Made by a program: the position numbers and the translations under genes. This document shows, in pieces, positions 1-64,000 of a DNA stretch of 64,000 nt. Source of the stretch: Eledone cirrhosa. Taxonomy: Eukaryota. How positions within the stretch are numbered: position 1 is the stretch's first letter; every line of letters starts with the position of its first letter. The stretch covers positions 314,092,001 to 314,156,000 of the forward strand of contig OZ024743.1 in the NCBI GenBank assembly GCA_964016885.1. Reading direction: 5' to 3'. A model generated the notes under the pieces. The model searched no databases. It was not told where the DNA came from and saw nothing but the letters and a program-made list of their open reading frames with translations.

Positions 1-137
1 GTACAGTGCCTGGCATGTTTTACCGAATTTATGTTAGCGGCTTCTGAATAATTCATTTTTCTTGTTAATTAAATTGTCATAATTTGTAATTATCAATAGA
101 GTCTCAAGATTGCAAAGATTGCAATTTAGCGAAATGG

Positions 138-991
138 ATGCGTTCTGATAGGAATTGGCATTCTAATAATAAAATTGACTATTATAACAGCAACTTGAGG
201 AATAAATCGGGGAAAAAAATGAGAATTAGATCTATAATTTGGTATGTTCCGCCAGTATCTTTAGCTATTAAAACACATTTAGCACACTTATTTTTTAAAG
301 CCTTGGATAAATGTTTCCCTAGATCACATACATATTACTCTATCTTCAATCGACACGCAGTTAAACTCTCTCATTCAACAACTATGAATATTGCTCAAAA
401 TATATCAAAAATAAATAATAAAAATCTTAATTTGAACCTACATATAAATAGCGATAATAACAATAATAATAATAATACATTAGTTATTGGGAATAACAAT
501 AATAATAGTTTAAATATGAATAATAGTAGAACACCTTTAAATAATAATAACAATATGAATAGTTTAGGTTATAGAAATAACATCGAGAAGAAATGAAACT
601 GTAGAAAGAAGTCAGAATGTCACTTACAAAATAACTGCCTTGACAAGAATCTACTTTATAAATGTACCATTAAGACAAATGATAATATATATAACTACAT
701 TGGTGCCACTTCATCTAAACTTAAGGTTCGTTGGTACAATCATAAACATTCATTTTCTAAACGAGATAACAATTTTCAACTTCACTCTCACAATTAATAT
801 GGTCTTTGAAGGACAAGAATATTAAATACTCCATCTCTTGGACTCGGTTAAAGAATGCCAATTCCTCTCGGAAAGCATCCATTTCGCTAAATTGCAATCT
901 TTGCAATCTTTGCAATCTTGAGATTCTCTTGATAATAATTACAAATTATTACAATTTAATTAACAAGAAAAATGAATTATTCAGAAGCTGA
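138..991 (+). pseudogene. Penelope-like element C-terminal remnant (RT thumb + GIY-YIG endonuclease)
   Basis: IIWYVPP...KCFPRSHTYYSIFNRHAVKLS, then a TGA, then NCRKKSECHLQNNC...LLYKC...YIGATSSKLKVRWYNHKHSF. After a frameshift near 775: WSLKDKNIKYSISW...CNLCNLE...LINKKNELF. Same motifs as the other PLE copies in the window. Confidence 0.88.
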
Positions 992-1208
992 GAATTATTC
1001 AGCACTGAGAGCCGGAACGAACATCAAATTCTCTCTGATATTCTAAGGGATCTGTCAGTTCCCAGCCTGAACAGTAACAAAGATAAAGACTATAAATGAA
1101 CAACAGTATCATACATTGATATTATGTTAGTAGCAGAATCAAAAAATACTATCGTGACTAAACAAACTTAGTTGTTGCTGTTATATGTAATATATGTATA
1201 ATTGAGAT

Positions 1209-1315
1209 ATTCAGCTGCCACTTCTTGACAATTTAACAATTGGTGAAGATGTAATATATACATATAATATTACATCTTCACCAATTGTTAAATTGTCAAG
1301 AAGTAGCAGCTGAAT
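1209..1315. repeat. Near-perfect inverted repeat (49-bp arms, 9-bp spacer)
   Basis: attcagctgc...gatgtaatat (1209-1257) is the reverse complement of 1267-1315 with one mismatch. Confidence 0.9.
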
Positions 1316-3566
1316 TCCTCACAAAGCACACTACCGTTCCAAAATATAGAAAGAACACATATCATAACTAAAGTAATCCAACAGATTTTTAAAATTACAG
1401 GTTGGTCACATTTGGAATAATTTGATCATACGTCGTCTTACTCATAGTTCACCCAGGACAGACATAAAATAACAATAACAAAATCAACGTTCGTAGCTTT
1501 CTTCGAAATGGCTTCGGAAGCATTTAGTCGTCGAATTAATAAACAGCAACGAGGACATAAGCATCGCTGAATGGGTACGAATTTCACCATACAATGAAGT
1601 CTAGAATTCTATCCAAACTTTTCATATTTTCTGCAAATTTATTTACCATAACCTTGGCTAGCCCCAAGCATTTTGAAGGAAATGTGGATGACTGAAATTG
1701 TGTGGAAGCCTGTCGTATACACTGTACCAGTAATTCACATGTCCAGTCTTGTCTCACATTGTGTCACTCTGAGTCGGCCTGAGAATGATGTTAATGCTAC
1801 ACGTGTCTGTGGAATACACAACTAACACCTTAATTTCCATGTCGGACGTTCTGTTGAAGGAACGACTACATGTCCATCGTTGAATTCGACGGAGGATCCA
1901 TCAAATTCAAACGCTCTTCGAAATTCTGTTTTCGGAATTCATATAATGTGATACAATTTTTGTCTTTGCCAATAGTTCATTTCCATTTTAAGTTTCAATT
2001 CATTACAGTAAATAATTTATTATATGTAAATGTACCTGGCAACATACTGTGATTGGTTCATTCAATTGAGCATAGTATCATTGTTGTTCGATAGATCATT
2101 GTAAATATTTGCAGTACAATAAAGAAAAATCTTCAATATTTAATGCGACGCAGTCACAGTTTTTTTTTTTAATCTTCAAGAAAGCTTTCTAATCTAAGAG
2201 TCAAAGAAGCTCAAATAGATACTTTAGACCACAGCGCTGAACACCGGACATATGTTTTTGAGAATTGTCAACTTCTGCGGTTGTTCAATTGGAAGTGTTT
2301 TGGGATTTATATGTCCATCAATACATGATGTGTTGTTTGTATGTCTGTTTTCCCACATCTATAATGTTATAGATCATGCTATTGGAAGTTCGTTTCACTG
2401 ACGTCAATGCATTATATCCATAACATTATATATTACATTACATATAAGCACTCTGAAATACAAATACTGGAGAAACAATATGGTATTTTGTGTTATCATT
2501 GTTAAATCCTGGAGACAATCACTGAAAAAGCGACGGCAGTTCTTTTAAAGCAATTCCATCTTTTAAATTCTTAGTTGATCATTTTATTTCATTATTTGTA
2601 TTTTTCTTGCTATTGATATCTCTTGTTGATAAATGAATTCATAAACGACAACAGAGACAACAAAGTTAATACGCAATTTTTGATCAGAAATGCACAAATA
2701 TATAGAAAAAAAAATTATAAGAAAAATCACATATTTTTTGGAAATCATGAGAAAACTCATAAGTATTTATGAATATTTTATTTGCCTGTTTGGAAATACC
2801 TTCATTAAAGATGAGAATAAAGAGAATATTTATCCATTTAATGTGATGGACATAAAACGTAGCTTTAAATTGCTGTTGAAATTCCAAATTATTATCAATA
2901 TTCTATTTTCATTATGACAAACATGGGACTACTGAAAATATATGACAGCTCGTAGATATTTAAAATAGTCTGTGATATATAAAGCAATTTATGCATTTAT
3001 ATAGAAGCTATAAACATTCTAATCACGTTGCTGCTGCATAGAAATATCTATGAATATCGTTTTTAGGTTTTTCATAATTTCGTTGAGTCAGTTATAACCG
3101 CGTATTCTCTATTTTCTATATACATGGTGGATGCCAACTCGTTTTCGAGTACGGCCACTACTTTATATCCATGTAGGAGAACCCCTACCGATGCGTTGAA
3201 CGAGTGTGACTTTTTAGTCCAGCCAGCGACTTGAAAACTCTGGTACAAACACTACACTTGTGACAATTATTGACACATAGTGCTGGACCCATGGTACCAT
3301 GTGACGACAAGTGCAGAGAGATCTCCAGATATAAAGCAATGCCTGTGCCGTGAAGCTTTTATAGTGAGCAAAGGCACTGCACAAAGTCAGTCCCACTCTC
3401 TTAACCAAGATGATATTTACCAAAAAGAAGAACAAGTCAACATCATTGGATACCATCAGGGTTGCAGGTGTTATATCAGAGTTTTCCTTCTCCTAGAATT
3501 CTGCCATGACAAAGGCTAAGGGGCCAGCTCTTCTGGTGATTTTGGATGGCCATTGACTCTTAAGAG

Positions 3567-3639
3567 CATACATACATACATACATACATACATACATACA
3601 TACATACATACATACATACATACATACATACATACATAC
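3567..3639. repeat. (CATA)n microsatellite
   Basis: Direct reading. Confidence 0.95.
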
Positions 3640-4379
3640 AGAGAGAGACATAGACAGACAGACCAACTTATAGGTGTATACACCGACAGTAGATTACGAA
3701 GGGGAAGACGTAGATATGTACAAAACATTCACGAAAGCAATATATGATGACAAACCCAAATATATAGCAATGGTAGAGATAGAAATGAGGTAATGAATAC
3801 AGCATTGGGAGAGAAGAATGATAGAAGAGAGTTGTTAGCAATCTTAGTGATAGAGAGCACATTTTAGTAGTTTTTGTTATTAAAGAAACTCTCTCTATAT
3901 ATTTTGAGGACGCGAAGAATGGTTATTGGATAAACACTAAAACCAAACATTTGACGGGATTTATCTTACATATTCAAAGGGGCAAAATTCAAGATTATGC
4001 TGTCATAAAAAGAGAAGTCATATCTAACTATAGAATGATAATAAATGTTAAGCTAAAACAAAATGAATCAAAACTATCTGTAAGTAGTAGATATATATAT
4101 TAAGTTATAGATTAAGTCAGCAAATATTTTGGCATCAGCTGTTTGTTTTCCATTTAAAAGGCTTGGTGTAGTTATTACTTTAAAGTATGAATCCTGGAAT
4201 ATTCATGATTCACCTCTTAATTATAAAATCTCTTAAAATTGTAAATTTATTAGCATAATTTACAAAAGCCTGTTGGAAACATTTTGTACATAATTTCAGT
4301 TATTGTGCAAAAAACATTGGTTAAGTTAGATTGTAAAACAACAAGACCTAATAGATCTTAATATTATTTTGATTGAAAA

Positions 4380-4650
4380 GGGTGGTGAATTGGCAGAATC
4401 ACTAGATCATAAAGGCATATGATTTATTATATTTAAATATGGCTCTTTTTGTTCATACTCGGCCGGAGTCAACTTTCCCTTTCATTCTTTTGAATCGATA
4501 AAATATATTAAGAGTCAAACAAAAATAAAATAATAGTTAAATAGAGTGTCGGATGAAAGGCTTTGCTACATAGATATGTCCCTGTGCGTTTTCATTTGAC
4601 CAAGATCAACTTTGCCTTTCATGCTTTCGAGATCAAGCACTGGGTCCGAG
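4380..4650 (+). mobile_element. Two degenerate tRNA-derived SINE copies
   Basis: tggcagaatc A-box-like motif and two instances of (g)tcaactttNcctttcat, matching the SINE at 21662-21844. Confidence 0.55.
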
Positions 4651-5441
4651 TTTATCAAATATATCTTCCACAAATCCTCTGAACACTATACACAATAATT
4701 CCCCTTCACCGGTTAATTCTTTGGAATTGTTGTTCAAAACATTTAATAAATTTGAAATAGATTTTTCTAAAGAGTCTCCATTGCAGAAAATGTTCTTCAG
4801 TTATAGAGATTACATTTTTATCTCCAAATTACATTTATATCGCCAAATGAAGTACATCAACATACACATGCACCCCACCCGCTGCTCACACACATAAAGA
4901 CATAGACACACTTCCGCCCTCACATATGTAAATGTATCTATAAATGAAAATCCCCCTATTATATCATATAATTGTTAGAAAAGGTCATTTGTGAAATGTA
5001 TTGTTGGTACAACAAGTATATTTTTACTTTAAATACCTCTCTTGAGTCGGGAAATTGTAAATGTTTTGGCATCGAATAGTCTTCCATTTAAAAATCGGAA
5101 ACTAACTTGGTATAGTTATTAATTTAGCGTATCAATTTTAGAGTATTCATGATTCGATTTCTTAATTACGTAGTCTCTTAAAACTAATTGGAGACACTTG
5201 TTACAAGTGGTCTCCAGCCAATATCCGAACGTTTCCATTCAAACACGGTTATTATGTCTGCAAGCAACTGAAAAACAATAACATTTTATATGCTTGCTTT
5301 TCATTGATTTCACAATTTGGTCTGCAATGAAGTGAACTAATAAAGTATTTAAAAAAGTTGCAGTGTCATTCGGGTTAGACACACAAAAATTACCGGTGCT
5401 ATCTCACCATTTATAGATAGTAACGCATTTGATTAGATAGG

Positions 5442-5489
<48 letters not shown>

Positions 5490-5496
5490 AAGTATG

Positions 5497-5592
5497 ACCC
5501 CGACGACAGAGCTCAAGCCGTTTCAATGGCTATTTCTGAACTAAATTAGAATTTTTAATCTGGTAAATAAATAGTCGAACTTTTCAAGGGGT
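5497..5592 (-). ncRNA. Type I hammerhead ribozyme, U3-A8 core variant
   Basis: Minus strand: ACCCC-TTGAAAA-[long stem II]-GAAA-CGGC ttgagctct GTCG-TC-GGGGT. Cleavage triplet GUC. Confidence 0.7.
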
Positions 5593-6395
5593 ACTTCCTT
5601 ATATGGGAAGATTGTAGTTGTCAAGAGGATTGGTCAAAATGTGTTGTAAACACAAATAAGTCTATCATGGCAGTGGGTGGAGGGTGGGAGTGGCTGAACT
5701 TGCCTGTAGAAGAATGAGGGAGTGGGTGGAGCCGGTCAAGCGTTGAAAGTGAAATCTATACGGCAAATTGTAAGGATTGTGTATGAAAGTAGGCCAGAGG
5801 AGGTAGGCGAAAAAAGGTTTCTGGAGAAAATAGAGGCGGGACGTTATAGAATGGGTAAATCTATTGAGATTAGGAGACAATAAAAAAAAAAAAAAAAATA
5901 AGGGAAAGGTGTATAAAAATATAAAATTGGATAGTGAGGAGTGATAAAAACAAAAACTATAGAGTGTAAAACAGCTGCTATATTTAGTTGGTGTTGCTTT
6001 TTCGGGCAATGCTATAGAATGAGTTGAGAATAGACGATACTAAATAAGAATTATTGAAATTGTAGAATTGGGTAGTAAAAGGTAATACAAAATCTCTGGG
6101 GTCTAACACAGCTATGATTAGTTAGTATAGCGTATTCGGCCAATGCTATATTTAAGTTACTGGGGTGGAGGTACTGAGGCTACAGAGGCCCGATGTGTTG
6201 CCCCGGGGTAGGCGAAAGGGGATAAAAAAGAACGAAGAAGAAGATCGGTGGTAGAAGGAGGTGATAGGAGGAAACAAAGGAAAGAAGAAAACATAGATGA
6301 AAAGAAAAGAGGTACATCTACCTATGTAAGCTGGGGTTTCCCCTATCTTATTCGGCAAGTGGGGTGTTTGAGCCCTTCTCTACTCAAACGGATCG

Positions 6396-6765
6396 TTAGG
6401 GGGTTTGAGGGCGAGGTAAGTCTAACGCAATCTGTGTTTGCATGCAGTTACCAGTTCGTCTTTTTTGTTTAGGAGTTGATCCTTCGTAAAACATCATTTG
6501 TAATGTTTCCTCCGAGCATAAGTTACACGGACGGCGTCCTTCCGTGGAAGAGTTAGGTCCGGACAGTAAGCTCCAAGTAAGATTGTGAGATATATTATTA
6601 ACTTGGAGGTCCCAGATGTGGCCCGAAAGTGTAGTGGCATGTCGCCGGACCGGGTTTCGGAACGTATGTCGGTGTTGGTTGAGCCGGGTCTTCAAGTCCC
6701 AATCGGTTAATACTAAATAAGCTTTCTTAGAGGTGTCCGTCCTCACGTTGCACTGGTAGATCACG

Positions 6766-6767
<2 letters not shown>
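6396..6767 (-). pseudogene. PLE GIY-YIG endonuclease remnant
   Basis: VIYQCNV...AYLVLT..DLKTRLNQHRHTF...TTLSGHIWDL...LTW...CNLCSEE. Confidence 0.85.
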
Positions 6768-6804
<37 letters not shown>

Positions 6805-6878
6805 CTTAACAATAGTTATACACACACACGCACACACACACGCACACACACACATACACACACATATATATGTATCTA

Positions 6879-7950
<1,072 letters not shown>

Positions 7951-8002
7951 TCGGTTTCAACACACGTTTTCAGATAAAGAATCTTGCTAAACAAATTCAG
8001 AA

Positions 8003-8040
<38 letters not shown>

Positions 8041-8555
8041 GCAAATGCTGTTGCAGTGTTGCAGACGAAGATGAACAATGATTTGTGAGGAGACGACTGT
8101 CAATAATACTATAACAACCATATACTGGTAAAGGAGGAGGAGGAGGAGGCGGAGGAGGAGGAGGAGGAGAAGGGGGAGGCGGACTACATGCAGAATTCGT
8201 TCCTACAACGATGTCTTGTTATTTTAGACATTTGGCGGTAGTGACGTGGGACAGGGAACAGACCCACACCTCTGCCGTATGATTAGGCGACCTACAGAGG
8301 GCGACTGGCATAGAAACAGTGCCAACACATCCTGCCTTCCCATGTATCATGAAACGGAAACAAATTTGTGGGGAAATCTTTTGAATTTTTAATATTATTA
8401 AGACTTGTGAAATTATTTTAAACATTTTTCATACAATCTGATAAACTTAGACTATCGGAATGGTACGAAGAAACTTTGTAGCCGTGAACCACACTGAAAT
8501 ATGTATTATGGAGATAAAAATAAACCTAAATACAGCTGTATATGCCTTTGATCTA

Positions 8556-9435
<880 letters not shown>

Positions 9436-9619
9436 AATAAATATACGAACGAAAGACACAGAACTTCAGGGTCATCTACTGTTGAGGTGAACTTTTGCAG
9501 TATCGACCACTACCAACGGGGTCACAGCCTCTGAAACAAGTCAAGGCGCTATCCTATGGAGTAAGAGATCAGACAAACAGTAATGTTAGCAATTAAGCTA
9601 TGACAAATACACACAGAAC

Positions 9620-9650
9620 ATCCCCTGACGACAAGGAAAAGTATTGTGAT
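9620..9650 (+). ncRNA. Possible minimal hammerhead (no stem II)
   Basis: atccc-CTGACGA-caag-GAAA-agta-TT-gtgat. Stem I has one mismatch and stem III is weak. Confidence 0.4.
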
Positions 9651-9740
9651 AGTAACATGAAACTCTCGTGGGTGAAAAGAAGGAAAAAAAAAAAGAAATG
9701 GAAAGGGAAAGAGGGGAAGAAGAATAATGGCAATAATAAA

Positions 9741-9778
<38 letters not shown>

Positions 9779-9781
<3 letters not shown>

Positions 9782-11400
9782 AGAGAAAACACAGGTAAGC
9801 ATTAAAAAAAGAATTTATCCAGGTATTTACGACCGTTTCATTGGTAAGTGCAACCTTATATTGCTATACTGCAAATAGCAGCCACTCAATAATAATTGTT
9901 GTTCACAGATTTAACACCTCTATTAGTACTAACCTACTGTCTACCTTCTTTAGAATAATAAATAAGCACTTTCCAGATTCACATAGATACAGCAAAATCC
10001 TTAACACTAAATCTATTAGACTATCTTACTCCACTGCACCAAACATAGAGGCACACATCAAGATGCTTAACGCTAATAAGATACTTAACAACACCGGAAC
10101 ACAAATTTATAACAATAACAATACAATTACCATTGAACACAACATAATATCTAATACACAACCACCCACTAATAGGCAAACAAGACGTAACACACTTGTA
10201 CAGGCATAGCAGCACACCAATAATGCCAAAGTTGCCCATGACAAGAATTGTAATTGCCACTTTCCTGAAACTTATCCATTACATAATGAATATATGCAGT
10301 CTAACCTGGTTTACCAATGCACAGTGGAATCAGACAACCAGAAATGGTATTACATCGGAGCGACTGAGAATACATTTAAAGTTCGTTGGTATACACACAG
10401 TTACGCAATGAAACATTCCCAGCATCGTTATGTAACTACCCTTGCAAACAAGACCTGGCAACTGAGGGAAAGTAACCATCAATACACCCTGAAGTGGAGA
10501 ACATTATCGAACGCGCCCCCATATCGGAGTAGTATGAGAAGCTGTCGGTTATGTGACCTTGAGTTGTTCCACATTTTGAGTTCGAAGAATATGTTACTCA
10601 ACAATAAAATCGAAAGATCAATTTATTGTAACCATAGACTCAAAGAAAAGTTTTCACACTACAAGTGCAAATCGAACCCTTAACCTCTTACTACCACCTG
10701 ACAAACTGCATATACTTAGACTTTCTACCCTCTTATTGTATCTAACCCCTTTAATTACCCACAAAAACCATCCTTCCCTCCTCCTTCATTCCTTTTCTAT
10801 TTCTTTCCATTTTTTTCCTTTCTTCTCTCCCTTTTTTGCTATCTTTTCTTTTCTTCTTTCTCTCCCCCCGCCTTCTTTATTTCTATTTTTATTTTATTTT
10901 TATATATATATTTATCTCTCTACCCGCCTCTCCATCCCTCCCACTATAAACAATTTAATTTTCTTTAAATCCCAACACTGTAAATCGACGACATGAAGCC
11001 TACCAATCAAAACTGATCGAGGAATCCTTCCACCTCTACCCATTCCTCCATCTCAGTTTGTCACTCTATTTCCTAATTCTTCTACCCCTTTCTCTCTCTC
11101 TATACTACTCTGTTTGTCAATTCACTTTCTAATTTCTCTTCCTCTCTCTCTATACTAGTAAATACAATTCCCAAAAAATGTTTTTTCTATATATTCAGAA
11201 CTTTTTAAGAGTAACTTATTCACTATTTTTAAAATTTAGACGTGAACAACAATTATTATTGAGTGGTTGCTATTTGCAGTATAGCAATATAAGGTTGCTG
11301 TTACCAATGAAACGGTCGTAAATACCTGGATAAAATACTTTTTTTAATGCTTACCTGTGTTTTCTCTTTTATCCTTTATACTCCAAGATTGAACGTGATT
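9779..11400 (+). mobile_element. PLE remnant with 5' inverted copy (about 125 bp) of its 3' end, in (TA)n
   Basis: 9783-9906 is the reverse complement of 11242-11367. Endonuclease-coding core lies between. (TA)n on both sides. Confidence 0.85.
9909..10683 (+). pseudogene. PLE thumb + GIY-YIG endonuclease, one in-frame stop (10207-10209)
   Basis: FNTSISTNL...KHFPDSHRYSKILN..SIRLSYS; NCNC; NLVYQC...YYIGATENTFKVRWYTH...CRLCDLE...CNHR. Confidence 0.9.
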
Positions 11401-11427
11401 CTTATATATATATATATATATATATAT

Positions 11428-11598
11428 AACGAAGGAAATGTGGTAAGGAACCAGGTGGACCATAACGCACCAAAGTACTCAATACTTGAGGTAGTAGAGT
11501 GGGTAATAGGAACCAGTAAGACCCCGACAGCTGAGCTCAAGCCGTTTCGAATTAGCCGTCGAAACGGCTTGAGCTCAGCTGTCGGGGTCTTACTGGTT

Positions 11599-11600
<2 letters not shown>
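11428..11600. mobile_element. Fold-back 3'-end fragment of the 5.5-kb/12.3-kb HHR family
   Basis: Inverted arms containing GAAACGGCTTGAGCTCAGCTGTCGGGGTC (3' half of the HHR). (TA)n on both sides. Related copy at 53889-54025. Confidence 0.75.
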
Positions 11601-11636
<36 letters not shown>

Positions 11637-11643
<7 letters not shown>

Positions 11644-12251
11644 TGCCCCCTCGTTATTGAGAATGGCCATTGGGCGATATACCATTATTAATAATTATTA
11701 ATTAATTCTATCGTGCAATGCCTGTGCGTGAAGTTGTTTTTTAAAGTGAGGAAAGACTGTGCACTGAGCCAATCTCACTCTCTGAGCGACAGTAGCTATA
11801 ACCCGAAAAGAAGAAAAGATCAACATCATCGGTAACTACTGAGCCGCAGGTTTTATATCGGAGTTATCCCAGTTAGCTGAGTTGCCTTCTCATAGAAGAA
11901 TGCCCTGACAAAGGCTAGGGGTCCTTCACTCCCAGTGGTTTAACCGCGTGATCGGGTGTCCAGCCCGACTATTTCTGTCCCCGCGCATATATATACACAT
12001 GCGCCCATGTATATACACATATACCTATACATACATATGTACATGTGTATATACATATTTACACATTTGGGACTCTTATGAGTTCTTCCGCCATTTGTCA
12101 GGTATTGTTTTTTGTCCTCCAGGGTGTCCAACATCACCCTCCTCACCAAGTAAACTTGGTGGGGTTGACGGTTTAGTCGCCGACGACCGGACCATGCAAC
12201 AGGTTGTTCTGGGTTACATGTTACCAGTACCACTCAATAGTGATCCGACAT
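11637..12251. repeat. Unclassified (TA)n-flanked interspersed repeat, second copy at 26085-26590
   Basis: Both copies start tgatggctgccccctcgtta directly after (TA)n and align over about 450 bp. Confidence 0.8.
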
Positions 12252-12309
12252 AATATATATATATATATATATTTATATATACATACATATATATATAGGA
12301 AAATGTTAG

Positions 12310-12405
12310 ACCCCGATGGCAGTGCTCAAGCCGTTTCGACGTCTATTTCTGGACTAAATTAGAATTTTTAGCGTGGTAAATAAATAGCAAAACTTTTCAA
12401 TGGGT
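12310..12405 (-). ncRNA. Hammerhead, U3-A8 variant (second copy), within short insertion 12297-12466
   Basis: ACCCa-TTGAAAA-[stem II]-GAAA-CGGC...GCCa-TC-GGGGT. Confidence 0.6.
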
Positions 12406-13107
12406 AATTCCTTATATAGGAAGATTGCAGTTGTCCATCTGGTTCCTTACCACACCTCCTTCATTATATACACACACACGCGCACGCACGCACACACACA
12501 CATACACACAGACACACACACACAAACACACACAAACACGCACACACACACACGACCACACACACACGTGCTTTAGTATTTATGTATATAAACATAATAG
12601 AAATACACACACACACACATATATATATATAGGTTGATGTATCTATATATGTACGTCTGTGTACTGAAAAGTAAACAGATTTGATGGTATAATTGAATGA
12701 ATATGTTGGCACATTAGTTTTCATTGTTCATATTTATCTTTGCAGTATATCTGCCCACTTGTTTAGATAGTGTAATTAGTTAGTTATGATTATGCTGAAG
12801 TGGTTTCATAAGTCCTCTTAGGACTTTGTTGTTTTTCTATATTTATTATGTATAATTATATCGATTGTTTAATAAATACTTATGTGTATACAAGTGAACA
12901 GGAATTTCTATACACTCTTATTAATTTCATGTTTCCAGCCAGTGTGATCTGCGTATACCCGGCTACCTAAATAAAAATCTAGACTTCGCAGAATTTATAT
13001 TGGTCTTATTGATATATAATCTTTGCCTAATCTATCTAGAAACGAGCTTGGTTTTGTTGTTGTTATTTAGTCCTTTCTATAAAAAGATAGTTATTATTAA
13101 TATAATG

Positions 13108-13322
13108 GTTTCTTACATAGGCACAAGACTAACGATTTAGCGTGAGGGGAAAGTCGATTAAATCGACCCCAGTGCGTGACAGATGGCTTATTTTATCGAC
13201 CCCGTAAGGATGAAAGGCAAAGTTAACCCCGTCGGGATTTGAACTCAGATCATAAAGGGCCGTTACTCTATGCTGCAAAGCATGTTGTACGACGCCCTAC
13301 CGATACCGCCAATTTGTGTCCC
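13108..13322 (-). mobile_element. tRNA-derived SINE with 20-bp TSD
   Basis: B-box gagttcaaatccc on the minus strand. TSD tagttattattaatataatg at 13088-13107 and 13323-13342. Confidence 0.9.
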
Positions 13323-13902
13323 TAGTTATTATTAATATAATGAAATAGTTATTTAGTCCTTTCTTAGTCTATCCAGAAACCGCTACGCTATTGTTACTGT
13401 TTAATTTCTGTCCTCTCAGTCATAGTAGTGCAGATGTCAGGACGAAATGTTTTTCCAGCTGTGACTATTTTAGACTAAATTTTTTATTACTCATTTTAAA
13501 GAGGATATGTTGTGATTTGAATGAATTTGGTTGATATTTCATGCAGGCTAGAGACCATGTTCAGGTACATATTGTTGGCTTGCTCTTAATGGAAACTTCA
13601 TAGTTCAGTTATATCTGGTGTTTGGGATGTTGCTATATATAATTAGGTGTTTTGCCCATCACAATAAAATGGTTTTAATTAATTACTAATACAGCATAAA
13701 CCCCCACCCACCGGTATACTGATTTTACTAAACCAACGCCCTTCTTCCTGATCTGCACCGGTCCACTGGTTTTGCCAATCTGTCGAATATAATATAAACA
13801 GTATAAATTACTTTGATGATACAGATAGGATGACATAATTGTTATTTAGTTTTGTATTGAATGTTTTTTATTGAATGTCCTGATGTGGTTTGTTAGATTT
13901 AA

Positions 13903-14124
13903 CCCTTTAGCATTTAAACCGGCCATATCCGGTCAGAATTCTCTCACCTCTTTCTGTTAAAACTGGTTTTAACCTCCTGCTCATACTTATGTTAAGATAT
14001 TGATCTCAAAATAAATAATATCGAAATCTCGTAGAAATCGATATTATGTGAAATAATTGTGTAAGATAAAGCCTTTACCACAGAAATACAATAGTATATA
14101 TAGAGTAATGTAAATGCTAAAGGG
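13903..14124. mobile_element. piggyBac-type MITE
   Basis: TTAA|ccctttagcattta ... taaatgctaaaggg|TTAA: 14-bp TIR and TTAA TSD. Confidence 0.85.
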
Positions 14125-14715
14125 TTAAAGCTTCTCGAAATTTAGCTATTTTGTAATTGATCGATAGATAATTTGTGAAAAAGGAAAGAGGTCATTGCTA
14201 TCTATAGACACATGCATCTTCATATATAATGCATATTCTATATTGTTTGTTGCATGTCAATCGGTTCTGACGACGAATATTTGTGTTGTTTGAACAGGTG
14301 AACAAACTGCGCATAAAATTACATCCACGTGGCTGATCATTCCAGCGATAATTATAAACTTAACGTAGATCTCCAAGAGATCCAATGGCAGTATGGCAAG
14401 AGTGACTCTTTGAAGTACAGTTACAACTTATTTATGCCAGCCAAGAGAAATGGAGCTATGTGAAAAGAGTGTATTGCTCACGTTTACAATACAATGCTTG
14501 AAACCGATCACAGGTTCCTGTGATCGTGATCCGAATATGCTAAACACAAAGCTATGCTCCTTCAGACCTCTATTATATTCTAGAATAGATAAACATTATT
14601 TCCAGTTGATTAATATTAAAAAGAATTAGAACTAGTCTGTATTAACGTAGAAAACCTATTGCGTTTTTCAATATGTTTAATTATATATAATTTTAAAAGC
14701 GCTTTCTTTAATAAT

Positions 14716-14894
14716 TGTTTTTACTTTTGGCACAAGGCCAGCAAATACTCAGTGCATTACTGGTACTTTATTTTATCGACCCCGTAAGGATGAATGGCAA
14801 AGTTGACCATGGCGGGATTTCAACTCAGAATGGCAAGGGCCATTCTGAGTTAAAATCCCGCTGGGGTTAACTTTGCCTTTCATCCTTACGGGGT
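14716..14894 (-). mobile_element. SINE with 5' inversion and TSD
   Basis: Minus-strand SINE 3' part followed by an inverted segment (about 14843-14896). TSD cgctttctttaataat on both sides. Confidence 0.8.
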
Positions 14895-16343
14895 CGCTTT
14901 CTTTAATAATGTTGATACTTACTTAATCTGCCAAAATATCATAGAATTTCCTTGTAACAATAGAATGCTGGTATAAATTCATTGACAGCGGTCAAGTTTC
15001 AAATTTTGACGACATCGATAATTCACACGACAAAAAGATCCAACAAATAAAATGGGTTCGTTTCCTTATATTTATGCAATCGGTTACACATGTAATCAAC
15101 AAACATAAAAAAGAGAAATAGGAATACTAACGTAAAATAAAATGATTTCTTATTAACGCACAATGATTATATCGATGCCAGTATTCAGTGGAATTTATTT
15201 TATTGAGCTTCAAAATTGATAGCCAAAGTTGAACCCGCCGGGATTTGAACTAATAGAAAAAGCCGGAATCAATATTTCAAAGCATTTTCCGTGGCTCTAA
15301 CGATTCTGCCATTCCACATGCAATATAGAAAAAAAATGGAGTGGAAACTAGTGTAAAGAAAGGGAAACAAAGCAACGGCTCCGTTTGAAAAAAGCGTCGT
15401 AAACTCTAAATATGAAATATAAAGCGAACAGGAGATGAAACTGCTATTTTCTTCTCTGTGTGACACCAGATGACGGTGCCTCATGAGTTGTAAACATTTG
15501 CATTTTTGAGAATTTGTATAATAAGACGCTTAGAAAGCTAATTAGCTAATGATATTGCTGGAAAGCTTCTCATTACGTTGCCAACTTTATAAATGGAGAG
15601 TTGTCAGATTAAAAGTTAATACTAAATACCTAATTAGTTTTGGTAGCCTCTAAATGACGTGCCATTATAGCAGACATAAATTCTAAGTATATCATTGATG
15701 AATCCCCACACCATGCGTTATATAACTCTATACTTCCCTTTTCTGTCAAATCGCTCTAAATTAGACTTGGCGACACCAAATAAACCATAGGCTTGTGAAT
15801 GAGAACGGGGAAGTGTATATATATATATTATTGCTCCTTAGGTTGAGCTGAACGTAGCCTCATATATACGGCTGTTATTTCTAGCAGTACGGTTATGAGG
15901 CTAGCTAGAAACTGTGAACCATGTGCGTTATACAGTCTTTTAAATTATTTAGAAGTGAAGCATATCAATTTGTTCCTGGATGTTTACTGAAGAGAGCAGG
16001 ACATGATATCCTTACACTTTTTCATCTCGAAACATATTTGGATTTTAAAGTTTAAACTTATCTACGGAACAGGTTTGATTTTGAAGTTTAAATATGTCTA
16101 AACATCACGGCCATTTGGCAATACAGTTCGTCTTTGTTGATTTATTATTTTAAATCGATATGGACAGACTGTAATATTATAATTAGTATACTTCATTCTA
16201 GCTAAACTTTCTTTTGCAATATAAATACAGATATGTTGGTATTTGTGTTTCATCATATATATTAATTTATATTTAAATGTTTTACACGGCTCAGAAATAT
16301 TTCTTTCTTTGAGCTAATTTCATTGTAAAAGAATTCATTACAC

Positions 16344-16394
<51 letters not shown>

Positions 16395-16397
<3 letters not shown>

Positions 16398-16592
16398 AGA
16401 AAAACCACAGGCCTCCCATCTCAATTCTACTTTTGAAACGCAAAAGAACTGCGAAACCGGTAAAGGAACCAAATAAATATATATTTAAAAAAAAAAGACT
16501 CCAGATGCATTTTCGATTTTATCTTTTCTCCTTATACATTCACTCGTGTATGAGACTTCGGTTATTTTTCATTTTGTAAAAAAAACCCTCAC

Positions 16593-16600
<8 letters not shown>
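16395..16600 (+). mobile_element. About 205-bp non-coding HHR-bearing element in (TA)n, second copy at 62441-62651
   Basis: Both copies start gtgagaaaaaccacag and end cctcactttctaat. Degenerate HHR at 16430-16465 (core TTGAAAC). Confidence 0.8.
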
Positions 16601-16639
<39 letters not shown>

Positions 16640-17044
16640 CAGCGAGATCGTATTTTGGCGGCGGCCAAAACAAAACGAAATGCAATTTTCGAGATATGCC
16701 GGCAAGCGCTCAATGAACGAGGAAGTAGCAAGAGCAATTAACATACGTTATAAGGGCCAGACACATTATAAAAATGGCGGTGATGGGACAAACCAGGCAG
16801 CCGAAAAAACGAGCAAGGTAAACATGTTAACAAAAATACCTGGACCTTCCCGGGACGTGGTGGTAAAATGCAGTGGGAGGTTTCTGTAACCTCTAAATCA
16901 AGTATACTGTCTGCTTTCGTTGTAAGCTTTTCGTTGTATAATGATCAAACAAGCTAGACACTTTGTCAACAGGTTTTTGCTCTCAACCGCCTACGGGTTC
17001 AAATGAAACATTACTGAAGCCACTACATCACATGGTTACCCTGC

Positions 17045-17082
<38 letters not shown>

Positions 17083-17084
17083 TA

Positions 17085-17130
<46 letters not shown>

Positions 17131-17141
17131 TCTCTCTCTCG

Positions 17142-17270
<129 letters not shown>

Positions 17271-17748
17271 AAATAAAGTTAAATAAAAGTCAAATGATTA
17301 AAATTTAGCTTCGTTTATTACTGCTATATATATTTCAGTGACAGCCATTATTTGCTGTGACCTCTTCAGGCAGTTTGAATTAGTATAGTATAGACAAGTA
17401 CATATGTTGTTTAGGTGTATAATATTGTCAATACTCTGATAAGCCCAGTTCCTTGTTGGGTTGTTAATTCACTGAGGAACTGTCAGAGTATTGACAATAT
17501 TATACACCTAAACAACATATGTACTTGTCTATACCATACTAATTCAAACTGCCTGAAGAGGTCACAGCCAATGATGGCTGTCAATGAAATATATATAGCA
17601 GTAATAAACGAAGCTAAATTTTAATCATTTGACTTTTATTTAACTTTATTTTACACTACTCCGGAGTAACCAAACCAACCTGCGCACTTCGTCGAGTGCT
17701 CCAGCCTGCATACTGAGGTGTTGGTATACAACTAACATAAACTCAAAA
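17271..17748. mobile_element. Fold-back insertion (about 170-bp arms) with an HHR in each arm
   Basis: 17271-17439 is the reverse complement of 17483-17651. (TA)n on both flanks. Confidence 0.85.
17548..17602 (+). ncRNA. Type I hammerhead with palindromic stem III (minus copy at 17320-17374)
   Basis: ACTGC-CTGAAGA-ggtc ACAGCC aatgat GGCTGT caat-GAAA-TATATA-TA-GCAGT. Confidence 0.8.
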
Positions 17749-19009
17749 TATATATTTATATATATATATATATAAAGTGATTTCTTGCAAACATGTAATA
17801 TTCAAAGCATCACTGTGCACCAGTTTGAAAATGATGATCAATGATACTTCTTAAATCTTTATGCTTAGTTTGTATAAATAGTGTCTCTATATCCATGTGT
17901 ATATTGAGGCGCCAAGCCTTCACATCCCCATTTTCAGCATCATAATGGGCTTACCAGTGACATGGTGGTTTCGTGATTAGCAGATATTCTACAAAATCAC
18001 AAGAGTGGAAGGGAATTATAGAAATCTGATTTATATTTTCTCAAAGTTTGGAACATTGATGAACACATTTAATTGGTTTCACGTATAATCTATCTGTTTG
18101 TTTATTGTTAACTTGGTCAGACAACCCAACAATTATCTGTCGGTTAACTACGCATTTACAACAGGGAATTATTCCAAGACATTTGCGTACACTACATGGG
18201 AAACATAGACAATCCACATTAGTTGATAACATTAGTTGATAATCTAAATATACGACACAAAAGAAGGCGAACAACTATGGATGCTTTTCAAATTAAGGAT
18301 ATAAAATAAGAACTAATATGTTGACACAGTAACAGACCTCCCGATCTAAAAACCCAACCGTGGAGTACCATGGAAAAAGTGCCTCGAAACGGGATAGAAA
18401 TGAGGGTTAATACAGAGAGTTTACATAATGAAAGCTATATCCATTTTTACAAGAGAAAACACCCCCACCCCCAAGTCGGACGGGGAGAGTTCACAGGTCT
18501 ACAGTGAAACCAATTGTAACTGCCATGCTTCAGTCACTGAGAAATTACAAATCAGGCCTCCATTAATTACTACCAGACCCATTATCCTTTAAGACAACGC
18601 CTAAGCAATACAGAACTGCTATGACCATTCTAGGTCCGAAGACATGATTGCGAAGACCTTTGCACACACATGGATTTAAGGTCACTGATATTCCAAGCTA
18701 AAAATAAAGAACTTAATTGTCAATATAGAAAATCCTTGATAAAAGATTATCAAAATGAAGTACAATCGTTTGTGCTGTTAACGCTTTCGCTTTGCAACGA
18801 TTTTGTATCGGGAAGGCAAATTGTGAAAGTGTGTCCTAATATTTATTCAAGTTGACCAATATAATGAAATTTCGTAAATGGAGAATGTGTGAACCATACA
18901 AAGACGCACACACACACAGACACACAATACACACATACATACGTATATATATATATATTAATAAAAACAATGAATAAAAACAAAGAAACAGTTCCTTATA
19001 TTAACAAAT

Positions 19010-19147
19010 TCATAATTTTACGATCGTTTCTAGGATATATATGTGTTTGTTGGTATGTATATCATATAGATCTATGTAAACATTTTACAAACCAGCAGTG
19101 GAAATATACATACTTACACATATATATGCTGTCTTCAGAAATAATGA
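19010..19147 (-). ncRNA. Hammerhead with about 100-nt insertion at stem II
   Basis: tcattATTT-CTGAAGA-[101 nt]-GAAA-CGATCG-TA-AAATtatga. Stem I pairs at 8 of 9 positions and stem III is palindromic. Confidence 0.65.
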
Positions 19148-19879
19148 TATTTGTTTATTGAAAAAAGCCAACAAAGATTTAATATAATAGGTCTGTTTGG
19201 GAACAGGTTTTGAATTGACCAATAGAAAAGTAGTAAGTGGTCAAGTTGATAGAATAGTAGTAGTAGAAATTTAATTTAGAGGTAGAGGAATGCTGACTTC
19301 AGTTTTGAATGGAAAGACTATATTGAATGAAAGGATTACTTTGGGGATGAAAAGAGGTCAAGCTGGTGAAACGTACACGAACATTTGATGTTAATAAAGA
19401 CTAATGCTAATGTTAAAATCAAAGGAGAATAACATTCTAGGGTAAATGAGTTAGTGAGAAATATCAATCTTATGTAAAATACAAGGAATTTAGATATATA
19501 ACAAAAAATTTAATTAATTTAATTGAGAGGTATACTTATAGGGATAAATTCATATTTATTCATATAGATGTGATAAATAAGAGTTAGATGTTATTAAAGA
19601 ATGTTGTTAAAAACGAAGGGAAACATTTTTTAGGATAAATGTATTAGTGAGAAATAACAAACTTATATAGACTACAAGGAATTTAGATTCATAACAGGAA
19701 ATTAAAATAGTTTATATGTATACTTATAGGTACTGATTTTATGAAAAAATAGCTGTAAAAGGGAAATAAAATTATGAAGCTCTCAGTAGTAAAATACTAA
19801 TTATAGGTTAACTAAATTAAAAAAAATAATTATAATAATTTGTAAAGTATAAGTGTAAGGTGTATATTAATTAGGTTTA

Positions 19880-20798
19880 TAATAAACAAAATTCCTAATA
19901 ATCAGACTAAAACACCTCAATCAGTTAATCTAACTAAACCTATATATAATAAATTCACTAATACTAACTCTCTTAGTAAACATCCTGATACATCGTATAA
20001 ATATAAAAAACAACATCGAAGCCGTAATAGACGAGTTACTTGGTATAATGCTCCATTTAATCTACAAATTAAAGATAATATCCCTAAAAAAACATTTACT
20101 ATCCTAGAGAAAAACTTCCCGCCAAACCATAAATACCATCACATTTTAAATAGATCAACGGTTAAATTTACCTACTCGACTACCAAAAATATACAACAAA
20201 ATATAAGTGCCTACAATGCATATAAATGTAAAAAAAAACATGAATATACCACCAAACTAACCATAATACTAAAATATACTGCAACAAACCACCATCTCCT
20301 TCACATATAGTAAGTCGAGTAAGTTCCACACCAAATTTGACTAACTCCCCTGATATAATATTCACGAACGGTTGTAACTGTAGAAACAAAGGAAATTGCC
20401 CATTAAAAGGAAATTGTCTCATTAATAACATAGTATATAAATGTAAGATTAGCACTAAGGACTCAACTTATTCTTATATAGGAGCTACTTCTACCCAATT
20501 TAAAGTAAGATTTAATACCCACAAACATAGTTTTTAAAATGCCGCATTAGCTAATACAACATCATTGGCTGAAATAATTAATAATTATAGAAAAAAGAAT
20601 ATCGATTATAACCTGACCTGGAGTGTGCTGAAAAGGGCCACCCATAATCAAAATAGCAGACATGAGTGTAGATTATGTTCCCAGGAACTTTTTGAAATAA
20701 TGAAATCTAAGGATATCCTATTAAATAAGCGACAAGAATTAATTATATCGTGCAATCATAGAATTAGAAGAACTTTCAAATATTATAAACCTAATTAA
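19880..20798 (+). pseudogene. PLE thumb + GIY-YIG endonuclease (frameshift and a stop)
   Basis: RVTWYNAPFN...KNFPPNHKYHHILNRSTVKFTYS; GCNCRNKGNCPLKGNC..NNIVYKC...YIGATSTQFKVRFNTH; CRLCSQE...CNHR. Confidence 0.9.
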
Positions 20799-21484
20799 TT
20801 ATTTTTTTTAAATTTAGTTAACCTATAATTAGTATTTTACTACCTGAGAACTTCATAATTTTATTTCCCTTTTACAGCTCTCTTTTCCTAAAATTAATAC
20901 CTATAAGTATACATATAAACTATTTTAATTTCCTGTTATGAATCTAAATTCCTTGTAGTCTATATAAGTTTGTTATTTCTCACTAATACATTTATCCCCC
21001 AAATTTGTTCCCCTCGTTTTTAACAACATTCTTTAATAACATCTAACTCTTATTTATCACATCTATATGAATAAATATAAATTTATCCCTATAAGTATAC
21101 CTATCAATTAAATTAATTTAATTTTTTGTTATAGATCTAAATTCCTTGTATTTTAAATAAGATTGATATTTCTCACTAACACATTTACCCTAAAATGTTA
21201 TTATCCTTCGATTTTAACATTAGCATTATTATGTAATAACATCAAATTTTCGTGTACATTTCACCAGCTTTATCTCTTTTCATCCCCAAAGTAATCCTTT
21301 CATTAAAAGTAGTCTTTCCATTCAAAACTTAAGTCATCATTCCTCTATCCCTAAATTAAATTTATACTACTACTATTCGATCAACTTAACCACTTACTAC
21401 TTTTCTATTGGTCAATTCCGAAACAGACCTATTATATTAAATCTTTGTTGTTTTTTTTTCAATAAACAAATATCATTATTTCTG

Positions 21485-21844
21485 CGGTAGAGGGTCGGAC
21501 GCCATGCTTTGAAGCATAGAATTACGTCCCTTTATAATCTGAGTTCAAATCCCGCCGAGGTTAACTTTGCCTTTCATCCTTACGGGGTCGATAAAATAAA
21601 GTACCAGTAATGCACTGGGTATTTGCTGGCCTTGTGCCCAAAATAGAAACGATTATTTCTGAGTGGATTGGCAGTATCGGTAGAGGGTCGGACGCCATGC
21701 TTTGATGCATAGAGTTACGGCCCTTGCCATTTTGGGTTCAAATCCCGCCAAGGTTAACTTTGCCTTTCATCCTTACGGGGTCGATAAAATAAAGTACCAG
21801 TAACACACTGGGTAATTGCAGGCCTTGTGCCAAACGTAGAAACA
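21485..21844 (+). mobile_element. Two tandem tRNA-derived SINEs inserted in the PLE arm
   Basis: A-box tggcagtatcgg and B-box gttcaaatccc. attatttct(g) recurs at 21475, 21652 and 21845. Both SINEs are absent from the opposite arm. Confidence 0.9.
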
Positions 21845-22155
21845 ATTATTTCTCGAGACAGCATATATATTTGTAGGTATGTATATTTCCCCTGATAGTT
21901 TGTAACACTTTTACATAGATCTATATGATATACATACCAACACACACATATATCCTAGAGACGATCGTAAAAGGATGAATTTTTTAATATAAGGAACTGT
22001 TTCTTTGTTTTTATTCATTGTTTTTATTAATTTATCTTGACTGTTTTCCTGTGATTTTCATCGAAAAAAGTTTTGAATACATCTTCTCTTTTCATGATAT
22101 TTGGATTACATTGAGTTCTTCATACGGATTGGACACTACCGTATATTTTGGTAGA

Positions 22156-22228
<73 letters not shown>

Positions 22229-22230
<2 letters not shown>

Positions 22231-24860
22231 CATCTTCATCATCACCGTTTTAGGTCCGTTCTTCCACGCTAGAATGGGTTAGACGGGTTGTCCTGTTGTG
22301 GGCAGTGTCTGGTCGGCTGACCTTATCTGGCTTATACAGGAATTGATTCTGGCTTAATTTCTACAGCTGGATGCCCTTCCTAACACCAACCTCATTTACA
22401 GTGAGTGCTGGGTGATTTTTTTCCGTGGCGCCTACACGTCCACTTTACAGTGTGGGCTGGGTGCTTTTTTGCCGTGGCACCTCCAAGACCACTTTGCAGT
22501 GGGAGGGTGTAGGGGCATATTGTCTATATGCTTCAGCTTCGGCTTGTACCCGTGGGAGGTCGGGTACTCTGTATTTCTGCATGACGCCAGAGGTCACGGT
22601 CGTGTGTCATCGCCTTTGAAGTTGAAATAGGGTAAGGTCGGCTTTTATCGCCTCATCCCAGGTCTTCTTGGGTCTCCCCACTCCGCGGTTTCCATTGACT
22701 TCTAGTGCTCTGCACCTTTTTATGCAGCTGTCATCCTTCATACGCATCACATATCCATACCAACGCAAACGCCTCTCCTGCACACAGCATTTGATTCCTC
22801 TTATGCTCAATCTCTTTCTCAATTCATTTATGCTTTGCCGTTCGCGTATATTACTATTACACATCCATCGGAGCATGCAGGCTTCGTTTCTTTCTAATCT
22901 ACATGGCTTGTACAGCTTTCACAAGCCATTCATCTACTCCTAGTTTTCTAAGAGCCCGCCAGAGTATAGCACATGGAACTCTGTCAAAGGCTTTCTCGAG
23001 ATCGACGAATGCCAGGTAGAGTGGCTTACGTTTAGCTAGGTACTTTTCCTGTAACTGCCTCACCAGGAAGAGGGAATCAGTGGTGCCTCTTCCTGGTACA
23101 AACCCAAATTGCATCTCATCTAGTTTCACCCGGTCCCTAATCAACTGTGCTATAACTTTTTCTGTTACTTTCATGACCTGGTCCATCAGCATTATACCTC
23201 TATAGTTTCCTCTATCTAGTGCATCACCTTTACCTTTGTAGCAGTTGAAAATGATGCTACTGCACCAATCCTTTGGTATGACACCTTCTAATATTACCTG
23301 GTTAACAATACGTGCGGTTATAGTGTAACCTACCGACCCAGATGCCTTCAGCATCTCAGCAGCTATACCTGATGGACCGGTTGCCTTCCCCATCTTCATA
23401 TCTTTGATTTTTTTACTTACTACGCTGCTGCTGACTTGCACTGCTGGCCCCTCTATAGGGTCTACTTGGGGTAGGGTCTCTTCTTCCCATGCATTCTCCT
23501 CATATAATAATCTATCATAATGGCTCTTCCATGCATCTTTCTTCTCAGCAATTGTGAGGGCAAGCTCACCTTTATCATTCCGGATACACTTCTCTCCAAT
23601 GACATCACAATTCTCTCTGATACACTGCCTCGCAATCTTGAACACCTCCTGTTTCTGGTCCTCACGTTGCAAACCATGCTTGAATTTTCTATCCTCTGCT
23701 TCCCTCCTAGCTAAGTATACTTGTCGCCTAGCTTGCCTCCTGATCTCTATGTAATGTACCCTGCTTCCCCCGTTCTTCCATTCTTTCCATGCCTGTCTCT
23801 TGGCCTCAACTGCCTCATCTACCTTATTGTTCCACCACCAAGTCATTCTCCTCCTGCCCGTGGTCTTACTCCAGCCACAGATCTCATCCGTCGCCTCTAG
23901 TAAGTTATTTTTTAGGAATTCCCAGTGCTCTTCTACATTGAATGTCTCTATCTGTTCTTCTTTACTGTCGTAGGTGTTGATTAAAATATCTTTAAATCTA
24001 TTACTGGCTGAGGGGTCTTTCAGCTTCCAGATATTTCTTCTCCAGGTTGGCCTCTGTTTCCAGGTTCGTCTAGTTCTGACCGTGAGGTCGCTGACAACTA
24101 AGCTATGTTGGGAGGTACATTCCTCACTAGGGAAAGCTGTTGTGTTTACGACCGGCCATCTGTCACGTCCTCTGATGAGGATAAAATCTCTCTGACTAGA
24201 ATGCTCCTCTGATCTATATTTGATTAGGTGGTTGTCGGGTTTTTGGAACCCCATGGCCTCCATGGACTCTATTGAAGCCGTCACATTGTTTACCTACATG
24301 TCCGTTAAAATCTCCTGCACTGATTAGGAAGTCATTGTCGTTTATTAGAGCAGTAGTGTGCATTAGTGACTCGTAAAACCTATCTTTAAGTTCGTCTGGC
24401 AACCCCGATTGGGGTGCGTAAGCTGATATTATTGTGGTAATTGTTTTATTCAGGACTAGTCTGAGTTTAATGATTCTTGCATTCACCCTGTTCACTGAGA
24501 TTACTTTATCTACCCACTTGTCAGCTAGTAGAATACCTACACCACCCATCGCATCGTCATTTCCCACCCAGAAAAATTTGTAGCACTGGAGTTTTCCTAC
24601 AAGGACTCTAGCAGACTCTCCTCTCCAGCTAGTCTCTTGCACACAGCATACATCAATTTCCTTTCGCTCTAGCATCTCTACGATTTGTCCTGCTCTTCCT
24701 TTCATTGTGCTTACATTGATGGTACCAACTCGGAGTTTTGGGCATTTGTTAACATTCGTGGGGAAGGATCGATTTTTGCAGGGTGTGCGTGTGCTTCCTG
24801 TCTCTGAATTGAAGCTTCACATGGGTGCTTGGTAGAACGCGGATTCATATTCATTTTCAT
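22229..24860 (-). mobile_element. RTE-clade LINE (APE endonuclease + RT), frameshifted, RT core internally deleted
   Basis: DVCCVQET, ISAYAPQ, GDFNGHVG (24214-24705); YKGKGD..DRGNYRGI, QFGFVPGRGTTD, FVDLEKAFDRV (22899-24284); C-terminal RRLRWYG...GRPKKTW (22607-22876); (GAT)n-like tail near 22229-22244. Confidence 0.93.
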
Positions 24861-25357
24861 TTATTAATTCAGGGTTGCTCCATTTATTCTCAGCTCATCC
24901 ATACATAACGGTAGGGAAATTCAGGGCTAGAGAAACAGTGGTGGTGGTAATAATGGCAGGGTATGTGGTGGCTGGGACGGGTGAGGTGAGAAGTAGGTAG
25001 TAGTAGAAATGGCGTGGTTTATTGCGGTTAGTAATGGGGACATGCTGACGTTTGATTGGTCGAAAAGGCTATGGTGGTGTAAGGGGGTGGGCGAGATGGA
25101 AATTGTGAGGTAGGTAGTCATCATGGCCTGTAGCATCTCATGGCAAAATTAACCGATAGGAGTAGATGACTTTGTAGAGACAACGAAATGATAAATACAA
25201 AAATACTAATAATAGTGTAAGAGAGAGGAAGAGAGTAAATGACTTCGTAGAGATGCAGCATGGGAGAGAAAATGAGGGTAAAAATAAATGTGTTGTGGGT
25301 GCTAGTGAAGTGATAAATACAGCAATAATTGTGTGAGCGGAACATTTGCAATTGGGA

Positions 25358-25411
<54 letters not shown>

Positions 25412-25453
25412 TTTCTGAATTTTTTTATTGGCAACATGACCCTCCCAAAGTAT

Positions 25454-25519
<66 letters not shown>

Positions 25520-25524
<5 letters not shown>

Positions 25525-26025
25525 TAAGTATGTATACGTACATACATATAAGTATACAGACGTACAGTAGTATGTATGTATATATATATACATACATGCA
25601 CACATATATATATAAATATAAGTATGTATACGTACATACATATAAGTATACAGACGTACAGTAGTATGTATGTATATATATATACATACATGCACACATA
25701 TATATATGTACGTGTGGATTCACCGAACATTTATTATAATGCTCGGTGTGTTTGTAAACAAACATCCCGAATTAAACCGTACAAATGAGCAACGATGGTT
25801 ACTAGACACTGTACGGCTTAATTCTGGATGTTTGTTTACAAATACACCGAGCATTATAATAAATGTTCGGTGAATCCATACGTACATATATATGTGTGCA
25901 TATATGTATATATATATATACATGCTACTGTACATCTGTATACATATATATATGTACGTATACATACTTATATTTAAGTAACAGCCGTACTAAGAGTGAG
26001 AAATGAAATTTCGTTTCATTTTTCC

Positions 26026-26030
<5 letters not shown>
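25520..26030. repeat. Fold-back fragments of the 427-bp unit family (HHR segment missing)
   Basis: Matches 62755-63640. Minus fragment to about 25782 is joined to a plus fragment. (TA)n on both sides. Confidence 0.8.
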
Positions 26031-26085
<55 letters not shown>

Positions 26086-26587
26086 GATGGCTGCCCCCTC
26101 GTTATCGAGTATGGCTATTGCACGATATACCATTATTATTAATTATTAATTAATTCTATCATGCAATGCCTGCGCGTGAAGATATTTTTTAAAGTGAGGA
26201 AAGAATGTGCACTCAGCCAATCCCACTCTCTGAGCGACAGTAGCTATAACCCGAAAAGAATATAAGATCAACATCATCGATAACCACTGATCCGCAGGTT
26301 TTATATCGGAGTTATCCCAGTTTCCTGAGTTGCCTTCTTCTAGAAGAATGCCCTCACAAAAGCTAGGGGTCCTTCACTCCCAGTCGTTTAACCGCGCGAT
26401 CGGGTGTCCAGCTCGAATATTTCTATGTCCCGGCGCATATACATATATACATATACATACATATACATACATATATATATATACATATATACATATACAT
26501 ACATATACATATACATACATATGTACATGTGTATATACATATTTACACACTTTTGGATGGCCGTTGACTCTAATGAGTTCTTCCGCC

Positions 26588-26656
<69 letters not shown>

Positions 26657-27234
26657 TATATATATATCCATTTTTTTCTTTCTTCCCTTTTCTCTCTCTC
26701 TGTCCTCTCTCTCCCTCTCACTTTTATACTCCTTCTCTCTGCTCCCTCGCTACTTACGTTTTTCTCTCGCCTCTGCCTCTTTTTGCCTATTATTGCCGAA
26801 GTCAGATTTGTTTTTCTTCGCACTCCCTAATTCCCCGTCAACAAAAGCCTTGGACTTATATCCAGTAGCTGTTTATGCCTTCTAACTATCTCTCTCTCTC
26901 TCTCCCCTCTCTCTCTTTCTCTCTCTCTCCCTCACTCTCCTGGTTACCTATATACATACATGTGCTTCTCGTGTCCCTCTCTTTTTCGGTATGTTGACTG
27001 GCGTTTCTTTTTCCCTTTTTTCCCCTTCTGTTTGATTTTCTTTCTCTCCTTTTCTTCACCAATAACTGCCACGAGTTATTGACGCACTGGAAGTAGACAT
27101 ACTGTCTTAAATGCATTGAAATGTCCGTGATCTCCAGCAGACAACAGAGGAAGGGATTGTTCCCCACTGGTGCTTTCCATTTATTTTTAAATAGACTCTA
27201 TCAAGTAAGCACACAAATCCCTCTTTCTCCCCAA

Positions 27235-27310
<76 letters not shown>

Positions 27311-27446
27311 GTATATGTAAGCAGCCTGAAATAAAAGCCCACACTCTTCTTCAACTATCGCACTCAAAACGAAGACAGAATAGGGTGTAATGGCTAGGAA
27401 CATTTTGTTTATATCTCTGCTGATCTGAGACCAAGCATCTAGTAAT

Positions 27447-27563
27447 AATTGTTTCTACTTTTGGCACAAGACAAGCAATTACCCCAGTGTATTACTGGTA
27501 CTTTATTTTATCGACCCCGTAAGGATGAAAGGCAAAGTTACCCTCGACGGGATTTGAACTCAG
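27447..27563 (-). mobile_element. 5'-truncated SINE (degenerate copy at about 27770-27900)
   Basis: ttttatcgaccccgtaaggatgaaaggcaaagtt...gggatttgaactcag. Confidence 0.85.
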
Positions 27564-28682
27564 TAATAATATATTATGTTAAGGTGTGATCCTGTAACTC
27601 CTGTTGGAATCGTAGGGGCACATTAGTGGCATACGATGTTTCTTGGGCATTTTAAGGCTGGCGGAACGCATCTCCATCCAAGGGCTGACAGAGTTGATTT
27701 CTCCCAGAGAAGGATAGAACATGAGATAGAGAAAAAGCGAACCAGATTCCGAGGAAGAATCTCCCCCAGTAAAAGGCTGGTAGTTTTTGATAGACACCGA
27801 AAGGCCAAGTTGACCTTCGTGGGATTTGAACTCACTTGACAGAGAGCCGGAACGAATAACGTAAAACAGATTATCCGACGTTCTGAAGACTCTTCCAGTT
27901 CGGTGCCTGAGAGAGAGAGGGAGATAGAGAGAGCTGGGGGGGGGGGGGATACAGTCTCTGTGTGTGACATCATTTTTCGATGCTTCCATAATTTGGAAGA
28001 ACAGCGGACCTGATGCCGTATTAGAGAACTTACTCGAGAGTACAAGTTTAGTAGGATTAACCGCTTTATCTCGAAATGAAATGTACACCCGAATGACACA
28101 ACGGGTCACCCAGTAGAGGAATCAAATCCACAACCTTATGATCGCGAACACAACGCTCTAACCGATACGGTCCTTTACTCTCAGACAATAGTATCATATA
28201 GTATGGATATAATAGTAACTGTTTATTCTGAATGATTGCTAAACTTCTTCTACGCATATAGTACAGTATTGTTTATCTAAGCATGTGTACTTATCTGTTT
28301 GTGTTTATAAGTATTTTCATCGCATACACAAATACTCTCACTCTATATAAACATACACATATACATATATATCTGTAAAATATGTATATTTATGCTTTCA
28401 CATTTCCGAAACATTTCGGAACCATTTAGTATTTAGTAGTATATCAACAGAAACAATATAAATAATTCATATACGTTGACATAAGGTAGGAGATTTCCAA
28501 TATATGTTGCATATGTTAGGATTAGCAATGTCAGTTCGGGGAACAATTGAATATATTTTTTAGGAATAAAACTATAATTCTCCCTCACACTGGACGTTTA
28601 CCTCAGTAACGAAAGAGTGATTATAATATATGCAACTTAGGTGATTTGTTATTTGGTCTTCCTAACCTTAAAATCAATAGAT

Positions 28683-29078
28683 GATCTTCTTCTTCTTGTT
28701 CTTCTTCTTGTTCTTGTTCTTCTTCTTCTTCTTCTTCTTCTTCTTCTTCTTCTTCTTCTTCTTCTTCTTCTTCTTCTTCTTCTTCTTCTTCGCCCACTTA
28801 TGGATGTTATCCGACTCGTCCTGCTGGGGGTCTAGCCCTGGGTCTTTTTCCTGTTGGTTTTGCTCGTAAAATCTGTCCAGCGAGTCTTTCCTGAGACATT
28901 CTAACCACATACCCATAGTATCGTAGCTGTGATCTCTTAATTTGGAGAAGTAGCGGCTCTACCTTGAGCGACTCTCTGATCTCCGAGTCACGCACTTTAT
29001 GGAGTAACATTACTCCAAAGAACCTTTAGAGGATTCCAATTTCGGCCGCTGGTACTCGCGATCGTATTCTTTCGGTCA
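28683..29078 (-). mobile_element. 3' fragment of an RTE-like LINE with (GAA)n tail
   Basis: IRESLKVEPLLLQIKRSQLRYYGYVVRMSQERL...PTGKRPRARP followed by a long (GAA)n run. Confidence 0.8.
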
Positions 29079-32000
29079 AAAGATCAACGGATAAAAATGT
29101 TTGCGCTATCGCTATTGAGAAAATGGCAGATTGGCAAAGTGATTAGAATATGGAAGAGAATGCTTCGCCTTATACTATCCGCCGCACTGCGTTCTAAGAT
29201 CGAATCCCCTTGGAGGTCGATAAATAAAATGCAAATTCAATACTGGGTTTGATTATTCTGCTGACTCTTTTTCTTTGGAAAGAATCGACTGTATCTATCT
29301 TTGGAAAGGGATGGACTACCTGATGTTTAAATGTGCTGTTGTGTGTCATGATGCGTCTCAACACTTCTATCAAGAGTTGTGGAACCAGGCACGCATCGAA
29401 ATTAAGAGGCTCTTGGCTGTCTTTTGTAGTACTCATTTAGTTATGTTGGACTAGACGATAATTTACTATTTTACCTCGGTTTTTTTATTCTTCTCACAGA
29501 GTTATCAAACAAGATATATATAGATAGAGAGAGAGAGCGAGAGAGAGAGAGAGGAAGACATAAAGAGAAAGTGGGAGAGAGACAAAGAAAGAGAAAGACA
29601 AAGACAAAGAGCTAGATGGAGAGAAAAAATAGGGTAATAGATTCACCAGTACTGGGATAGTGTTCTTTTATTATCGAACCTAAAATAATAAAATGCAAAC
29701 AGGACACATTCGATGCGACACTACATTGACTCTACTCCTATATTTCCTTTATAAACAGAATAAGGAGAAAATATATAATTACCAACAAGTACCACGACCA
29801 TGCACAATACTCATTCAGCATTTAAAAGTAACAAAAACAAGAATATATTTTTCCCGAAAATTCCCAGATGCTCTCTCTGACAATATAGTAAAACAAATAA
29901 AATAAATAAGCGGAACGGTGCCATTGTTATTGAATAAATAACTTTATTTATAATCTATTCTACGGCGCCACCTCACTTGAGTTTTATGAATGTTATAAAC
30001 ACTACGATTTCGGAAATGCAGTAAATTAGAACATTGTTATAGACTGTATAGATTTAATAGGATTGTTCGATACTTAATTGTTGAATTGATAATAATAAAT
30101 TATTGATGTGTAATTTTTATAGGATTTCAATTATATTAATGATTCTATGATAATAAAAAAGAATACTGCATACTAGACAATGGTGATCGTAAATTGTTTT
30201 ATCAAACGTCGCTCCCACGAAGAATTGAATATAACAACGGTAAATATCATGAATCTTTTAATTTAATTGATATTGTGTGTTATGCCATTTCTGGACATAT
30301 TCTAGCCAATGTCGAATATGAGTCGTATTTGTTAAATTCACAATGTATAAAATGTATATGTCTGTTATTAGATTTCATTAACTATACAAAACTGAAAATC
30401 ATTTCACTTTCATATTTATTCTGTTATATTGCTGCTTTCAGAATTTGTTTTCACATTTTAAAACACTACAGCAAACTCAATATGTAATTATTTTTCTCCA
30501 TGTATATAAGTGCAGACTTAACTGAAGTACAAGTGCTAACTTAGAGAACTGCTTTAACTGCTGACATGGTTTGGCCAATGCGTTGTGAGGCACCAACTAT
30601 GAGGAAACCCACAGTGTTTAGATACATGTGAGTAAACTGATGTAGCAAGTTGTCTCTATGTAAAAAAGAAACAGTTATCAGAAATCGAGAACGTATTTAC
30701 CGTATGTACAGCAATGCTTGGGTCCATATATTGAGTAAAACACTTGATGGTGATTCCATAGCTTGGCAGCAACCTGATGAGTGATGTTTATATATAGTAA
30801 GAAATCTGATATATATGTTATGTTTATTAAACATGTTGTATCGTTCTTTCTACAAAATCACTTATCATTGATGAACCTGAAAAAACAGAAGACTTGGAAA
30901 AAATAAGGTACAAGATATATCAGGAGGGGAAATCGAATAACAATAAAGTATGGAAATTCTATGACCAAAATTAAAATGCTTTGTTTGTGAGTGAATTTGG
31001 AAAGAGAAGCGCTTGAAATATTTGTTACAAATCAGCTTTCAATTCGGTAGTATAAGAATCAATTGCAATACTTGATAAATGCATAAATGACATAAGGTCA
31101 AATAATTTCATCTACTAACATATTCGTATTTGTACATTCGTGACAATTCAACGCACAACAGAACTAGAACCCGATCAAACAATGTCTCATTTTTTAGTGA
31201 TTGCGGGGGCTACATGTTCGGTCATTTTAATTTTCTTTTTCTGTGAGCGTGTTTGTGAGGTCTATGATATTATGTATACATGGTATGATTTCGTTCTATG
31301 TGTTTTCTTGAAATCAACGATATTATAATTACGTGAAGTGACATATATGGATGAATATTGATAACTAAAATGGTGGTGATCAAATTATCCGAAACAAGTC
31401 TTCAGTTTGAACAACTAGATCATAGAAACAATGTAATCTGTATAAGAAATTTAACAGAACATATTGCAGTAAAACTAAACATTTGTTTAAAATTATGCCA
31501 TCGACGTTAGTGATGGTTTGTGCTATATCTCAACAAGTGAATATTTACAGATGCTAGAATAATTGACAATTAAGTGATTTTAGCATGGAAAACAGATCAG
31601 AATCTGTATCAGAATAGAAAACTAGCAATTTTAGTAATTCAGGGTTTTGTTGATCTCGGAAGCTGCCATAGGCAAAGCTATAAATCAAGGATGATTAACA
31701 CTTTACATAAAACCGTATTATTTTCTCAAAATCTATCTCTTTCGTCATCTTTCTTATCACAACAAAGTCGCCAGAGTGGTATATTCTAGAATATACTGGC
31801 ATGGCAACCAGGTAAATTCCAGGAATTACACTTAAATTGTGAACGAAAATGTCTAAACCATGCTGGTGCAAGCGTCAGTAGTGTAGTAGATATGAGTTTT
31901 ATTGCGTTTATATTGGGAATAAATGTATATATTTGGAAGCCAGACTTACTATCTATATATATATACACCAATAGTAGATCTGGTGACAATTGGAGATTCA

Positions 32001-32896
32001 TTGAGTCCTAGTCCTATAAATTAATAAAATAAAAAAATAGATCATGTGCATACATGTTCAAATCGGGTTTCATCTATATGTTAAGTATTATTTTCGTATT
32101 TCTACACTTGACGAGAATAACAATGTGAAAAATCTTATTTATATGGTATCTATATCCACATTAAAATTTTACTTCATGCATGTGCGCGTGCGTACATGAG
32201 TGTGTGTGCAACAAACATGCATATATTTGTTGCTCCTCCCTCCACATACACAAATTTCTCATGTATATATTGTTGAATAATCGCAGATGATAGGTAGTTC
32301 TTCCTTTTTATAATCGAATATAACCGATACGCACGAAAATTGTGCTGGTTGCCAACATACATTAGTTCAGTTCAATATGAAATTAGTTATAGAGAAGAAG
32401 GGAATATAAAACTTGTTATATATGTGGGGGTGGGGAATAAGAAGACATGTTTTCTGTATTTACAGTTTACATCACCTCATTAATTATTTACTTTTTTGAT
32501 AACACAGCATGAAGTATATTGCAGTCTTATAAATCAATGAGATCCTAAGTCAATAATTTAGAACTACTTGATGTCACGTCACATATCTAGGGCAAGTCAA
32601 CCTGCACTAGAAGACTAATTATTTTACGCGTTACCTGGTTGAAATCATGAGACTGCGACCATTCTGGAGCACCACCTTCAAGAGAATTATTCAATCCTAT
32701 CGACCACATTACTTATTTTTTCTATGCCTGCGTGTATATATTTATATATATATATTTATTTATATATATATATAAAATTAGAAAACGGAGTTAAAATTTC
32801 ACATTAATCCCCTATAATTTAATTAGCTCAAGGAATAGATTCCAACGTCTTTATAAATCAACATATACGTGTTTAGTCATAGGGGATAAAAAACCA

Positions 32897-32986
<90 letters not shown>

Positions 32987-33289
32987 TAAAAGTGACCCGT
33001 TGCAAAACACATATATATCTATGACTTTATATATATATATGTAAACCTTTATATGTATATATATATATATGCATATATATATCTATCTTAATCCAAGGTC
33101 TTGCAATCACTCACGGGCCAAGAACCTTACCCCGGACTCCTACACGCATACATGTATACATTCAGGGGTGGTGGAACTGGGGTGGTAACGCATGAACCAA
33201 TCATTTTGTTTTTCTCCCCAATATACCAAAACTGACATCTCTTTGTATATGCGCTATAATTTATGAGCATGTTATGTAGAGATAGATAT

Positions 33290-33841
33290 ATATATATAGA
33301 GAGAGGGGGATTGGAAGAGACTAACCAGTAGTATATATAGAAAGAGGGGTGTTTGGTGTAAATTGATATAGAGACAGGGAATAGAAGAGCGTTCCGTTTA
33401 ATAGATATTGAGAGGGACTAGATTGGTGGTAATGAATAGAGTGAGAGGTTTGATGGAGTTAAGTATTCATAGATATAGAGAGTAGGAGAGTTTGGTAGTG
33501 ATGGTTAGAGTGAGAGGGAAGGAGCGAGAGAGTGTTGTATGGTAGATATATAGAGAGAGATAGTTTAGTGGGTATTGATATAGTGAGGGTGGTTGTGAGA
33601 GTGTGTTGTATATTAGATATAGAGAGGGGGTTGCAAGAGAGGGTTATATGGTTGGTGTAGAGAGGGGGAGACTGTGGTGGTAATGAATAGAGTGAGAGGA
33701 TTAATAGACATAAGTATTGATAGATATAGAGAGGGAGGCGGTTTGGAGTGATGGATGGAGTGAGAGGGAATGAGAGAGGGTGCTGTATGGTAGATAGAGA
33801 AAGTGGGATAGTTTGGTGGTAATTGATATATAAAGGGGTAT

Positions 33842-33927
<86 letters not shown>

Positions 33928-34290
33928 TATAGTAGATATAGAGAGATGTAGATTCCAATATTTGTAGATATAATAAGAGTGCTGAGAGATATAAATATTG
34001 CTAAATATAAAAATTGTGATTGAGAGAGACAGTATCGTAAAAGATATAGAGAAGGGCGGAGGGCTGAATAGAGAGAGAATGATTATGAGACAGTATTAGA
34101 ATTTTGAGATGATTGATATAAAGAGTGTGATTGGGAGAGTGTTTTGTTATATACAGAGTGGGGGATAGTTTGGTGGTTGTGGATATAGAGAAAGGATAAT
34201 GGGAAAGTGCCGTGTAATAGGCCCAGAGAGGGTCCCAAATAATAGGAGGGGTAATAAGGGTGGGGTAATCGGTGATTGCATAGTTTACGT
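33290..34290. repeat. Strand-asymmetric purine-rich degenerate repeat including (GA)n at about 33844-33922
   Basis: Recurrent gatatagagag...tttggtggtaat modules. Confidence 0.6.
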
Positions 34291-34469
34291 TCATAATTAT
34301 GGGATTTCTTGTAATGATATTTTTTTATGTCGTATATAATGTTTTTTTTTTAATGTGAAATAAAATGTTTAGCCCTGAGAGAAAGTGAATTATTGACGGA
34401 CGAGAGAATGAAAACTCAATACCGAAGTAGACTTTAAATATACATATATTATAGCTATGTGGTGATCCT

Positions 34470-34514
34470 TGTTACTCTGGAGTTTCACCTGCGTACTCAC
34501 AGAATCATCAGACA
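34470..34514 (-). ncRNA. Type I hammerhead in a short fold-back (34440-34588)
   Basis: TGT-CTGATGA-t TCTGTG agta CGCAGG t-GAAA-CTC ca GAG-TA-ACA. Truncated plus-strand copy at 34522-34559. Confidence 0.8.
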
Positions 34515-34582
34515 TGACTTGTGATCCTGTGAGTGCGCAGGTGAAACTTTAGAGTAACACATCTCACCAACAGCCATAATAA

Positions 34583-34657
<75 letters not shown>

Positions 34658-34804
34658 CATATATATACATTAAGTAAGAATATTTTCGAAAATATACGTC
34701 AATATTACCCCCATGTACGTCAATACTCATCTTTTTGATTTCTCCGAGGGTTCAAATAATTTCTTTAATTTCTTTAGTCAAAATACGGCGATAGCTTACA
34801 TTTC

Positions 34805-34908
<104 letters not shown>

Positions 34909-35281
34909 TGACTAAATTGGGTATAATACCAGTTTATTACCAAATGCGAAGAGGCTCGATACATCCACCCTTTAGGAAAGGGTACAGAGCATTGTTTTTT
35001 TACATTATATATATATATAGACCTGGGAGAGGGGCAGTGGAGCTATGCCTCCCCACACAAACAATAATTATACTTTTCTTCCCAAACTACCAAACACACA
35101 TCTATTTCGATATGCGTTACAATTTATGTACATATGTTTATCACATATCGATGTTTTCTGACAATTTTAGCGTGCTAAGTGCGAAACCAATCACAACTAA
35201 ATTGACGAATTTTGGCCCCACCCCTAATTCAGCGCCCTTGATATACATATACATTCATACATGCAAACACAGACATACACA

Positions 35282-35370
<89 letters not shown>

Positions 35371-35571
35371 ATGTGTGTGTGTGTGTGTGTATGCGCGTTT
35401 ATTTGTATAAATAAACAAATATATACACAAGTACAATAACAACAAACACATATAAACACACACTAGTAAACAAAGATAGAATACAAACACCAAAACACAT
35501 ATACTCAAATGCGAACACACACCAAACATTATACACACATGCAATCGCATGCGCAGAGACGGAAACAAGAA

Positions 35572-35602
<31 letters not shown>

Positions 35603-35697
35603 AAAAAAAAAAAAATAAATAAATAAATAAAATAAAAATGGCGTAGACATTACAATACAATATAATACAATACAATATGAGGGAACATAATAATAGT

Positions 35698-35739
35698 ACC
35701 ACTGATGACGTTGCAGATGTGCAACGAAAGAACTTTGAT
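35698..35739 (+). ncRNA. Hammerhead of the 7-kb family, within an element at about 35390-35933 ending at (TA)n
   Basis: acca-CTGATGA-c-GTTGCA gatg TGCAAC-GAAA-GAAC-TT-tgat. Stem II differs from the 7128 copy but still pairs. Confidence 0.75.
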
Positions 35740-35927
35740 AGACTATATATTTATATATATATATTTATATCTGTATTTTTAACCGTTGGTCAATGAATGA
35801 TGAACGTTGATTCCCAAATAAATTAACTATAGAGATATAAAAGATACAGATGCGAAAACCAACCAAACTGTGTGTGTTCTGTTATTATTTCTGGCAATAT
35901 TATTACAATATGACCCTCCCCAAGTAT

Positions 35928-35997
<70 letters not shown>

Positions 35998-36291
35998 TAT
36001 TTTCCGTTGTGTTGTAATATAAATATTACACACAGTAGATTGACAGCTCACGTAGAGTTTGCTCGACGGTTCCAGTTGAAATTCCAAAAGTAATCCGGAG
36101 AAAAATATTCTCTATAAAAACCAAACAGGTCCTCAGTAATATTATTCCGATGAAATGACAGTAAATAATAACATTGAAATATTGATTGTCTGCATAACTA
36201 ATACTTTGTAGATAGCAGCTGTTTTCAGGTTATCTAACTGTTATAGAAACACGTGTCAATAAATTCCTTTCAACTAAACTGTATCCATTCA

Positions 36292-36388
<97 letters not shown>

Positions 36389-36389
<1 letters not shown>

Positions 36390-36703
36390 TTGAAAAAGAA
36401 GGAAAAGAATGACTTCACTTGTAGTGTTAAATAATTTAATTTAATTTTATAATATTATAATATTATGAGTTGGTAGATCTAGTAAGTTCTTTGTTAACTT
36501 CGATGGGAAGAATTTTAAAGATTCCTGGTTAACTTTGTTGGAGAACTTTCTTGCATTCGTCGGTGGCGATTGTCAAACTGAGATCTGGTTGTGTTGAGAT
36601 GTGTGACTATATATATAAGAGAGTTTTCGATGTGTCTGGGGGTGTGGCGTGTAGTGTTAATGAGTGTTTATGATGATTTGGAGGAATCAAAGCATACACA
36701 CAC
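36389..36703. repeat. About 315-bp repeat with an inverted copy at 40118-40437
   Basis: Reverse-complement alignment by eye over the whole length. Confidence 0.85.
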
Positions 36704-37226
36704 GAGAACATTCCGGATTAAAGAAATAACCTCAGAACCAAATGAAGAAACCAAAATAAGACAAAATCTACCACTCCAAGAAACTTGAGATAGAAATCAC
36801 TCTACTCCGTCTAAGAATGCCAAAATTTAAAGAAAAATTCGAAAAATAAGACACCACCATTAGAGAAGAATTAAACAAAAGAAGCATCGGTAATGTACTA
36901 GAAGAACTCTTTGACCTTTGGAAGAATGATACAACCAGAGAAGAATTGAAATCAAAGAAAATCTTGGAGTCAAGAACACAATAGCTACAAGAATATGAAA
37001 AAAACTATGGCAAAGTCCAAATAAAATCCAAAAAAACAAATCCATAAGAAACCCTCAAATTCGGGAATAACACAAGAAATGAAGAATTCTCACACAATAA
37101 ACACGCATCAACCAGAATCGGAGAATCCCAAACACACAATTATACACAAACCAAATACCGAACACCAGAACCAGATACAACTATCAAATCTCCAACAACA
37201 ATTACCAGCGGCAAAATCAAAGACAT

Positions 37227-38351
37227 ATGATGACCGAACGGAATAACAGAAATAGACACCCGTATATCAACCACCAAACAAAATACTACCGCTCAGAAAA
37301 TGATCAACATGAAATGCCGGCAAACAGAATATTTCACCACAACAGAAACACCGCTACCTCAAATGGGAATTATTTTTTAGAACAAGGTGCCTCCCACCAA
37401 ATGAAAGGAAAAAAGGAAACAAACACCACCCTTCAAGTGGCACCCGACGAGAAAACTCCAAAGGAACTAAAAATAATCAACATATCGGCCAAAAAACTAA
37501 CAACAGGAAATAAAATTGCTAGAAAATGGACTGAAATTCACACCCAATCCAAAGCAGATCAAGCCGACCTTATAAAAGACACAGAAGATTTTTGTCAAAA
37601 ATTATGTCTAGGAGAATTCTTCCAAAGTGTAGAATGCGAGGGGGAATCACTAGTGAGCGACAAAAAGAACTTCAGACCTCCATTAAATAGAGACAAACAC
37701 CTGGAGGATTACATAATCTGCCTCCGACGATCGGCACAGTCAAATACTGCAGAGACAAAACACAAACACAACATCCCTACAGACCAAATGCAAACACTAA
37801 ACAAACTACAAAAATACTCCTCAATAATCATAAAAGAAGCGGACAAAGGTGGAGCAATCATCATCATGATTGACAAGGATATGGTCCTACAACAGTTGAA
37901 TAACGAGGATCTTTACAGAAAAATCAGCCAAAACGAAGAAAGAAAATCGATGATTAAAGTAGGTAAGCTGACGACCAAGTACCAAGACAACCTCACACTA
38001 AAGGATATCAATTACTTAACCAACTTCGAAATGAAAATCAGAAACATCTAAGGTTTAACGAAGGTTCACAAATCCAGAGAAATACAAAACAACATAAAAG
38101 GCAAAAATATATCATATGTTGAAGTACCAAAACCGACAGATTTAAAATTACGTCCAATTGTTGCTGGTCCAGCCTCAAGCACACAACGTCTAAGCAACCT
38201 ATTAGACATCGTACTGAAATCCTTATGTAAAAAAGTGCCAAGCTTCATAAGAGATGATATGGAATTCCTGAACTATATCCCCCAGAAAGTACACCAAGAA
38301 ACAATCTTAGTCAGCTTTGACGTAACAAGCTTATATACTAACATCCCACAT
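37227..38351 (+). pseudogene. PLE reverse transcriptase N-terminal half (disrupted, truncated after motif A)
   Basis: IIIKEADKGGAIIIM; GLTKVHK...LRPIVAGPASSTQRLSNLLDIVL...FIRDDMEFL...LVSFDVTSLYTNIPH. Confidence 0.88.
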
Positions 38352-38640
38352 CATTCTATTATACATCGATGTGGACTGCTATTTCTAATATCCCACTTTT
38401 CACCTCTTAATAATTTGTGTGTGAAACACGCTGGCTGTGAGTGCTTTTGACGGGAACGAAAAGATTGGTTTTCTATTCTCCCGCCTCCACGTAAAATTAG
38501 TAAATCGGTGGCTAGTCGAGAGAGTCGTATCGGGTGCCAGTTGCTAATCGCTTTACCGTGTCGGTTGTCACAAACAGTCATGACCGGCATGGGTAGGGGG
38601 TTTGGATTCTGTCGATCGATTGGCTATTTATTAGGCTATA

Positions 38641-38750
38641 CCCGCCGATAAATCCGCATAAGCCGATTGTGCATTGTTGCACAAGATATGCAGACGGATG
38701 GTGCAGTACACCTTACTGGTGCATTAGTGTGACTGAAACTCGAGTCCGGG
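38641..38750 (+). ncRNA. Degenerate hammerhead with long stem II domain
   Basis: CCCG-CCGATAA-[83 nt]-GAAA-CTCGAG-TC-CGGG. Two deviations from the core consensus. Confidence 0.45.
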
Positions 38751-38920
38751 AACTATTATAGGCACCCGTTTTACGTGTGTTGTATTGAAGCAAATAACTA
38801 TATGTATACTCTGGTAATGTATCTTACATTGCCCATGGAGTACGCTGAGATACAACCGGTCCTGGCATTGTTAAACATGATGGGTCCGTCAACTCCTTAT
38901 TATTATTATATATATATATA

Positions 38921-39096
38921 TAGAAGTGGTTACAGAACAGTTAGTTCACCATACCGAGAACAATTGTTTCACCCGCTAAGATGAAAGAATTGTTCTCGGT
39001 ATGGCGAACTAACTGTTGTGTAACCACTTCTATCTAACTCGTCCCATGGACTGAGTGCTCTACGGATATTACCTTCCAGTGTTCCCCCACTGTATA

Positions 39097-39100
<4 letters not shown>
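38921..39100. mobile_element. Fold-back insertion (50-bp arms) carrying an HHR 3' half
   Basis: 38921-38970 is the reverse complement of 38982-39031. GAAACAATTGTT (palindromic stem III) lies at the inner arm ends. (TA)n flanks. Confidence 0.7.
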
Positions 39101-39172
<72 letters not shown>

Positions 39173-39740
39173 CATATATATGTGGGTGTATATGTGTGTG
39201 TGTATGTGTATATATATGCGTATGCATATGTCTGTATATATGTGTGTGTATATATATGTATGTGTATATATGTGTGTGTATATGTGTGTGTGTATATATA
39301 TATGTGTGTGTGTGTGTTGATATGTGTGTGTATGTATGTAATATATATGGACTGTAAATATATTTACATATAGGGAAGTGAATATGTGAGCTAGCATGCC
39401 CCCCCCCCCCACTTCCTCTCCCAAACCAATATCAACAACACATTTTTGACAAATGTTCCAAAACTATCCTTCTTTTCTCTTTTTACTGTCATCCCATTCT
39501 TATCAAAAGAGACCTCATTAAAACCCAGGCACGCACCAAAATTCATCTTTGATATACATATTTGCAGAAGATATTCTTTATAAATTTAAGAGAGTTGATT
39601 CAGCTATAAGAAAAGAATTGAAAATCATCCTGCCATTATATAACTCATCAAATGTCAGCTAATGAAATAAAACCAGCAGGATGGGATGTTTACAACACCC
39701 TTCTCAAACACCCTTATCTTGCAACCTCACCATTTTCTGA

Positions 39741-39770
<30 letters not shown>

Positions 39771-39774
<4 letters not shown>

Positions 39775-39982
39775 TTAATATAGATGAGATTCTACAGGAC
39801 TAGAACTGTTTCATTCTTTAGAAATCATCAGGAATCCTGTTTTACGTGGGATTCCTGATGATTTCTAATGATTGAAACAGTTCTAGTCCTGTAGAATCTC
39901 ATCTATATTAAAACTTTTATACTCTGCTATGTATTGAGTACCTTACTTACTGTGGTTACCTCCGATTTAACCCGGAATAACT
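39771..39982. mobile_element. Fold-back insertion with two divergent hammerheads
   Basis: 39771-39837 is the reverse complement of 39849-39915. (TA)n flanks. Confidence 0.85.
39849..39899 (+). ncRNA. Type I hammerhead (minus copies at 39787-39837 and 54045-54090)
   Basis: GGATTC-CTGATGA-[12 nt]-GAAA-CAG ttctagtc CTG-TA-GAATCT. Stem II (ttc taaa gaa) is intact in the minus copies. Confidence 0.85.
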
Positions 39983-39985
39983 TAC

Positions 39986-40096
<111 letters not shown>

Positions 40097-40596
40097 TGTG
40101 TGTGCGTATATGTGTGTGTGAGTGTATGCTTTAATTCTTTCAAATCTTCATCAACACTCATTAACACGACACCCCACACCCAGACACATCCAAATCTTTC
40201 TTATATATACATATATATAGTCACACCTCACAACATAACCTGATCTCAGTTTGACAATCACCACCGACGAATGCGAGAAAGTTCTCCAACAAAGTTAACC
40301 AGGAATCTTTAAATTCTTCCCACCGAGTTAACAAAGAACTTACTAGATCTACCAACTCATAACATTAGAATATTATAAAATTAAATCAAATTATTTAACA
40401 CTACAAGTGAAGTCATTCTTTTCCTTTTTTTTTCAAATATACCTAACTGTACCAAGGATCTCACACATTTTCCAATATATACTGTATATATACATATGTA
40501 ATTATGCATACGTACACACATATATAGACACACACACACACATATATATCTATACATATACATATGTAAGCATGGGTTATATCGATCATTAATAAT

Positions 40597-40814
40597 GCGT
40601 TCTTCTATAGGCACAAGGCCAGCAATTTGGAAGCTGGGGAAAGTCGAATAAATCGATCCCAGTGTGTGACTGGTGTTTTATTTTACCGACTCCGTAAGGA
40701 TGAAAGGCAAAGTTAACGTCGGCGGAATTTGAACTCAGATCATAAAGGGCTATAACTCTATGCTGCAAAGCATGGCGTCCGACTGTCTCCCGATACTGCC
40801 AATCCACCGCCCTA
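40597..40814 (-). mobile_element. Full-length tRNA-derived SINE with TSD
   Basis: TSD tatcgatcat(t/c)aataat at about 40580 and 40815. A and B boxes on the minus strand. Confidence 0.88.
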
Positions 40815-40925
40815 TATCGATCATCAATAATAACATTGGAATCGTTTGTAGACAAACAACCCGATAAAAGCTCTGCCGTGCCGATGAACAGTCGTCCTCC
40901 GTTTGTTCTGCACTGGCATTGAGGA

Positions 40926-40967
40926 ACAATCAACATGTTTCTGGTGATTAGCCTTCATCAGGACTGT
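40926..40967 (-). ncRNA. Type I hammerhead with palindromic stem III
   Basis: ACAGTC-CTGATGA-aGG ctaatca CCa-GAAA-CATG-TT-GATTGT. Confidence 0.8.
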
Positions 40968-41200
40968 ATACTTCTGCCAATCTGTTTAACAGTTGAAAAT
41001 ATATAGTATTTTCTTCAATATACATCGGCATTTGCATACCGAGTAAGTTACGGCTGGCCTATGCTTAATTACATTTATGCATCAGCGGTGCTAGGGCGAG
41101 AAATAAAATAGTAAAACAATAATGAATATGGCTATATGTGCTAACGTGTTGAGTACCGTTTTTGACATTAGTCGCCTTCTGATTTACATCGAGATCCTAC

Positions 41201-41235
<35 letters not shown>

Positions 41236-41255
41236 CACACACATATATATATATA

Positions 41256-41336
<81 letters not shown>

Positions 41337-42116
41337 ATGAATGTATATATAGTGCATTTGGTAATACACTGTATGCTTAATTAAAAGCATTTTGATGACC
41401 TTACGCTATTGTTTTAAAGTAGTGACTATGTCACTTCCTTTTTCAACAAACAAAGGGAGATAAGCACTCCCTTCGATTGTTGAAAATTATGAATGTTGGA
41501 TTCTTATAGAATTCCAGTAATAATCAGGAACTGATTATACAGACCGGTTGCCGAACCAGCAAACATTGAAAAGTATAACTTGTGCTCTGAAATAGCGATG
41601 TATGTATGAATGTATATATAGTGTATTTGGTAATACACTGTACGCTTAATTAAAATCATTTTAAAGACCTTACGCTATTGTTTTAAAGTAGTGACTTACT
41701 TCTTTTTTCAACAAACAAAGGGAGATAAGCTGACAGATCTCTGTTTCATACTGTTGGCATTCCTCAGAGCTTATCACTCCCTTTGCTTGTTGAAAACTAT
41801 GAATGTTGGATTCTCATATAATTCCAGTAATAATCAGGAACTGATTATACAGAGCGGTTGCCGGTCCAGCAAAAACTGAAAATTAGAATTGGTGCTCTGA
41901 AATAGCGATATATATATATATGAATGTATATATAGTGTATTTGGTAATACACTGTATGCTTAATTAAAAACATTTTGAAGACCTTTCGCTATTGTTTTAA
42001 AGTAGTGACTATGTCACTTACTTCTTTTTTTCAACAAACAAAGGTAGATAAGCTGACAGATCTCTGTTTCATACTGTTGGTATTCCTCAGAACTATTTTA
42101 AAACAATAGCGTAAGG
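41337..42116 (-). mobile_element. Retrozyme-like tandem array (about 320-bp unit, about 2.5 copies)
   Basis: Units start at 41337, 41606 and 41920. HHR in units 2 and 3. Short inverted segment at 42097-42116. Abuts (TA)n. Confidence 0.85.
41724..41775 (-). ncRNA. Canonical type I hammerhead
   Basis: GATAAGCT-CTGAGGA-ATGC caaca GTAT-GAAA-CAGA ga TCTG-TC-AGCTTATC, with stem I extended past a bulge. Confidence 0.92.
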
Positions 42117-44239
42117 GATTGGTAAAGTGGAGGGTATGGTAGAAGATATTTGGGCAATGTGCTATGGCACTGTGGGAACTGAACCAGAAAATACGTGGGT
42201 GTGAAGCGAATTCTTTAACTGCACAGTCATGTCAACGATCATGTATCTATTTTTCCAAACATCTAAGTAAAGTGTGACCTGAAACTTTACTTCGATATTA
42301 ACAAAACTGACGTCAATACATCAATAGTTTTGTGGTTATAAGGCATGTTCATAGTAACAGATAGATCACAATTTCATGTGTTAATTATTTGCAATTAAGA
42401 CTGATACATCAACGTTTCTGCATCTATTATTTTCGATATAATTATATTTAACGTAAGATTCCTCGGAGGAATTGATTTAGAAATACATTTTTCTCTTACT
42501 TTATTAATTACTTTAAAATGCTGATTAAGTATGTAAATTTCTAGCTTGCTGTATAGTAACTGCTATAGCACAGGCGTACTGCATCCTTAATTATATATAC
42601 ATATACACCCTAAAAACACAAACATACATACACATACATTCACACACATACACACAAAAACCTATATATAGAGGAAAACAGGTAAAGAAATTTAGATATA
42701 CTAAAATATTCCAGTGATATAATGTAAATTAGATCTCTCACGCTGCAACACTTTCAGATCATACATGTGAACATCATATACTCAATGACCAGTTATATGA
42801 AATCCTAAATTTAACATTCTAAATTATTTTCTAAAGACATGGATCGGAGAATCTCCTCACCGTTATCTCTAAGGAATCTTAATGTTTGAATTTGTTATTT
42901 TTATATCATTCATTTTGCTATTTCAACTTGTTATACATTTATTTATGTTTCTTCTAATCAATAACTTCCGTGATGTTTGTCTTACACCTTTAAATCATTT
43001 TGGCGTCAGTTGGAGCTGTAGAAACGGTGTTTAAGATAAGACCTTGTAACATACATTTTCTTTTCCTTTTGTGTATTTTTACAGACTTTGATTATGTATC
43101 AGATTTCTGCTTTCTGTGCGGGTTGGATCAAATGACAATCTATGATATAATATAATTCAGTCGGCTATTGTGAGTGAAGTCTCGAAAATTTGGCGCTGCT
43201 ACAAATAATATCATTGCTCATGTTTGGTTAGAATAACTTAGAAAACAAATGTGCATGTATTTGTTAATATAAATACATGCACGTCATTATTGTAGTACTT
43301 CATATTTCATACCTAACTACACTAATTTGCAAACTATACATCTATCAATATAAATATGGTTTCAATTTATACGATTAAGTCTTTCCAATGGAAGCTATAT
43401 TTTAAAATTTCTTCAGACATTTGACGAATACGTTAAAATCTTCTTGAGTAACTTTTAATCAGTTAGGTAGGTTGTAAGTATTTGGACTAAAGAAGAAGTA
43501 ATCTCCCGCTAAAATATTATTTGTTTGATCTAGAGTATGGAGGAAGATATGCAATGTAGCCTCATCCCAAACTATACAGCTGCTATTGCCCTATTTTATT
43601 GGACAAGGCAGGTTCTTAAATTAGAGAGGGTATATATATAAGTTGTAAAGCTTGTTTCATTTCCGGGGTCATAGATAGAATAAAAGAAAATTACTGGACC
43701 CAGTCTCTTACTATAGAACATAATATGGAGTGAATCTGTAATTCAAAGGTCCAGCTTTCTCACACATTGTATAACGCTGATTGATTTGACTAAAGAATTA
43801 CGTTAATGGTACACACGTTAGCACAATTCTCAACCAATTACATGTCATTTTACGTGTTACACGTTTGGCTGATCGGAGAATTGAGGGCTCAATGTCGGAA
43901 ACGTCACCGGTTCTATCACAATTCATCGGCAAATAGAAGAGAAATAACACACTAATATCTTATTAAAGGGAAGATTATACTAGATAATGTAAATCTAGAT
44001 AGTACTAAAACACACTATGCTCACAGCTGGGTCAGTTTTCAATTATACATAAATACTAAAGAGGTACAGAGTTCGATTCTCTGTAGTGGCACCTGGCCGT
44101 GTTATCAGTCTATGAAGGTATTTTACCCGAGCTTCTTAGCTCTGTTCACATCTAATTTCCTGCGTTCGAGATTTTCTATATTCCTGAAATATTTCACCTC
44201 ACTCGACGTATCAATTTCTATTTTATATATATATATATA

Positions 44240-44300
<61 letters not shown>

Positions 44301-44853
44301 CTGAAGCTTTTTCTCTGTGTGTGTGGACAATTTTTAATGAGGGCTCATATATTCTATGACATTTCTTTGACATTTTTTACAGAGCTTCTCCTTGCACAAA
44401 ACCTGTGGTTGATCTACAAAGGCTTTCACAAATCGATATTGGGGCCTTTGGAGACATTAAAAAAGTTTCTGTTTTTGTGTCAATTTTCCTGATTAAGTAA
44501 GACAAAAGTTATCTTTCGTCAATACAATAGGAACTCATTTTTGATGTTGTCAAAAATGTTGTTTTGGAATTTTGATTATTACAATTCGGCTCATTCGGAC
44601 TTTACTCTTTGTACTTGAAACAAAAGATTTTACTGTTGTCAAAAAAAGGTATACTTAGACAGGATTTCTGTTTTTACATGGGATAACGGATGACACCGAG
44701 CTCACATAATAATTATTTCTCTGGAATAGTGCCTAAGGGGTTCATGTTTACATAAAGTACGTTTTTCTTTTATGTATTCAAATTTACTTTGTTTAGTTTA
44801 ATGAGCTACATCGAAAGCTACTTAAACCGTCCAAAGGACGGGTACTTTAGCTA

Positions 44854-44854
<1 letters not shown>
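44240..44854 (+). mobile_element. Non-autonomous Helitron
   Basis: A|TC 5' end, subterminal hairpin ccgtcc-aaa-ggacgg (44827-44841), 3' CTAG|T. Confidence 0.8.
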
Positions 44855-44892
<38 letters not shown>

Positions 44893-44899
<7 letters not shown>

Positions 44900-46413
44900 G
44901 ACGTAAAATAAGAAAATTTTAAAAAAATTTAAAATTAACTTACTAACTAAAATTTTCACTCCAACTAATTAGTTTCTGTAATGGGATAGAGATAGTTACG
45001 TAATATAACCATCGAGAATTCATTACGTCATCAGGGAGTCTATTCTCAGCTAAGTCTCCAGGCAATGCGCGGACACTAGGGACTCATATAAAAATAATAA
45101 TAATTCGGTGGAAGGAACACCTAGCGGGGACTGGATTCCATGCACTGAAAAAGTTCGCTGCCTCTGGTCAAATGGCAGATTCTAAAGAATCAATCACGTG
45201 ACACTGAGGCTAGTCGGAAGGAGTGGGTTGGTAAGATGACAGAAGCCTACTACCACACCAATGAATTAGTAGCGGATTTGCCAGGTATGCTCAACAAATA
45301 AATAATTTGGAGATAAATACAGAGAATTAGTATATCTACCAACATATGCGTACAGATGTACACTAATGCTAGCAGATACATAAGTTATGTCATAGTACCT
45401 AGGTGGTTCAATGCAGGAGGATGCAGAATATGAAAGACGTAAAATAAGAAAATTAAAAAAAAAATAAAAATTAACTTACTTACTAAAATGTTCACTCCAA
45501 CTAATTAGTTTCTGTAATGGAATCCAGTCCCCGCTAGCTGTTCCTTCCACCGAATTATTATTATTTTTATATGAGTCCCTAGTGTCCGCGCATTGCCTGG
45601 AGACTTAGCTGAGAATAGACTCCCTCATGACGTAATGAATTCTCGATGGTTATATTACGTAACTATCTTTATCCCATTACAGAAACTAATTAGTTGGAGT
45701 GAAAATTTTAGTAAGTTAATTTTTAATTTTTTTTTAATTTTCTTATTTTACGTCTTTCATATTATTGTTCTGCATCTGCCTGCATTGAACCACCTAGGTA
45801 CTATGACATAACTTATGTATTTGCTAGCAGTAGTGTACATCTGTACGCATATGTTGGTAGATATACTAATTCTCTGTATTTATCTCCAAATTATTCATTT
45901 GTTGAGCAAACCTGCCAAATATGCTACTAATTCATTGGTGTGGTAGTAGGCTTCTGTCATCTTACCAACCCACTCCTTCCGACTAGCCTCGGTGTCACGT
46001 GATTGATTCTTTAGAATCTGCCATTTGACCAGAGGCAGCGAACTTTTTCAGTGCATGGAATCCAGTCCCCGCTAGCTGTTCCTTCCACCGAATTATTATT
46101 ATTTTTATATGAGTCCCTAGTGTCCGCGTATTGCCTGGAGACTTAGCTGAGAATAGACTCCCTCATGACGTAATGAATTCTCGATGGTTATATTACGTAA
46201 CTATCTTTATCCCATTACAGAAACTAATTTGTTGGAGTGAAAATTTTAGTAAGTAAGTTAATTTTTAATTTTTTTAAAATTTTCTTATTTTACGTCTTTC
46301 ATATTATGGTTCTGCATCTTCTGCATTGAACCACCTAGGTACTATGATATAACTTATGTATTTGCTAGCATTAGTGTACATCTGTACGCATATGTTGGTA
46401 GATATACTAATTC

Positions 46414-46417
<4 letters not shown>
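44893..46417. mobile_element. Retrozyme-like array, 538-bp unit: about 1.2 minus copies joined to about 1.7 plus copies
   Basis: Period 45518 to 46056 and 45619 to 46157. One HHR per unit, no coding signal, (TA)n on both sides. Confidence 0.88.
44958..45039 (-). ncRNA. Hammerhead with extended stem II and palindromic stem III (plus copies at 45619-45700 and 46157-46238 have core CTCATGA)
   Basis: ACTCC-CTGATGA-[51 nt]-GAAA-CTAATTAG-TT-GGAGT. Confidence 0.82.
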
Positions 46418-46445
<28 letters not shown>

Positions 46446-47469
46446 CGAGTGTGTGTGTGCGTGTATGTATTAACACGTATGCATGAACTGTAGTAGCATA
46501 GTAAATATTCAACCATATACACGCTAATTCTAAGAGTTTGACATCGTTCCGTTTATCGAAAAAACGAATATATGATTATCGTCGAAACCGATGTAAATCG
46601 ATCATCAGTCATATTCTGAAATGAAAATTTCATTCATATGCTAATCATTGAAGGTGACGTAGGATCTATCATCGCACTCCTCTGAAATAACAGTTTCATT
46701 AAAATGAATGGTGTATTCCCTAAGAGAAGAACGTGAAGTTTTCATATAAAATCTCTTTTGTGTTCAATTTTTGTTACACATATTGGCTTATATTAAGTTA
46801 TTTACCAATGTTCCTTATGAGACTGGAAGGAAGTGAGGAATAATTGAAGAAGTCACGCTATTACAGTGAAGTAATTCCATAACATCATATTAGAACTTTA
46901 TTATTGTTTGGACGTATACAGCCCCGGAAAATCTCCGAACAAATTGAATATATATATGTGCGTGTTTATATATGTTCGTGTACATATGTGCGAAAACACA
47001 GTATGAGCGTGTATTTATACATATATGTATGTATGCGTGTTTTTTTTTGGCGGGTAGGGTGTGTGTGGGTGAGTGTGTATGCGTGTGTGTGTGCGCACGT
47101 ATGTGTATGTATATATCATTAATAAACATACCACGTATACACATAGTTCAGAGCTGTATAGTTGATAAATGTAAACATGTAATGGCTGAAAATTGTAAAG
47201 CCCCTATTGCTCATTTGGTTTTGGTAAAGAAAATGTTTATGGCCTGTGTTGGGGAAGCTTGTTTTGTACTGTTTACAAACGTTCGCTCTATTGATTATTT
47301 TACCCCTTTAATCTTCCATAGTTATGGAATATCACAATAGGTTATCACCATTAAACATGATAACGTTCTTTGAGAAAACATCATTATTCCACTATGTAAA
47401 TGTATATCAAGTGTCTTCGCATGGCATCTACTAGCATTAATATATATTATATATGCATGTACGTATATT

Positions 47470-48138
<669 letters not shown>

Positions 48139-48714
48139 AAGTACGTACAGTAGAAATATCGTTATGAGATTTCTGGGCCATTTATTGTGGTCCTTAACTT
48201 AAAATAACATTGTAGATAAAAAAATACTTTGCAAGTTTTTGTTCTTTTGCTTTCAAATTAGATTTCGCTCATGAAAAATTATCCAAAAGATTATACCTTG
48301 ACGAATAAAACCTACTAATATGCTAATAAAATATGAAAAAAAAATACTAATATTAACTCTTCTTCATTTAAACCATTGTTTCTACATTTAAACAATTGTT
48401 TCAATATTTAGCACAAGGCTAGTAATTTTAAGGGAAAGAAAATATCGATTAAATCGATCCTACTTCGTTACTGAGGTTTATTTTATCGACAGTTTAAGGA
48501 TGAAAGGAAAAGCTAACCTCTGCGGGATTTGACCTCATACCGTAGAAGTCGTAACATCATACACAAGAAAGTTTGTCCGACTTTCAGCCGATACTACTAA
48601 TCCACTGCAACTATAAACAACGACAACAGTAAACTTCAATATATGCCGTCGTTACAAATAATTGTTAAATACCACTCTTTTCCGCAGAGAAGTCATACTG
48701 TTCACTTAAATAAT

Positions 48715-48900
48715 TGTTTCTACGTTTGGCACACGGCTAGCAATAACACAGTACATTACTGGTACTTTATTTTATCGACCCGTAAGGATGAAAGGCAAAG
48801 TTAACCTCGGCGGGATTTGAACTCAGAATGGCAAGGGCCGTAACTCTATGCGTCAAAGCATGGCCTCCGACCCTCTACCGATACTCTCAATCCACCGCCA
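48715..48900 (-). mobile_element. tRNA-derived SINE with TSD (older copy at about 48395-48605)
   Basis: Family core sequence, flanked by tgttcacttaaataat and tgtacacttagataat. Confidence 0.88.
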
Positions 48901-50518
48901 TGTACACTTAGATAATGACTGTTCTGCATAGAATGCTGCACAAGCTGCACCATGGCCTGAAAATAAATCGGGATGGTCACAGTTTAAATGCCCATGGCAT
49001 CAGTTTTCACCATTCAGAAAAAATTAAATGTCATTTACAAACAAAGGAATAAGCCTAGAGATTTATTAAAAAAGTTTAATTGATATTGTTGACGTAATGC
49101 TTGAATAGCCCCTTATTTTATCGAACCTTGGAAGGCGAACGGCATCGTAAAACTGAACAAAATTTAAAGCCGACAGGTACAAAGCTGTCACTCCATACAG
49201 CAAAACATTTTTTCTGAGGCTTTTGTGACTCTGACTATTCATAACGACCAGAAGTTTCTAGTCTAATAAATAAGGCTTGGTCGACACAAATCTATAGTAG
49301 AAGTCATGTAAGATATTTCGCAAAAGGCTGGAACCTTTTACTACAATATTACGAAGCTAAGTTCTCATTGTTACAATTGTCTATGCATCCATAATACTTT
49401 TATTGAACATATATCTACTGCAAGTCAGTATGGGAACTCTAATTGTCATGGACATGCTGCAAATAGCATCAAATCATAGATAATCTTCGGGCTAATTTTA
49501 TACGCAATATACCTGCCTAGAGATACAGACAGGGTGGTCTGAGTCGGAATACATTTGAACATATATCTACTTGACTAAGGACTTTTCAAAAAGCAAACAC
49601 CGACGGAAGTCATTCTACTGAGAATATATCAGACATAAATCACTTCTGGCAAATTTCAAACGTAGGTTGTGGAAAAACTAACACATTTACTAACACAACA
49701 TCTATTAAATGAAATAATCAATAAACCCAATATTTATAAAATTAACTGAGCTGGTTATATTTTATAGCATCAGGCTTACTAACTAATAATTATATAAACA
49801 TCGTATTATTTAGATTAATATTTTTAGTTATTCTATGATATAGAATGCATATAAACTCCATGAAATATATTAAGCATTATACAATAAAATATTTATACCA
49901 ACTACTAACATGTATTTTACGCATAACCAGACACAATTTATACTTACTACTTTACATAGATATTCTGTGTGGTGTCGTTTTTATGTTAATGTAAACAGCA
50001 TCAATGCTACTTAATCACAACGGCAATTTTTAAAATATTAAAGCTACACAGAACTTCTGAATGGTAGAAGGTCATATCTTAACAAATACATTCACCACCT
50101 TCTGAAAAGAAATAAGCTGAATTTCAAATCATATACTTCATTAAATAATATATGGTTTAGTATGAAACTGATATTCTTACATGAAAAGAGCAGTCCTCTT
50201 TTGAATAAAACTCCACATAGTTATACGATAACGATATCGTATTGAATAAATATACAAAACTCAGTTATAGGTTTGAGATCGAATGATTAATTATATAATT
50301 TAGCTTTCTTCTTTTAAACACGGTGCGGCCGATTGTTGACAAAGCTCTCCACTCTGGAATATGATATCAGCTACTTGCCACACATTGAGGTTAGTTTAGT
50401 CGTTTGAATAGCAACTAAACGCAATTGCATTTTAAATTGTTATGGCATGTGAAAGGAATAAATGATAACGACTATGCAGCTAGAAAATAATCGAGCGAGA
50501 GAAAGCGCGCGTGACGCG

Positions 50519-50714
<196 letters not shown>

Positions 50715-51829
50715 GTATAATTTATTTATGTGGGGAAACTTCTTAGTCAGCAAAATAATTATTCCATTATAAAATAAAAACTTTCCAGTATTTGTTATGT
50801 TTATGTTTTTATTTTTTGTTTCTTTCCTCTATGAAAGATTAATGAAATAGTTTGAAACATTGAAAGTCGGTGAATGTCAACTTATAATTCAGCCATAATG
50901 GGTTGGGTATACAAACATCAATCAGCGCGTTAGAACAGCAGGGAAATCCATTGAAATAACAGCTATTATATTCACCAGGAAAAAGGGCAGAAAAGTAAAA
51001 ATGAATGAAATAGCAAACCAAGTGTAGCATAAAAGAGCGAGTGAAATAATGCAAAACATGGCTTGAATAAACGAAACAAAATTATACTATAAATATCTAT
51101 AAACACACAACATATTGATAATCCTTGAAAGGAATAACTTCATACTTAACGATGTTAGTACATACAATAAACACGAAGGGAAGTACAATATGGATAACCA
51201 GTGTATAGAAACATTTAGGAGGAAATTACTCTTTAAAAAGCAGGTATCTTTTCTGATGTATATTCTCGGCTATTTATAACCACTATTTATGAATAAAACC
51301 TATGTGAGTGATGGCTTCAGATAAGGTTAGAAATAGGTTTATGTTTAAAGGTAGGATTTATTGTCTATTTTCCTTTCGTTGAATTGGCAGAGTTAGAATC
51401 CACGATCTTGTGTCGGGTGCAGAAGTAGTTGATCAAATGTTATAAAATAGCCCACACGTCGTTCAAGGAATAAAGATTTAATAAAACAGTGTTGTTACCA
51501 TGTTGCGTACCAATGACTATTTAGAGATACCTATTATTAACATTCATCATTACAGATTGACCCAAGAATATGTCTGTCATTCAATTACAGGGGTTATTTA
51601 ACCAATACCTCATGCATATAATTTTGAAATAATATTAAAAATAATCAAGAAATTGAAATTATTTCGTTATAGTTAACTTTTGCATTTTGAAGCTTGTGTT
51701 TGGAGACTAGCTTATCACATTTACTTAAAAATATAAAAAAAAAATCATGTTCACTTAAAAATAATTTCTAAATAATTAAAATTCACACACACACATACAT
51801 ACACACACATACACACACTACACACACAG

Positions 51830-51870
<41 letters not shown>

Positions 51871-52460
51871 CATATATATACATATATATATATATGTGTG
51901 TATATATATAGATATATAGATATATATAAATATATATATATATATGTGTGTGTGTGTGTATGTATGTGTGTGTGTGTTTGTGTGTATAAATATATATATA
52001 TATATATATACATATGTGTGTCTAATTTCATTCGACCTCAGCACTAACACTCTCCCTCTCTCTATGTCTCTCTTTCAATCTACTATCTCACAACCATAAT
52101 CGCTTTCTTTTATTTCATTTGTATTCCCATTTCAGGGACAACTTCCTTTCAAAGTATTTCCCATCATGGACAGTTTTGGCTGCATTAAATAACAGACAAG
52201 CACACAATGTATGGACCCGTAACTCCCGATGAGGTCATCGGTCTCCGTTTTGAGATACGGCGTTTTTAGGGCATTTTAAAACCCTCGGAAACCATCTTTC
52301 AAATTTATATAAATATAAACACTTTAAAACAGTTTCTAGCGTAAACATATGGTGTATTCCAGGAAGTTTAGTATCAAAAGGGTTAATTGATTGAATCCAT
52401 GTTTTAAATGTGTGTGACCGGGAGTCACTTTTAGAATTCATGTTTATACTACACAAGAAA

Positions 52461-53240
52461 CAGGAGTGGGGTCGCAAAAATTATTTCAAAATAAAACTAC
52501 AAGTTTTCCTCTTCAAAATAATCACCCAGGAGTCTAATGCAGCTCCATCGTCATGATAATTTCGATGCCCTCCACGTCAAGAAAACTGGTCGTACTCAAA
52601 CATCCATGGCGCACCACTGGTCAGGACTCTCCTCACTAAGTATGATTAGGTTTCAAGGCGCTCGAGGAGGTAATGACACACCTGCATGCGCCACTCATTC
52701 TGGCCATCGTTCAGCAGCTTCGGCACCATCTTCACGCAGATCTTCCACTTGCCCAAATTTTCGACGATAATCTTTCAAACGCTGTCGCGATTCATGCCCA
52801 GCTAACTTGAGATCAATAGAAAGGTCAGTCAACGTTTGCCCCTTCCTCACGCGCTCAACGTGGGCCTCAGTTCTGCTCGTTGAAGGCTATCTACTCCCAG
52901 GTTCGTCTTCCACCTTTGTGCTATTCGAAACCCGTGAACACGACATCATCTCATTTCCGTACACTTGCACTATTCCAAGTGCATCTGGCAGCGTTTCCCC
53001 CAACCTGACTAGAAACATCAGGCTGGTTCGTTGCACTGTGTCCATCGCGCGACGGCTTAAAAAAAGGAGCTGTTAAAAAAGTATGCGGCTAATCATACAG
53101 TGCCTGCAGAGAGCTGAGATCGCAGTTATATACTCAACGGGTATGTTATCAAACAATGACGGAATCCGCTAATGCCTTCACCAATCATACACAGAGTACA
53201 ATACATGTATGTCCTGTTACATTTCTGACAAATCTCGAAT
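52461..53240 (-). mobile_element. Decayed, internally deleted mariner transposon
   Basis: Minus-strand remnants MDTVQRTSLMFLVRLG...QVYGNEMMSCSRV...VEDEPGSR*PSTSRTEAHVERVR and terminal GDYFEEENL*. Confidence 0.75.
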
Positions 53241-53255
53241 ATATATATATATATA

Positions 53256-53826
53256 GTGAAACTTAAGTAAGTAAGTTAATTACTATAATTTTCTTATTTT
53301 GCGTCTTTTATATAATTGTTCTACATCATTTTCTATTGAATCACACAGTTACTAAGACAAAACCTATATCTCTGCTAGCGTAAGTATACATCTGTATAAA
53401 TATGTTGGTAGATATACTAATTCTTTATAATTATCTCCAAATTATTTTGTTGAGCAAAAATTTGCCTAAATTACTACTATGGTTCATAGTATCAGTTTGG
53501 CTACTCTCTTTTTAACACCCCACTCCCCACTGATTAACCTCGATGTCACGTGATTGATTCTTTTGAAATGTCCACTGACCGGGAAGGCAGTGAAATGTTC
53601 AGTGTCTGGAATTTAGACCGCGCTTGCTTTTTTCCACCCACTGAATTATTTTTGTTTGAGCTCCCTGTGTCTGCCTATTTCCAGGAATATTAGCCGAGAA
53701 TTGACTCCCTGATGAAGAAAGGATTCTCTATAGTTTCCATTTGAACAATATATATATCCCCTTTCAGAAACTAATTAGTTGGAGTGAAACTTAAGTAAGT
53801 TAATTACTATACTTTTCTTATTTTAC

Positions 53827-53828
<2 letters not shown>
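53256..53828 (+). mobile_element. Diverged 1.1-unit copy of the 538-bp retrozyme-like family
   Basis: Terminal direct repeat gtgaaacttaagtaag...ttcttatttt at 53256 and 53784. (TA)n on both sides. Confidence 0.85.
53704..53785 (+). ncRNA. Hammerhead with intact core
   Basis: ACTCC-CTGATGA-a GAAAGG ... CCTTTC a-GAAA-CTAATTAG-TT-GGAGT. Confidence 0.85.
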
Positions 53829-53891
<63 letters not shown>

Positions 53892-54202
53892 AACAAGTAG
53901 GACCCCGACGGCTGAGCTCAAGCCATCGGGGTCCTACTTGTTCCTATTACCCACTCTACTACCCTAAGTATTGTGTACTTCGGTGCGTTATGGTCCATCT
54001 GGTTCCTTATGACATTTCCTTCGTTATATATATATATAGATGATATTCTACAGGACTAGAACTATTTCATTCTTTAGAAATCATCAGGATTCCTATTAAG
54101 GACTCATCAAGGCAAGTAAAGCTATAAGGAGCACTATCGGCCAATACAAGCCAAAAAACTAGTAAGAAAAGCCTTGACCTTATTATATCAGCCGTTGGGG
54201 AA

Positions 54203-55828
54203 ATGGTTAATTTTAACCTATGGGGGAACACTAAGGAAGTTATAGATTGGTTCTCTGGGATTAATAAACTTGAATCTAATAAGTTTATCCAGTTCGATAT
54301 TGATGCCTACTACACATCGATTTCACCCATCCTCCTCAATAAAGCCTTAATGTTGGCTATGAGAGTGTCCAGCCTTACACGATCACAGGTAGATGTTATA
54401 CTAGCAGCCCGTAGAACTATCATTAATTTTGAGGACACATTTTGGACCCGTAAAAACACGCCCAACAATTTCGACGTTACAATTGTTTCGAATGATTCAG
54501 CCCAGGTAACTGATCTTGTTGGGTTGTTCCTCCTAAATGAACTATATGTTACCTTTCCGCACCTTAAAGGCGGACTATATCGTGATGATGCATTGTTTGT
54601 GATTAACTCTAGCACCAACAATGTCGAGCATAATAAGAAGAAGCTTTATAAGTTTTTTAAAAGCTATAACCTTTCGATCACGATAGATAGAAACGATAGA
54701 GCGGTCAACTTTTTAGATGTGACTTTGGACTTGGTGACTAATAGTTTTAAACCCTTCCATAAGCCTAATGAAATACTCTCTTATGTTAGTCCCAATTCTA
54801 ACCACCCCAAATCTATGATAAGCTCTATAATTAATGGTGTATCTAATAGAATTTCCACACTCTCTAAGGACATAGGAATATTTAATGCACATGCAGAGTA
54901 CTATAATAATTCCCTAGCTAACTCCGGTTACTCTGGTAAAATACATTATAATAATAGTAACCTTAGAAAGTCTCCGCTTACATATAATAATAATAACATA
55001 ATATCCCATAATATGGCCATGAATGGGAGTAGAAAGCATAAGAATCGTATAAATCCCATAGGTGTATCCGAACCCATCCATAAGTTAAGCCACCGGATTC
55101 GTAATAGGGAATCTAATAGTTCTAGGGATCAAGTTGGGCACTCTGAGCGCTCACTCAGTGGTAATGCTTTTGCTAAATCTAATGTTTTTACTAATTCTAA
55201 TAGTGTTGTTTCTACTGATCCTATTAGTAGCCCTAATCCTATTGATATGATTCCAGATAGCAGTAGATATACTAAAGGTAGAAACAGAAGGAGACTCAAT
55301 GGGGTTTCGGCTGATTCTAATAATGTGGTTTCAACTAGTCCTCGTAGTAACCCAGATCTTAATAATGGGATATTAGATAACGGTAGAGTTGGTAAGGATA
55401 GAAATAGAAGGAGACTAAATACTTATTTTAACCCGCCATATGATCAGGAAGTATTAACTAACATCCATAGGTCTTTCTTTTCTATCTTAGAGAAAAATGT
55501 CCCTCCTACTAATAAATACCATGGTATTTTTAATAAAAATGTAATTAAACTATCATTCTCTACCACCCCTAATATTAGTTCTCATTTAGCTAGCACTAAC
55601 AATAGGAAAATTAGGGACCGCTACTCCTCTTTGCGTAATACTAGTCTGGATAGATCCATAAATGCCTTACCACCTGAGCAGACCTTATCTCATAGTAACA
55701 CTACGAGTGATGCATCACTACTTCAGCCGATCAATAGCACCCGGAATTGTAACTGTAGAGTGAGTGTTAACTGCCCTTTAAACGGTAACTGCCTCTCTAG
55801 GGGACATTGTTTATGCTTGTGTAGTTAA
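54203..55828 (+). CDS. PLE reverse transcriptase core + thumb + Zn-linker (partial, probably pseudogenic)
   Basis: FIQFDIDAYYTSI, FDVTIVSNDSAQVTDLVG, GLYRDD, VNFLDVTLDL, SNHP, YFNPPY, CNCRVSVNCPLNGNC. Confidence 0.9.
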   Translation: MVNFNLWGNTKEVIDWFSGINKLESNKFIQFDIDAYYTSISPILLNKALMLAMRVSSLTRSQVDVILAARRTIINFEDTFWTRKNTPNNFDVTIVSNDSAQVTDLVGLFLLNELYVTFPHLKGGLYRDDALFVINSSTNNVEHNKKKLYKFFKSYNLSITIDRNDRAVNFLDVTLDLVTNSFKPFHKPNEILSYVSPNSNHPKSMISSIINGVSNRISTLSKDIGIFNAHAEYYNNSLANSGYSGKIHYNNSNLRKSPLTYNNNNIISHNMAMNGSRKHKNRINPIGVSEPIHKLSHRIRNRESNSSRDQVGHSERSLSGNAFAKSNVFTNSNSVVSTDPISSPNPIDMIPDSSRYTKGRNRRRLNGVSADSNNVVSTSPRSNPDLNNGILDNGRVGKDRNRRRLNTYFNPPYDQEVLTNIHRSFFSILEKNVPPTNKYHGIFNKNVIKLSFSTTPNISSHLASTNNRKIRDRYSSLRNTSLDRSINALPPEQTLSHSNTTSDASLLQPINSTRNCNCRVSVNCPLNGNCLSRGHCLCLCS

Positions 55829-56200
55829 AACTAATTCCTCTAATAGCACATATATAGGCTCAACATCTAACACTTTTAAGACTAGGTTTAATTCTCATAT
55901 CTCTAATTTTAAACATGTTAAGTTTAAGAATTCTACTTCTTTAGCACACCATATCTGGGATCTTAGGGGGCTAATATACCATATAGCCTTAATTGGCGAA
56001 TAGTAGCACGCTCTAATAACCTATCAACACACACTAAATTCTGTAATCTCTGTACCCTTGAGACCCACTCTATAATTTTCTCTAGGGAACTCTTACGTAA
56101 TAGAAAGTCTGAGATATTTTCTTCCTGCCCCCACGCCATTTCTAATTCTTACTTTTATTATAAACTTAAAAGTTCTGGTAGTGTAAATTGTATCCATTAG
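55803..56200 (+). pseudogene. GIY-YIG endonuclease, frameshifted from the upstream ORF
   Basis: DIVYACVV...TYIGSTSNTFKTRFNSH...STSLAHHIWDL; CNLCTLE...SEIFSSCPH. Confidence 0.88.
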
Positions 56201-57575
56201 CTGCTATATTCCCTTATCTTTTTTTGTTTAGGTTCATTTTGTTTACCACCATCATTATCATTATTATTATTGGTTTTTAACAGCTTCTCGATCTAGCTTT
56301 CATAGTTTTTTGGCTACCATACCATATCTATCTTCTTAAATATTATATTTTCACTATTAACACATTATGAGTTTATATCTGATTATATATTTTATTTGGA
56401 TTCTCATTTAGATAATTAATCCCCTCCTCCTCTTCCTCCCTTTCCCCCCCACACACTTGTCATTCGCCCCTTCAATTATACTATAATTATGTTCAATTCC
56501 CTTTTATGCTCCTTTCTATTGTATTATACAGTATATTGATTATGATTTTATGCTCCTTCGTATCCTACATACCTTTCTTTTTTCTGTTCTCATTGGCCTA
56601 CCATAGTTCTATTTAAGGTCCTTTTATTAGATAACGTTATTCAACGTTATTTAACTTTTATTAGATAACGTTAAAGTAGAATATTTCATTCTATTCTGGA
56701 TATTTTTATTGAGATATCTTAAACTTTAGAGACTTTGATAACTTAAACCATAGCTAATTTTGTATTGACTTATTATGTATTTTAAATACTTTCAATATTA
56801 ATTAATTTAATAAGGTTTTCTAGTTATTTATCCGGGTTTGATTCCTAACTTTTTTTACTTAACTGCTTGTGACACCTAAGTAAATATATTTGTTTTTGTT
56901 TTTCGATTTCCGGTTGATTTTATTTATATTTTTTTTACTACCGTGCATAGTTTCTGTCTGGTTCTTATTCACTTATTCACATATGTCTGTCTACCAACCA
57001 TGTAATTATGTATACTATACTATGTTTGTTATTTGATATTGAAGTTGTTATATCATATCACTTTATGTAATCGTACTATAGATCTTAAATATTTACCGAT
57101 TATTCGATGTACCCTTATGTTAAATTTTGTAAATTCTGTAATATGTTTATATTTTTATAATTTTTATAATGTTTAGATAATATTTATTTATACCAATTGT
57201 ATAAAAACTCGACCTCCGTCTGTTTTGTTACAACAGTATAGATATTTTTCCAGCACAATTTTTTCAACACAATTCAGTTCTTTATTATATTTTTTTCTCA
57301 CCCTGTGTGTAAATTTATATGATTTGTTAAGTTATATGCCAATATTTTATAATATTGTTATTATAGTGTTATTGTAATATTTATATTGTTTGTGCAAATT
57401 GACCGGAGATTATAAATTATATAGTATATTATATATTATATTTTTATTTTTATTCATTTCTTTATTATTTTATACTGTAAATAATATATGTATTATATTT
57501 ATATTTAAACTCTTAATAAGTGTTAGTTTGTGTTTGTATTGATGGATATGTATATTGATATATATATATGTATAC

Positions 57576-57681
<106 letters not shown>

Positions 57682-57950
57682 ATATTGGGTCTTTTAATAT
57701 TATTATTATTATCATTATCAATTATATTATATTATATTATATATCGTACTGTAATTCTCGCTTTATATCACCACTTGTGTTTAGTTTTAGTTTTTGCATT
57801 GTACTATATTTGTAATATGGGTTCATAATGTTATTCACTTCCTTAGCAATTTTTACTTGATCATTTTCCTATGCTTTAATGTATGTATACTCCATATTCT
57901 TCTGAGTTTTTGGCTTGTATTAGCCGATAGTTCTTCTTATAGCTTTACTT

Positions 57951-57988
57951 GCCCTGATAAGTCCTTAATAGGATGAAACATTGTTGGC
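57951..57988 (+). ncRNA. Hammerhead at PLE 3' end (G8A in this copy)
   Basis: GCC-CTGATAA-GTCCT taat AGGAT-GAAA-CATTG-TT-GGC. Confidence 0.7.
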
Positions 57989-58136
57989 TAATAAAGACTG
58001 TTGATGTATTGAAGGCTTCTTTGGTTTATTTTCATAATTCTTCGGCTCTGTTTAATTTACATTGAGCTATATATTTACTGTCATTTCTATAATATGAAGA
58101 GGGTGTTTAACTCCAACACACTCTAGTATTTTAATT

Positions 58137-58179
<43 letters not shown>

Positions 58180-58182
<3 letters not shown>

Positions 58183-58494
58183 TTCCTCTGCACCTCCTCC
58201 AATCTCGTCTATGGATTTCGCTGCACGGAGTGCAGCACAACCTACGTCGGACAGACCGGACTTCGCCTGGCGGATCGATTCACGGAGTACCTCCCAGATA
58301 TTCTTCTCGGTGGGAGTTCCCCCATCGCCCACAACTTTGGTTCCCCTGGACACTCCGCCCATCACTTCACCGTCTGTGGCAGGATCCAATGCCATGGAAC
58401 CCCCGCAACACACCTCACGGTAGGGCAACACACCCTTTTCACCCTACAAACCCACCCACCCCCTGACCTGAACTACCCAACACTCTTCCTTTAG
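58180..58494 (+). pseudogene. GIY-YIG endonuclease of a different PLE lineage, open frame without ATG
   Basis: FLCTSSNLVYGFRCTECSTTYVGQTGLRLADRFTEYL...PIAHNF..PGHS...LFTLQTHPPPDLN. Followed by a C-rich UTR to about 59810. (TA)n on both sides. Confidence 0.85.
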
Positions 58495-59827
58495 CCTTCG
58501 ACCGTCCCCCTTTCCCCCACATATCTCCTACTAACATCACCAAAACACTCCCTAGTTTCACCGGCTCCTCAACTGTCCCACACACAACTAATAATACTAA
58601 CGTACCACTCCTCTCCCTATCACACGCGCACCCACACCCACATGACCACCACTAACCCCCCCACACACACACACACGCTCATATCCAAACACGCACACAC
58701 ACACATCAGTACATTACACTCCCTCCGACTGTCCCCAACACTTCTCTCTCCCTCTCTCGCTCCCCACAAAAATCCCACTAACGCCTCCACTAATATACCC
58801 CCCACACACACACCGCCACACTCTCTCTCAACCTTTCCCATATACCCACCCCCTCCCCTTCTCCCCGCCCCTCCCCCTGCACCTCCGCACACACACACAC
58901 ACACAGACACATTCCACACGACATAGAGACCATCACTATACCTGTCACTACTCTGCCTGCTGTCACCTTCCTACTGCTATCTCCTACCTTCTTCGCCCTG
59001 CCTTGATCCTCTGACGACTTCCTGTTGCACACGCAAACCCTAAACCTAACCCCCACAATCTCCACTTCCTCACTACCATACCAGGATTTTACACCACCTG
59101 TCCACCGCCTCAGCCATCGAACCTTCCACCCTCGGAATCTGTAACGTCCGGTCCTACAGTCCGTGGAAAAACACCCAGGAACACACACACACACACAAAC
59201 ACTTACACTATTTTCGCACCACGCAACCATACATCCACACGACACAAAAAACACACACATGTGCTTATCCTCAGATACACACACACTTCCTCCGCACTCC
59301 CCACACCTCCACGCCGCCACCCCCTCTGACCCCTCTCCATCCATACGCACACACACACCGACTTTCACCCCAGCCCACCTACACATCGGGTTCCCTATCA
59401 CCCGAACATGGAACCTCGTTCTTGCCCCAACTCTCACATTCACATCCACACACAGGTACAACTACACACACACACCACCTTCAGCCCTACCCGCTCGGAC
59501 TCCCCCGTCTTCCCCCCCCCCCCCCTGCACCCTACCACCACCCCTGCAGGCCTCACACCCATAACCCTTGTTTCATTTTAATTTTTTTTACCCTTTAAAA
59601 AATTGTTTTTCCTCCCTTTTCTCACCCCCTTTTTTAATGTCTTTCCACCACTCTCCCTCACACCCTTGGAATTCTTTTCCAGCCCACTTTTCTCCCGAAA
59701 CGTCGTCCCCCACCCCCACTCTCAAGTGTGAAACTAATATTAACATTTGTACTGCCTCTTCGCTTCCACGTTGCTGTTTTTCGTTTTTTGTTTATTGTCT
59801 CACCTATAATATATATATATATATATA

Positions 59828-61242
59828 GTAATAATAATAAATTTGAAAGACTAAAATCCAAAGAGAGCTCGATAAGGAAAAATATATATCAAATATATAA
59901 GAACCGTAGGGCAAATATTTATTAAAATAACACATTAAAGTTTAAGCAAAAATCGCTCCTTCACCCTTAACGGGATCTTCTGAAAGTAAAAAAAATCAAT
60001 CTGTGAACGCAGAAGTAAATATTTCGAAAAACATTGCAACCGACGTCTACGCCTCCTCACCTTGCACATAACACCATTACTGCAAATTTAGCTAAATTAC
60101 CTAGCCATAGGAACACGTGCAACCCTGTAGCTAGTATTAACTGTAATTGTAGGAATCGGGTTGACTGCCCTCTATCCGGGAAATGCCTCTCCAGTAACAT
60201 TGTCTACAAATGTAAGGTCGAAACGCCCACGTCCCGTAGGGCCTACATAGGGTTAACCGCCAATAGATTCAAGCACCGTCTTTACATGCACACGCATTCT
60301 TTTTTTAACCCTTTAAGAAGGAATATGACGTCACTTTCAGCTCATATCTGGAGTCTAAAAGACAACCACACCCAATAAAACATTCCTGTATTACAGCCCC
60401 ACATTATACCCTAACGGATAGTACGAACAATACGCGGATAATTTACGTCTTGATGTGGTAGCTAAGTATATTTTATGTTTATAAAGAACGCATTTTTATA
60501 CCATTACTTATTTGTATAGATAAGTATACATTACTCGTATGTTTTGTGAAGGTACGTATATTTTCTGGTACGTATATTTGCTTGTATTTGTTATAGGTGT
60601 ATATATTATATTATATATAATGGTACAGGTGTATAATGTTATTTGTATATGTGTATTTTGTGTTTGCATGTGTATGCGTCTTTGAACGTATGTAAGGTGT
60701 GTATATGTATACTTTGTGTTTTGGTTGATGTAGGTTTAGTGAACATATGTGTATTTACCTCTAGGTATGTGTGTGTGTGCGTTATTTACGTATTTATGCT
60801 TGTATATTTATATACATTTATATAATTATATGCGTGCATGCGTGTATGTATATATTTAATTATTGTTGATTTCAATAACCTCGGTCATTTACGTTCTACT
60901 AATTTATTTAGATTATTCTTAACTTTGAAGCCGAGAATCATTCGGTTTCCTAAATAGAATATTAATCTACGACTTCATTTATACCATAAACGTGGTTTTG
61001 TCTTTAGGTGTAATTGTTATCTTTGGTCCACATTATGACGTATTATCTTCACTTTTTTCCGTTCAATGCCAGAGCAAGTCTTTCGCGAACCAAAGTATCA
61101 TCTTCCTGTCTTGCTTCGGTTGCAACGTTTTTCGAAATATTTACTTCTGCGTTCACAGATTGATTTTATAAGTTTCAGAAGATCCCATTAAGGCTGAAAG
61201 CAGCGATTCTTTGCTTAAACTTTAATCTGTTATTTTTATAAA
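59828..61242 (+). mobile_element. PLE remnant: 5' inverted arm, GIY-YIG fragment (60040-60378), 3' UTR, HHR
   Basis: About 59915-60042 is the reverse complement of 61117-61243. NCNCRNRVDCPLSGKC..NIVYKC...AYIGLTANRFKHRLYMH...SLSAHIWSLK. Fold-back fragment of the same family at 63652-63880. Confidence 0.87.
61170..61222 (+). ncRNA. Hammerhead-like fold with CAGAAGA (U4A) core
   Basis: AAGTTT-CAGAAGA-tCCC attaa GGCt-GAAA-GCAG cgattct TTGC-TT-AAACTT, plus distal stem acagattga/ttaatctgt. Minus copies at 59938-59985 and 63674-63726. Confidence 0.7.
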
Positions 61243-61814
61243 TATATATATATGGTTACCTGAACCAAAGATCTAGTATTCACAATGAAAAAAGGCGCGA
61301 AATGTTCGTCTATGGAATTGTATTGGCTAATCATAAAATGTTCCTATAGATTTTCAATATAATGCATAATTTCCAAAAGGATTAAACACTACGCACTTAT
61401 ATTTCCTTCATAGATAAACGATATCAATAATTTTACATCCAATTTCCCATTCTTGTATTTATCATTTAATTTTTAATTTCTTGATTTCATTTTAACTTCA
61501 GTTTCCCAGAAGCTAGATTTAACACTTAAATTTCATAATAATCTAGTTTACCTTCATCAATAACCTGCTCATTGGTCACGTTTTCAACGTTTTGTAAAAA
61601 GTATTAAAAATTTAGAAAAGTTTTCCATCATCTACGTTATATTAATTCAGTTCTCAATTACACGCTATAGGTCAAATTTATACACCACCTTCTTAATTGT
61701 TTATACTAAAACATATACTGGTATACTATCATATATATACATCTGTGCCCGTGCATATCTTATATATATATATACACACACGCACTAACACACACTCACA
61801 CACATACACACACG

Positions 61815-61850
<36 letters not shown>

Positions 61851-62474
61851 ATGTTTGTGTGTATGTGTGTGTTTTTGTATGTATATGCATATGTGCGTCT
61901 GTGCGTGAGTGTGTGTGTGTATTAGGAGAGTTAAATGCATTTCATGACATGAGTGAATATTAGAGAATTTTCGGTTCGTTAGACTTTCCAAAAATAGATT
62001 TACAACGGGCTGTTATTGATAAAAAATGCATTAGATACAATAAGTTGATTATAATTCGGACAAAAGTAACTGAGAGCCTGACATGAATTATATTTGCATA
62101 GATGGATCTCCGATGATCATATTATTGTGTTGCTAAAATTATCGAAGCTGCTAAGTGAATTACACCTTTCTCAATTCTCTCACTCACAAACCTAATTTCA
62201 GACAAATTCAACAATTTCGATGCAATGATACACACTTATAAATATGTAAGTCAGATAAGAACGCATACACACACACACACACACACATATACTGTATATA
62301 TATATATATATATATATAAAAGGAAAAAATGAAACGAAATTTCATTTCTCACTCTTAGTACGGCTGTTACTTAATTATAAGTATGTATACGTACATACAT
62401 ATATGTATACAGACGTACAGTAGTATGTATATATATATATGTGAGAAAAACCACAGACCCTCCATCTCAACTCA

Positions 62475-62512
62475 CCTTTTGAAAAGCAGAAGAACTGCGA
62501 AACCGGTAAAGG
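62475..62512 (+). ncRNA. Compact hammerhead, U3-A8 core, in the 205-bp element 62441-62651
   Basis: CCTT-TTGAAAA-GCAG aagaa CTGC-GAAA-CCGG-TA-AAGG. All stems are perfect. Confidence 0.85.
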
Positions 62513-62644
62513 AACCAAATAAATATATATATTTAAAAAAAAAATAAGACTTCAGTTGCATTTTCGATTTCATCCCTTTTTCTTTATACTTCCACTCATG
62601 TAGGACACATCGGTTATTTTTCATTTTGTAAAAAAAAACCTCAC

Positions 62645-62687
<43 letters not shown>

Positions 62688-62960
62688 CACACATATATAT
62701 ATGTACGTATGGATTCACCGAACATTTATTATAATGCTCGGTGTGTTTGTATATATATGTATGTACGTGTACATACTTATATTTAAGTAACAGCCGTACT
62801 AAGAGTGAGAAATGAAATTTCGTTTCATTTTTTCCGTTTATCGTTTTCGGTACCCCGGCCGATTAACTCACTCGATATGCAAATTAGGCTGCTCAGCCGT
62901 TAATATGCATAAGGAAAGTATATACTTTCAGACGTTCAACCATCTGGCAGGAAGGTATAC

Positions 62961-62999
62961 GTTGCTGACGATAGCCAATAAGCTTGAAACTAGTACAGC
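62961..62999 (+). ncRNA. Type I hammerhead (second copy at 63386-63428)
   Basis: GTTG-CTGACGA-tAGC caataa GCTt-GAAA-CTAG-TA-CAGC. Confidence 0.88.
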
Positions 63000-63876
63000 A
63001 TTCTTTTGTCAGTGTTGAACAAATGACCAACGATGGTTGCTAGACACTGTACGGCTTAATTCGGGATGTTTGTTTACAAACACACCGAGCATTATAATAA
63101 ATGTTCGGTGAATCCATACGTACATATTTATATGTGTGCATGTATGTATATATATACATACTACTGTACATCTGTATACATATATGTATCTACGTATCCA
63201 TACTTATATTTAAGTAACAGCCGTACTAAGAGTGAGAAATGAAATTTCGTTTCATTTTTTCCGTTTATCGTTTTCGGTACCCCGGCCGATTAACTCACTC
63301 GATATGCAAATTAGGCTGCTCAGCCGTTAATATGATTAAGGAAAGTATATACTTTCAGACGTTCAACCATCTGGCAGGAAGGTATACGTTGCTGACGATA
63401 GCTAATAAGCTTGAAACAAGTACAGCGTTCTTTTGTCAGTGTTGAACAAATGAGCAACGATGGTTGCTAGACACTGTACGGCTTAATTCGGGATGTTTGT
63501 TTACAAACACACCGAGCATTATAATAAATGTTCGGTGAATCCATACGTACATATATATATGTGTGCATGTATGTATATATATATACATATACATACTACT
63601 GTACGTCTGTATACATATATGTATGTACGTATACATACTTATATATATACATATTTATTAAAATAACAGATTAAAGGTAAAGCAATGAATAGCTGCTTTC
63701 ACCCTTAACGGGATCTTCTGAAACTTAAAAAAATCAATCTGTGAACGCAGAACCGATTTTTGCTTAAACTTTAATCTGTTATTTTAATAAATATCTGATT
63801 TACGATTTTTATATATTTGATATATATTTATCCTTATCGAGCCCTCTTTGGATTTTAGTCTTCAAATTTATTATTA

Positions 63877-63933
<57 letters not shown>

Positions 63934-64000
63934 GCATACAGGTACACATACATATATGCACGCATCAGTTTAGCCGACGTTTATTATAACGCAGCTTTGT

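Follow-up and report, generated by a model that had tools for sequence, protein, structure and literature searches.

The stretch of DNA analysed here (the window, 64,000 nucleotides) is AT-rich, microsatellite-rich animal DNA full of retroelement remains, and it contains a short partial tandem array whose units carry a hammerhead ribozyme (HHR) in minus-strand sense (Table 1). Read along that strand, the array opens with an inverted cap (42116-42092) and 37 nt of ribozyme core up to a cut site at 42055/42054, and passes through a 323-nt monomer to a further cut site at 41732/41731. From there 266 nt lead to the place of a third ribozyme, where 45 nt are missing (41465/41466), and the last 129 nt reach a (TA)65 microsatellite across five unmatched bases (41332-41336). 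The preliminary description of this locus, made from the sequence alone, had given a repeat of about 320 bp, and the unit boundaries and the distance from cleavage site to cleavage site agree with it. The array was not reported by TRF. No target-site duplication was found, the longest word common to both flanks being 5 nt, and the right flank has neither a TA run nor a match elsewhere within the 64-kb window.

Table 1. Coordinates of the hammerhead array, its parts and the Penelope-like pieces of the window
Feature	Position	Strand	Remarks
Array, 780-bp partial tandem, about 2.4 (two-and-a-half) units	41337-42116	-	minus-strand sense
Unit 1, ribozyme-less, 45 nt missing, outer helix I hairpin retained	41337..41604	-	window sequence
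Unit 2, full length, 315 bp	41605..41919	-	variable (TA) tract at end, ~41908-41921
Unit 3, 5'-truncated at catalytic core edge	41920..42091	-	core 42090-42055 intact; native 5' helix I arm missing
Inverted cap, 25 bp, array 5' end	42092..42116	+	copy of unit sequence in 41668-41692 register
(TA)n microsatellite, array 3' end in RNA sense	41201..41331	.	TRF period 2, 65.5 copies; likely priming/target site
Deletion junction 41465/41466	41463..41466	-	3-nt microhomology (AGC) given family letter at 41774
Sole complete type I hammerhead	41705..41796	-	core 41767-41732; predicted cut between 41732 and 41731
Predicted monomer, 323 nt, cut site to cut site	41732..42054	-	33% GC
PLE-like RT/GIY-YIG ORF pieces, broken	54128-55828, 9799-10683, 37101-38450, 58135-58494, 60019-60378, 90-596, 19846-20310		motifs by eye

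A canonical HHR had been placed on the minus strand at 41724-41775, and its helix I, core and helices II-III were indeed located there, with all 12 invariant core bases correct in units 2 and 3 (C3, U4, G5, A6, G8, A9, G12, A13 and A14, the pair A15.1-U16.1 and H17). The architecture is that of a type I hammerhead, with three helices and helix I open; in unit 2, an internal loop separates the 6 bp of helix I from a 20-bp extension, helix II has 4 bp (loop CAACA) and helix III 4 bp (loop AGAU). The internal loop (UGC in the family) and the loop CAACA appear, in the predicted fold, to occupy the places expected for a loop 1-loop 2 contact, judged against loop letters that we take to be those of Sm-alpha. 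A strict HHR scan returned three matches in the window, two in the array and one at 17369, and none in any of 40 order-3 Markov copies, which rules out a chance motif. The Rfam hammerhead had no match in the window at gathering score and none among nine weak matches (E up to 10), a library match not being a defining feature of the type I hammerhead. The exact core pattern had no match in metagenome and viral contigs.

The ribozyme domain of unit 2 is more stable than its shuffles (z -7.4; 0/200), and the ribozyme fold is 1.0 kcal/mol less stable than the minimum, making up about 3% of the ensemble when tertiary contacts are left aside. As a circle, the 323-nt monomer is 63% paired and more stable than all 100 shuffles (z -5.7, part of which is contributed by the helix I hairpin); it has stops in all six frames. 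Helix III is stronger than in the newt motifs, so the ribozyme is likely, by prediction, to be able to fold as a monomer.

Only one of the three ribozyme sites of the array is complete, that of unit 2, because the cap replaces the helix I arm of unit 3 and unit 1 carries the deletion. Through the cap, the ribozyme of unit 3 gets only 4 helix I pairs, and base-pairing between the cap and the core of unit 3 is predicted in their stead. The picture of head-to-tail HHR units releasing monomers at this place therefore finds no support in that form, and the locus, having one complete ribozyme, would probably be a poor source of monomers. An inverted cap had been described and is present, but it measures 25 bp and not 20; it is identical at 24/25 positions to units 1 and 2 and at 23/25 to unit 3. 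A 590-nt contig of sequencing run X1, a run possibly related to the source of the assembly, spans 42062-42560 with 0 differences and crosses the cap junction, which is therefore real; an assembly artefact at the cap is thus ruled out.

Unit 1 has lost 45 nt and with them the core, as first claimed, but the loss is not exactly that of the core, as besides the core it takes helix I's 5' arm and one base beyond the cut site, with its 3' break 1-4 nt from that site. Since the missing segment lies between two AGC repeats (given the family letter), it is read as a microhomology jump and not as a clean excision; exact excision of the core by cleavage and religation was rejected, as the first base after the cut was also lost. 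The hairpin remaining in unit 1 has a z of -5.9 against shuffles. The deletion junction is known from the window sequence alone, lying outside the stretch compared with reads (41600-42560).

That stretch was compared at 80% likeness with four of nine listed sequencing runs (X1, X4, X5 and X7), and the family was present in all four; none of the nine is an RNA run, which has no bearing on expression. In X1, 4,719 contigs match, with a summed depth of 5,731-487,924 over 15 array bins vs 8.61 over most of the single-copy flank; summed depth is not a copy number, but at face value the core bins stand about 4,000 times and the commonest part about 70,000 times above the flank, a difference of three to four orders. 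The family is therefore not confined to a local tandem duplication, the situation that the preliminary description had named as fatal to its reading. Run X7, which consists of RAD reads under the same organism label as X1, gave 6,347 matching reads, 5,631 of them less than 95% alike, and 44 contigs came from X4 and 15 from X5, runs that bear two other organism labels. Among the 24 of 422 loose ends listed, those before 41601 match the closing part of a unit lying in front (416 reads in X7; X1 and X5 have them too), and among the 15 of 30 joints listed, joints going back 322 bases occur in other copies; other copies are therefore tandem too. Joints marked as running to the opposite strand were set aside, those at 41732/42029 and 41747/41985 resting on one contig each and two further ones being probably due to hairpin-arm mapping. 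Over the ribozyme hairpin the depth is 4- to 100-fold lower, and the loose ends there are variant arms that still have the cut-site letters (372 reads in X7). We read the dip, without proof, as subfamily divergence; it could alternatively mean that many copies have no ribozyme hairpin.

The reads also contain two 340-nt contigs (X4-11, depth 410, and X5-23, depth 365) that share a 66-bp match to 41835-41900 together with the letters in front of it, at offsets that differ (264 and 201), and whose letters recur in 1,512 X7 reads and at a depth of about 25,000 in X1. To judge by their letters, they are likely to represent one 310-nt unit in circular permutation, and so a sister family that is homogeneous and tandem (or circular). 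Each unit of the array further contains a small perfect hairpin (41620-41640 and equivalents), the 4-nt loop of which differs between two large subfamilies (41629, 41631), while its stem is unchanged among the variant rows listed.

Variation within the family keeps the structure of the ribozyme. Among the 40 of 128 variant rows listed, ten variants fall in 41705-41796, two in loops, eight in helices and none in the core, although a core free of variants would arise by chance about 1 time in 4 (12 core places, 10 variants in 92). All eight helix variants keep pairing, two of them only jointly with the listed partner change. At 41790/41711 an A-U pair becomes G-C, with shares of 0.26/0.26 in X1 and 0.61/0.61 in X7 (147/242 and 223/364). 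At 41760/41748 (pair 10.1-11.1) the same exchange has shares of 0.53/0.57 in X7 (174/331 and 218/383), whereas in X1 the two shares mismatch (0.03 vs 0.22). All these variants are unphased, and the 20-bp hairpin arms can homogenise as DNA without selection on the RNA. The equivalent part of unit 3 yielded four rows, two of which repeat unit 2 changes, one of which is a loop change and one of which restores a pair.

The units were also compared with the letters of the family. A change from G-U to A-U in stem II had been ascribed to unit 3; the difference exists, but A-U at 41758 is the family state (99% of X1 depth; 326/332 X7 reads) and the change is private to unit 2. At 41774 (T>G) the family letter likewise differs from unit 2 (96% of X1 depth; 169/332 X7 reads). 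The units compared agree with one another at six positions that are split in the family. Unit 2 or 3 deviates from the family at a further 13 positions; for 12 of these the family letter is found in another unit (at 41774, that unit fits it), and at 41786 units 1 and 2 both depart from it. Over 125 shared columns, private changes number 4, 2 and 2, one column differs in all units and no two units stand out as nearest to each other. Such letters fit the copying of one template followed by decay, and they would fit an old local duplication too.

In retrozymes, tandem transcripts self-cleave to monomers, which are ligated to circles. Self-cleavage and circularization of the transcripts are reported for coral, mussel and axolotl, with thousands of genomic copies (PMC7229834), and there the mobilizing enzyme is left open, with Penelope-like elements (PLEs) as a candidate (PMC7229834; PMC7761336); a 2026 preprint leaves the enzyme open as well, and both sources state as open whether the circles are the template (PMC7229834; bioRxiv 10.64898/2026.07.22.740005). 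The array consists of non-coding, head-to-tail units within the 150-450 bp range of non-LTR retrozymes, with a GC content under 45%, and it belongs to a multi-copy family. The retrozyme reading of the preliminary description thus stands as far as the type I HHR, the low-GC units of about 320 bp, the lack of an ORF and an abundant family with structure-keeping variation go, and we hold it very probable that the array family is a non-LTR retrozyme. Two consecutive complete ribozymes characterize an active locus (bioRxiv 10.64898/2026.07.22.740005); with its single complete HHR, this one is not an active copy by that definition. As a decayed copy, the array adds a new member to the known non-LTR retrozymes, probably the first retrozyme noted in an octopod. 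Our literature search found no paper on cephalopod retrozymes or their insertion junctions, although supplements may list octopod motifs.

The ends of the array resemble those of PLE insertions, which are described as partial tandems that are truncated at the 5' end and frequently bear an inverted 5' copy and a tail of 30-40 bp (bioRxiv 10.1101/2021.04.23.441226; PMC8557442). The same sources describe Naiads, which are ribozyme-less and have a (TA)n bias, and non-autonomous Chlamys elements, which form head-to-tail multimers. At this one locus a partial tandem, an inverted 5' piece and a microsatellite target are found together. The element has no RT and GIY-YIG ORF such as an autonomous PLE possesses, and no PLE with the array unit as its pseudo-LTR was found in the window and the reads examined. 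Broken PLE-like pieces do lie in the window (Table 1) and, by their motifs, would be candidates for the kind of partner enzyme; the RT piece at 54128-55828 has 30 homologues (E up to 1e-20), of which four bear an organism name, three Argonauta hians and one Octopus bimaculoides, so that an octopod host is likely. Pfam gave no PLE domain in 14 window ORFs and matched only the RT and endonuclease of one LINE, a fragment at 22899-24816 on the minus strand.

Other repeats of the window were recorded beside these. An inverted pair (17269-17439/17483-17653) with 171-nt arms, 98% complementary, lies beside a (TA)n run and has a PLE-type minimal hammerhead in each arm, with an unpaired G after A9, a long helix II, a 5-bp helix I and a UA-repeat helix III; judged by its letters, it would be a second ribozyme family, unrelated to the array. 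A minimal hammerhead-like motif at 7120-7175 (minus strand; G10.1-C11.1, 5-bp helix II) folds no better than shuffles, and its strand also has a GIY-YIG-like ORF piece (6396-6815) at a distance of about 350 bp. A 67-nt inverted repeat (39771-39915; 97% complementary, 11-nt spacer) adjoins a (TA)n run. Two tandem dimers, at 62753-63644 (427 bp, 95%) and 21485-21853 (193 bp, 89%), contain no hammerhead motif by strict scan, and the latter is built of a SINE-like repeat also found at 40592-40811.

Taken as a whole, the reading that we favour, at a probability of about 0.6, is that an abundant hammerhead repeat was inserted by a Penelope-type reverse transcriptase from one RNA template, likely a circle. 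With the unit's own TA tract as its priming site, the enzyme would have started at the (TA)n microsatellite and gone about 2.4 times round the template, beginning 129 nt downstream of the cut site, passing two ribozyme sites and halting at the 5' edge of the third core, where a short second-strand piece would have closed the end and given rise to the inversion. The 45-nt loss of unit 1 would be a one-off jump between the 3-nt repeats in helix I, while copying or later, and the units would then have drifted apart by private mutations. Internal priming is suggested because the 3' end of the array falls at the unit's TA tract, 129 nt from the cut site, and copying of a circle by a PLE enzyme is favoured because intact cut sites, with their stable helix III, would be easier to pass if the template was a ligated circle and not a linear multimer. 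Family abundance, tandem continuation, the pairing-keeping variants, the shared letters, the PLE-like ends, the PLE pieces and minimal HHRs of the window and the tie between retrozymes and PLE pseudo-LTRs reported in a 2026 preprint (bioRxiv 10.64898/2026.07.22.740005) argue for this mechanism, whereas the lack of a duplication and of a TA run on the right argues against a simple target-primed insertion. It may also be that the (TA)n microsatellite arose by expansion of the element's own end. The layout fits rolling-circle copying without proving it, because ribozyme-less PLEs show the same ends (PMC8557442), and the partial multimer, which had been offered as a sign of rolling-circle reverse transcription, is not diagnostic of it.

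A more specific account, which we regard as doubtful, is that this copy records the mechanism itself: a PLE reverse transcriptase would prime a retrozyme circle via its internal (UA)n at a genomic (TA)n and stumble at the ribozyme, either hopping across a cleaved nick held together by helix I (the 45-nt loss) or stopping at the core (the 5' inversion), with the 310-nt sister family as live source. That both rearrangements touch helix I suggests the ribozyme as the place where the enzyme stumbles, in two events only.

The same architecture could have come from a PLE pseudo-LTR remnant or a non-autonomous PLE copied from linear RNA, through template jumps or an uncleaved multimer and without any circle, which we consider unlikely. 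Ribozyme-less Naiad and non-autonomous Chlamys elements have this architecture (PMC8557442), retrozyme units match PLE pseudo-LTRs in Xenopus (bioRxiv 10.64898/2026.07.22.740005) and PLE pieces lie in the same window. However, the ribozyme is canonical, with a 6-bp helix I, 4-bp helices II and III and no unpaired base after A9, and not of the minimal kind described for PLEs (PMC4209133; PMC6155905), the monomer has no ORF, the loose ends listed (24 of 422) run into unit sequence and none is recognizable as an ORF, and no similarity of the unit to the PLE pieces of the window appears among the matches listed. The Xenopus study reports cleavage for only one of nine predicted dimers, the other eight not cleaving, and favours local amplification of a pseudo-LTR (bioRxiv 10.64898/2026.07.22.740005). 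In a quite improbable alternative, with which that last preference agrees, one monomer was inserted and then duplicated locally as a minisatellite by unequal crossover or slippage, the ribozyme being a passenger here. Shared subfamily letters with private divergence fit it equally well, but both ends have features like those of a retro-insertion, no two units are clearly closest and in a tandem the source of the cap is located some 230 nt upstream of the point of truncation, so that a longer-than-unit or a second template would be needed.

It is also conceivable, although we consider it the least probable of these accounts, that ribozyme-less units are a real sub-lineage, for example with longer circles of 266+323 nt or with escape from cleavage, and no accident. 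The position of the 3' break so close to the cut site and the low depth over the ribozyme hairpin would agree with this; yet among the 15 of 30 joints listed and the 11 indel rows there is no 45-nt skip, a 3-nt microhomology marks the junction, and the skips of 66 and 142 nt seen elsewhere, each in one contig, resemble ordinary decay. Its thousands of dispersed, partly truncated copies with readable ends make the family suited to a direct test of the link between PLEs and retrozymes, in that a connection with the PLE machinery would follow from priming at (TA)n, from 5' inversions and from breakpoints that cluster at the ribozyme, and, if the account of stumbling at the ribozyme is true, a genome-wide census of octopod junctions would be the first direct footprint of how retrozymes move. 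Retrozymes are already known from molluscs, so the element itself is unsurprising; it adds a circular-RNA candidate, likely of an octopod, with a ribozyme predicted to be competent as a monomer.

The array shares with the metazoan non-LTR retrozymes of PMC7229834 the type I HHR, tandem units of 150-450 bp, low GC, the lack of an ORF, copies by the thousand and a highly paired predicted monomer, and its 323 nt compare with units of 350-390 bp in the mussel. It differs from them in its own sequence, its likely octopod host and the 20-bp extension of helix I, and in combining one complete HHR of three with PLE-like ends, which the accessible text of that paper does not describe; circles have been shown for those retrozymes, whereas the array family is known here from DNA. 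With Sm-alpha of Schistosoma and newt satellite 2 it has in common a type I HHR in short repeats, with loop 1 internal and loop 2 short (PMC6155905), although its unit sequence is unrelated to both and its helix III is the stronger one in comparison with the newt. Xenopus retrozymes are reported to be relatives of PLE pseudo-LTRs (bioRxiv 10.64898/2026.07.22.740005). Unlike EN+ PLEs, the array has no RT or GIY-YIG ORF and its HHR is canonical, yet it resembles those elements and their pseudo-LTRs (PMC4209133; PMC8557442; bioRxiv 10.64898/2026.07.22.740005) in its partial tandem, its 5' truncation, its inverted 5' piece of tail length, the (TA)n at one end, the lack of a clear target-site duplication and its type I HHR.

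Follow-up and report, generated by a model that had tools for sequence, protein, structure and literature searches.

In this study, we found that an array near the 45-kb position of a 64,000-nt stretch of Eledone cirrhosa DNA (the window) is made of a 538-nt unit which, judged by its sequence, is probably (about 0.72) a non-autonomous, non-coding non-LTR retrozyme of an octopod genome, derived from or parasitic on a Hydra-clade Penelope-like element (PLE). As in non-LTR retrozymes, there is one type I hammerhead ribozyme (HHR) per unit (two of the four carry the change G5C), the units follow one another head to tail (1.67, 1.17, and ~1.1 periods), and the monomer is non-coding, a few hundred bp long, and low in GC (0.34-0.38, within <45-50%). 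As in PLE insertions, the target is (TA)n, a partial tandem is accompanied by an inverted 5'-truncated copy, and the HHR lies near the 3' end. Thus, the term retrozyme, given to the array in an earlier note on this DNA, is supported as far as sequence can test it.

The unit shows no trace of coding capacity. The longest stop-free stretch in doubled units is 78 aa, and a PLE profile of 24 homologues found no match in the unit (best E 0.2; controls E 1e-16 to 1e-36). Classification as an autonomous Hydra-clade PLE was rejected, since the unit has no ORF for RT with GIY-YIG endonuclease at the C terminus. Unlike Hydra PLEs, it contains neither an ORF nor a remnant of one, and its period is 538 nt rather than 2-3 kb. 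Neither insertion of the 538-nt family in the window adjoins an ORF of its own.

The array and its diverged relative

Self-BLAST and alignments resolved the array into a minus arm of 629 nt and a plus arm of ~900 nt (Table 1), in agreement with the previously proposed inverted-plus-tandem layout of a 538-bp unit (~1.2 minus joined to ~1.7 plus units). At their head-to-head junction the arms have four bases, ATGG, in common, which fall in the 3' strand of stem II of the partial HHR in the minus arm and ~105 nt upstream of the HHR core in the plus arm. The previous placement of the junction (about 45520) within the stem II domain therefore holds for the minus arm, but was dropped as a signal because it is a single case and the HHR fills ~15% of the unit. 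The 3' ends of both arms point outward, into (TA)n.

The repeats of the array are far above chance (BLAST E 1e-173 to 1e-55), and the full plus and minus units (P1 and M1) differ at 17/532 sites and by 2 indels. A diverged relative, copy D, is 78% identical over aligned bases. The period from cleavage site to cleavage site is 538 nt in the plus arm, 536 nt in the minus arm, and 528 nt in copy D. BLAST found no further copy of the unit in the window except one weak 45-nt match, and the array and copy D are the only two insertions of this family open to study.

Several other signals were considered in the unit. ARAGORN reported 0 tRNA genes and hence no sign of a tRNA-derived SINE head. A signature of A-to-I editing was not seen between P1 and M1, where A/G changes make up only 1/17 of the substitutions. 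A 20-nt block with an E-box-like CACGTG (~45988-46007 and ~53544-53563) is identical between the subfamilies and is a candidate internal promoter, but it does not stand out, as ~0.8 such blocks would be expected at this 78% identity (estimated by hand). A GTAAGT followed by a pyrimidine tract and YAG (45711-45797, unit ~+16 to +102) is kept in both subfamilies and may represent a short intron that was retained, as happens in Penelope; this pattern too is not beyond chance, and its donor-like letters also pair in an extension of stem I. A search for relatives of the unit among prokaryotic genome contigs and phages gave 0 matches, and no host function of the array is indicated.

Table 1. Features of the array and of copy D (positions in the window)
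Position	Strand	Feature
44855..44895		(TA)n tract, left boundary; target site, no separable TSD
44892..45520	-	Inverted arm (outer end 44892/44896), 1.17 units; 3' end ~+70 past the HHR cleavage site, sharing ATAT with (TA)n
44958..45039	-	Type I hammerhead, intact; core CTGATGA at 45034-45028; 51-nt domain II; GUU cleavage after 44963
45331..45380	-	Conserved long hairpin with AUCU tetraloop, unit ~+120 to +170
45494..45520	-	Inner, junction-side end of the minus arm
45517..45520		ATGG, 4-nt microhomology at the head-to-head junction
45517..46420	+	Tandem arm (outer end 46417/46420), 1.67 units; 3' end at unit +184, sharing TAT with (TA)n
45619..45700	+	HHR copy whose core, CTCATGA, has G5C; probably inactive
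45816..45865	+	Conserved AUCU-loop hairpin; z -3.6 for 45810-45885
46157..46238	+	HHR copy, G5C and broken stem III palindrome, probably inactive
46357..46406	+	AUCU-loop hairpin; motif stops 33 nt before the 3' end of the arm
46418..46445		(TA)n tract, right boundary
53256..53828	+	Copy D: one 528-nt unit and ~50 nt; 5' end +3/+4 past the cleavage site; 3' end aligned with that of the minus arm; (TA)n on either side
53367..53416	+	AUCU-loop hairpin of copy D; upper stem with G-C replaced by A-U; 53362-53432 has z -4.0
53704..53785	+	Type I hammerhead of copy D, intact, with covaried stem II GAAAGG/CCTTTC

The hammerhead ribozymes

A motif scan located type I hammerheads at 45034(-), 45624(+), 46162(+), and 53709(+), and constrained folds support all four of these full-length positions. 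They are built from stem I (ACTCC/GGAGT), the core CTGATGA with a single additional base, a stem II of 6 bp that carries a loop of 37 nt, an additional A, GAAA, a stem III lying within the palindrome AACTAATTAGTT, and the cleavage triplet GUU. The minus arm and copy D retain the canonical core (CUGANGA / GAAA / NUH) together with three stems, and in both the two halves of the core are separated by a stem II domain of 51 nt, which is unusually long; extra opposed bases lie beneath stem II in the HHRs of the array and of copy D. Rfam gave no hammerhead among the 150 matches listed of 173 for the whole window, nor at E<=10 for the array and copy D, so the HHR call rests on the motif scan and the stems rather than on a library match. 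By itself, the HHR region folds no better than shuffled sequences (z -0.6 and +0.6).

Both plus-arm HHRs (45624 and 46162) read CTCATGA, that is G5C, whereas that of the minus arm (45034) reads CTGATGA, as had been noticed before; copy D (53709) likewise reads CTGATGA. Changes at G5 cripple hammerheads, and both plus-arm ribozymes are probably dead through G5C. In the second of them the stem III palindrome is also broken (AACTAATTTGTT; homoduplex -1.6 vs -10.8 kcal/mol). The array does not count as an 'active' retrozyme locus under the rule of Li et al. (2026), since its only two consecutive full HHRs (45624 and 46162) both have CTCATGA.

The hammerhead appears to be under purifying selection, a view supported by comparison of the minus arm with copy D. 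Stem I, the cores, and stem III with the flanking GAA are identical at 35/35 nt, against 78% overall (0.784^35 = 2e-4), and the sharing of stem I and palindromic stem III with the 53.7-kb copy, claimed earlier, is therefore confirmed. Stem II changes from GTAATG/CATTAC in the minus arm to GAAAGG/CCTTTC in copy D with pairing kept, again as claimed, and with the 51-nt spacing unchanged; 2/6 pairs are double-changed (T-A to A-T and T-A to G-C) and 0 are broken. This covariation, which is one contrast between two lineages, has P of about 0.001-0.006 in simple nulls and was reached in 23/500 cases of a shuffle with only 4 rows. The proposal of the earlier note that structure is under selection is thus supported for the hammerhead, on a single lineage contrast.

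Covariation across the whole unit is equivocal. When the minus fold was scored on copy D, 10-12 double changes were found vs 2.4-4.4 expected (P<=0.002), but the reverse direction gave 2-3 vs 2-3 expected (P 0.4-0.8), and the P1 fold gave P 0.02 as a circle and 0.15 as a linear molecule. We do not claim it, because the result depends on direction, P was as low as 0.04 in the antisense control, and the conditional test gave no significant value (P 0.06-0.34). A candidate tertiary contact between stem I and stem II, a 6-bp pseudoknot (GAGAAU/AUUCUC), is identical in the two subfamilies, although only 18/37 positions of loop II are identical in an ungapped comparison; it has P=0.14 per sequence and no covariation. 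Pseudoknots between stem I and stem II are described as common in hammerheads (PMC3088659).

The HHR resembles those of Hydra PLEs in several details. In the 26 rows of the Hydra HHR table (PMC8557442 File S2, counted by eye), 15/26 have opposed unpaired bases under stem II, 17/26 have an ACT..AGT stem III, and 10/26 have U at position 17, all three of which are also seen in the 538-nt unit. The opposed bases are C.A or A.A in the unit and mostly U.U in Hydra, and loop II is 37 nt in the unit vs <=10 nt in the 26 rows (PMC8557442). A long spacer between the core halves, missed by standard descriptors, is shared with the HHR of PLE-X1_sMoe and the Naiad 'HHR_half_core' as presented in PMC8557442 (35-nt loop 2; 35-50 nt spacing); unlike these, the HHR of the unit has all three stems and a stem II that covaries. 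A specific link to the Naiad_Ovul 'half core' was rejected, as its 3' end shows no resemblance by eye and no motif matched in the supplement, where 70-letter line breaks can hide matches.

Metazoan non-LTR retrozymes, as described in the main texts of PMC7229834 and bioRxiv 10.64898/2026.07.22.740005, are likewise tandem repeats that code for no protein and are low in GC (34-38% in the 538-nt unit); they too have a type I HHR whose stem III is a short palindrome, and they occur together with PLEs. The 528-538 nt of the unit lie above the 150-450 bp of the former source and inside the 51-972 bp of the latter. Unlike metazoan retrozymes, the array has a 51-nt domain II and G5C in both tandem HHRs, and neither an inverted arm nor a cephalopod host appears in these main texts. 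In the literature searched, which left most subscription papers outside, we found no cephalopod retrozymes or inverted retrozyme insertions; the supplements of PMC7229834 and the preprint may include cephalopod cases.

Ends, template, and competing explanations

All three 3' ends of the 538-nt family overlap (TA)n by a few bases, and two of the three coincide: copy D and the minus arm stop at the same aligned site (~+70, array numbering). The plus arm stops at +184, so the two arms end at different sites. At its other end, copy D starts 2-3 nt after the cleavage site; a start within 4 nt is expected by chance in ~4/528, a figure obtained post hoc. For copy D, this start favours a linear template that would have been trimmed by the HHR. 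Hydra-clade PLEs such as Hydra-1_Obim are alike in their (TA)n target, partial tandem with an inverted 5'-truncated arm, fixed termination sites, and 3' ends located downstream of the HHR by tens of nt up to ~150 nt (PMC8557442).

In the explanation we prefer, a multi-unit transcript would be partly cut by its HHRs, probably as a dimer via the palindromic stem III; against this, only 1/9 predicted retrozyme dimers were active in vitro in the work of Li et al. (bioRxiv 10.64898/2026.07.22.740005). A Hydra-type RT/GIY-YIG protein would nick both strands of a (TA)n tract, and cDNA would be primed from each nick at internal RNA sites past the last HHR, ~+70 and +184. The two cDNAs would then run back through uncleaved HHRs, truncate, and join at ATGG to give the inverted arm and the tandem arm. 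Copy D would result from one-sided synthesis that reached the 5' end left on its RNA by HHR cleavage. G5C and the other differences may have arisen in the donor, or later through conversion between repeats. Against this explanation, an autonomous partner with matching pLTR sequence was not found in the window, and five short motifs of the unit were absent from the PMC8557442 supplement, matching no listed Hydra family there in a motif search in which 70-letter line breaks can hide matches.

A biochemical parallel is provided by PAc, an Anolis Poseidon PLE, whose protein was shown in vitro to extend both strands, to initiate at two internal sites downstream of the HHR, and to accept uncleaved RNA as template (PMC11167929). 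Like PAc, the 538-nt unit has 3' ends at two unit-internal sites past the HHR, beside a stem-loop, arms that end at different sites, a one-sided 'tail', and apparently copied uncleaved HHRs. Unlike PAc, the sites are ~115 nt apart vs 30-40, the stem-loop is not AC-rich, the ends have short TA microhomology, and the unit is non-coding and belongs to a different clade. It is also stated in PMC11167929 that the RT starts of PAc are not homologous to the target and that no RNA reads end at the HHR site, findings which count against over-reading the parallel.

Alternatively, within the same class of element, each arm may have been copied from a different circular monomer by the rolling-circle model of Cervera and de la Pena, with the plus arm coming from a G5C circle unable to re-cleave. 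We regard this as unlikely. In its favour, G5C stands in both plus HHRs, site 124 is common to P1 and P2 against M1 and D, P0 and P1 are only 2/178 nt apart (P=0.07 against 3.2%), and the cleavage site is crossed twice by each arm. Circularised sense monomers fold better than shuffles (z -3.8, -5.8, and -2.9, 30 shuffles each; antisense weaker, -1.0 to -1.9) with the HHR partly unblocked, and circles of metazoan retrozymes are documented in PMC7229834. However, on a circle nothing would make the RT halt 2-3 nt from the cleavage site, where copy D begins, and the three 3' ends and the one free 5' end lack the permuted starts that had been suggested earlier as a test for a circular template. Moreover, repeats are no more alike within an arm than between arms (8/361 vs 17/532, P=0.42); M1 and M2 differ at 6/70, and D1 and D2 at 3/46 and by an indel. 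The diagnostic sites conflict with one another as well: unit sites 124 and 467 (the latter being G5C), which are polarised, group the copies by arm, at the neighbouring sites 43-44 the copies fall together by rank irrespective of arm, and site 432 cuts across both groupings. With this clash, the earlier suggestion that the arms came from different template molecules, or that the tandem duplicated after mutation, is not established. One conversion or parallel event is needed under one-RNA and two-template models alike, and the same sites do not show both arms to be derived from one RNA.

The unit could instead be the orphaned pseudo-LTR (pLTR) of a coding PLE, inserted in 5'-truncated form and afterwards multiplied in place, at the DNA level, through unequal crossover, so that the short unit itself would not retrotranspose; a route of pLTR plus unequal crossover is proposed in bioRxiv 10.64898/2026.07.22.740005. 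The Hydra PLE type of the HHR, the coding relics in the window with the same inverted arms, and the position of Xenopus retrozymes as sister to pLTRs in that preprint would suit such an origin. We nevertheless consider it improbable, since all three arms or copies close a 528-538-nt period without an ORF remnant, and two subfamilies 22% apart have the same unit length, separate (TA)n-bounded insertions, and a common 3' end. Nor is copy D the pLTR of the neighbouring PLE at 54128, which carries its own HHR (57954), pLTR, and inverted piece. Still more remote is a later fold-back or ectopic DNA rearrangement of a simple tandem, or a chimeric-read assembly artefact. The arms do make up an inverted repeat of 630 bp (95%) with a spacer of ~150 nt, and the rank-shared sites 43-44 match the register of such a hairpin; however, the arms differ by 3.2% and by indels, the inverted arm retains G5 and C124, which are ancestral, and on its outer side stops at the same point as the 3' end of the independent copy D, and the same geometry recurs in unrelated families of the window.

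Related elements in the window and implications

For the ORF at 54128 there are 24 homologues, and the four that carry an organism name come from Argonauta hians and Octopus bimaculoides, which makes an octopod host probable. The linker CNCRVSVNC (CxCX5C) and endonuclease pattern CxxC..E..N..CxH of this ORF place it in the Hydra clade by the definition in section 11 of PMC8557442, which states that Hydra-clade PLEs insert into (TA)n and always carry HHRs. The four named octopod proteins match six loci in the window, five of which have a flanking inverted arm, in a check of 11 regions hand-picked from self-BLAST and motif results. Hydra-like relics lie at 40-988, 6399-6815, 9781-11368, 19136-21484, and 59915-61245, all but the 6.4-kb relic with a flanking inverted arm, and a 5'-truncated, frameshifted Hydra-like PLE occupies 54034-57990 (RT 54128-55828, EN to ~56150, HHR-like pLTR at 57954). 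The inverted 5' piece of the latter is fused within stem II, over a few common bases, to an HHR RNA of the 39.8-kb family, which suggests a template switch between two HHR RNAs.

Non-coding HHR families also occur. A 427-nt retrozyme-like family (62316-63647 and 25464-26085; HHR cores 62965 and 63392) consists of an inverted arm and 2.1 tandem units, the arm being interrupted by an element also present at 16348-16635, and at either locus its arms have two distinct ends, +214/217 and ~+270. A third retrozyme-like family (41319-42116, minus strand) has 2.4 tandem copies of a ~323-nt unit with HHR cores at 42090 and 41767, a third unit without the HHR segment, a 25-bp inverted arm at the 5' junction, and a 3' end in (TA)n. 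Three head-to-head palindromes (6980-7951, 17269-17653, and 39771-39915) carry HHR-like cores on either strand; in those at 17.3 and 39.8 kb, one arm halts at (TA)n and the other continues. With inverted arms at five of six PLE relics, inverted-plus-tandem layouts in the 427- and 323-nt families, and the three palindromes, the layout of the array is the local norm; this geometry is described for PLEs in PMC8557442, and HHR pairs on opposite strands 100-700 bp apart are noted in PMC4209133. Compared with seven PLE or HHR regions of the window, the 538-nt unit gave only short AT-rich matches.

Further repeats complete this setting. A PLE-like RT relic with a DKG motif (37101-38450) is not matched by Hydra queries, and a LINE-like relic (22899-24816, minus strand) matches Pfam RVT_1 (E 9e-14) and has an endonuclease-like upstream frame. 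A short (TA)n-inserted family (53890-54030, 11408-11637, 5443-5622, and 12256-12435) has a strong terminal hairpin or inverted arm, and an HHR core was not found in it. An abundant SINE-like dispersed repeat, sometimes tandem or head to head, is present at 13102-13313, 14706-14896, 21485-21856, 27438-27563, 40592-40811, and 48411-48899.

The 538-nt and 427-nt families have one notable similarity, the motif RTACRTCTGTAY (E 0.004-0.005), which occurs 10 times in the window, 4 times in the former and 6 times in the latter, vs 0.22 expected from shuffles for a pattern built post hoc, after the copies had been seen. In the 538-nt family the motif belongs to a long hairpin with an AUCU loop, well supported in both subfamilies, between which one G-C pair is replaced by A-U. 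Local folds form the loop in all 10 copies (P 0.66-1.0); in the 427-nt family the hairpin, with a TA-rich stem, is found in 6/6 local 50-nt folds and is absent from whole-unit and 81-nt folds, and the geometry of a 20-pair hairpin is common in TA-rich DNA (3499 windows with >=17 pairs). The 3' ends lie 33 nt beyond the motif in the plus arm and ~32-35 nt beyond it in two copies of the 427-nt family. It is possible, though doubtful, that unrelated octopod retrozymes have in common a cis-acting hairpin, RTAC-RTCT-GTAY, placed downstream of the HHR cut by 134-180 nt, which would recruit the Hydra PLE protein and set a preferred RT start 33-35 nt beyond it. Each inverted-plus-tandem insertion would then represent two primings of a linear, HHR-trimmed multimeric RNA, rather than a circle, at two fixed sites, and the ribozyme would be an extended, possibly pseudoknotted hammerhead. 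If true, this would offer a minimal natural substrate for the formation of PLE inverted arms and tails and for the hijack of PLE enzymes by retrozymes.

In summary, the element class of the array is already known, and what is added is a modestly unusual hammerhead and informative ends. As hammerheads with a long domain II were missed by Rfam in the window, counts of cephalopod HHRs may be underestimates. The origin of retrozymes from PLEs has already been argued from co-occurrence and pLTR trees. This locus adds anatomical evidence, in that a short non-coding HHR unit itself appears to have been inserted with PLE geometry, namely (TA)n, an inverted arm, and two end sites, and copy D provides an example of a copy starting at the ribozyme cut. 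These features bear on two questions in the cited papers, namely the template of retrozyme insertion, a circle or a linear multimer, and the way in which the inverted arms of PLEs originate.

Follow-up and report, generated by a model that had tools for sequence, protein, structure and literature searches.

A 427-bp hammerhead dimer with PLE-type insertion ends and a nested U3-A8 element in its TA-rich tract

We found that a 427-bp tandem dimer with hammerhead motifs is bounded in the manner of a Penelope-like element (PLE) insertion, and that a second, abundant element sits inside it. Our reading, to which we give a probability of about 0.8, is that the dimer is a non-coding hammerhead repeat that was copied into a (TA)n tract by PLE machinery, and that an abundant PLE-like element nested in it later, at chance rate. 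The observations behind this reading are arms that face each other head to head, TA on both flanks, alternative 3′ ends separated by about 60 nt, the lack of an ORF, the hammerhead motifs, and filled and empty versions of the nesting site. The window, that is, the whole stretch of DNA that was analyzed, has 64,000 nucleotides (64 kb). We call the 427-bp repeat the host and the element nested in it the insert.

Structure of the host dimer

Tandem Repeats Finder reported a period of 427 with 2.1 copies and 95% matches at 62753-63641 (to 63644 in the caller). The features of the host insertion are the following:

62295..62318, no strand: (TA)12 target tract that flanks the host insertion on the left
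62319..62377, minus strand: host tail, a 59-nt extension on the left arm only, unit positions about 30-88
62319..62440, minus strand: outer segment of the inverted arm, corresponding to unit positions 400-435 and 1-88
62684..62751, minus strand: inner segment of the inverted arm, corresponding to unit positions 323-390 and reaching the head-to-head junction
62753..63179, plus strand: unit 1, 427 bp, non-coding
63180..63614, plus strand: unit 2, 435 bp
63615..63641, plus strand: beginning of a third unit, which stops at the tail-less 3′ end near unit position 29
63640..63649, no strand: (TA)5 right flank, common to the neighboring PLE-type insertion at 63650-63879

The units have 427 and 435 bp with a GC content of 0.36, and they are non-coding; the dimer is without an ORF, its longest stop-free frame having 69 codons. 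Unit 1 is separated from unit 2 by 11 substitutions, together with one 8-nt indel that lies within the TA-rich part. The stretches 62319-62440 and 62684-62751 form a single continuous reverse copy, from unit position 323 to position 88 of the next unit, and this inverted arm is interrupted by 62441-62650. The TA-rich tract of the unit is about 95 nt long and ends exactly at the tail-less 3′ end; pure TA runs within the unit measure only 10-14 nt.

Li, Clavereau, and Pollet (2026; 10.64898/2026.07.22.740005) count as a non-LTR retrozyme a tandem repeat in which two or more units follow one another, each with a complete type I hammerhead and a fold below −5 kcal/mol. The dimer falls within this definition and within the accompanying limits on unit size, GC content, and absence of protein. 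A preliminary description of this DNA had spoken of a 427-bp retrozyme array of two near-identical tandem units with a compact hammerhead in each, and of an inverted arm split in its TA-rich tract by a 205-bp U3-A8 element. The tandem and the hammerheads were recovered as described, the retrozyme label fits the published working definition, and the arm is split where it was said to be; the length of the insert had to be corrected to 210 bp.

Host hammerheads and predicted cleavage

Cores of the form CUGACGA...GAAA...UA were located at 62965 in unit 1 and at 63392 in unit 2, within these motifs:

62945..63012, plus strand: type I hammerhead of unit 1, with an extended stem I, a U.U at the base of stem II, and a predicted cut after 62995
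63372..63439, plus strand: type I hammerhead of unit 2, with its core at 63392, a non-palindromic ACAAGU, and a predicted cut after 63422

With our own descriptor, nine hammerhead motifs were found in the window and between 0 and 2 in each of 20 block shuffles. Stem I had at least 4 pairs in eight of the nine; such a motif arose once, in one of the 20 shuffles. The extended stem I and the U.U at the base of stem II recurred in two other motifs of the window. Rfam gave no match at the gathering score across the 64-kb window, its best HH9 score being 16.7 bits (E 0.72, at 62948-63015 in unit 1) against a threshold of 52. Rfam also matched miRNA families (mir-297 and others) to the TA-rich hairpin; these matches were low-complexity and below the gathering score, and we rejected them. 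The two unit hammerheads folded at −14.6 and −18.6 kcal/mol in 76-nt windows chosen by the analyst.

Stem III of the host hammerheads consists of one pair and a four-base palindromic loop: it reads ACUAGU (ACTAGT in the DNA, as described earlier) in unit 1 and ACAAGU in unit 2, where the palindrome is lost. Hammerheads with a one-pair stem III and a four-base loop cut as dimers (Cervera & de la Pena, 2014; PMC4209133). The predicted duplex between unit 1 and unit 2 has −2.2 kcal/mol, compared with −6.8 kcal/mol for two perfect copies, and contains an A.A mismatch in the dimer helix III. As modeled here, the host hammerheads would cut only as a pair, and cleavage at this locus would be weak because unit 2, the sole local partner, has lost the palindrome.

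The two predicted cuts are 427 nt apart. In an active circular-RNA retrozyme, the paired hammerheads would free a 427-nt monomer that would then be ligated to a circle and used as a rolling template. Closed to a circle, this monomer (GC 36%) has a predicted fold of −120.5 kcal/mol, with a z of −5.2 against 60 shuffles, and circles of 170-400 nt are reported from coral, mussel, and axolotl (Cervera & de la Pena, 2020; PMC7229834). However, the one-pair stem III needs the dimer, whose duplex is the weaker of the two given above, eight of nine predicted Xenopus dimers were uncut (Li et al., 2026), and a linear tandem transcript accounts for the DNA equally well. We regard an active circle as possible but doubtful.

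Apart from the host, the window has minus-strand hammerhead motifs at 7166, 17369, 34511, and 39831, which belong to four different families, each in a head-to-head insertion.

Insertion ends and the copying mechanism

A one-sided overhang was present in all 12 head-to-head TA-bounded insertions that were picked by hand and had their arms aligned, both host loci included; it ranged from 8 to 117 nt and had at least 34 nt in 11 of them. The second host locus had been described as more fragments of the array at 25520-26030. It turned out to be a second complete head-to-head insertion and not a set of loose pieces:

25521..26030, no strand: second head-to-head insertion of the host family, with a 56-nt tail on the right arm only and no hammerhead

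This copy is truncated before the hammerhead and has a local 94-bp duplication in the left arm (25477-25707). The overhangs of the two loci, 59 nt at 62319-63641 and 56 nt at 25521-26030, are on opposite arms: at the former, the left arm reaches unit position 88 and the right one about 29, and at the latter the reverse is found. TA runs of 10-63 nt stand at all four host ends.

According to Craig et al. (2021; PMC8557442), PLEs form partial tandems with an adjacent inverted 5′-truncated copy, their tail of 30-40 bp is often on one end only, and their (TA)n bias hides target duplications. Both host loci have the inverted 5′-truncated arm, the tail on one end, and the (TA)n target by which a PLE insertion is recognized; the tails here, of 56-62 nt, are longer than the published 30-40 bp. 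With a PLE of the green anole, AT-rich DNA was cut on both strands, reverse transcription began from two internal sites whose interval equals the tail, and hammerhead cleavage was dispensable, the uncut RNA being the main template (Frangieh et al., 2024; PMC11167929).

By analogy with the anole element, we propose that the reverse transcriptase (RT) and GIY-YIG nuclease of an autonomous PLE copied the dimer into the (TA)n tract. The nuclease would nick the TA tract on both strands, and reverse transcription would begin internally in the RNA, at either of two start points whose interval forms the tail. Synthesis of one arm would have continued for about 890 nt, past the cut sites of both hammerheads, and that of the other would have ended at unit position 323. 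Since the direct arm passes the two cut sites without interruption, the template would have been uncut RNA or a circle; the DNA fits both.

ORF remnants that are RT-like and GIY-YIG-like occur elsewhere in the window (ESM Atlas clusters with scores of 0.94-0.97, and tblastn), with Pfam families on a minority of the members in most of these clusters. Pfam named none of eight PLE-like ORFs at E 0.001 and gave weak matches only (E 0.03-0.86). Neither the 427-bp unit nor the 210-bp insert has an RT and GIY-YIG ORF, the unit shares no sequence with the RT/GIY-YIG remnants of the window, and no autonomous partner sharing sequence with unit or insert was found within the 64 kb.

One PLE-like remnant lies at 54039-57973; it has a 566-aa RT-like frame at 54128-55828 and GIY-YIG-like sequence to about 56176, and its terminal repeat is common to a hammerhead hairpin at 39772-39986. 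Another PLE family, with tails of 85-91 nt, is represented by a GIY-YIG-bearing head-to-head insertion at 59828-61241 and by a 230-bp stub at 63650-63879, which abuts the right end of the host across the (TA)5.

The tandem might also have doubled in place after the insertion of a monomer, through unequal crossover, slippage, or the homing of a copy into its own AT-rich site. Local amplification of a PLE terminus has been proposed (Li et al., 2026), PLE self-targeting occurs in vitro (Frangieh et al., 2024), and the 94-bp duplication in the left arm of the second locus is itself a local duplication within the host family. Yet among at least three comparable copies the differences are mostly private, in unit 1 and unit 2 alike, and no difference is common to both units as opposed to the arms. 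This pattern fits one homogeneous template, although an early duplication could have left it too, and we consider doubling in place rather unlikely.

Repeats of this kind trouble assemblies (Craig et al., 2021), and among the run pieces listed none spans the whole stretch 62317-62664. It is nevertheless hardly credible that the arrangement stems from a faulty assembly or from TA-rich repeats that match by chance: the units, the arm, and the second locus each have their own substitutions, the same architecture recurred in 12 of the 12 insertions examined, and a fraction of 0.70-0.75 of the sampled words was present in the public runs X1-X3.

The nested element and its family

The element that interrupts the inverted arm, and a second copy of it, comprise the following features:

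62441..62650, plus strand: nested element of the PLE-end type, from a very abundant family, inside the (TA)6 run of the unit
62475..62512, plus strand: minimal type I hammerhead with U3 (62479) and A8 (62484), predicted cut after 62508
62589..62650, plus strand: optional 62-nt tail of the nested element; others stop at 62588, followed by (TA)n
62651..62683, no strand: 33-nt TA run beside the nested insertion
16395..16598, plus strand: second copy of the element (204 bp), delimited by the same ends and lying in a long free (TA)n tract

The nested hammerhead has the stem II GCAG/CUGC and the palindromic stem III ACCGGU. In the copy at 16395-16598, 184 of 203 aligned letters are identical to the nested one; U3-A8 is kept and A9 is changed. 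TA runs of 13-50 nt stand at all four insert ends. The filled site has 13 nt of TA on one side and 33 nt on the other, and the empty versions of the site (n = 4) have 10-14 nt.

Four of 23 public runs (X1, X4, X5, and X21) were aligned to 62317-62664, of which 62317-62414 was skipped as a repeat. The aligned stretch was matched by 7428 contigs of X1, 2978 reads of the RAD run X21, 145 matches in X4 (a small contig set that was not treated as RNA), and 11 contigs of X5; the last run is from another organism, may represent a relative or carry-over, and was not counted as a second species. Summed contig depth in X1 was about 0.5-1.8 million across the element, a sign of great abundance and not a copy number. 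Among the 40 variant rows listed out of 55, none gave another letter at 62479 (U3) or 62484 (A8), while at five letters private to the nested copy the other letter made up 69-99% of X1 depth. U3-A8 is kept where private letters differ in the runs, and it is therefore the family state: the majority core of this family, and not a decay of C3-G8. At 62474-62475, TA replaces AC in about half of the family depth and alters outer pairs of stem I, which divides the family into two subfamilies.

Loose (TA)n ends behind 62588 were seen in 39 contigs of X1 and 2 contigs of X4, and depth falls at the same place; this indicates a second 3′ end, and hence that the 62-nt tail is optional. At the other end, opposite-strand joints cluster at 62439-62445 in the run contigs. 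A constant sequence lies upstream of 62439 in 46 contigs of X1, 557 reads of X21, and 2 contigs of X5, and about one-fifth of X1 depth at 62438 carries its letter; the upstream sequence taken from these loose ends is absent from the 64-kb window. The nested element is likely a 3′ end, of pLTR size, from a further PLE family that is longer than the element itself. Copies would usually reach to a constant position 38 nt ahead of the core, which is likely the 5′ end of the RNA. Under the proposed mechanism, this second, very abundant element, likely of PLE origin, would have landed after the host, in a short TA run.

A DNA transposon (MITE) was considered for the 210-bp element and rejected; by eye it has no TIR beyond a 5-nt motif, and it has two alternative 3′ ends. 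Metagenomes were scanned with a single pattern for the insert and a single one for the host, with 0 matches for each.

TA runs as insertion sites

The preliminary description further held that the unit supplies new (TA)n landing sites and thereby feeds local pile-up. The window has 111 runs of at least 5 TA units, or 108 before the two 210-bp insertions, and host copies contain 11 of these 108 (10.2%; 4.1% by length). TA of at least 10 nt was present at each end tested in 26 of 27 hand-listed elements. A host-internal TA run was hit by one of 25 other TA-bounded insertions, compared with an expectation of 1.0 (by length) to 2.6 (by run), in a nesting test that comprises one window, possibly richer in host copies than the genome average, and a hand-made list. 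For the pair of 210-bp copies, the probability that one falls in a host run by chance was 0.08-0.19. A flanking TA tract is common to 8 neighbor pairs, a host end being involved in three.

The first half of the claim stands, in a trivial sense: an internal TA run did receive an insertion. The second half is unsupported, in view of the one hit in 25 against 1.0-2.6 expected; the pile-up is real but runs through the flanking (TA)n. There is no sign in this window of nesting in excess of TA content, and any enrichment would be modest.

In the runs, the depth of the host flank (62413-62424) relative to that of the element (62449-62460) was 0.19% in X1, 0.47% in X4, and 1.1% in X21; these values are upper bounds from contigs that break at junctions and, in X21, from a reduced-representation set, in a bin that adjoins the skipped 62317-62414. 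The share expected for the host flank, calculated from the window for this tract and orientation, was 1.2-2.8%.

These figures bear on a feed-forward landing pad, in which the TA-rich tract of about 95 nt would be a preferred PLE target and would seed pile-ups above background. Such a role would agree with one real nested insertion and its four empty counterparts, with the coincidence of the end of the tract and the tail-less 3′ end, and with the cutting of AT-rich DNA by the anole PLE in its own pLTR in vitro (Frangieh et al., 2024). However, the host-internal hits do not surpass expectation, the chance for the two 210-bp copies is that given above, the host flank makes up at most 0.2-1.1% of family depth where 1.2-2.8% was expected, and the pure TA runs of the unit are merely 10-14 nt long. 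We think a landing pad very doubtful. In the preferred reading, of PLE copying followed by nesting at chance rate, insertions are bordered by TA on both sides, and later ones would pile up in these borders regardless of the content of the unit.

At 9779-12435 and 53256-54157, three to four unlike elements follow one another with only TA tracts between them. A 48-bp element between two TA tracts at 25410-25457 resembles a head-to-head stub, extreme in its shortness, from the family at 6984-8005.

Comparison with known elements

The host resembles non-LTR retrozymes (Cervera & de la Pena, 2020; Li et al., 2026) in its tandem non-coding unit and its strongly self-paired monomer. The published unit has 150-450 bp, a GC content below 45%, and one type I hammerhead, and the 427-bp unit matches these values. 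The axolotl motif Amex2 shares the U.U at the base of helix II, and axolotl motifs have a palindromic tetraloop, as the host hammerhead does (Cervera & de la Pena, 2020). Unlike those retrozymes, the host has only 2.1 units and lies in a head-to-head insertion with a one-sided tail.

With the insertions of endonuclease-bearing PLEs (Craig et al., 2021; Frangieh et al., 2024), the host loci share the inverted 5′-truncated arm, the partial tandem, the one-sided tail, the (TA)n target, the hammerhead upstream of the 3′ ends, and the hidden target duplication. They differ in the lack of an ORF in the unit and in the longer tails given above.

The nested motif is similar to the hammerheads of the Schistosoma mansoni PLE Cercyon (Cervera & de la Pena, 2014), where U3-A8 also replaces C3-G8, with a G10.1-C11.1 pair, a 4-bp helix I, a palindromic helix III, and dispersed single motifs. 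Helix II has 4 bp and no extra base after A9 here, whereas in S. mansoni it is bulged and 7-8 bp long. The 210-bp family looks far more abundant than the approximately 1,300 hits of S. mansoni, the measure here being depth and not a copy count. Finally, the Chlamys element MRC1 (Craig et al., 2021) shows that PLE dependants can be non-coding and form head-to-tail multicopy insertions in microsatellites; the Chlamys elements differ in that they are green algal, have (CA)n or (C)n as preferred targets, and are mostly without canonical hammerheads.

U3-A8 in PLE hammerheads and non-autonomous head-to-tail PLEs such as MRC1 are thus already known from the cited sources. Among the papers listed by literature searches, no title or abstract dealt with tails as a signature of retrozyme arrays or with elements nested in the TA runs of such arrays, and the words "tail" and "nested" have zero occurrences in the available text of Li et al. 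(2026). The dimer provides a clean worked example in which a retrozyme-type repeat is tied through its ends to PLE insertion chemistry; the consulted literature, in its available parts, argues such links mainly from co-occurrence and pLTR similarity. A more far-reaching reading would see a retrozyme array with PLE tail ends, its multimer inserted in one event by the PLE RT and, in the boldest form, its TA-rich hairpin acting as a built-in target; we judge it improbable. If true, it would be direct anatomical evidence that multimers of a retrozyme are inserted by the reverse transcriptase of a PLE, with uncut or circular RNA as template, and in the boldest form a hairpin ending exactly at one RT start site would attract copies of its own kind and of other PLEs. 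With its many natural copies, the abundant U3-A8 family lends itself to the question of whether the core is kept for cleavage. Neither the dimer nor this family changes the general picture of PLE biology, and feedback through the TA runs of the unit is unsupported.

Other repeats of the window

A second retrozyme-like tandem lies on the minus strand at 41332-42094, with a unit of about 320 bp, cores at 42090 and 41767, and a long palindromic stem III; one of its units has an internal (TA)7 run at 41908-41921. Remnants of a LINE-type endonuclease and RT occur at 22899-24816 on the minus strand (Pfam RVT_1, E 9e-14). A SINE-like dispersed repeat of 120-210 bp was found at 13102-13313, 14706-14896, 21485-21856, 27438-27563, 40592-40811, and 48411-48899; some copies are tandem or inverted, and those inspected are without TA bounds.

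Follow-up and report, generated by a model that had tools for sequence, protein, structure and literature searches.

A U3-A8 hammerhead in probable solo front-end copies of an abundant Penelope-like retrotransposon

Introduction

Hammerhead ribozymes with U at position 3 and A at position 8 have been described in Penelope-like elements (PLEs). For the Cercyon PLEs of Schistosoma mansoni, the text of Cervera and de la Pena 2014 (PMC4209133) gives about 1,300 hits for this U3-A8 variant and describes hammerheads that are mostly single motifs, with close opposite-strand pairs, a palindromic helix III and a dependence on dimers. A comparable motif in the same text showed no cleavage as a monomer and low cleavage as a dimer, and the dimer cleavage of hammerheads has been reviewed (PMC6765202). 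In minimal hammerheads, a trap in which C3 pairs with G17 is reported to impair the ribozyme (PMC3884650).

In the report on the Anolis carolinensis Poseidon element PAc (Frangieh et al. 2024, PMC11167929), an optional tail lies between two internal starts of reverse transcription, cleavage is dispensable for insertion in vitro and no RNA ends are found at the cut site. Solo and inverted pLTRs, tails and TATA-Inr motifs are documented in PLEs (Arkhipova et al. 2013, PMC3846280), and a frameshifted ORF1 is noted in the legend of Fig. 1 of Craig et al. 2021 (PMC8557442). Tandem retrozymes have been tied to pLTRs (bioRxiv 10.64898/2026.07.22.740005), and Penelope families are reported from an octopus genome in a paper whose passages on them leave ribozymes unmentioned (PMC13282606). 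Here we describe a U3-A8 hammerhead in a 64-kb window, the whole stretch of Eledone cirrhosa DNA analysed, and its family in the genome searched (G000, 3.0 Gb).

Results

The hammerhead (Table 1) reads CCTT-TTGAAAA-GCAG-AAGAA-CTGC-GAAA-CCGG-TA-AAGG. Its stem I consists of 4 bp (CCTT, 62475-62478, with AAGG, 62509-62512), its core is UUGAAAA (62479-62485, with U3 at 62479 and A8 at 62484) and its stem II, also of 4 bp (GCAG, 62486-62489, with CTGC, 62495-62498), contains the closing pair G10.1-C11.1 and is followed by GAAA. The GUA site occupies 62506-62508, and cleavage is predicted to follow A17 at 62508. The core has the layout of PLE-type hammerheads, namely N3-U-G-A-N-N8-A, GAAA, NUH and a Watson-Crick 3-8 pair. 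A strict descriptor, which asked for a short stem III and for 4 Watson-Crick pairs each in stems I and II, returned this site and no other in the window and nothing in 100 dinucleotide shuffles of it, both strands included. An Rfam scan of the whole window gave no match at the curators' gathering score, which bears out the expectation of a first, sequence-only reading of this DNA that standard searches would miss the motif. The same reading took the palindromic stem III as a sign of dimer-dependent cleavage, and the palindrome fits dimer-type folding: the palindrome cannot serve as a monomer stem because its A-U and C-G pairs would close a 2-nt loop, and in the cofold the 6-bp helix III forms only between two motifs.

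Table 1. Positions of the element, its hammerhead and the related copy in the window.
Feature	Position	Strand	Basis or remark
Type I minimal hammerhead	62475..62512	+	Motif layout, fold, strict descriptor
Palindromic stem III, ACCGGU	62502..62507	+	Predicted 6 bp between two molecules or two copies (cofold)
Probable solo copy: pLTR end, 5′ UTR and tail of a Penelope-like element	62441..62651	+	Repeat comparison
Optional tail between two preferred 3′ ends	62589..62657	+	Ends of 100 sampled copies
(TA)n target microsatellite, 3′ side of first copy	62651..62702	.	
Second, older solo copy, 205 bp, 87% identical to first	16395..16599	+	
Degenerate hammerhead of second copy	16429..16466	+	U3/A8 kept, A9C

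The copy that carries the motif is 211 bp long; the 205 bp originally given for it is the length of the second copy. Both of its ends blur into TA repeats, including a shorter TA run at about 62428-62440 on the 5′ side, and limits as wide as 62439 to 62657 are possible. The preferred 3′ ends of the family fall, in this copy, after ...CTTTATA at 62588 and after ...CTAATATATA. The second copy is enclosed by (AT)n arrays (16347-16394 and 16599-16635). As first described, it shares the ends of the 211-bp copy and retains U3 and A8 with A9C, but the fourth pairs of both stems differ as well, that of stem I being A.G, a common subfamily variant, and that of stem II A.C. Folding prediction on the second-copy sequence did not form the hammerhead fold.

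Around the 211-bp copy lies an abundant host repeat, present as an inverted copy at 62320-62430 and a 427-bp tandem at 62753-63644, and the same repeat flanks element copies in two other loci (L024 and L025). Within the element, a polypyrimidine tract (62560-62606, element nt about 120-165) followed by GTAG/G near nt 163 resembles a splice acceptor by eye, and G/GTAAAG, which shares bases with the GUA cleavage triplet, is a candidate donor. If these sites were real, splicing would be in competition with cleavage. Some PLE families keep a spliceosomal intron in their 5′ UTR. Four contig runs, of unrecorded kind, when compared with L086:944-1800 contained no GT..AG joint and no pile-up of starts or ends, and are uninformative on expression, start site and splicing.

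As judged from its sequence, the element is the front end, detached from the rest, of a Penelope-like retrotransposon that is young, very abundant, protein-coding and autonomous. Among the 30 loci that best match the 211 bp, 8 extend upstream into shared element sequence, which leads to a frame with RT and GIY-YIG domains. One locus (L272) has the order element-ORF1-ORF2-element with a period of 4,672 bp; its two frames are open, and each of the repeats carries a hammerhead. Of the three stretches compared here, the other two, L273 and L274, are without the second hammerhead. Starting instead from ORF1, 10 of 15 start loci carry all or the 3′ part of the element in direct orientation and continue into ORF1, whose ATG lies at element nt 237, and in the other 5 only inverted element pieces were detected. 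The proposal that the element represents a minimal non-coding mobile ribozyme family is not supported: it consists of the pLTR end and 5′ UTR of a coding element.

ORF1 encodes 400 aa with an N/Q/R-rich C-terminal part, and a Pfam search with it gave no match. ORF2 (771-775 aa, the 775-aa frames being in L046 and L047) joins RT to a GIY-YIG domain at the C terminus in one frame, with Pfam matches to GIY-YIG (residues 682-772, E 2.9e-6) and RVT_1 (residues 295-441, E 1.3e-6, just under its cut-off), the motifs DKG, GTAMG, YLDD and YIG, and 771 homologues at E<=1e-30. Between coding copies, identity is about 98-99%. A CGRSNCGTC linker at residue 645 is followed by CKGC at 689 and by two His after YIG; the features of Neptune and Nematis elements, a CX2-5CxxC linker that separates RT from EN, CCHH residues within EN and (TA)n flanks, are thus present, and the linker and (TA)n targets fit that type at the sequence level. 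Also present are the PLE features of a partial-tandem pLTR arrangement (L272), inverted partial copies and two 3′ ends. ORF1 overlaps ORF2 by about 90 nt in the -1 frame (L047:4804-4894; L272:2632-2722), and a U UUU UUA heptamer in the overlap suggests programmed frameshifting. Simple folding gave no support for a pseudoknot downstream of the heptamer (z 0.02), with a tool that ignores pseudoknots.

The GTGAG/CTCAC ends of the element look inverted, as in a DNA transposon of the MITE kind. We rejected this interpretation because the 5′ ends are ragged and continue into the retroelement.

To describe the family, we used a 34-nt core pattern in which positions 3, 7 and 8 were left open. It gave 10,947 exact matches in the genome and its reversed control none; TTGAAAA was present in all 100 of the 10,947 matches that were listed. 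A second sample of 100 copies was drawn with a pattern outside the ribozyme (the first 100 of 12,656 matches, all on contig C1), and among its 85 core-covering copies U3 and A8 were each present in 85 of 85. C3 occurs in only 42 of the 10,947 core-pattern matches, always as C3-A8 and never as C3-G8. The tabulation of positions 3 and 8 that had been proposed thus gives a U3/A8 family, and a CUGANGA consensus was not seen. In the absence of a C3-G8 partner, the family lends the 3-8 pair no covariation support. A subfamily change at nt 34-35 breaks the fourth stem I pair in 39 of the 85 copies, as would be expected if selection on the ribozyme is weak.

Solo copies are many times more numerous than coding ones: the 10,947 and 12,656 exact matches stand against 655 first-look candidates for ORF1 starts, and in one public run the depth on the element was about 500 times that on ORF1, a rough contig figure. 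These numbers, together with the derivation of animal retrozymes from pLTRs in the text of bioRxiv 10.64898/2026.07.22.740005, speak for a mobile ribozyme that is non-coding and independent, much like a retrozyme or SINE, with its own copies as the source of transcripts and self-cleavage as the means of amplification. Several observations make this very improbable. The solo copies have no upstream TATA box, they are dispersed or head-to-head without head-to-tail arrays, their starts lie about 70 nt upstream of the cleavage site rather than at it, and they match the UTR of coding copies at 90-99% identity and share its two 3′ ends. No tandem array of the 211-bp element was found in the 64-kb window, and the copies are solo, head-to-head or the ends of 4.7-kb units.

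The ends of the 100 sampled copies were numbered on L086, position 0 included; members of head-to-head pairs were counted separately, and the 100 are accordingly not all independent insertions. The 3′ ends fall at nt 147 in 36 copies, at nt 213-216 in 59 and elsewhere in 5. Both 3′ end sites are TATA-ending within the element, and (TA)n comes next in the genomic junctions displayed. Of the 5′ ends, 52 lie at -6 to +12, 31 upstream (including 20 that lie outside the examined stretch) and 17 downstream, the last comprising 3 at nt 13-61 and 14 at nt 62-99. Many sampled copies have an inverted partial copy head to head with them.

The first base of a TATAAAA stands 30 nt upstream of the A in AGATGTGAG. 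From this spacing and the clustering of 5′ ends, we infer that the cluster corresponds to the transcription start. A TATA promoter is not universal in these elements, as in Drosophila Penelope the mapped promoter is internal and TATA-less, and the 5′ UTR contains an intron (PMC2377424). The solo copies, that of the window included, would then be complete cDNAs that run from an internal start to the RNA 5′ end. Since they span the GUA site, the template RNA was uncleaved or religated, in line with the in vitro results of PMC11167929, and most solo copies likely derive from uncleaved RNA.

The 5′ cluster could have another origin, as a stop of reverse transcription, a microhomology hotspot or the product of antisense-RNA copying, which would leave the assignment of the parent unchanged. 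Many junctions use the short self-complementary AGATGTG/CACATCT, and in PMC3846280 junctions of head-to-head copies are interpreted as the outcome of self-priming, with antisense RNA as template, a route other than an internal start of reverse transcription. We regard these origins as rather unlikely, because solo copies joined to (TA)n start where the inverted ones do and because the TATA box stands at the canonical distance from the cluster.

The sequence CAACCAGAT occupies element nt -9 to 0, at the putative transcription start. It recurs at window position 36591 on the minus strand, in the inverted segment of another PLE remnant, and at L008:575-592 in an unrelated upstream repeat; in these places the sequence after the motif differs. 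It is possibly an initiator shared by several PLE families.

The lowest-energy fold of the hammerhead pairs U3 with A17 and so extends stem I over the cleavage site. The pair contributes 1.7 kcal/mol in the monomer (-6.4 against -4.7 kcal/mol) and 1.4 kcal/mol in the dimer (-20.3 against -18.9 kcal/mol), and local fold stability did not exceed that of shuffles (z -0.85). Of the perfect U3-A8 hammerhead originally described, the core and stems I and II stand, with the correction that U3 can also pair with A17. By analogy, the U3-A17 pair is predicted to correspond to the inactive C3-G17 trap. Cleavage would be low both because of this pair and because a partner hammerhead, 4.7 kb away in tandem transcripts, is needed.

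Copies that begin at the cleavage site were sought as sequence from nt 69 onward preceded by three non-matching bases. This search gave 66 sites genome-wide, of which 25 of the first 30 were true 5′ ends, or about 55 in all. The control at nt 60 gave 38 sites (15 of 30 true, about 19), and that at nt 50, made with a laxer two-base filter, 91 sites (10 of 30 true by script and 8 of 30 by eye, about 24-30). As the 23-mers for nt 69, 60 and 50 are present in 64, 62 and 49 of the 85 full copies, the corrected excess at nt 69 is about 1.4- to 3-fold. Raw counts of TAT| junctions at the three positions were 35, 6 and 14, and true ends made up 14 of 15, 6 of 6 and 2 of 5 of those inspected. TA-adjacent junctions tallied by hand (48 sites and 50 ends among the first 100 of 404 matches listed) had 31 of their ends at nt 67-73 and the other 19 at nt 44-66, but the search pattern used favours ends near nt 73, and microhomology is offered by the TA at nt 67-68. 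A hand tally of 97 inverted junctions (the first 100 of 173 matches listed, with four near-identical C4 rows collapsed) had no peak at nt 69: counts over nt 46-73 ranged from 0 to 11 per position, with 4 at nt 69 and the maximum at nt 66.

The excess of 5′ ends at nt 69 hints at a trace of cleavage and falls short of proof. Copies that begin there amount to the order of 1% of the family. With about 50-70 copies beginning exactly at the cleavage site, the statement that the template was uncleaved is not absolute. Two nt 69-start copies (L204 and L205, G000:C3:212.89 Mb) are joined to sequence that we take to resemble large-subunit rRNA, perhaps through a template switch.

The hammerhead may alternatively be a vestige, the U3-A8/A17 core being catalytically dead and carried along only as part of the 5′ UTR of a recently expanded element. 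The potential U3-A17 trap, by analogy to C3-G17 (PMC3884650), points this way, as do the weakened stem I in 39 of 85 copies, the 97 inverted junctions among the matches listed with no peak at the cleavage site, and the dispensability of cleavage for insertion in vitro in the text on PAc (PMC11167929). Set against these are the dominant form, in which all core positions, both stems and the palindrome are intact, the departure of positions 3 and 8 from the canonical core in a compensating way, and the modest 5′-end excess at nt 69. On balance, a vestige is a substantial possibility, although not the one that we favour.

The window holds further elements. On the minus strand, 41319-42094 is a tandem repeat of about 323-bp units, about 81% identical to one another, with two type I hammerheads that have the canonical C3-G8 core CTGAGGA (at 42090 and 41767), a stem III of GAAACAGAGATCTGTC and, in the 41767 copy, an 8-bp stem I; a third unit is without the motif. 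In sequence, this tandem looks like a non-LTR retrozyme array. What is left of another Penelope-like family, interrupted by one stop or more, lies at 36380-38384, to which tblastn aligned ORF2 (37% over 310 aa, 37470-38384) and ORF1 (37%, 36781-37005). An inverted pLTR-like segment lies just upstream of it, and a search for a hammerhead near 36576 on the minus strand found no convincing stems. A further GIY-YIG-like fragment is present at 58183-58284.

Discussion

We read the window element as a solo copy that comprises the pLTR end, 5′ UTR and tail of an autonomous Penelope-like retrotransposon. It likely arose when RT encoded by the element copied no more than the front of the RNA into a TA microsatellite, and its U3-A8 hammerhead is predicted to need a dimer for cleavage and to cleave weakly; we put the probability of this reading at roughly 85%. 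In the scheme that we propose, transcription would begin at about nt -4 to -1, 30 nt below the pLTR TATA box, and the GIY-YIG domain would nick (TA)n. Reverse transcription would then start internally at the TATA-ending site at nt 147 or 215, as in anole Poseidon, and synthesis to the RNA 5′ end would leave solo or head-to-head copies with fixed ends. The template would be mostly uncleaved, because most copies span the cleavage site.

A U3-A8 core and a dimer requirement in Penelope hammerheads are already published (PMC4209133), and the element is a further example. With the hammerheads described in that text it shares the pLTR location, mostly single dispersed motifs with some close opposite-strand pairs, a 4-bp helix I, G10.1-C11.1, palindromic positions 15-16, U3-A8 and a predicted dimer dependence. 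Helix II, by contrast, has 4 bp here and 7-8 there, and the extra nucleotide between 9 and 10.1 is missing, so that G10.1 directly follows A9. The 6-nt palindromic helix III is like that of the fly, rotifer and shrimp variants in PMC4209133 and unlike that of Cercyon. The motif here also belongs to one homogeneous family, of about 11,000 exact copies.

The element has in common with PAc, as far as the text of PMC11167929 describes it, two preferred 3′ ends on either side of an optional tail that lies close to the RNA 5′ end, targets that are AT-rich and copies most of which span the hammerhead. It differs in that the hammerhead and the tail, of about 68 nt, lie wholly upstream of ORF1, and in its two ORFs, Cys-rich linker and U3-A8 core. 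The C-terminal GIY-YIG domain, the CX2-5CxxC linker, CCHH-like residues, (TA)n targets and partial tandem, inverted and solo pLTRs recall the EN+ PLEs of the Neptune and Nematis type (PMC8557442, PMC3846280), a likeness by features and not by tree; in the element, ORF1 overlaps ORF2 in the -1 frame at a U UUU UUA. Short non-coding units, a type I hammerhead and a relation to pLTRs are shared with non-LTR retrozymes (PMC7229834; bioRxiv 10.64898/2026.07.22.740005), which are head-to-tail tandems, whereas the element copies are solo or head-to-head with the exact ends of the parent UTR. In the literature covered, which comprised few subscription journals and PMC4209133 aside from its figures and supplements, we found no report of a U3-A17 trap and none of insertions beginning at the cut site of a PLE hammerhead.

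The function of hammerheads in Penelope-like elements is described as unclear (PMC8557442). Two observations go further than the published U3-A8 hammerheads, namely the clustered 5′ ends of copies that span the cleavage site and the U3-A17 pairing. The family is young and has copies with open frames, one core variant only and solo ends that are nearly identical and number more than 10,000. With it, insertions that start at the transcription start can be counted across the genome against those that start at the cleavage site, and a natural U3-A8/A17 core can be put to a clean kinetic test. One tentative idea, which we hold to be doubtful, is that U3-A8 together with A17 acts as a built-in brake, with U3 paired to the cleavage nucleotide and the ribozyme mostly inactive until dimerisation or the element's own protein opens it, and that the 5′-end map records a majority from uncleaved RNA, with starts at the transcription start, and a small excess from cleaved RNA, with starts exactly after GUA. 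If true, this would show in vivo that germline RNA is cut by a Penelope hammerhead and that insertion of the cut product is possible.
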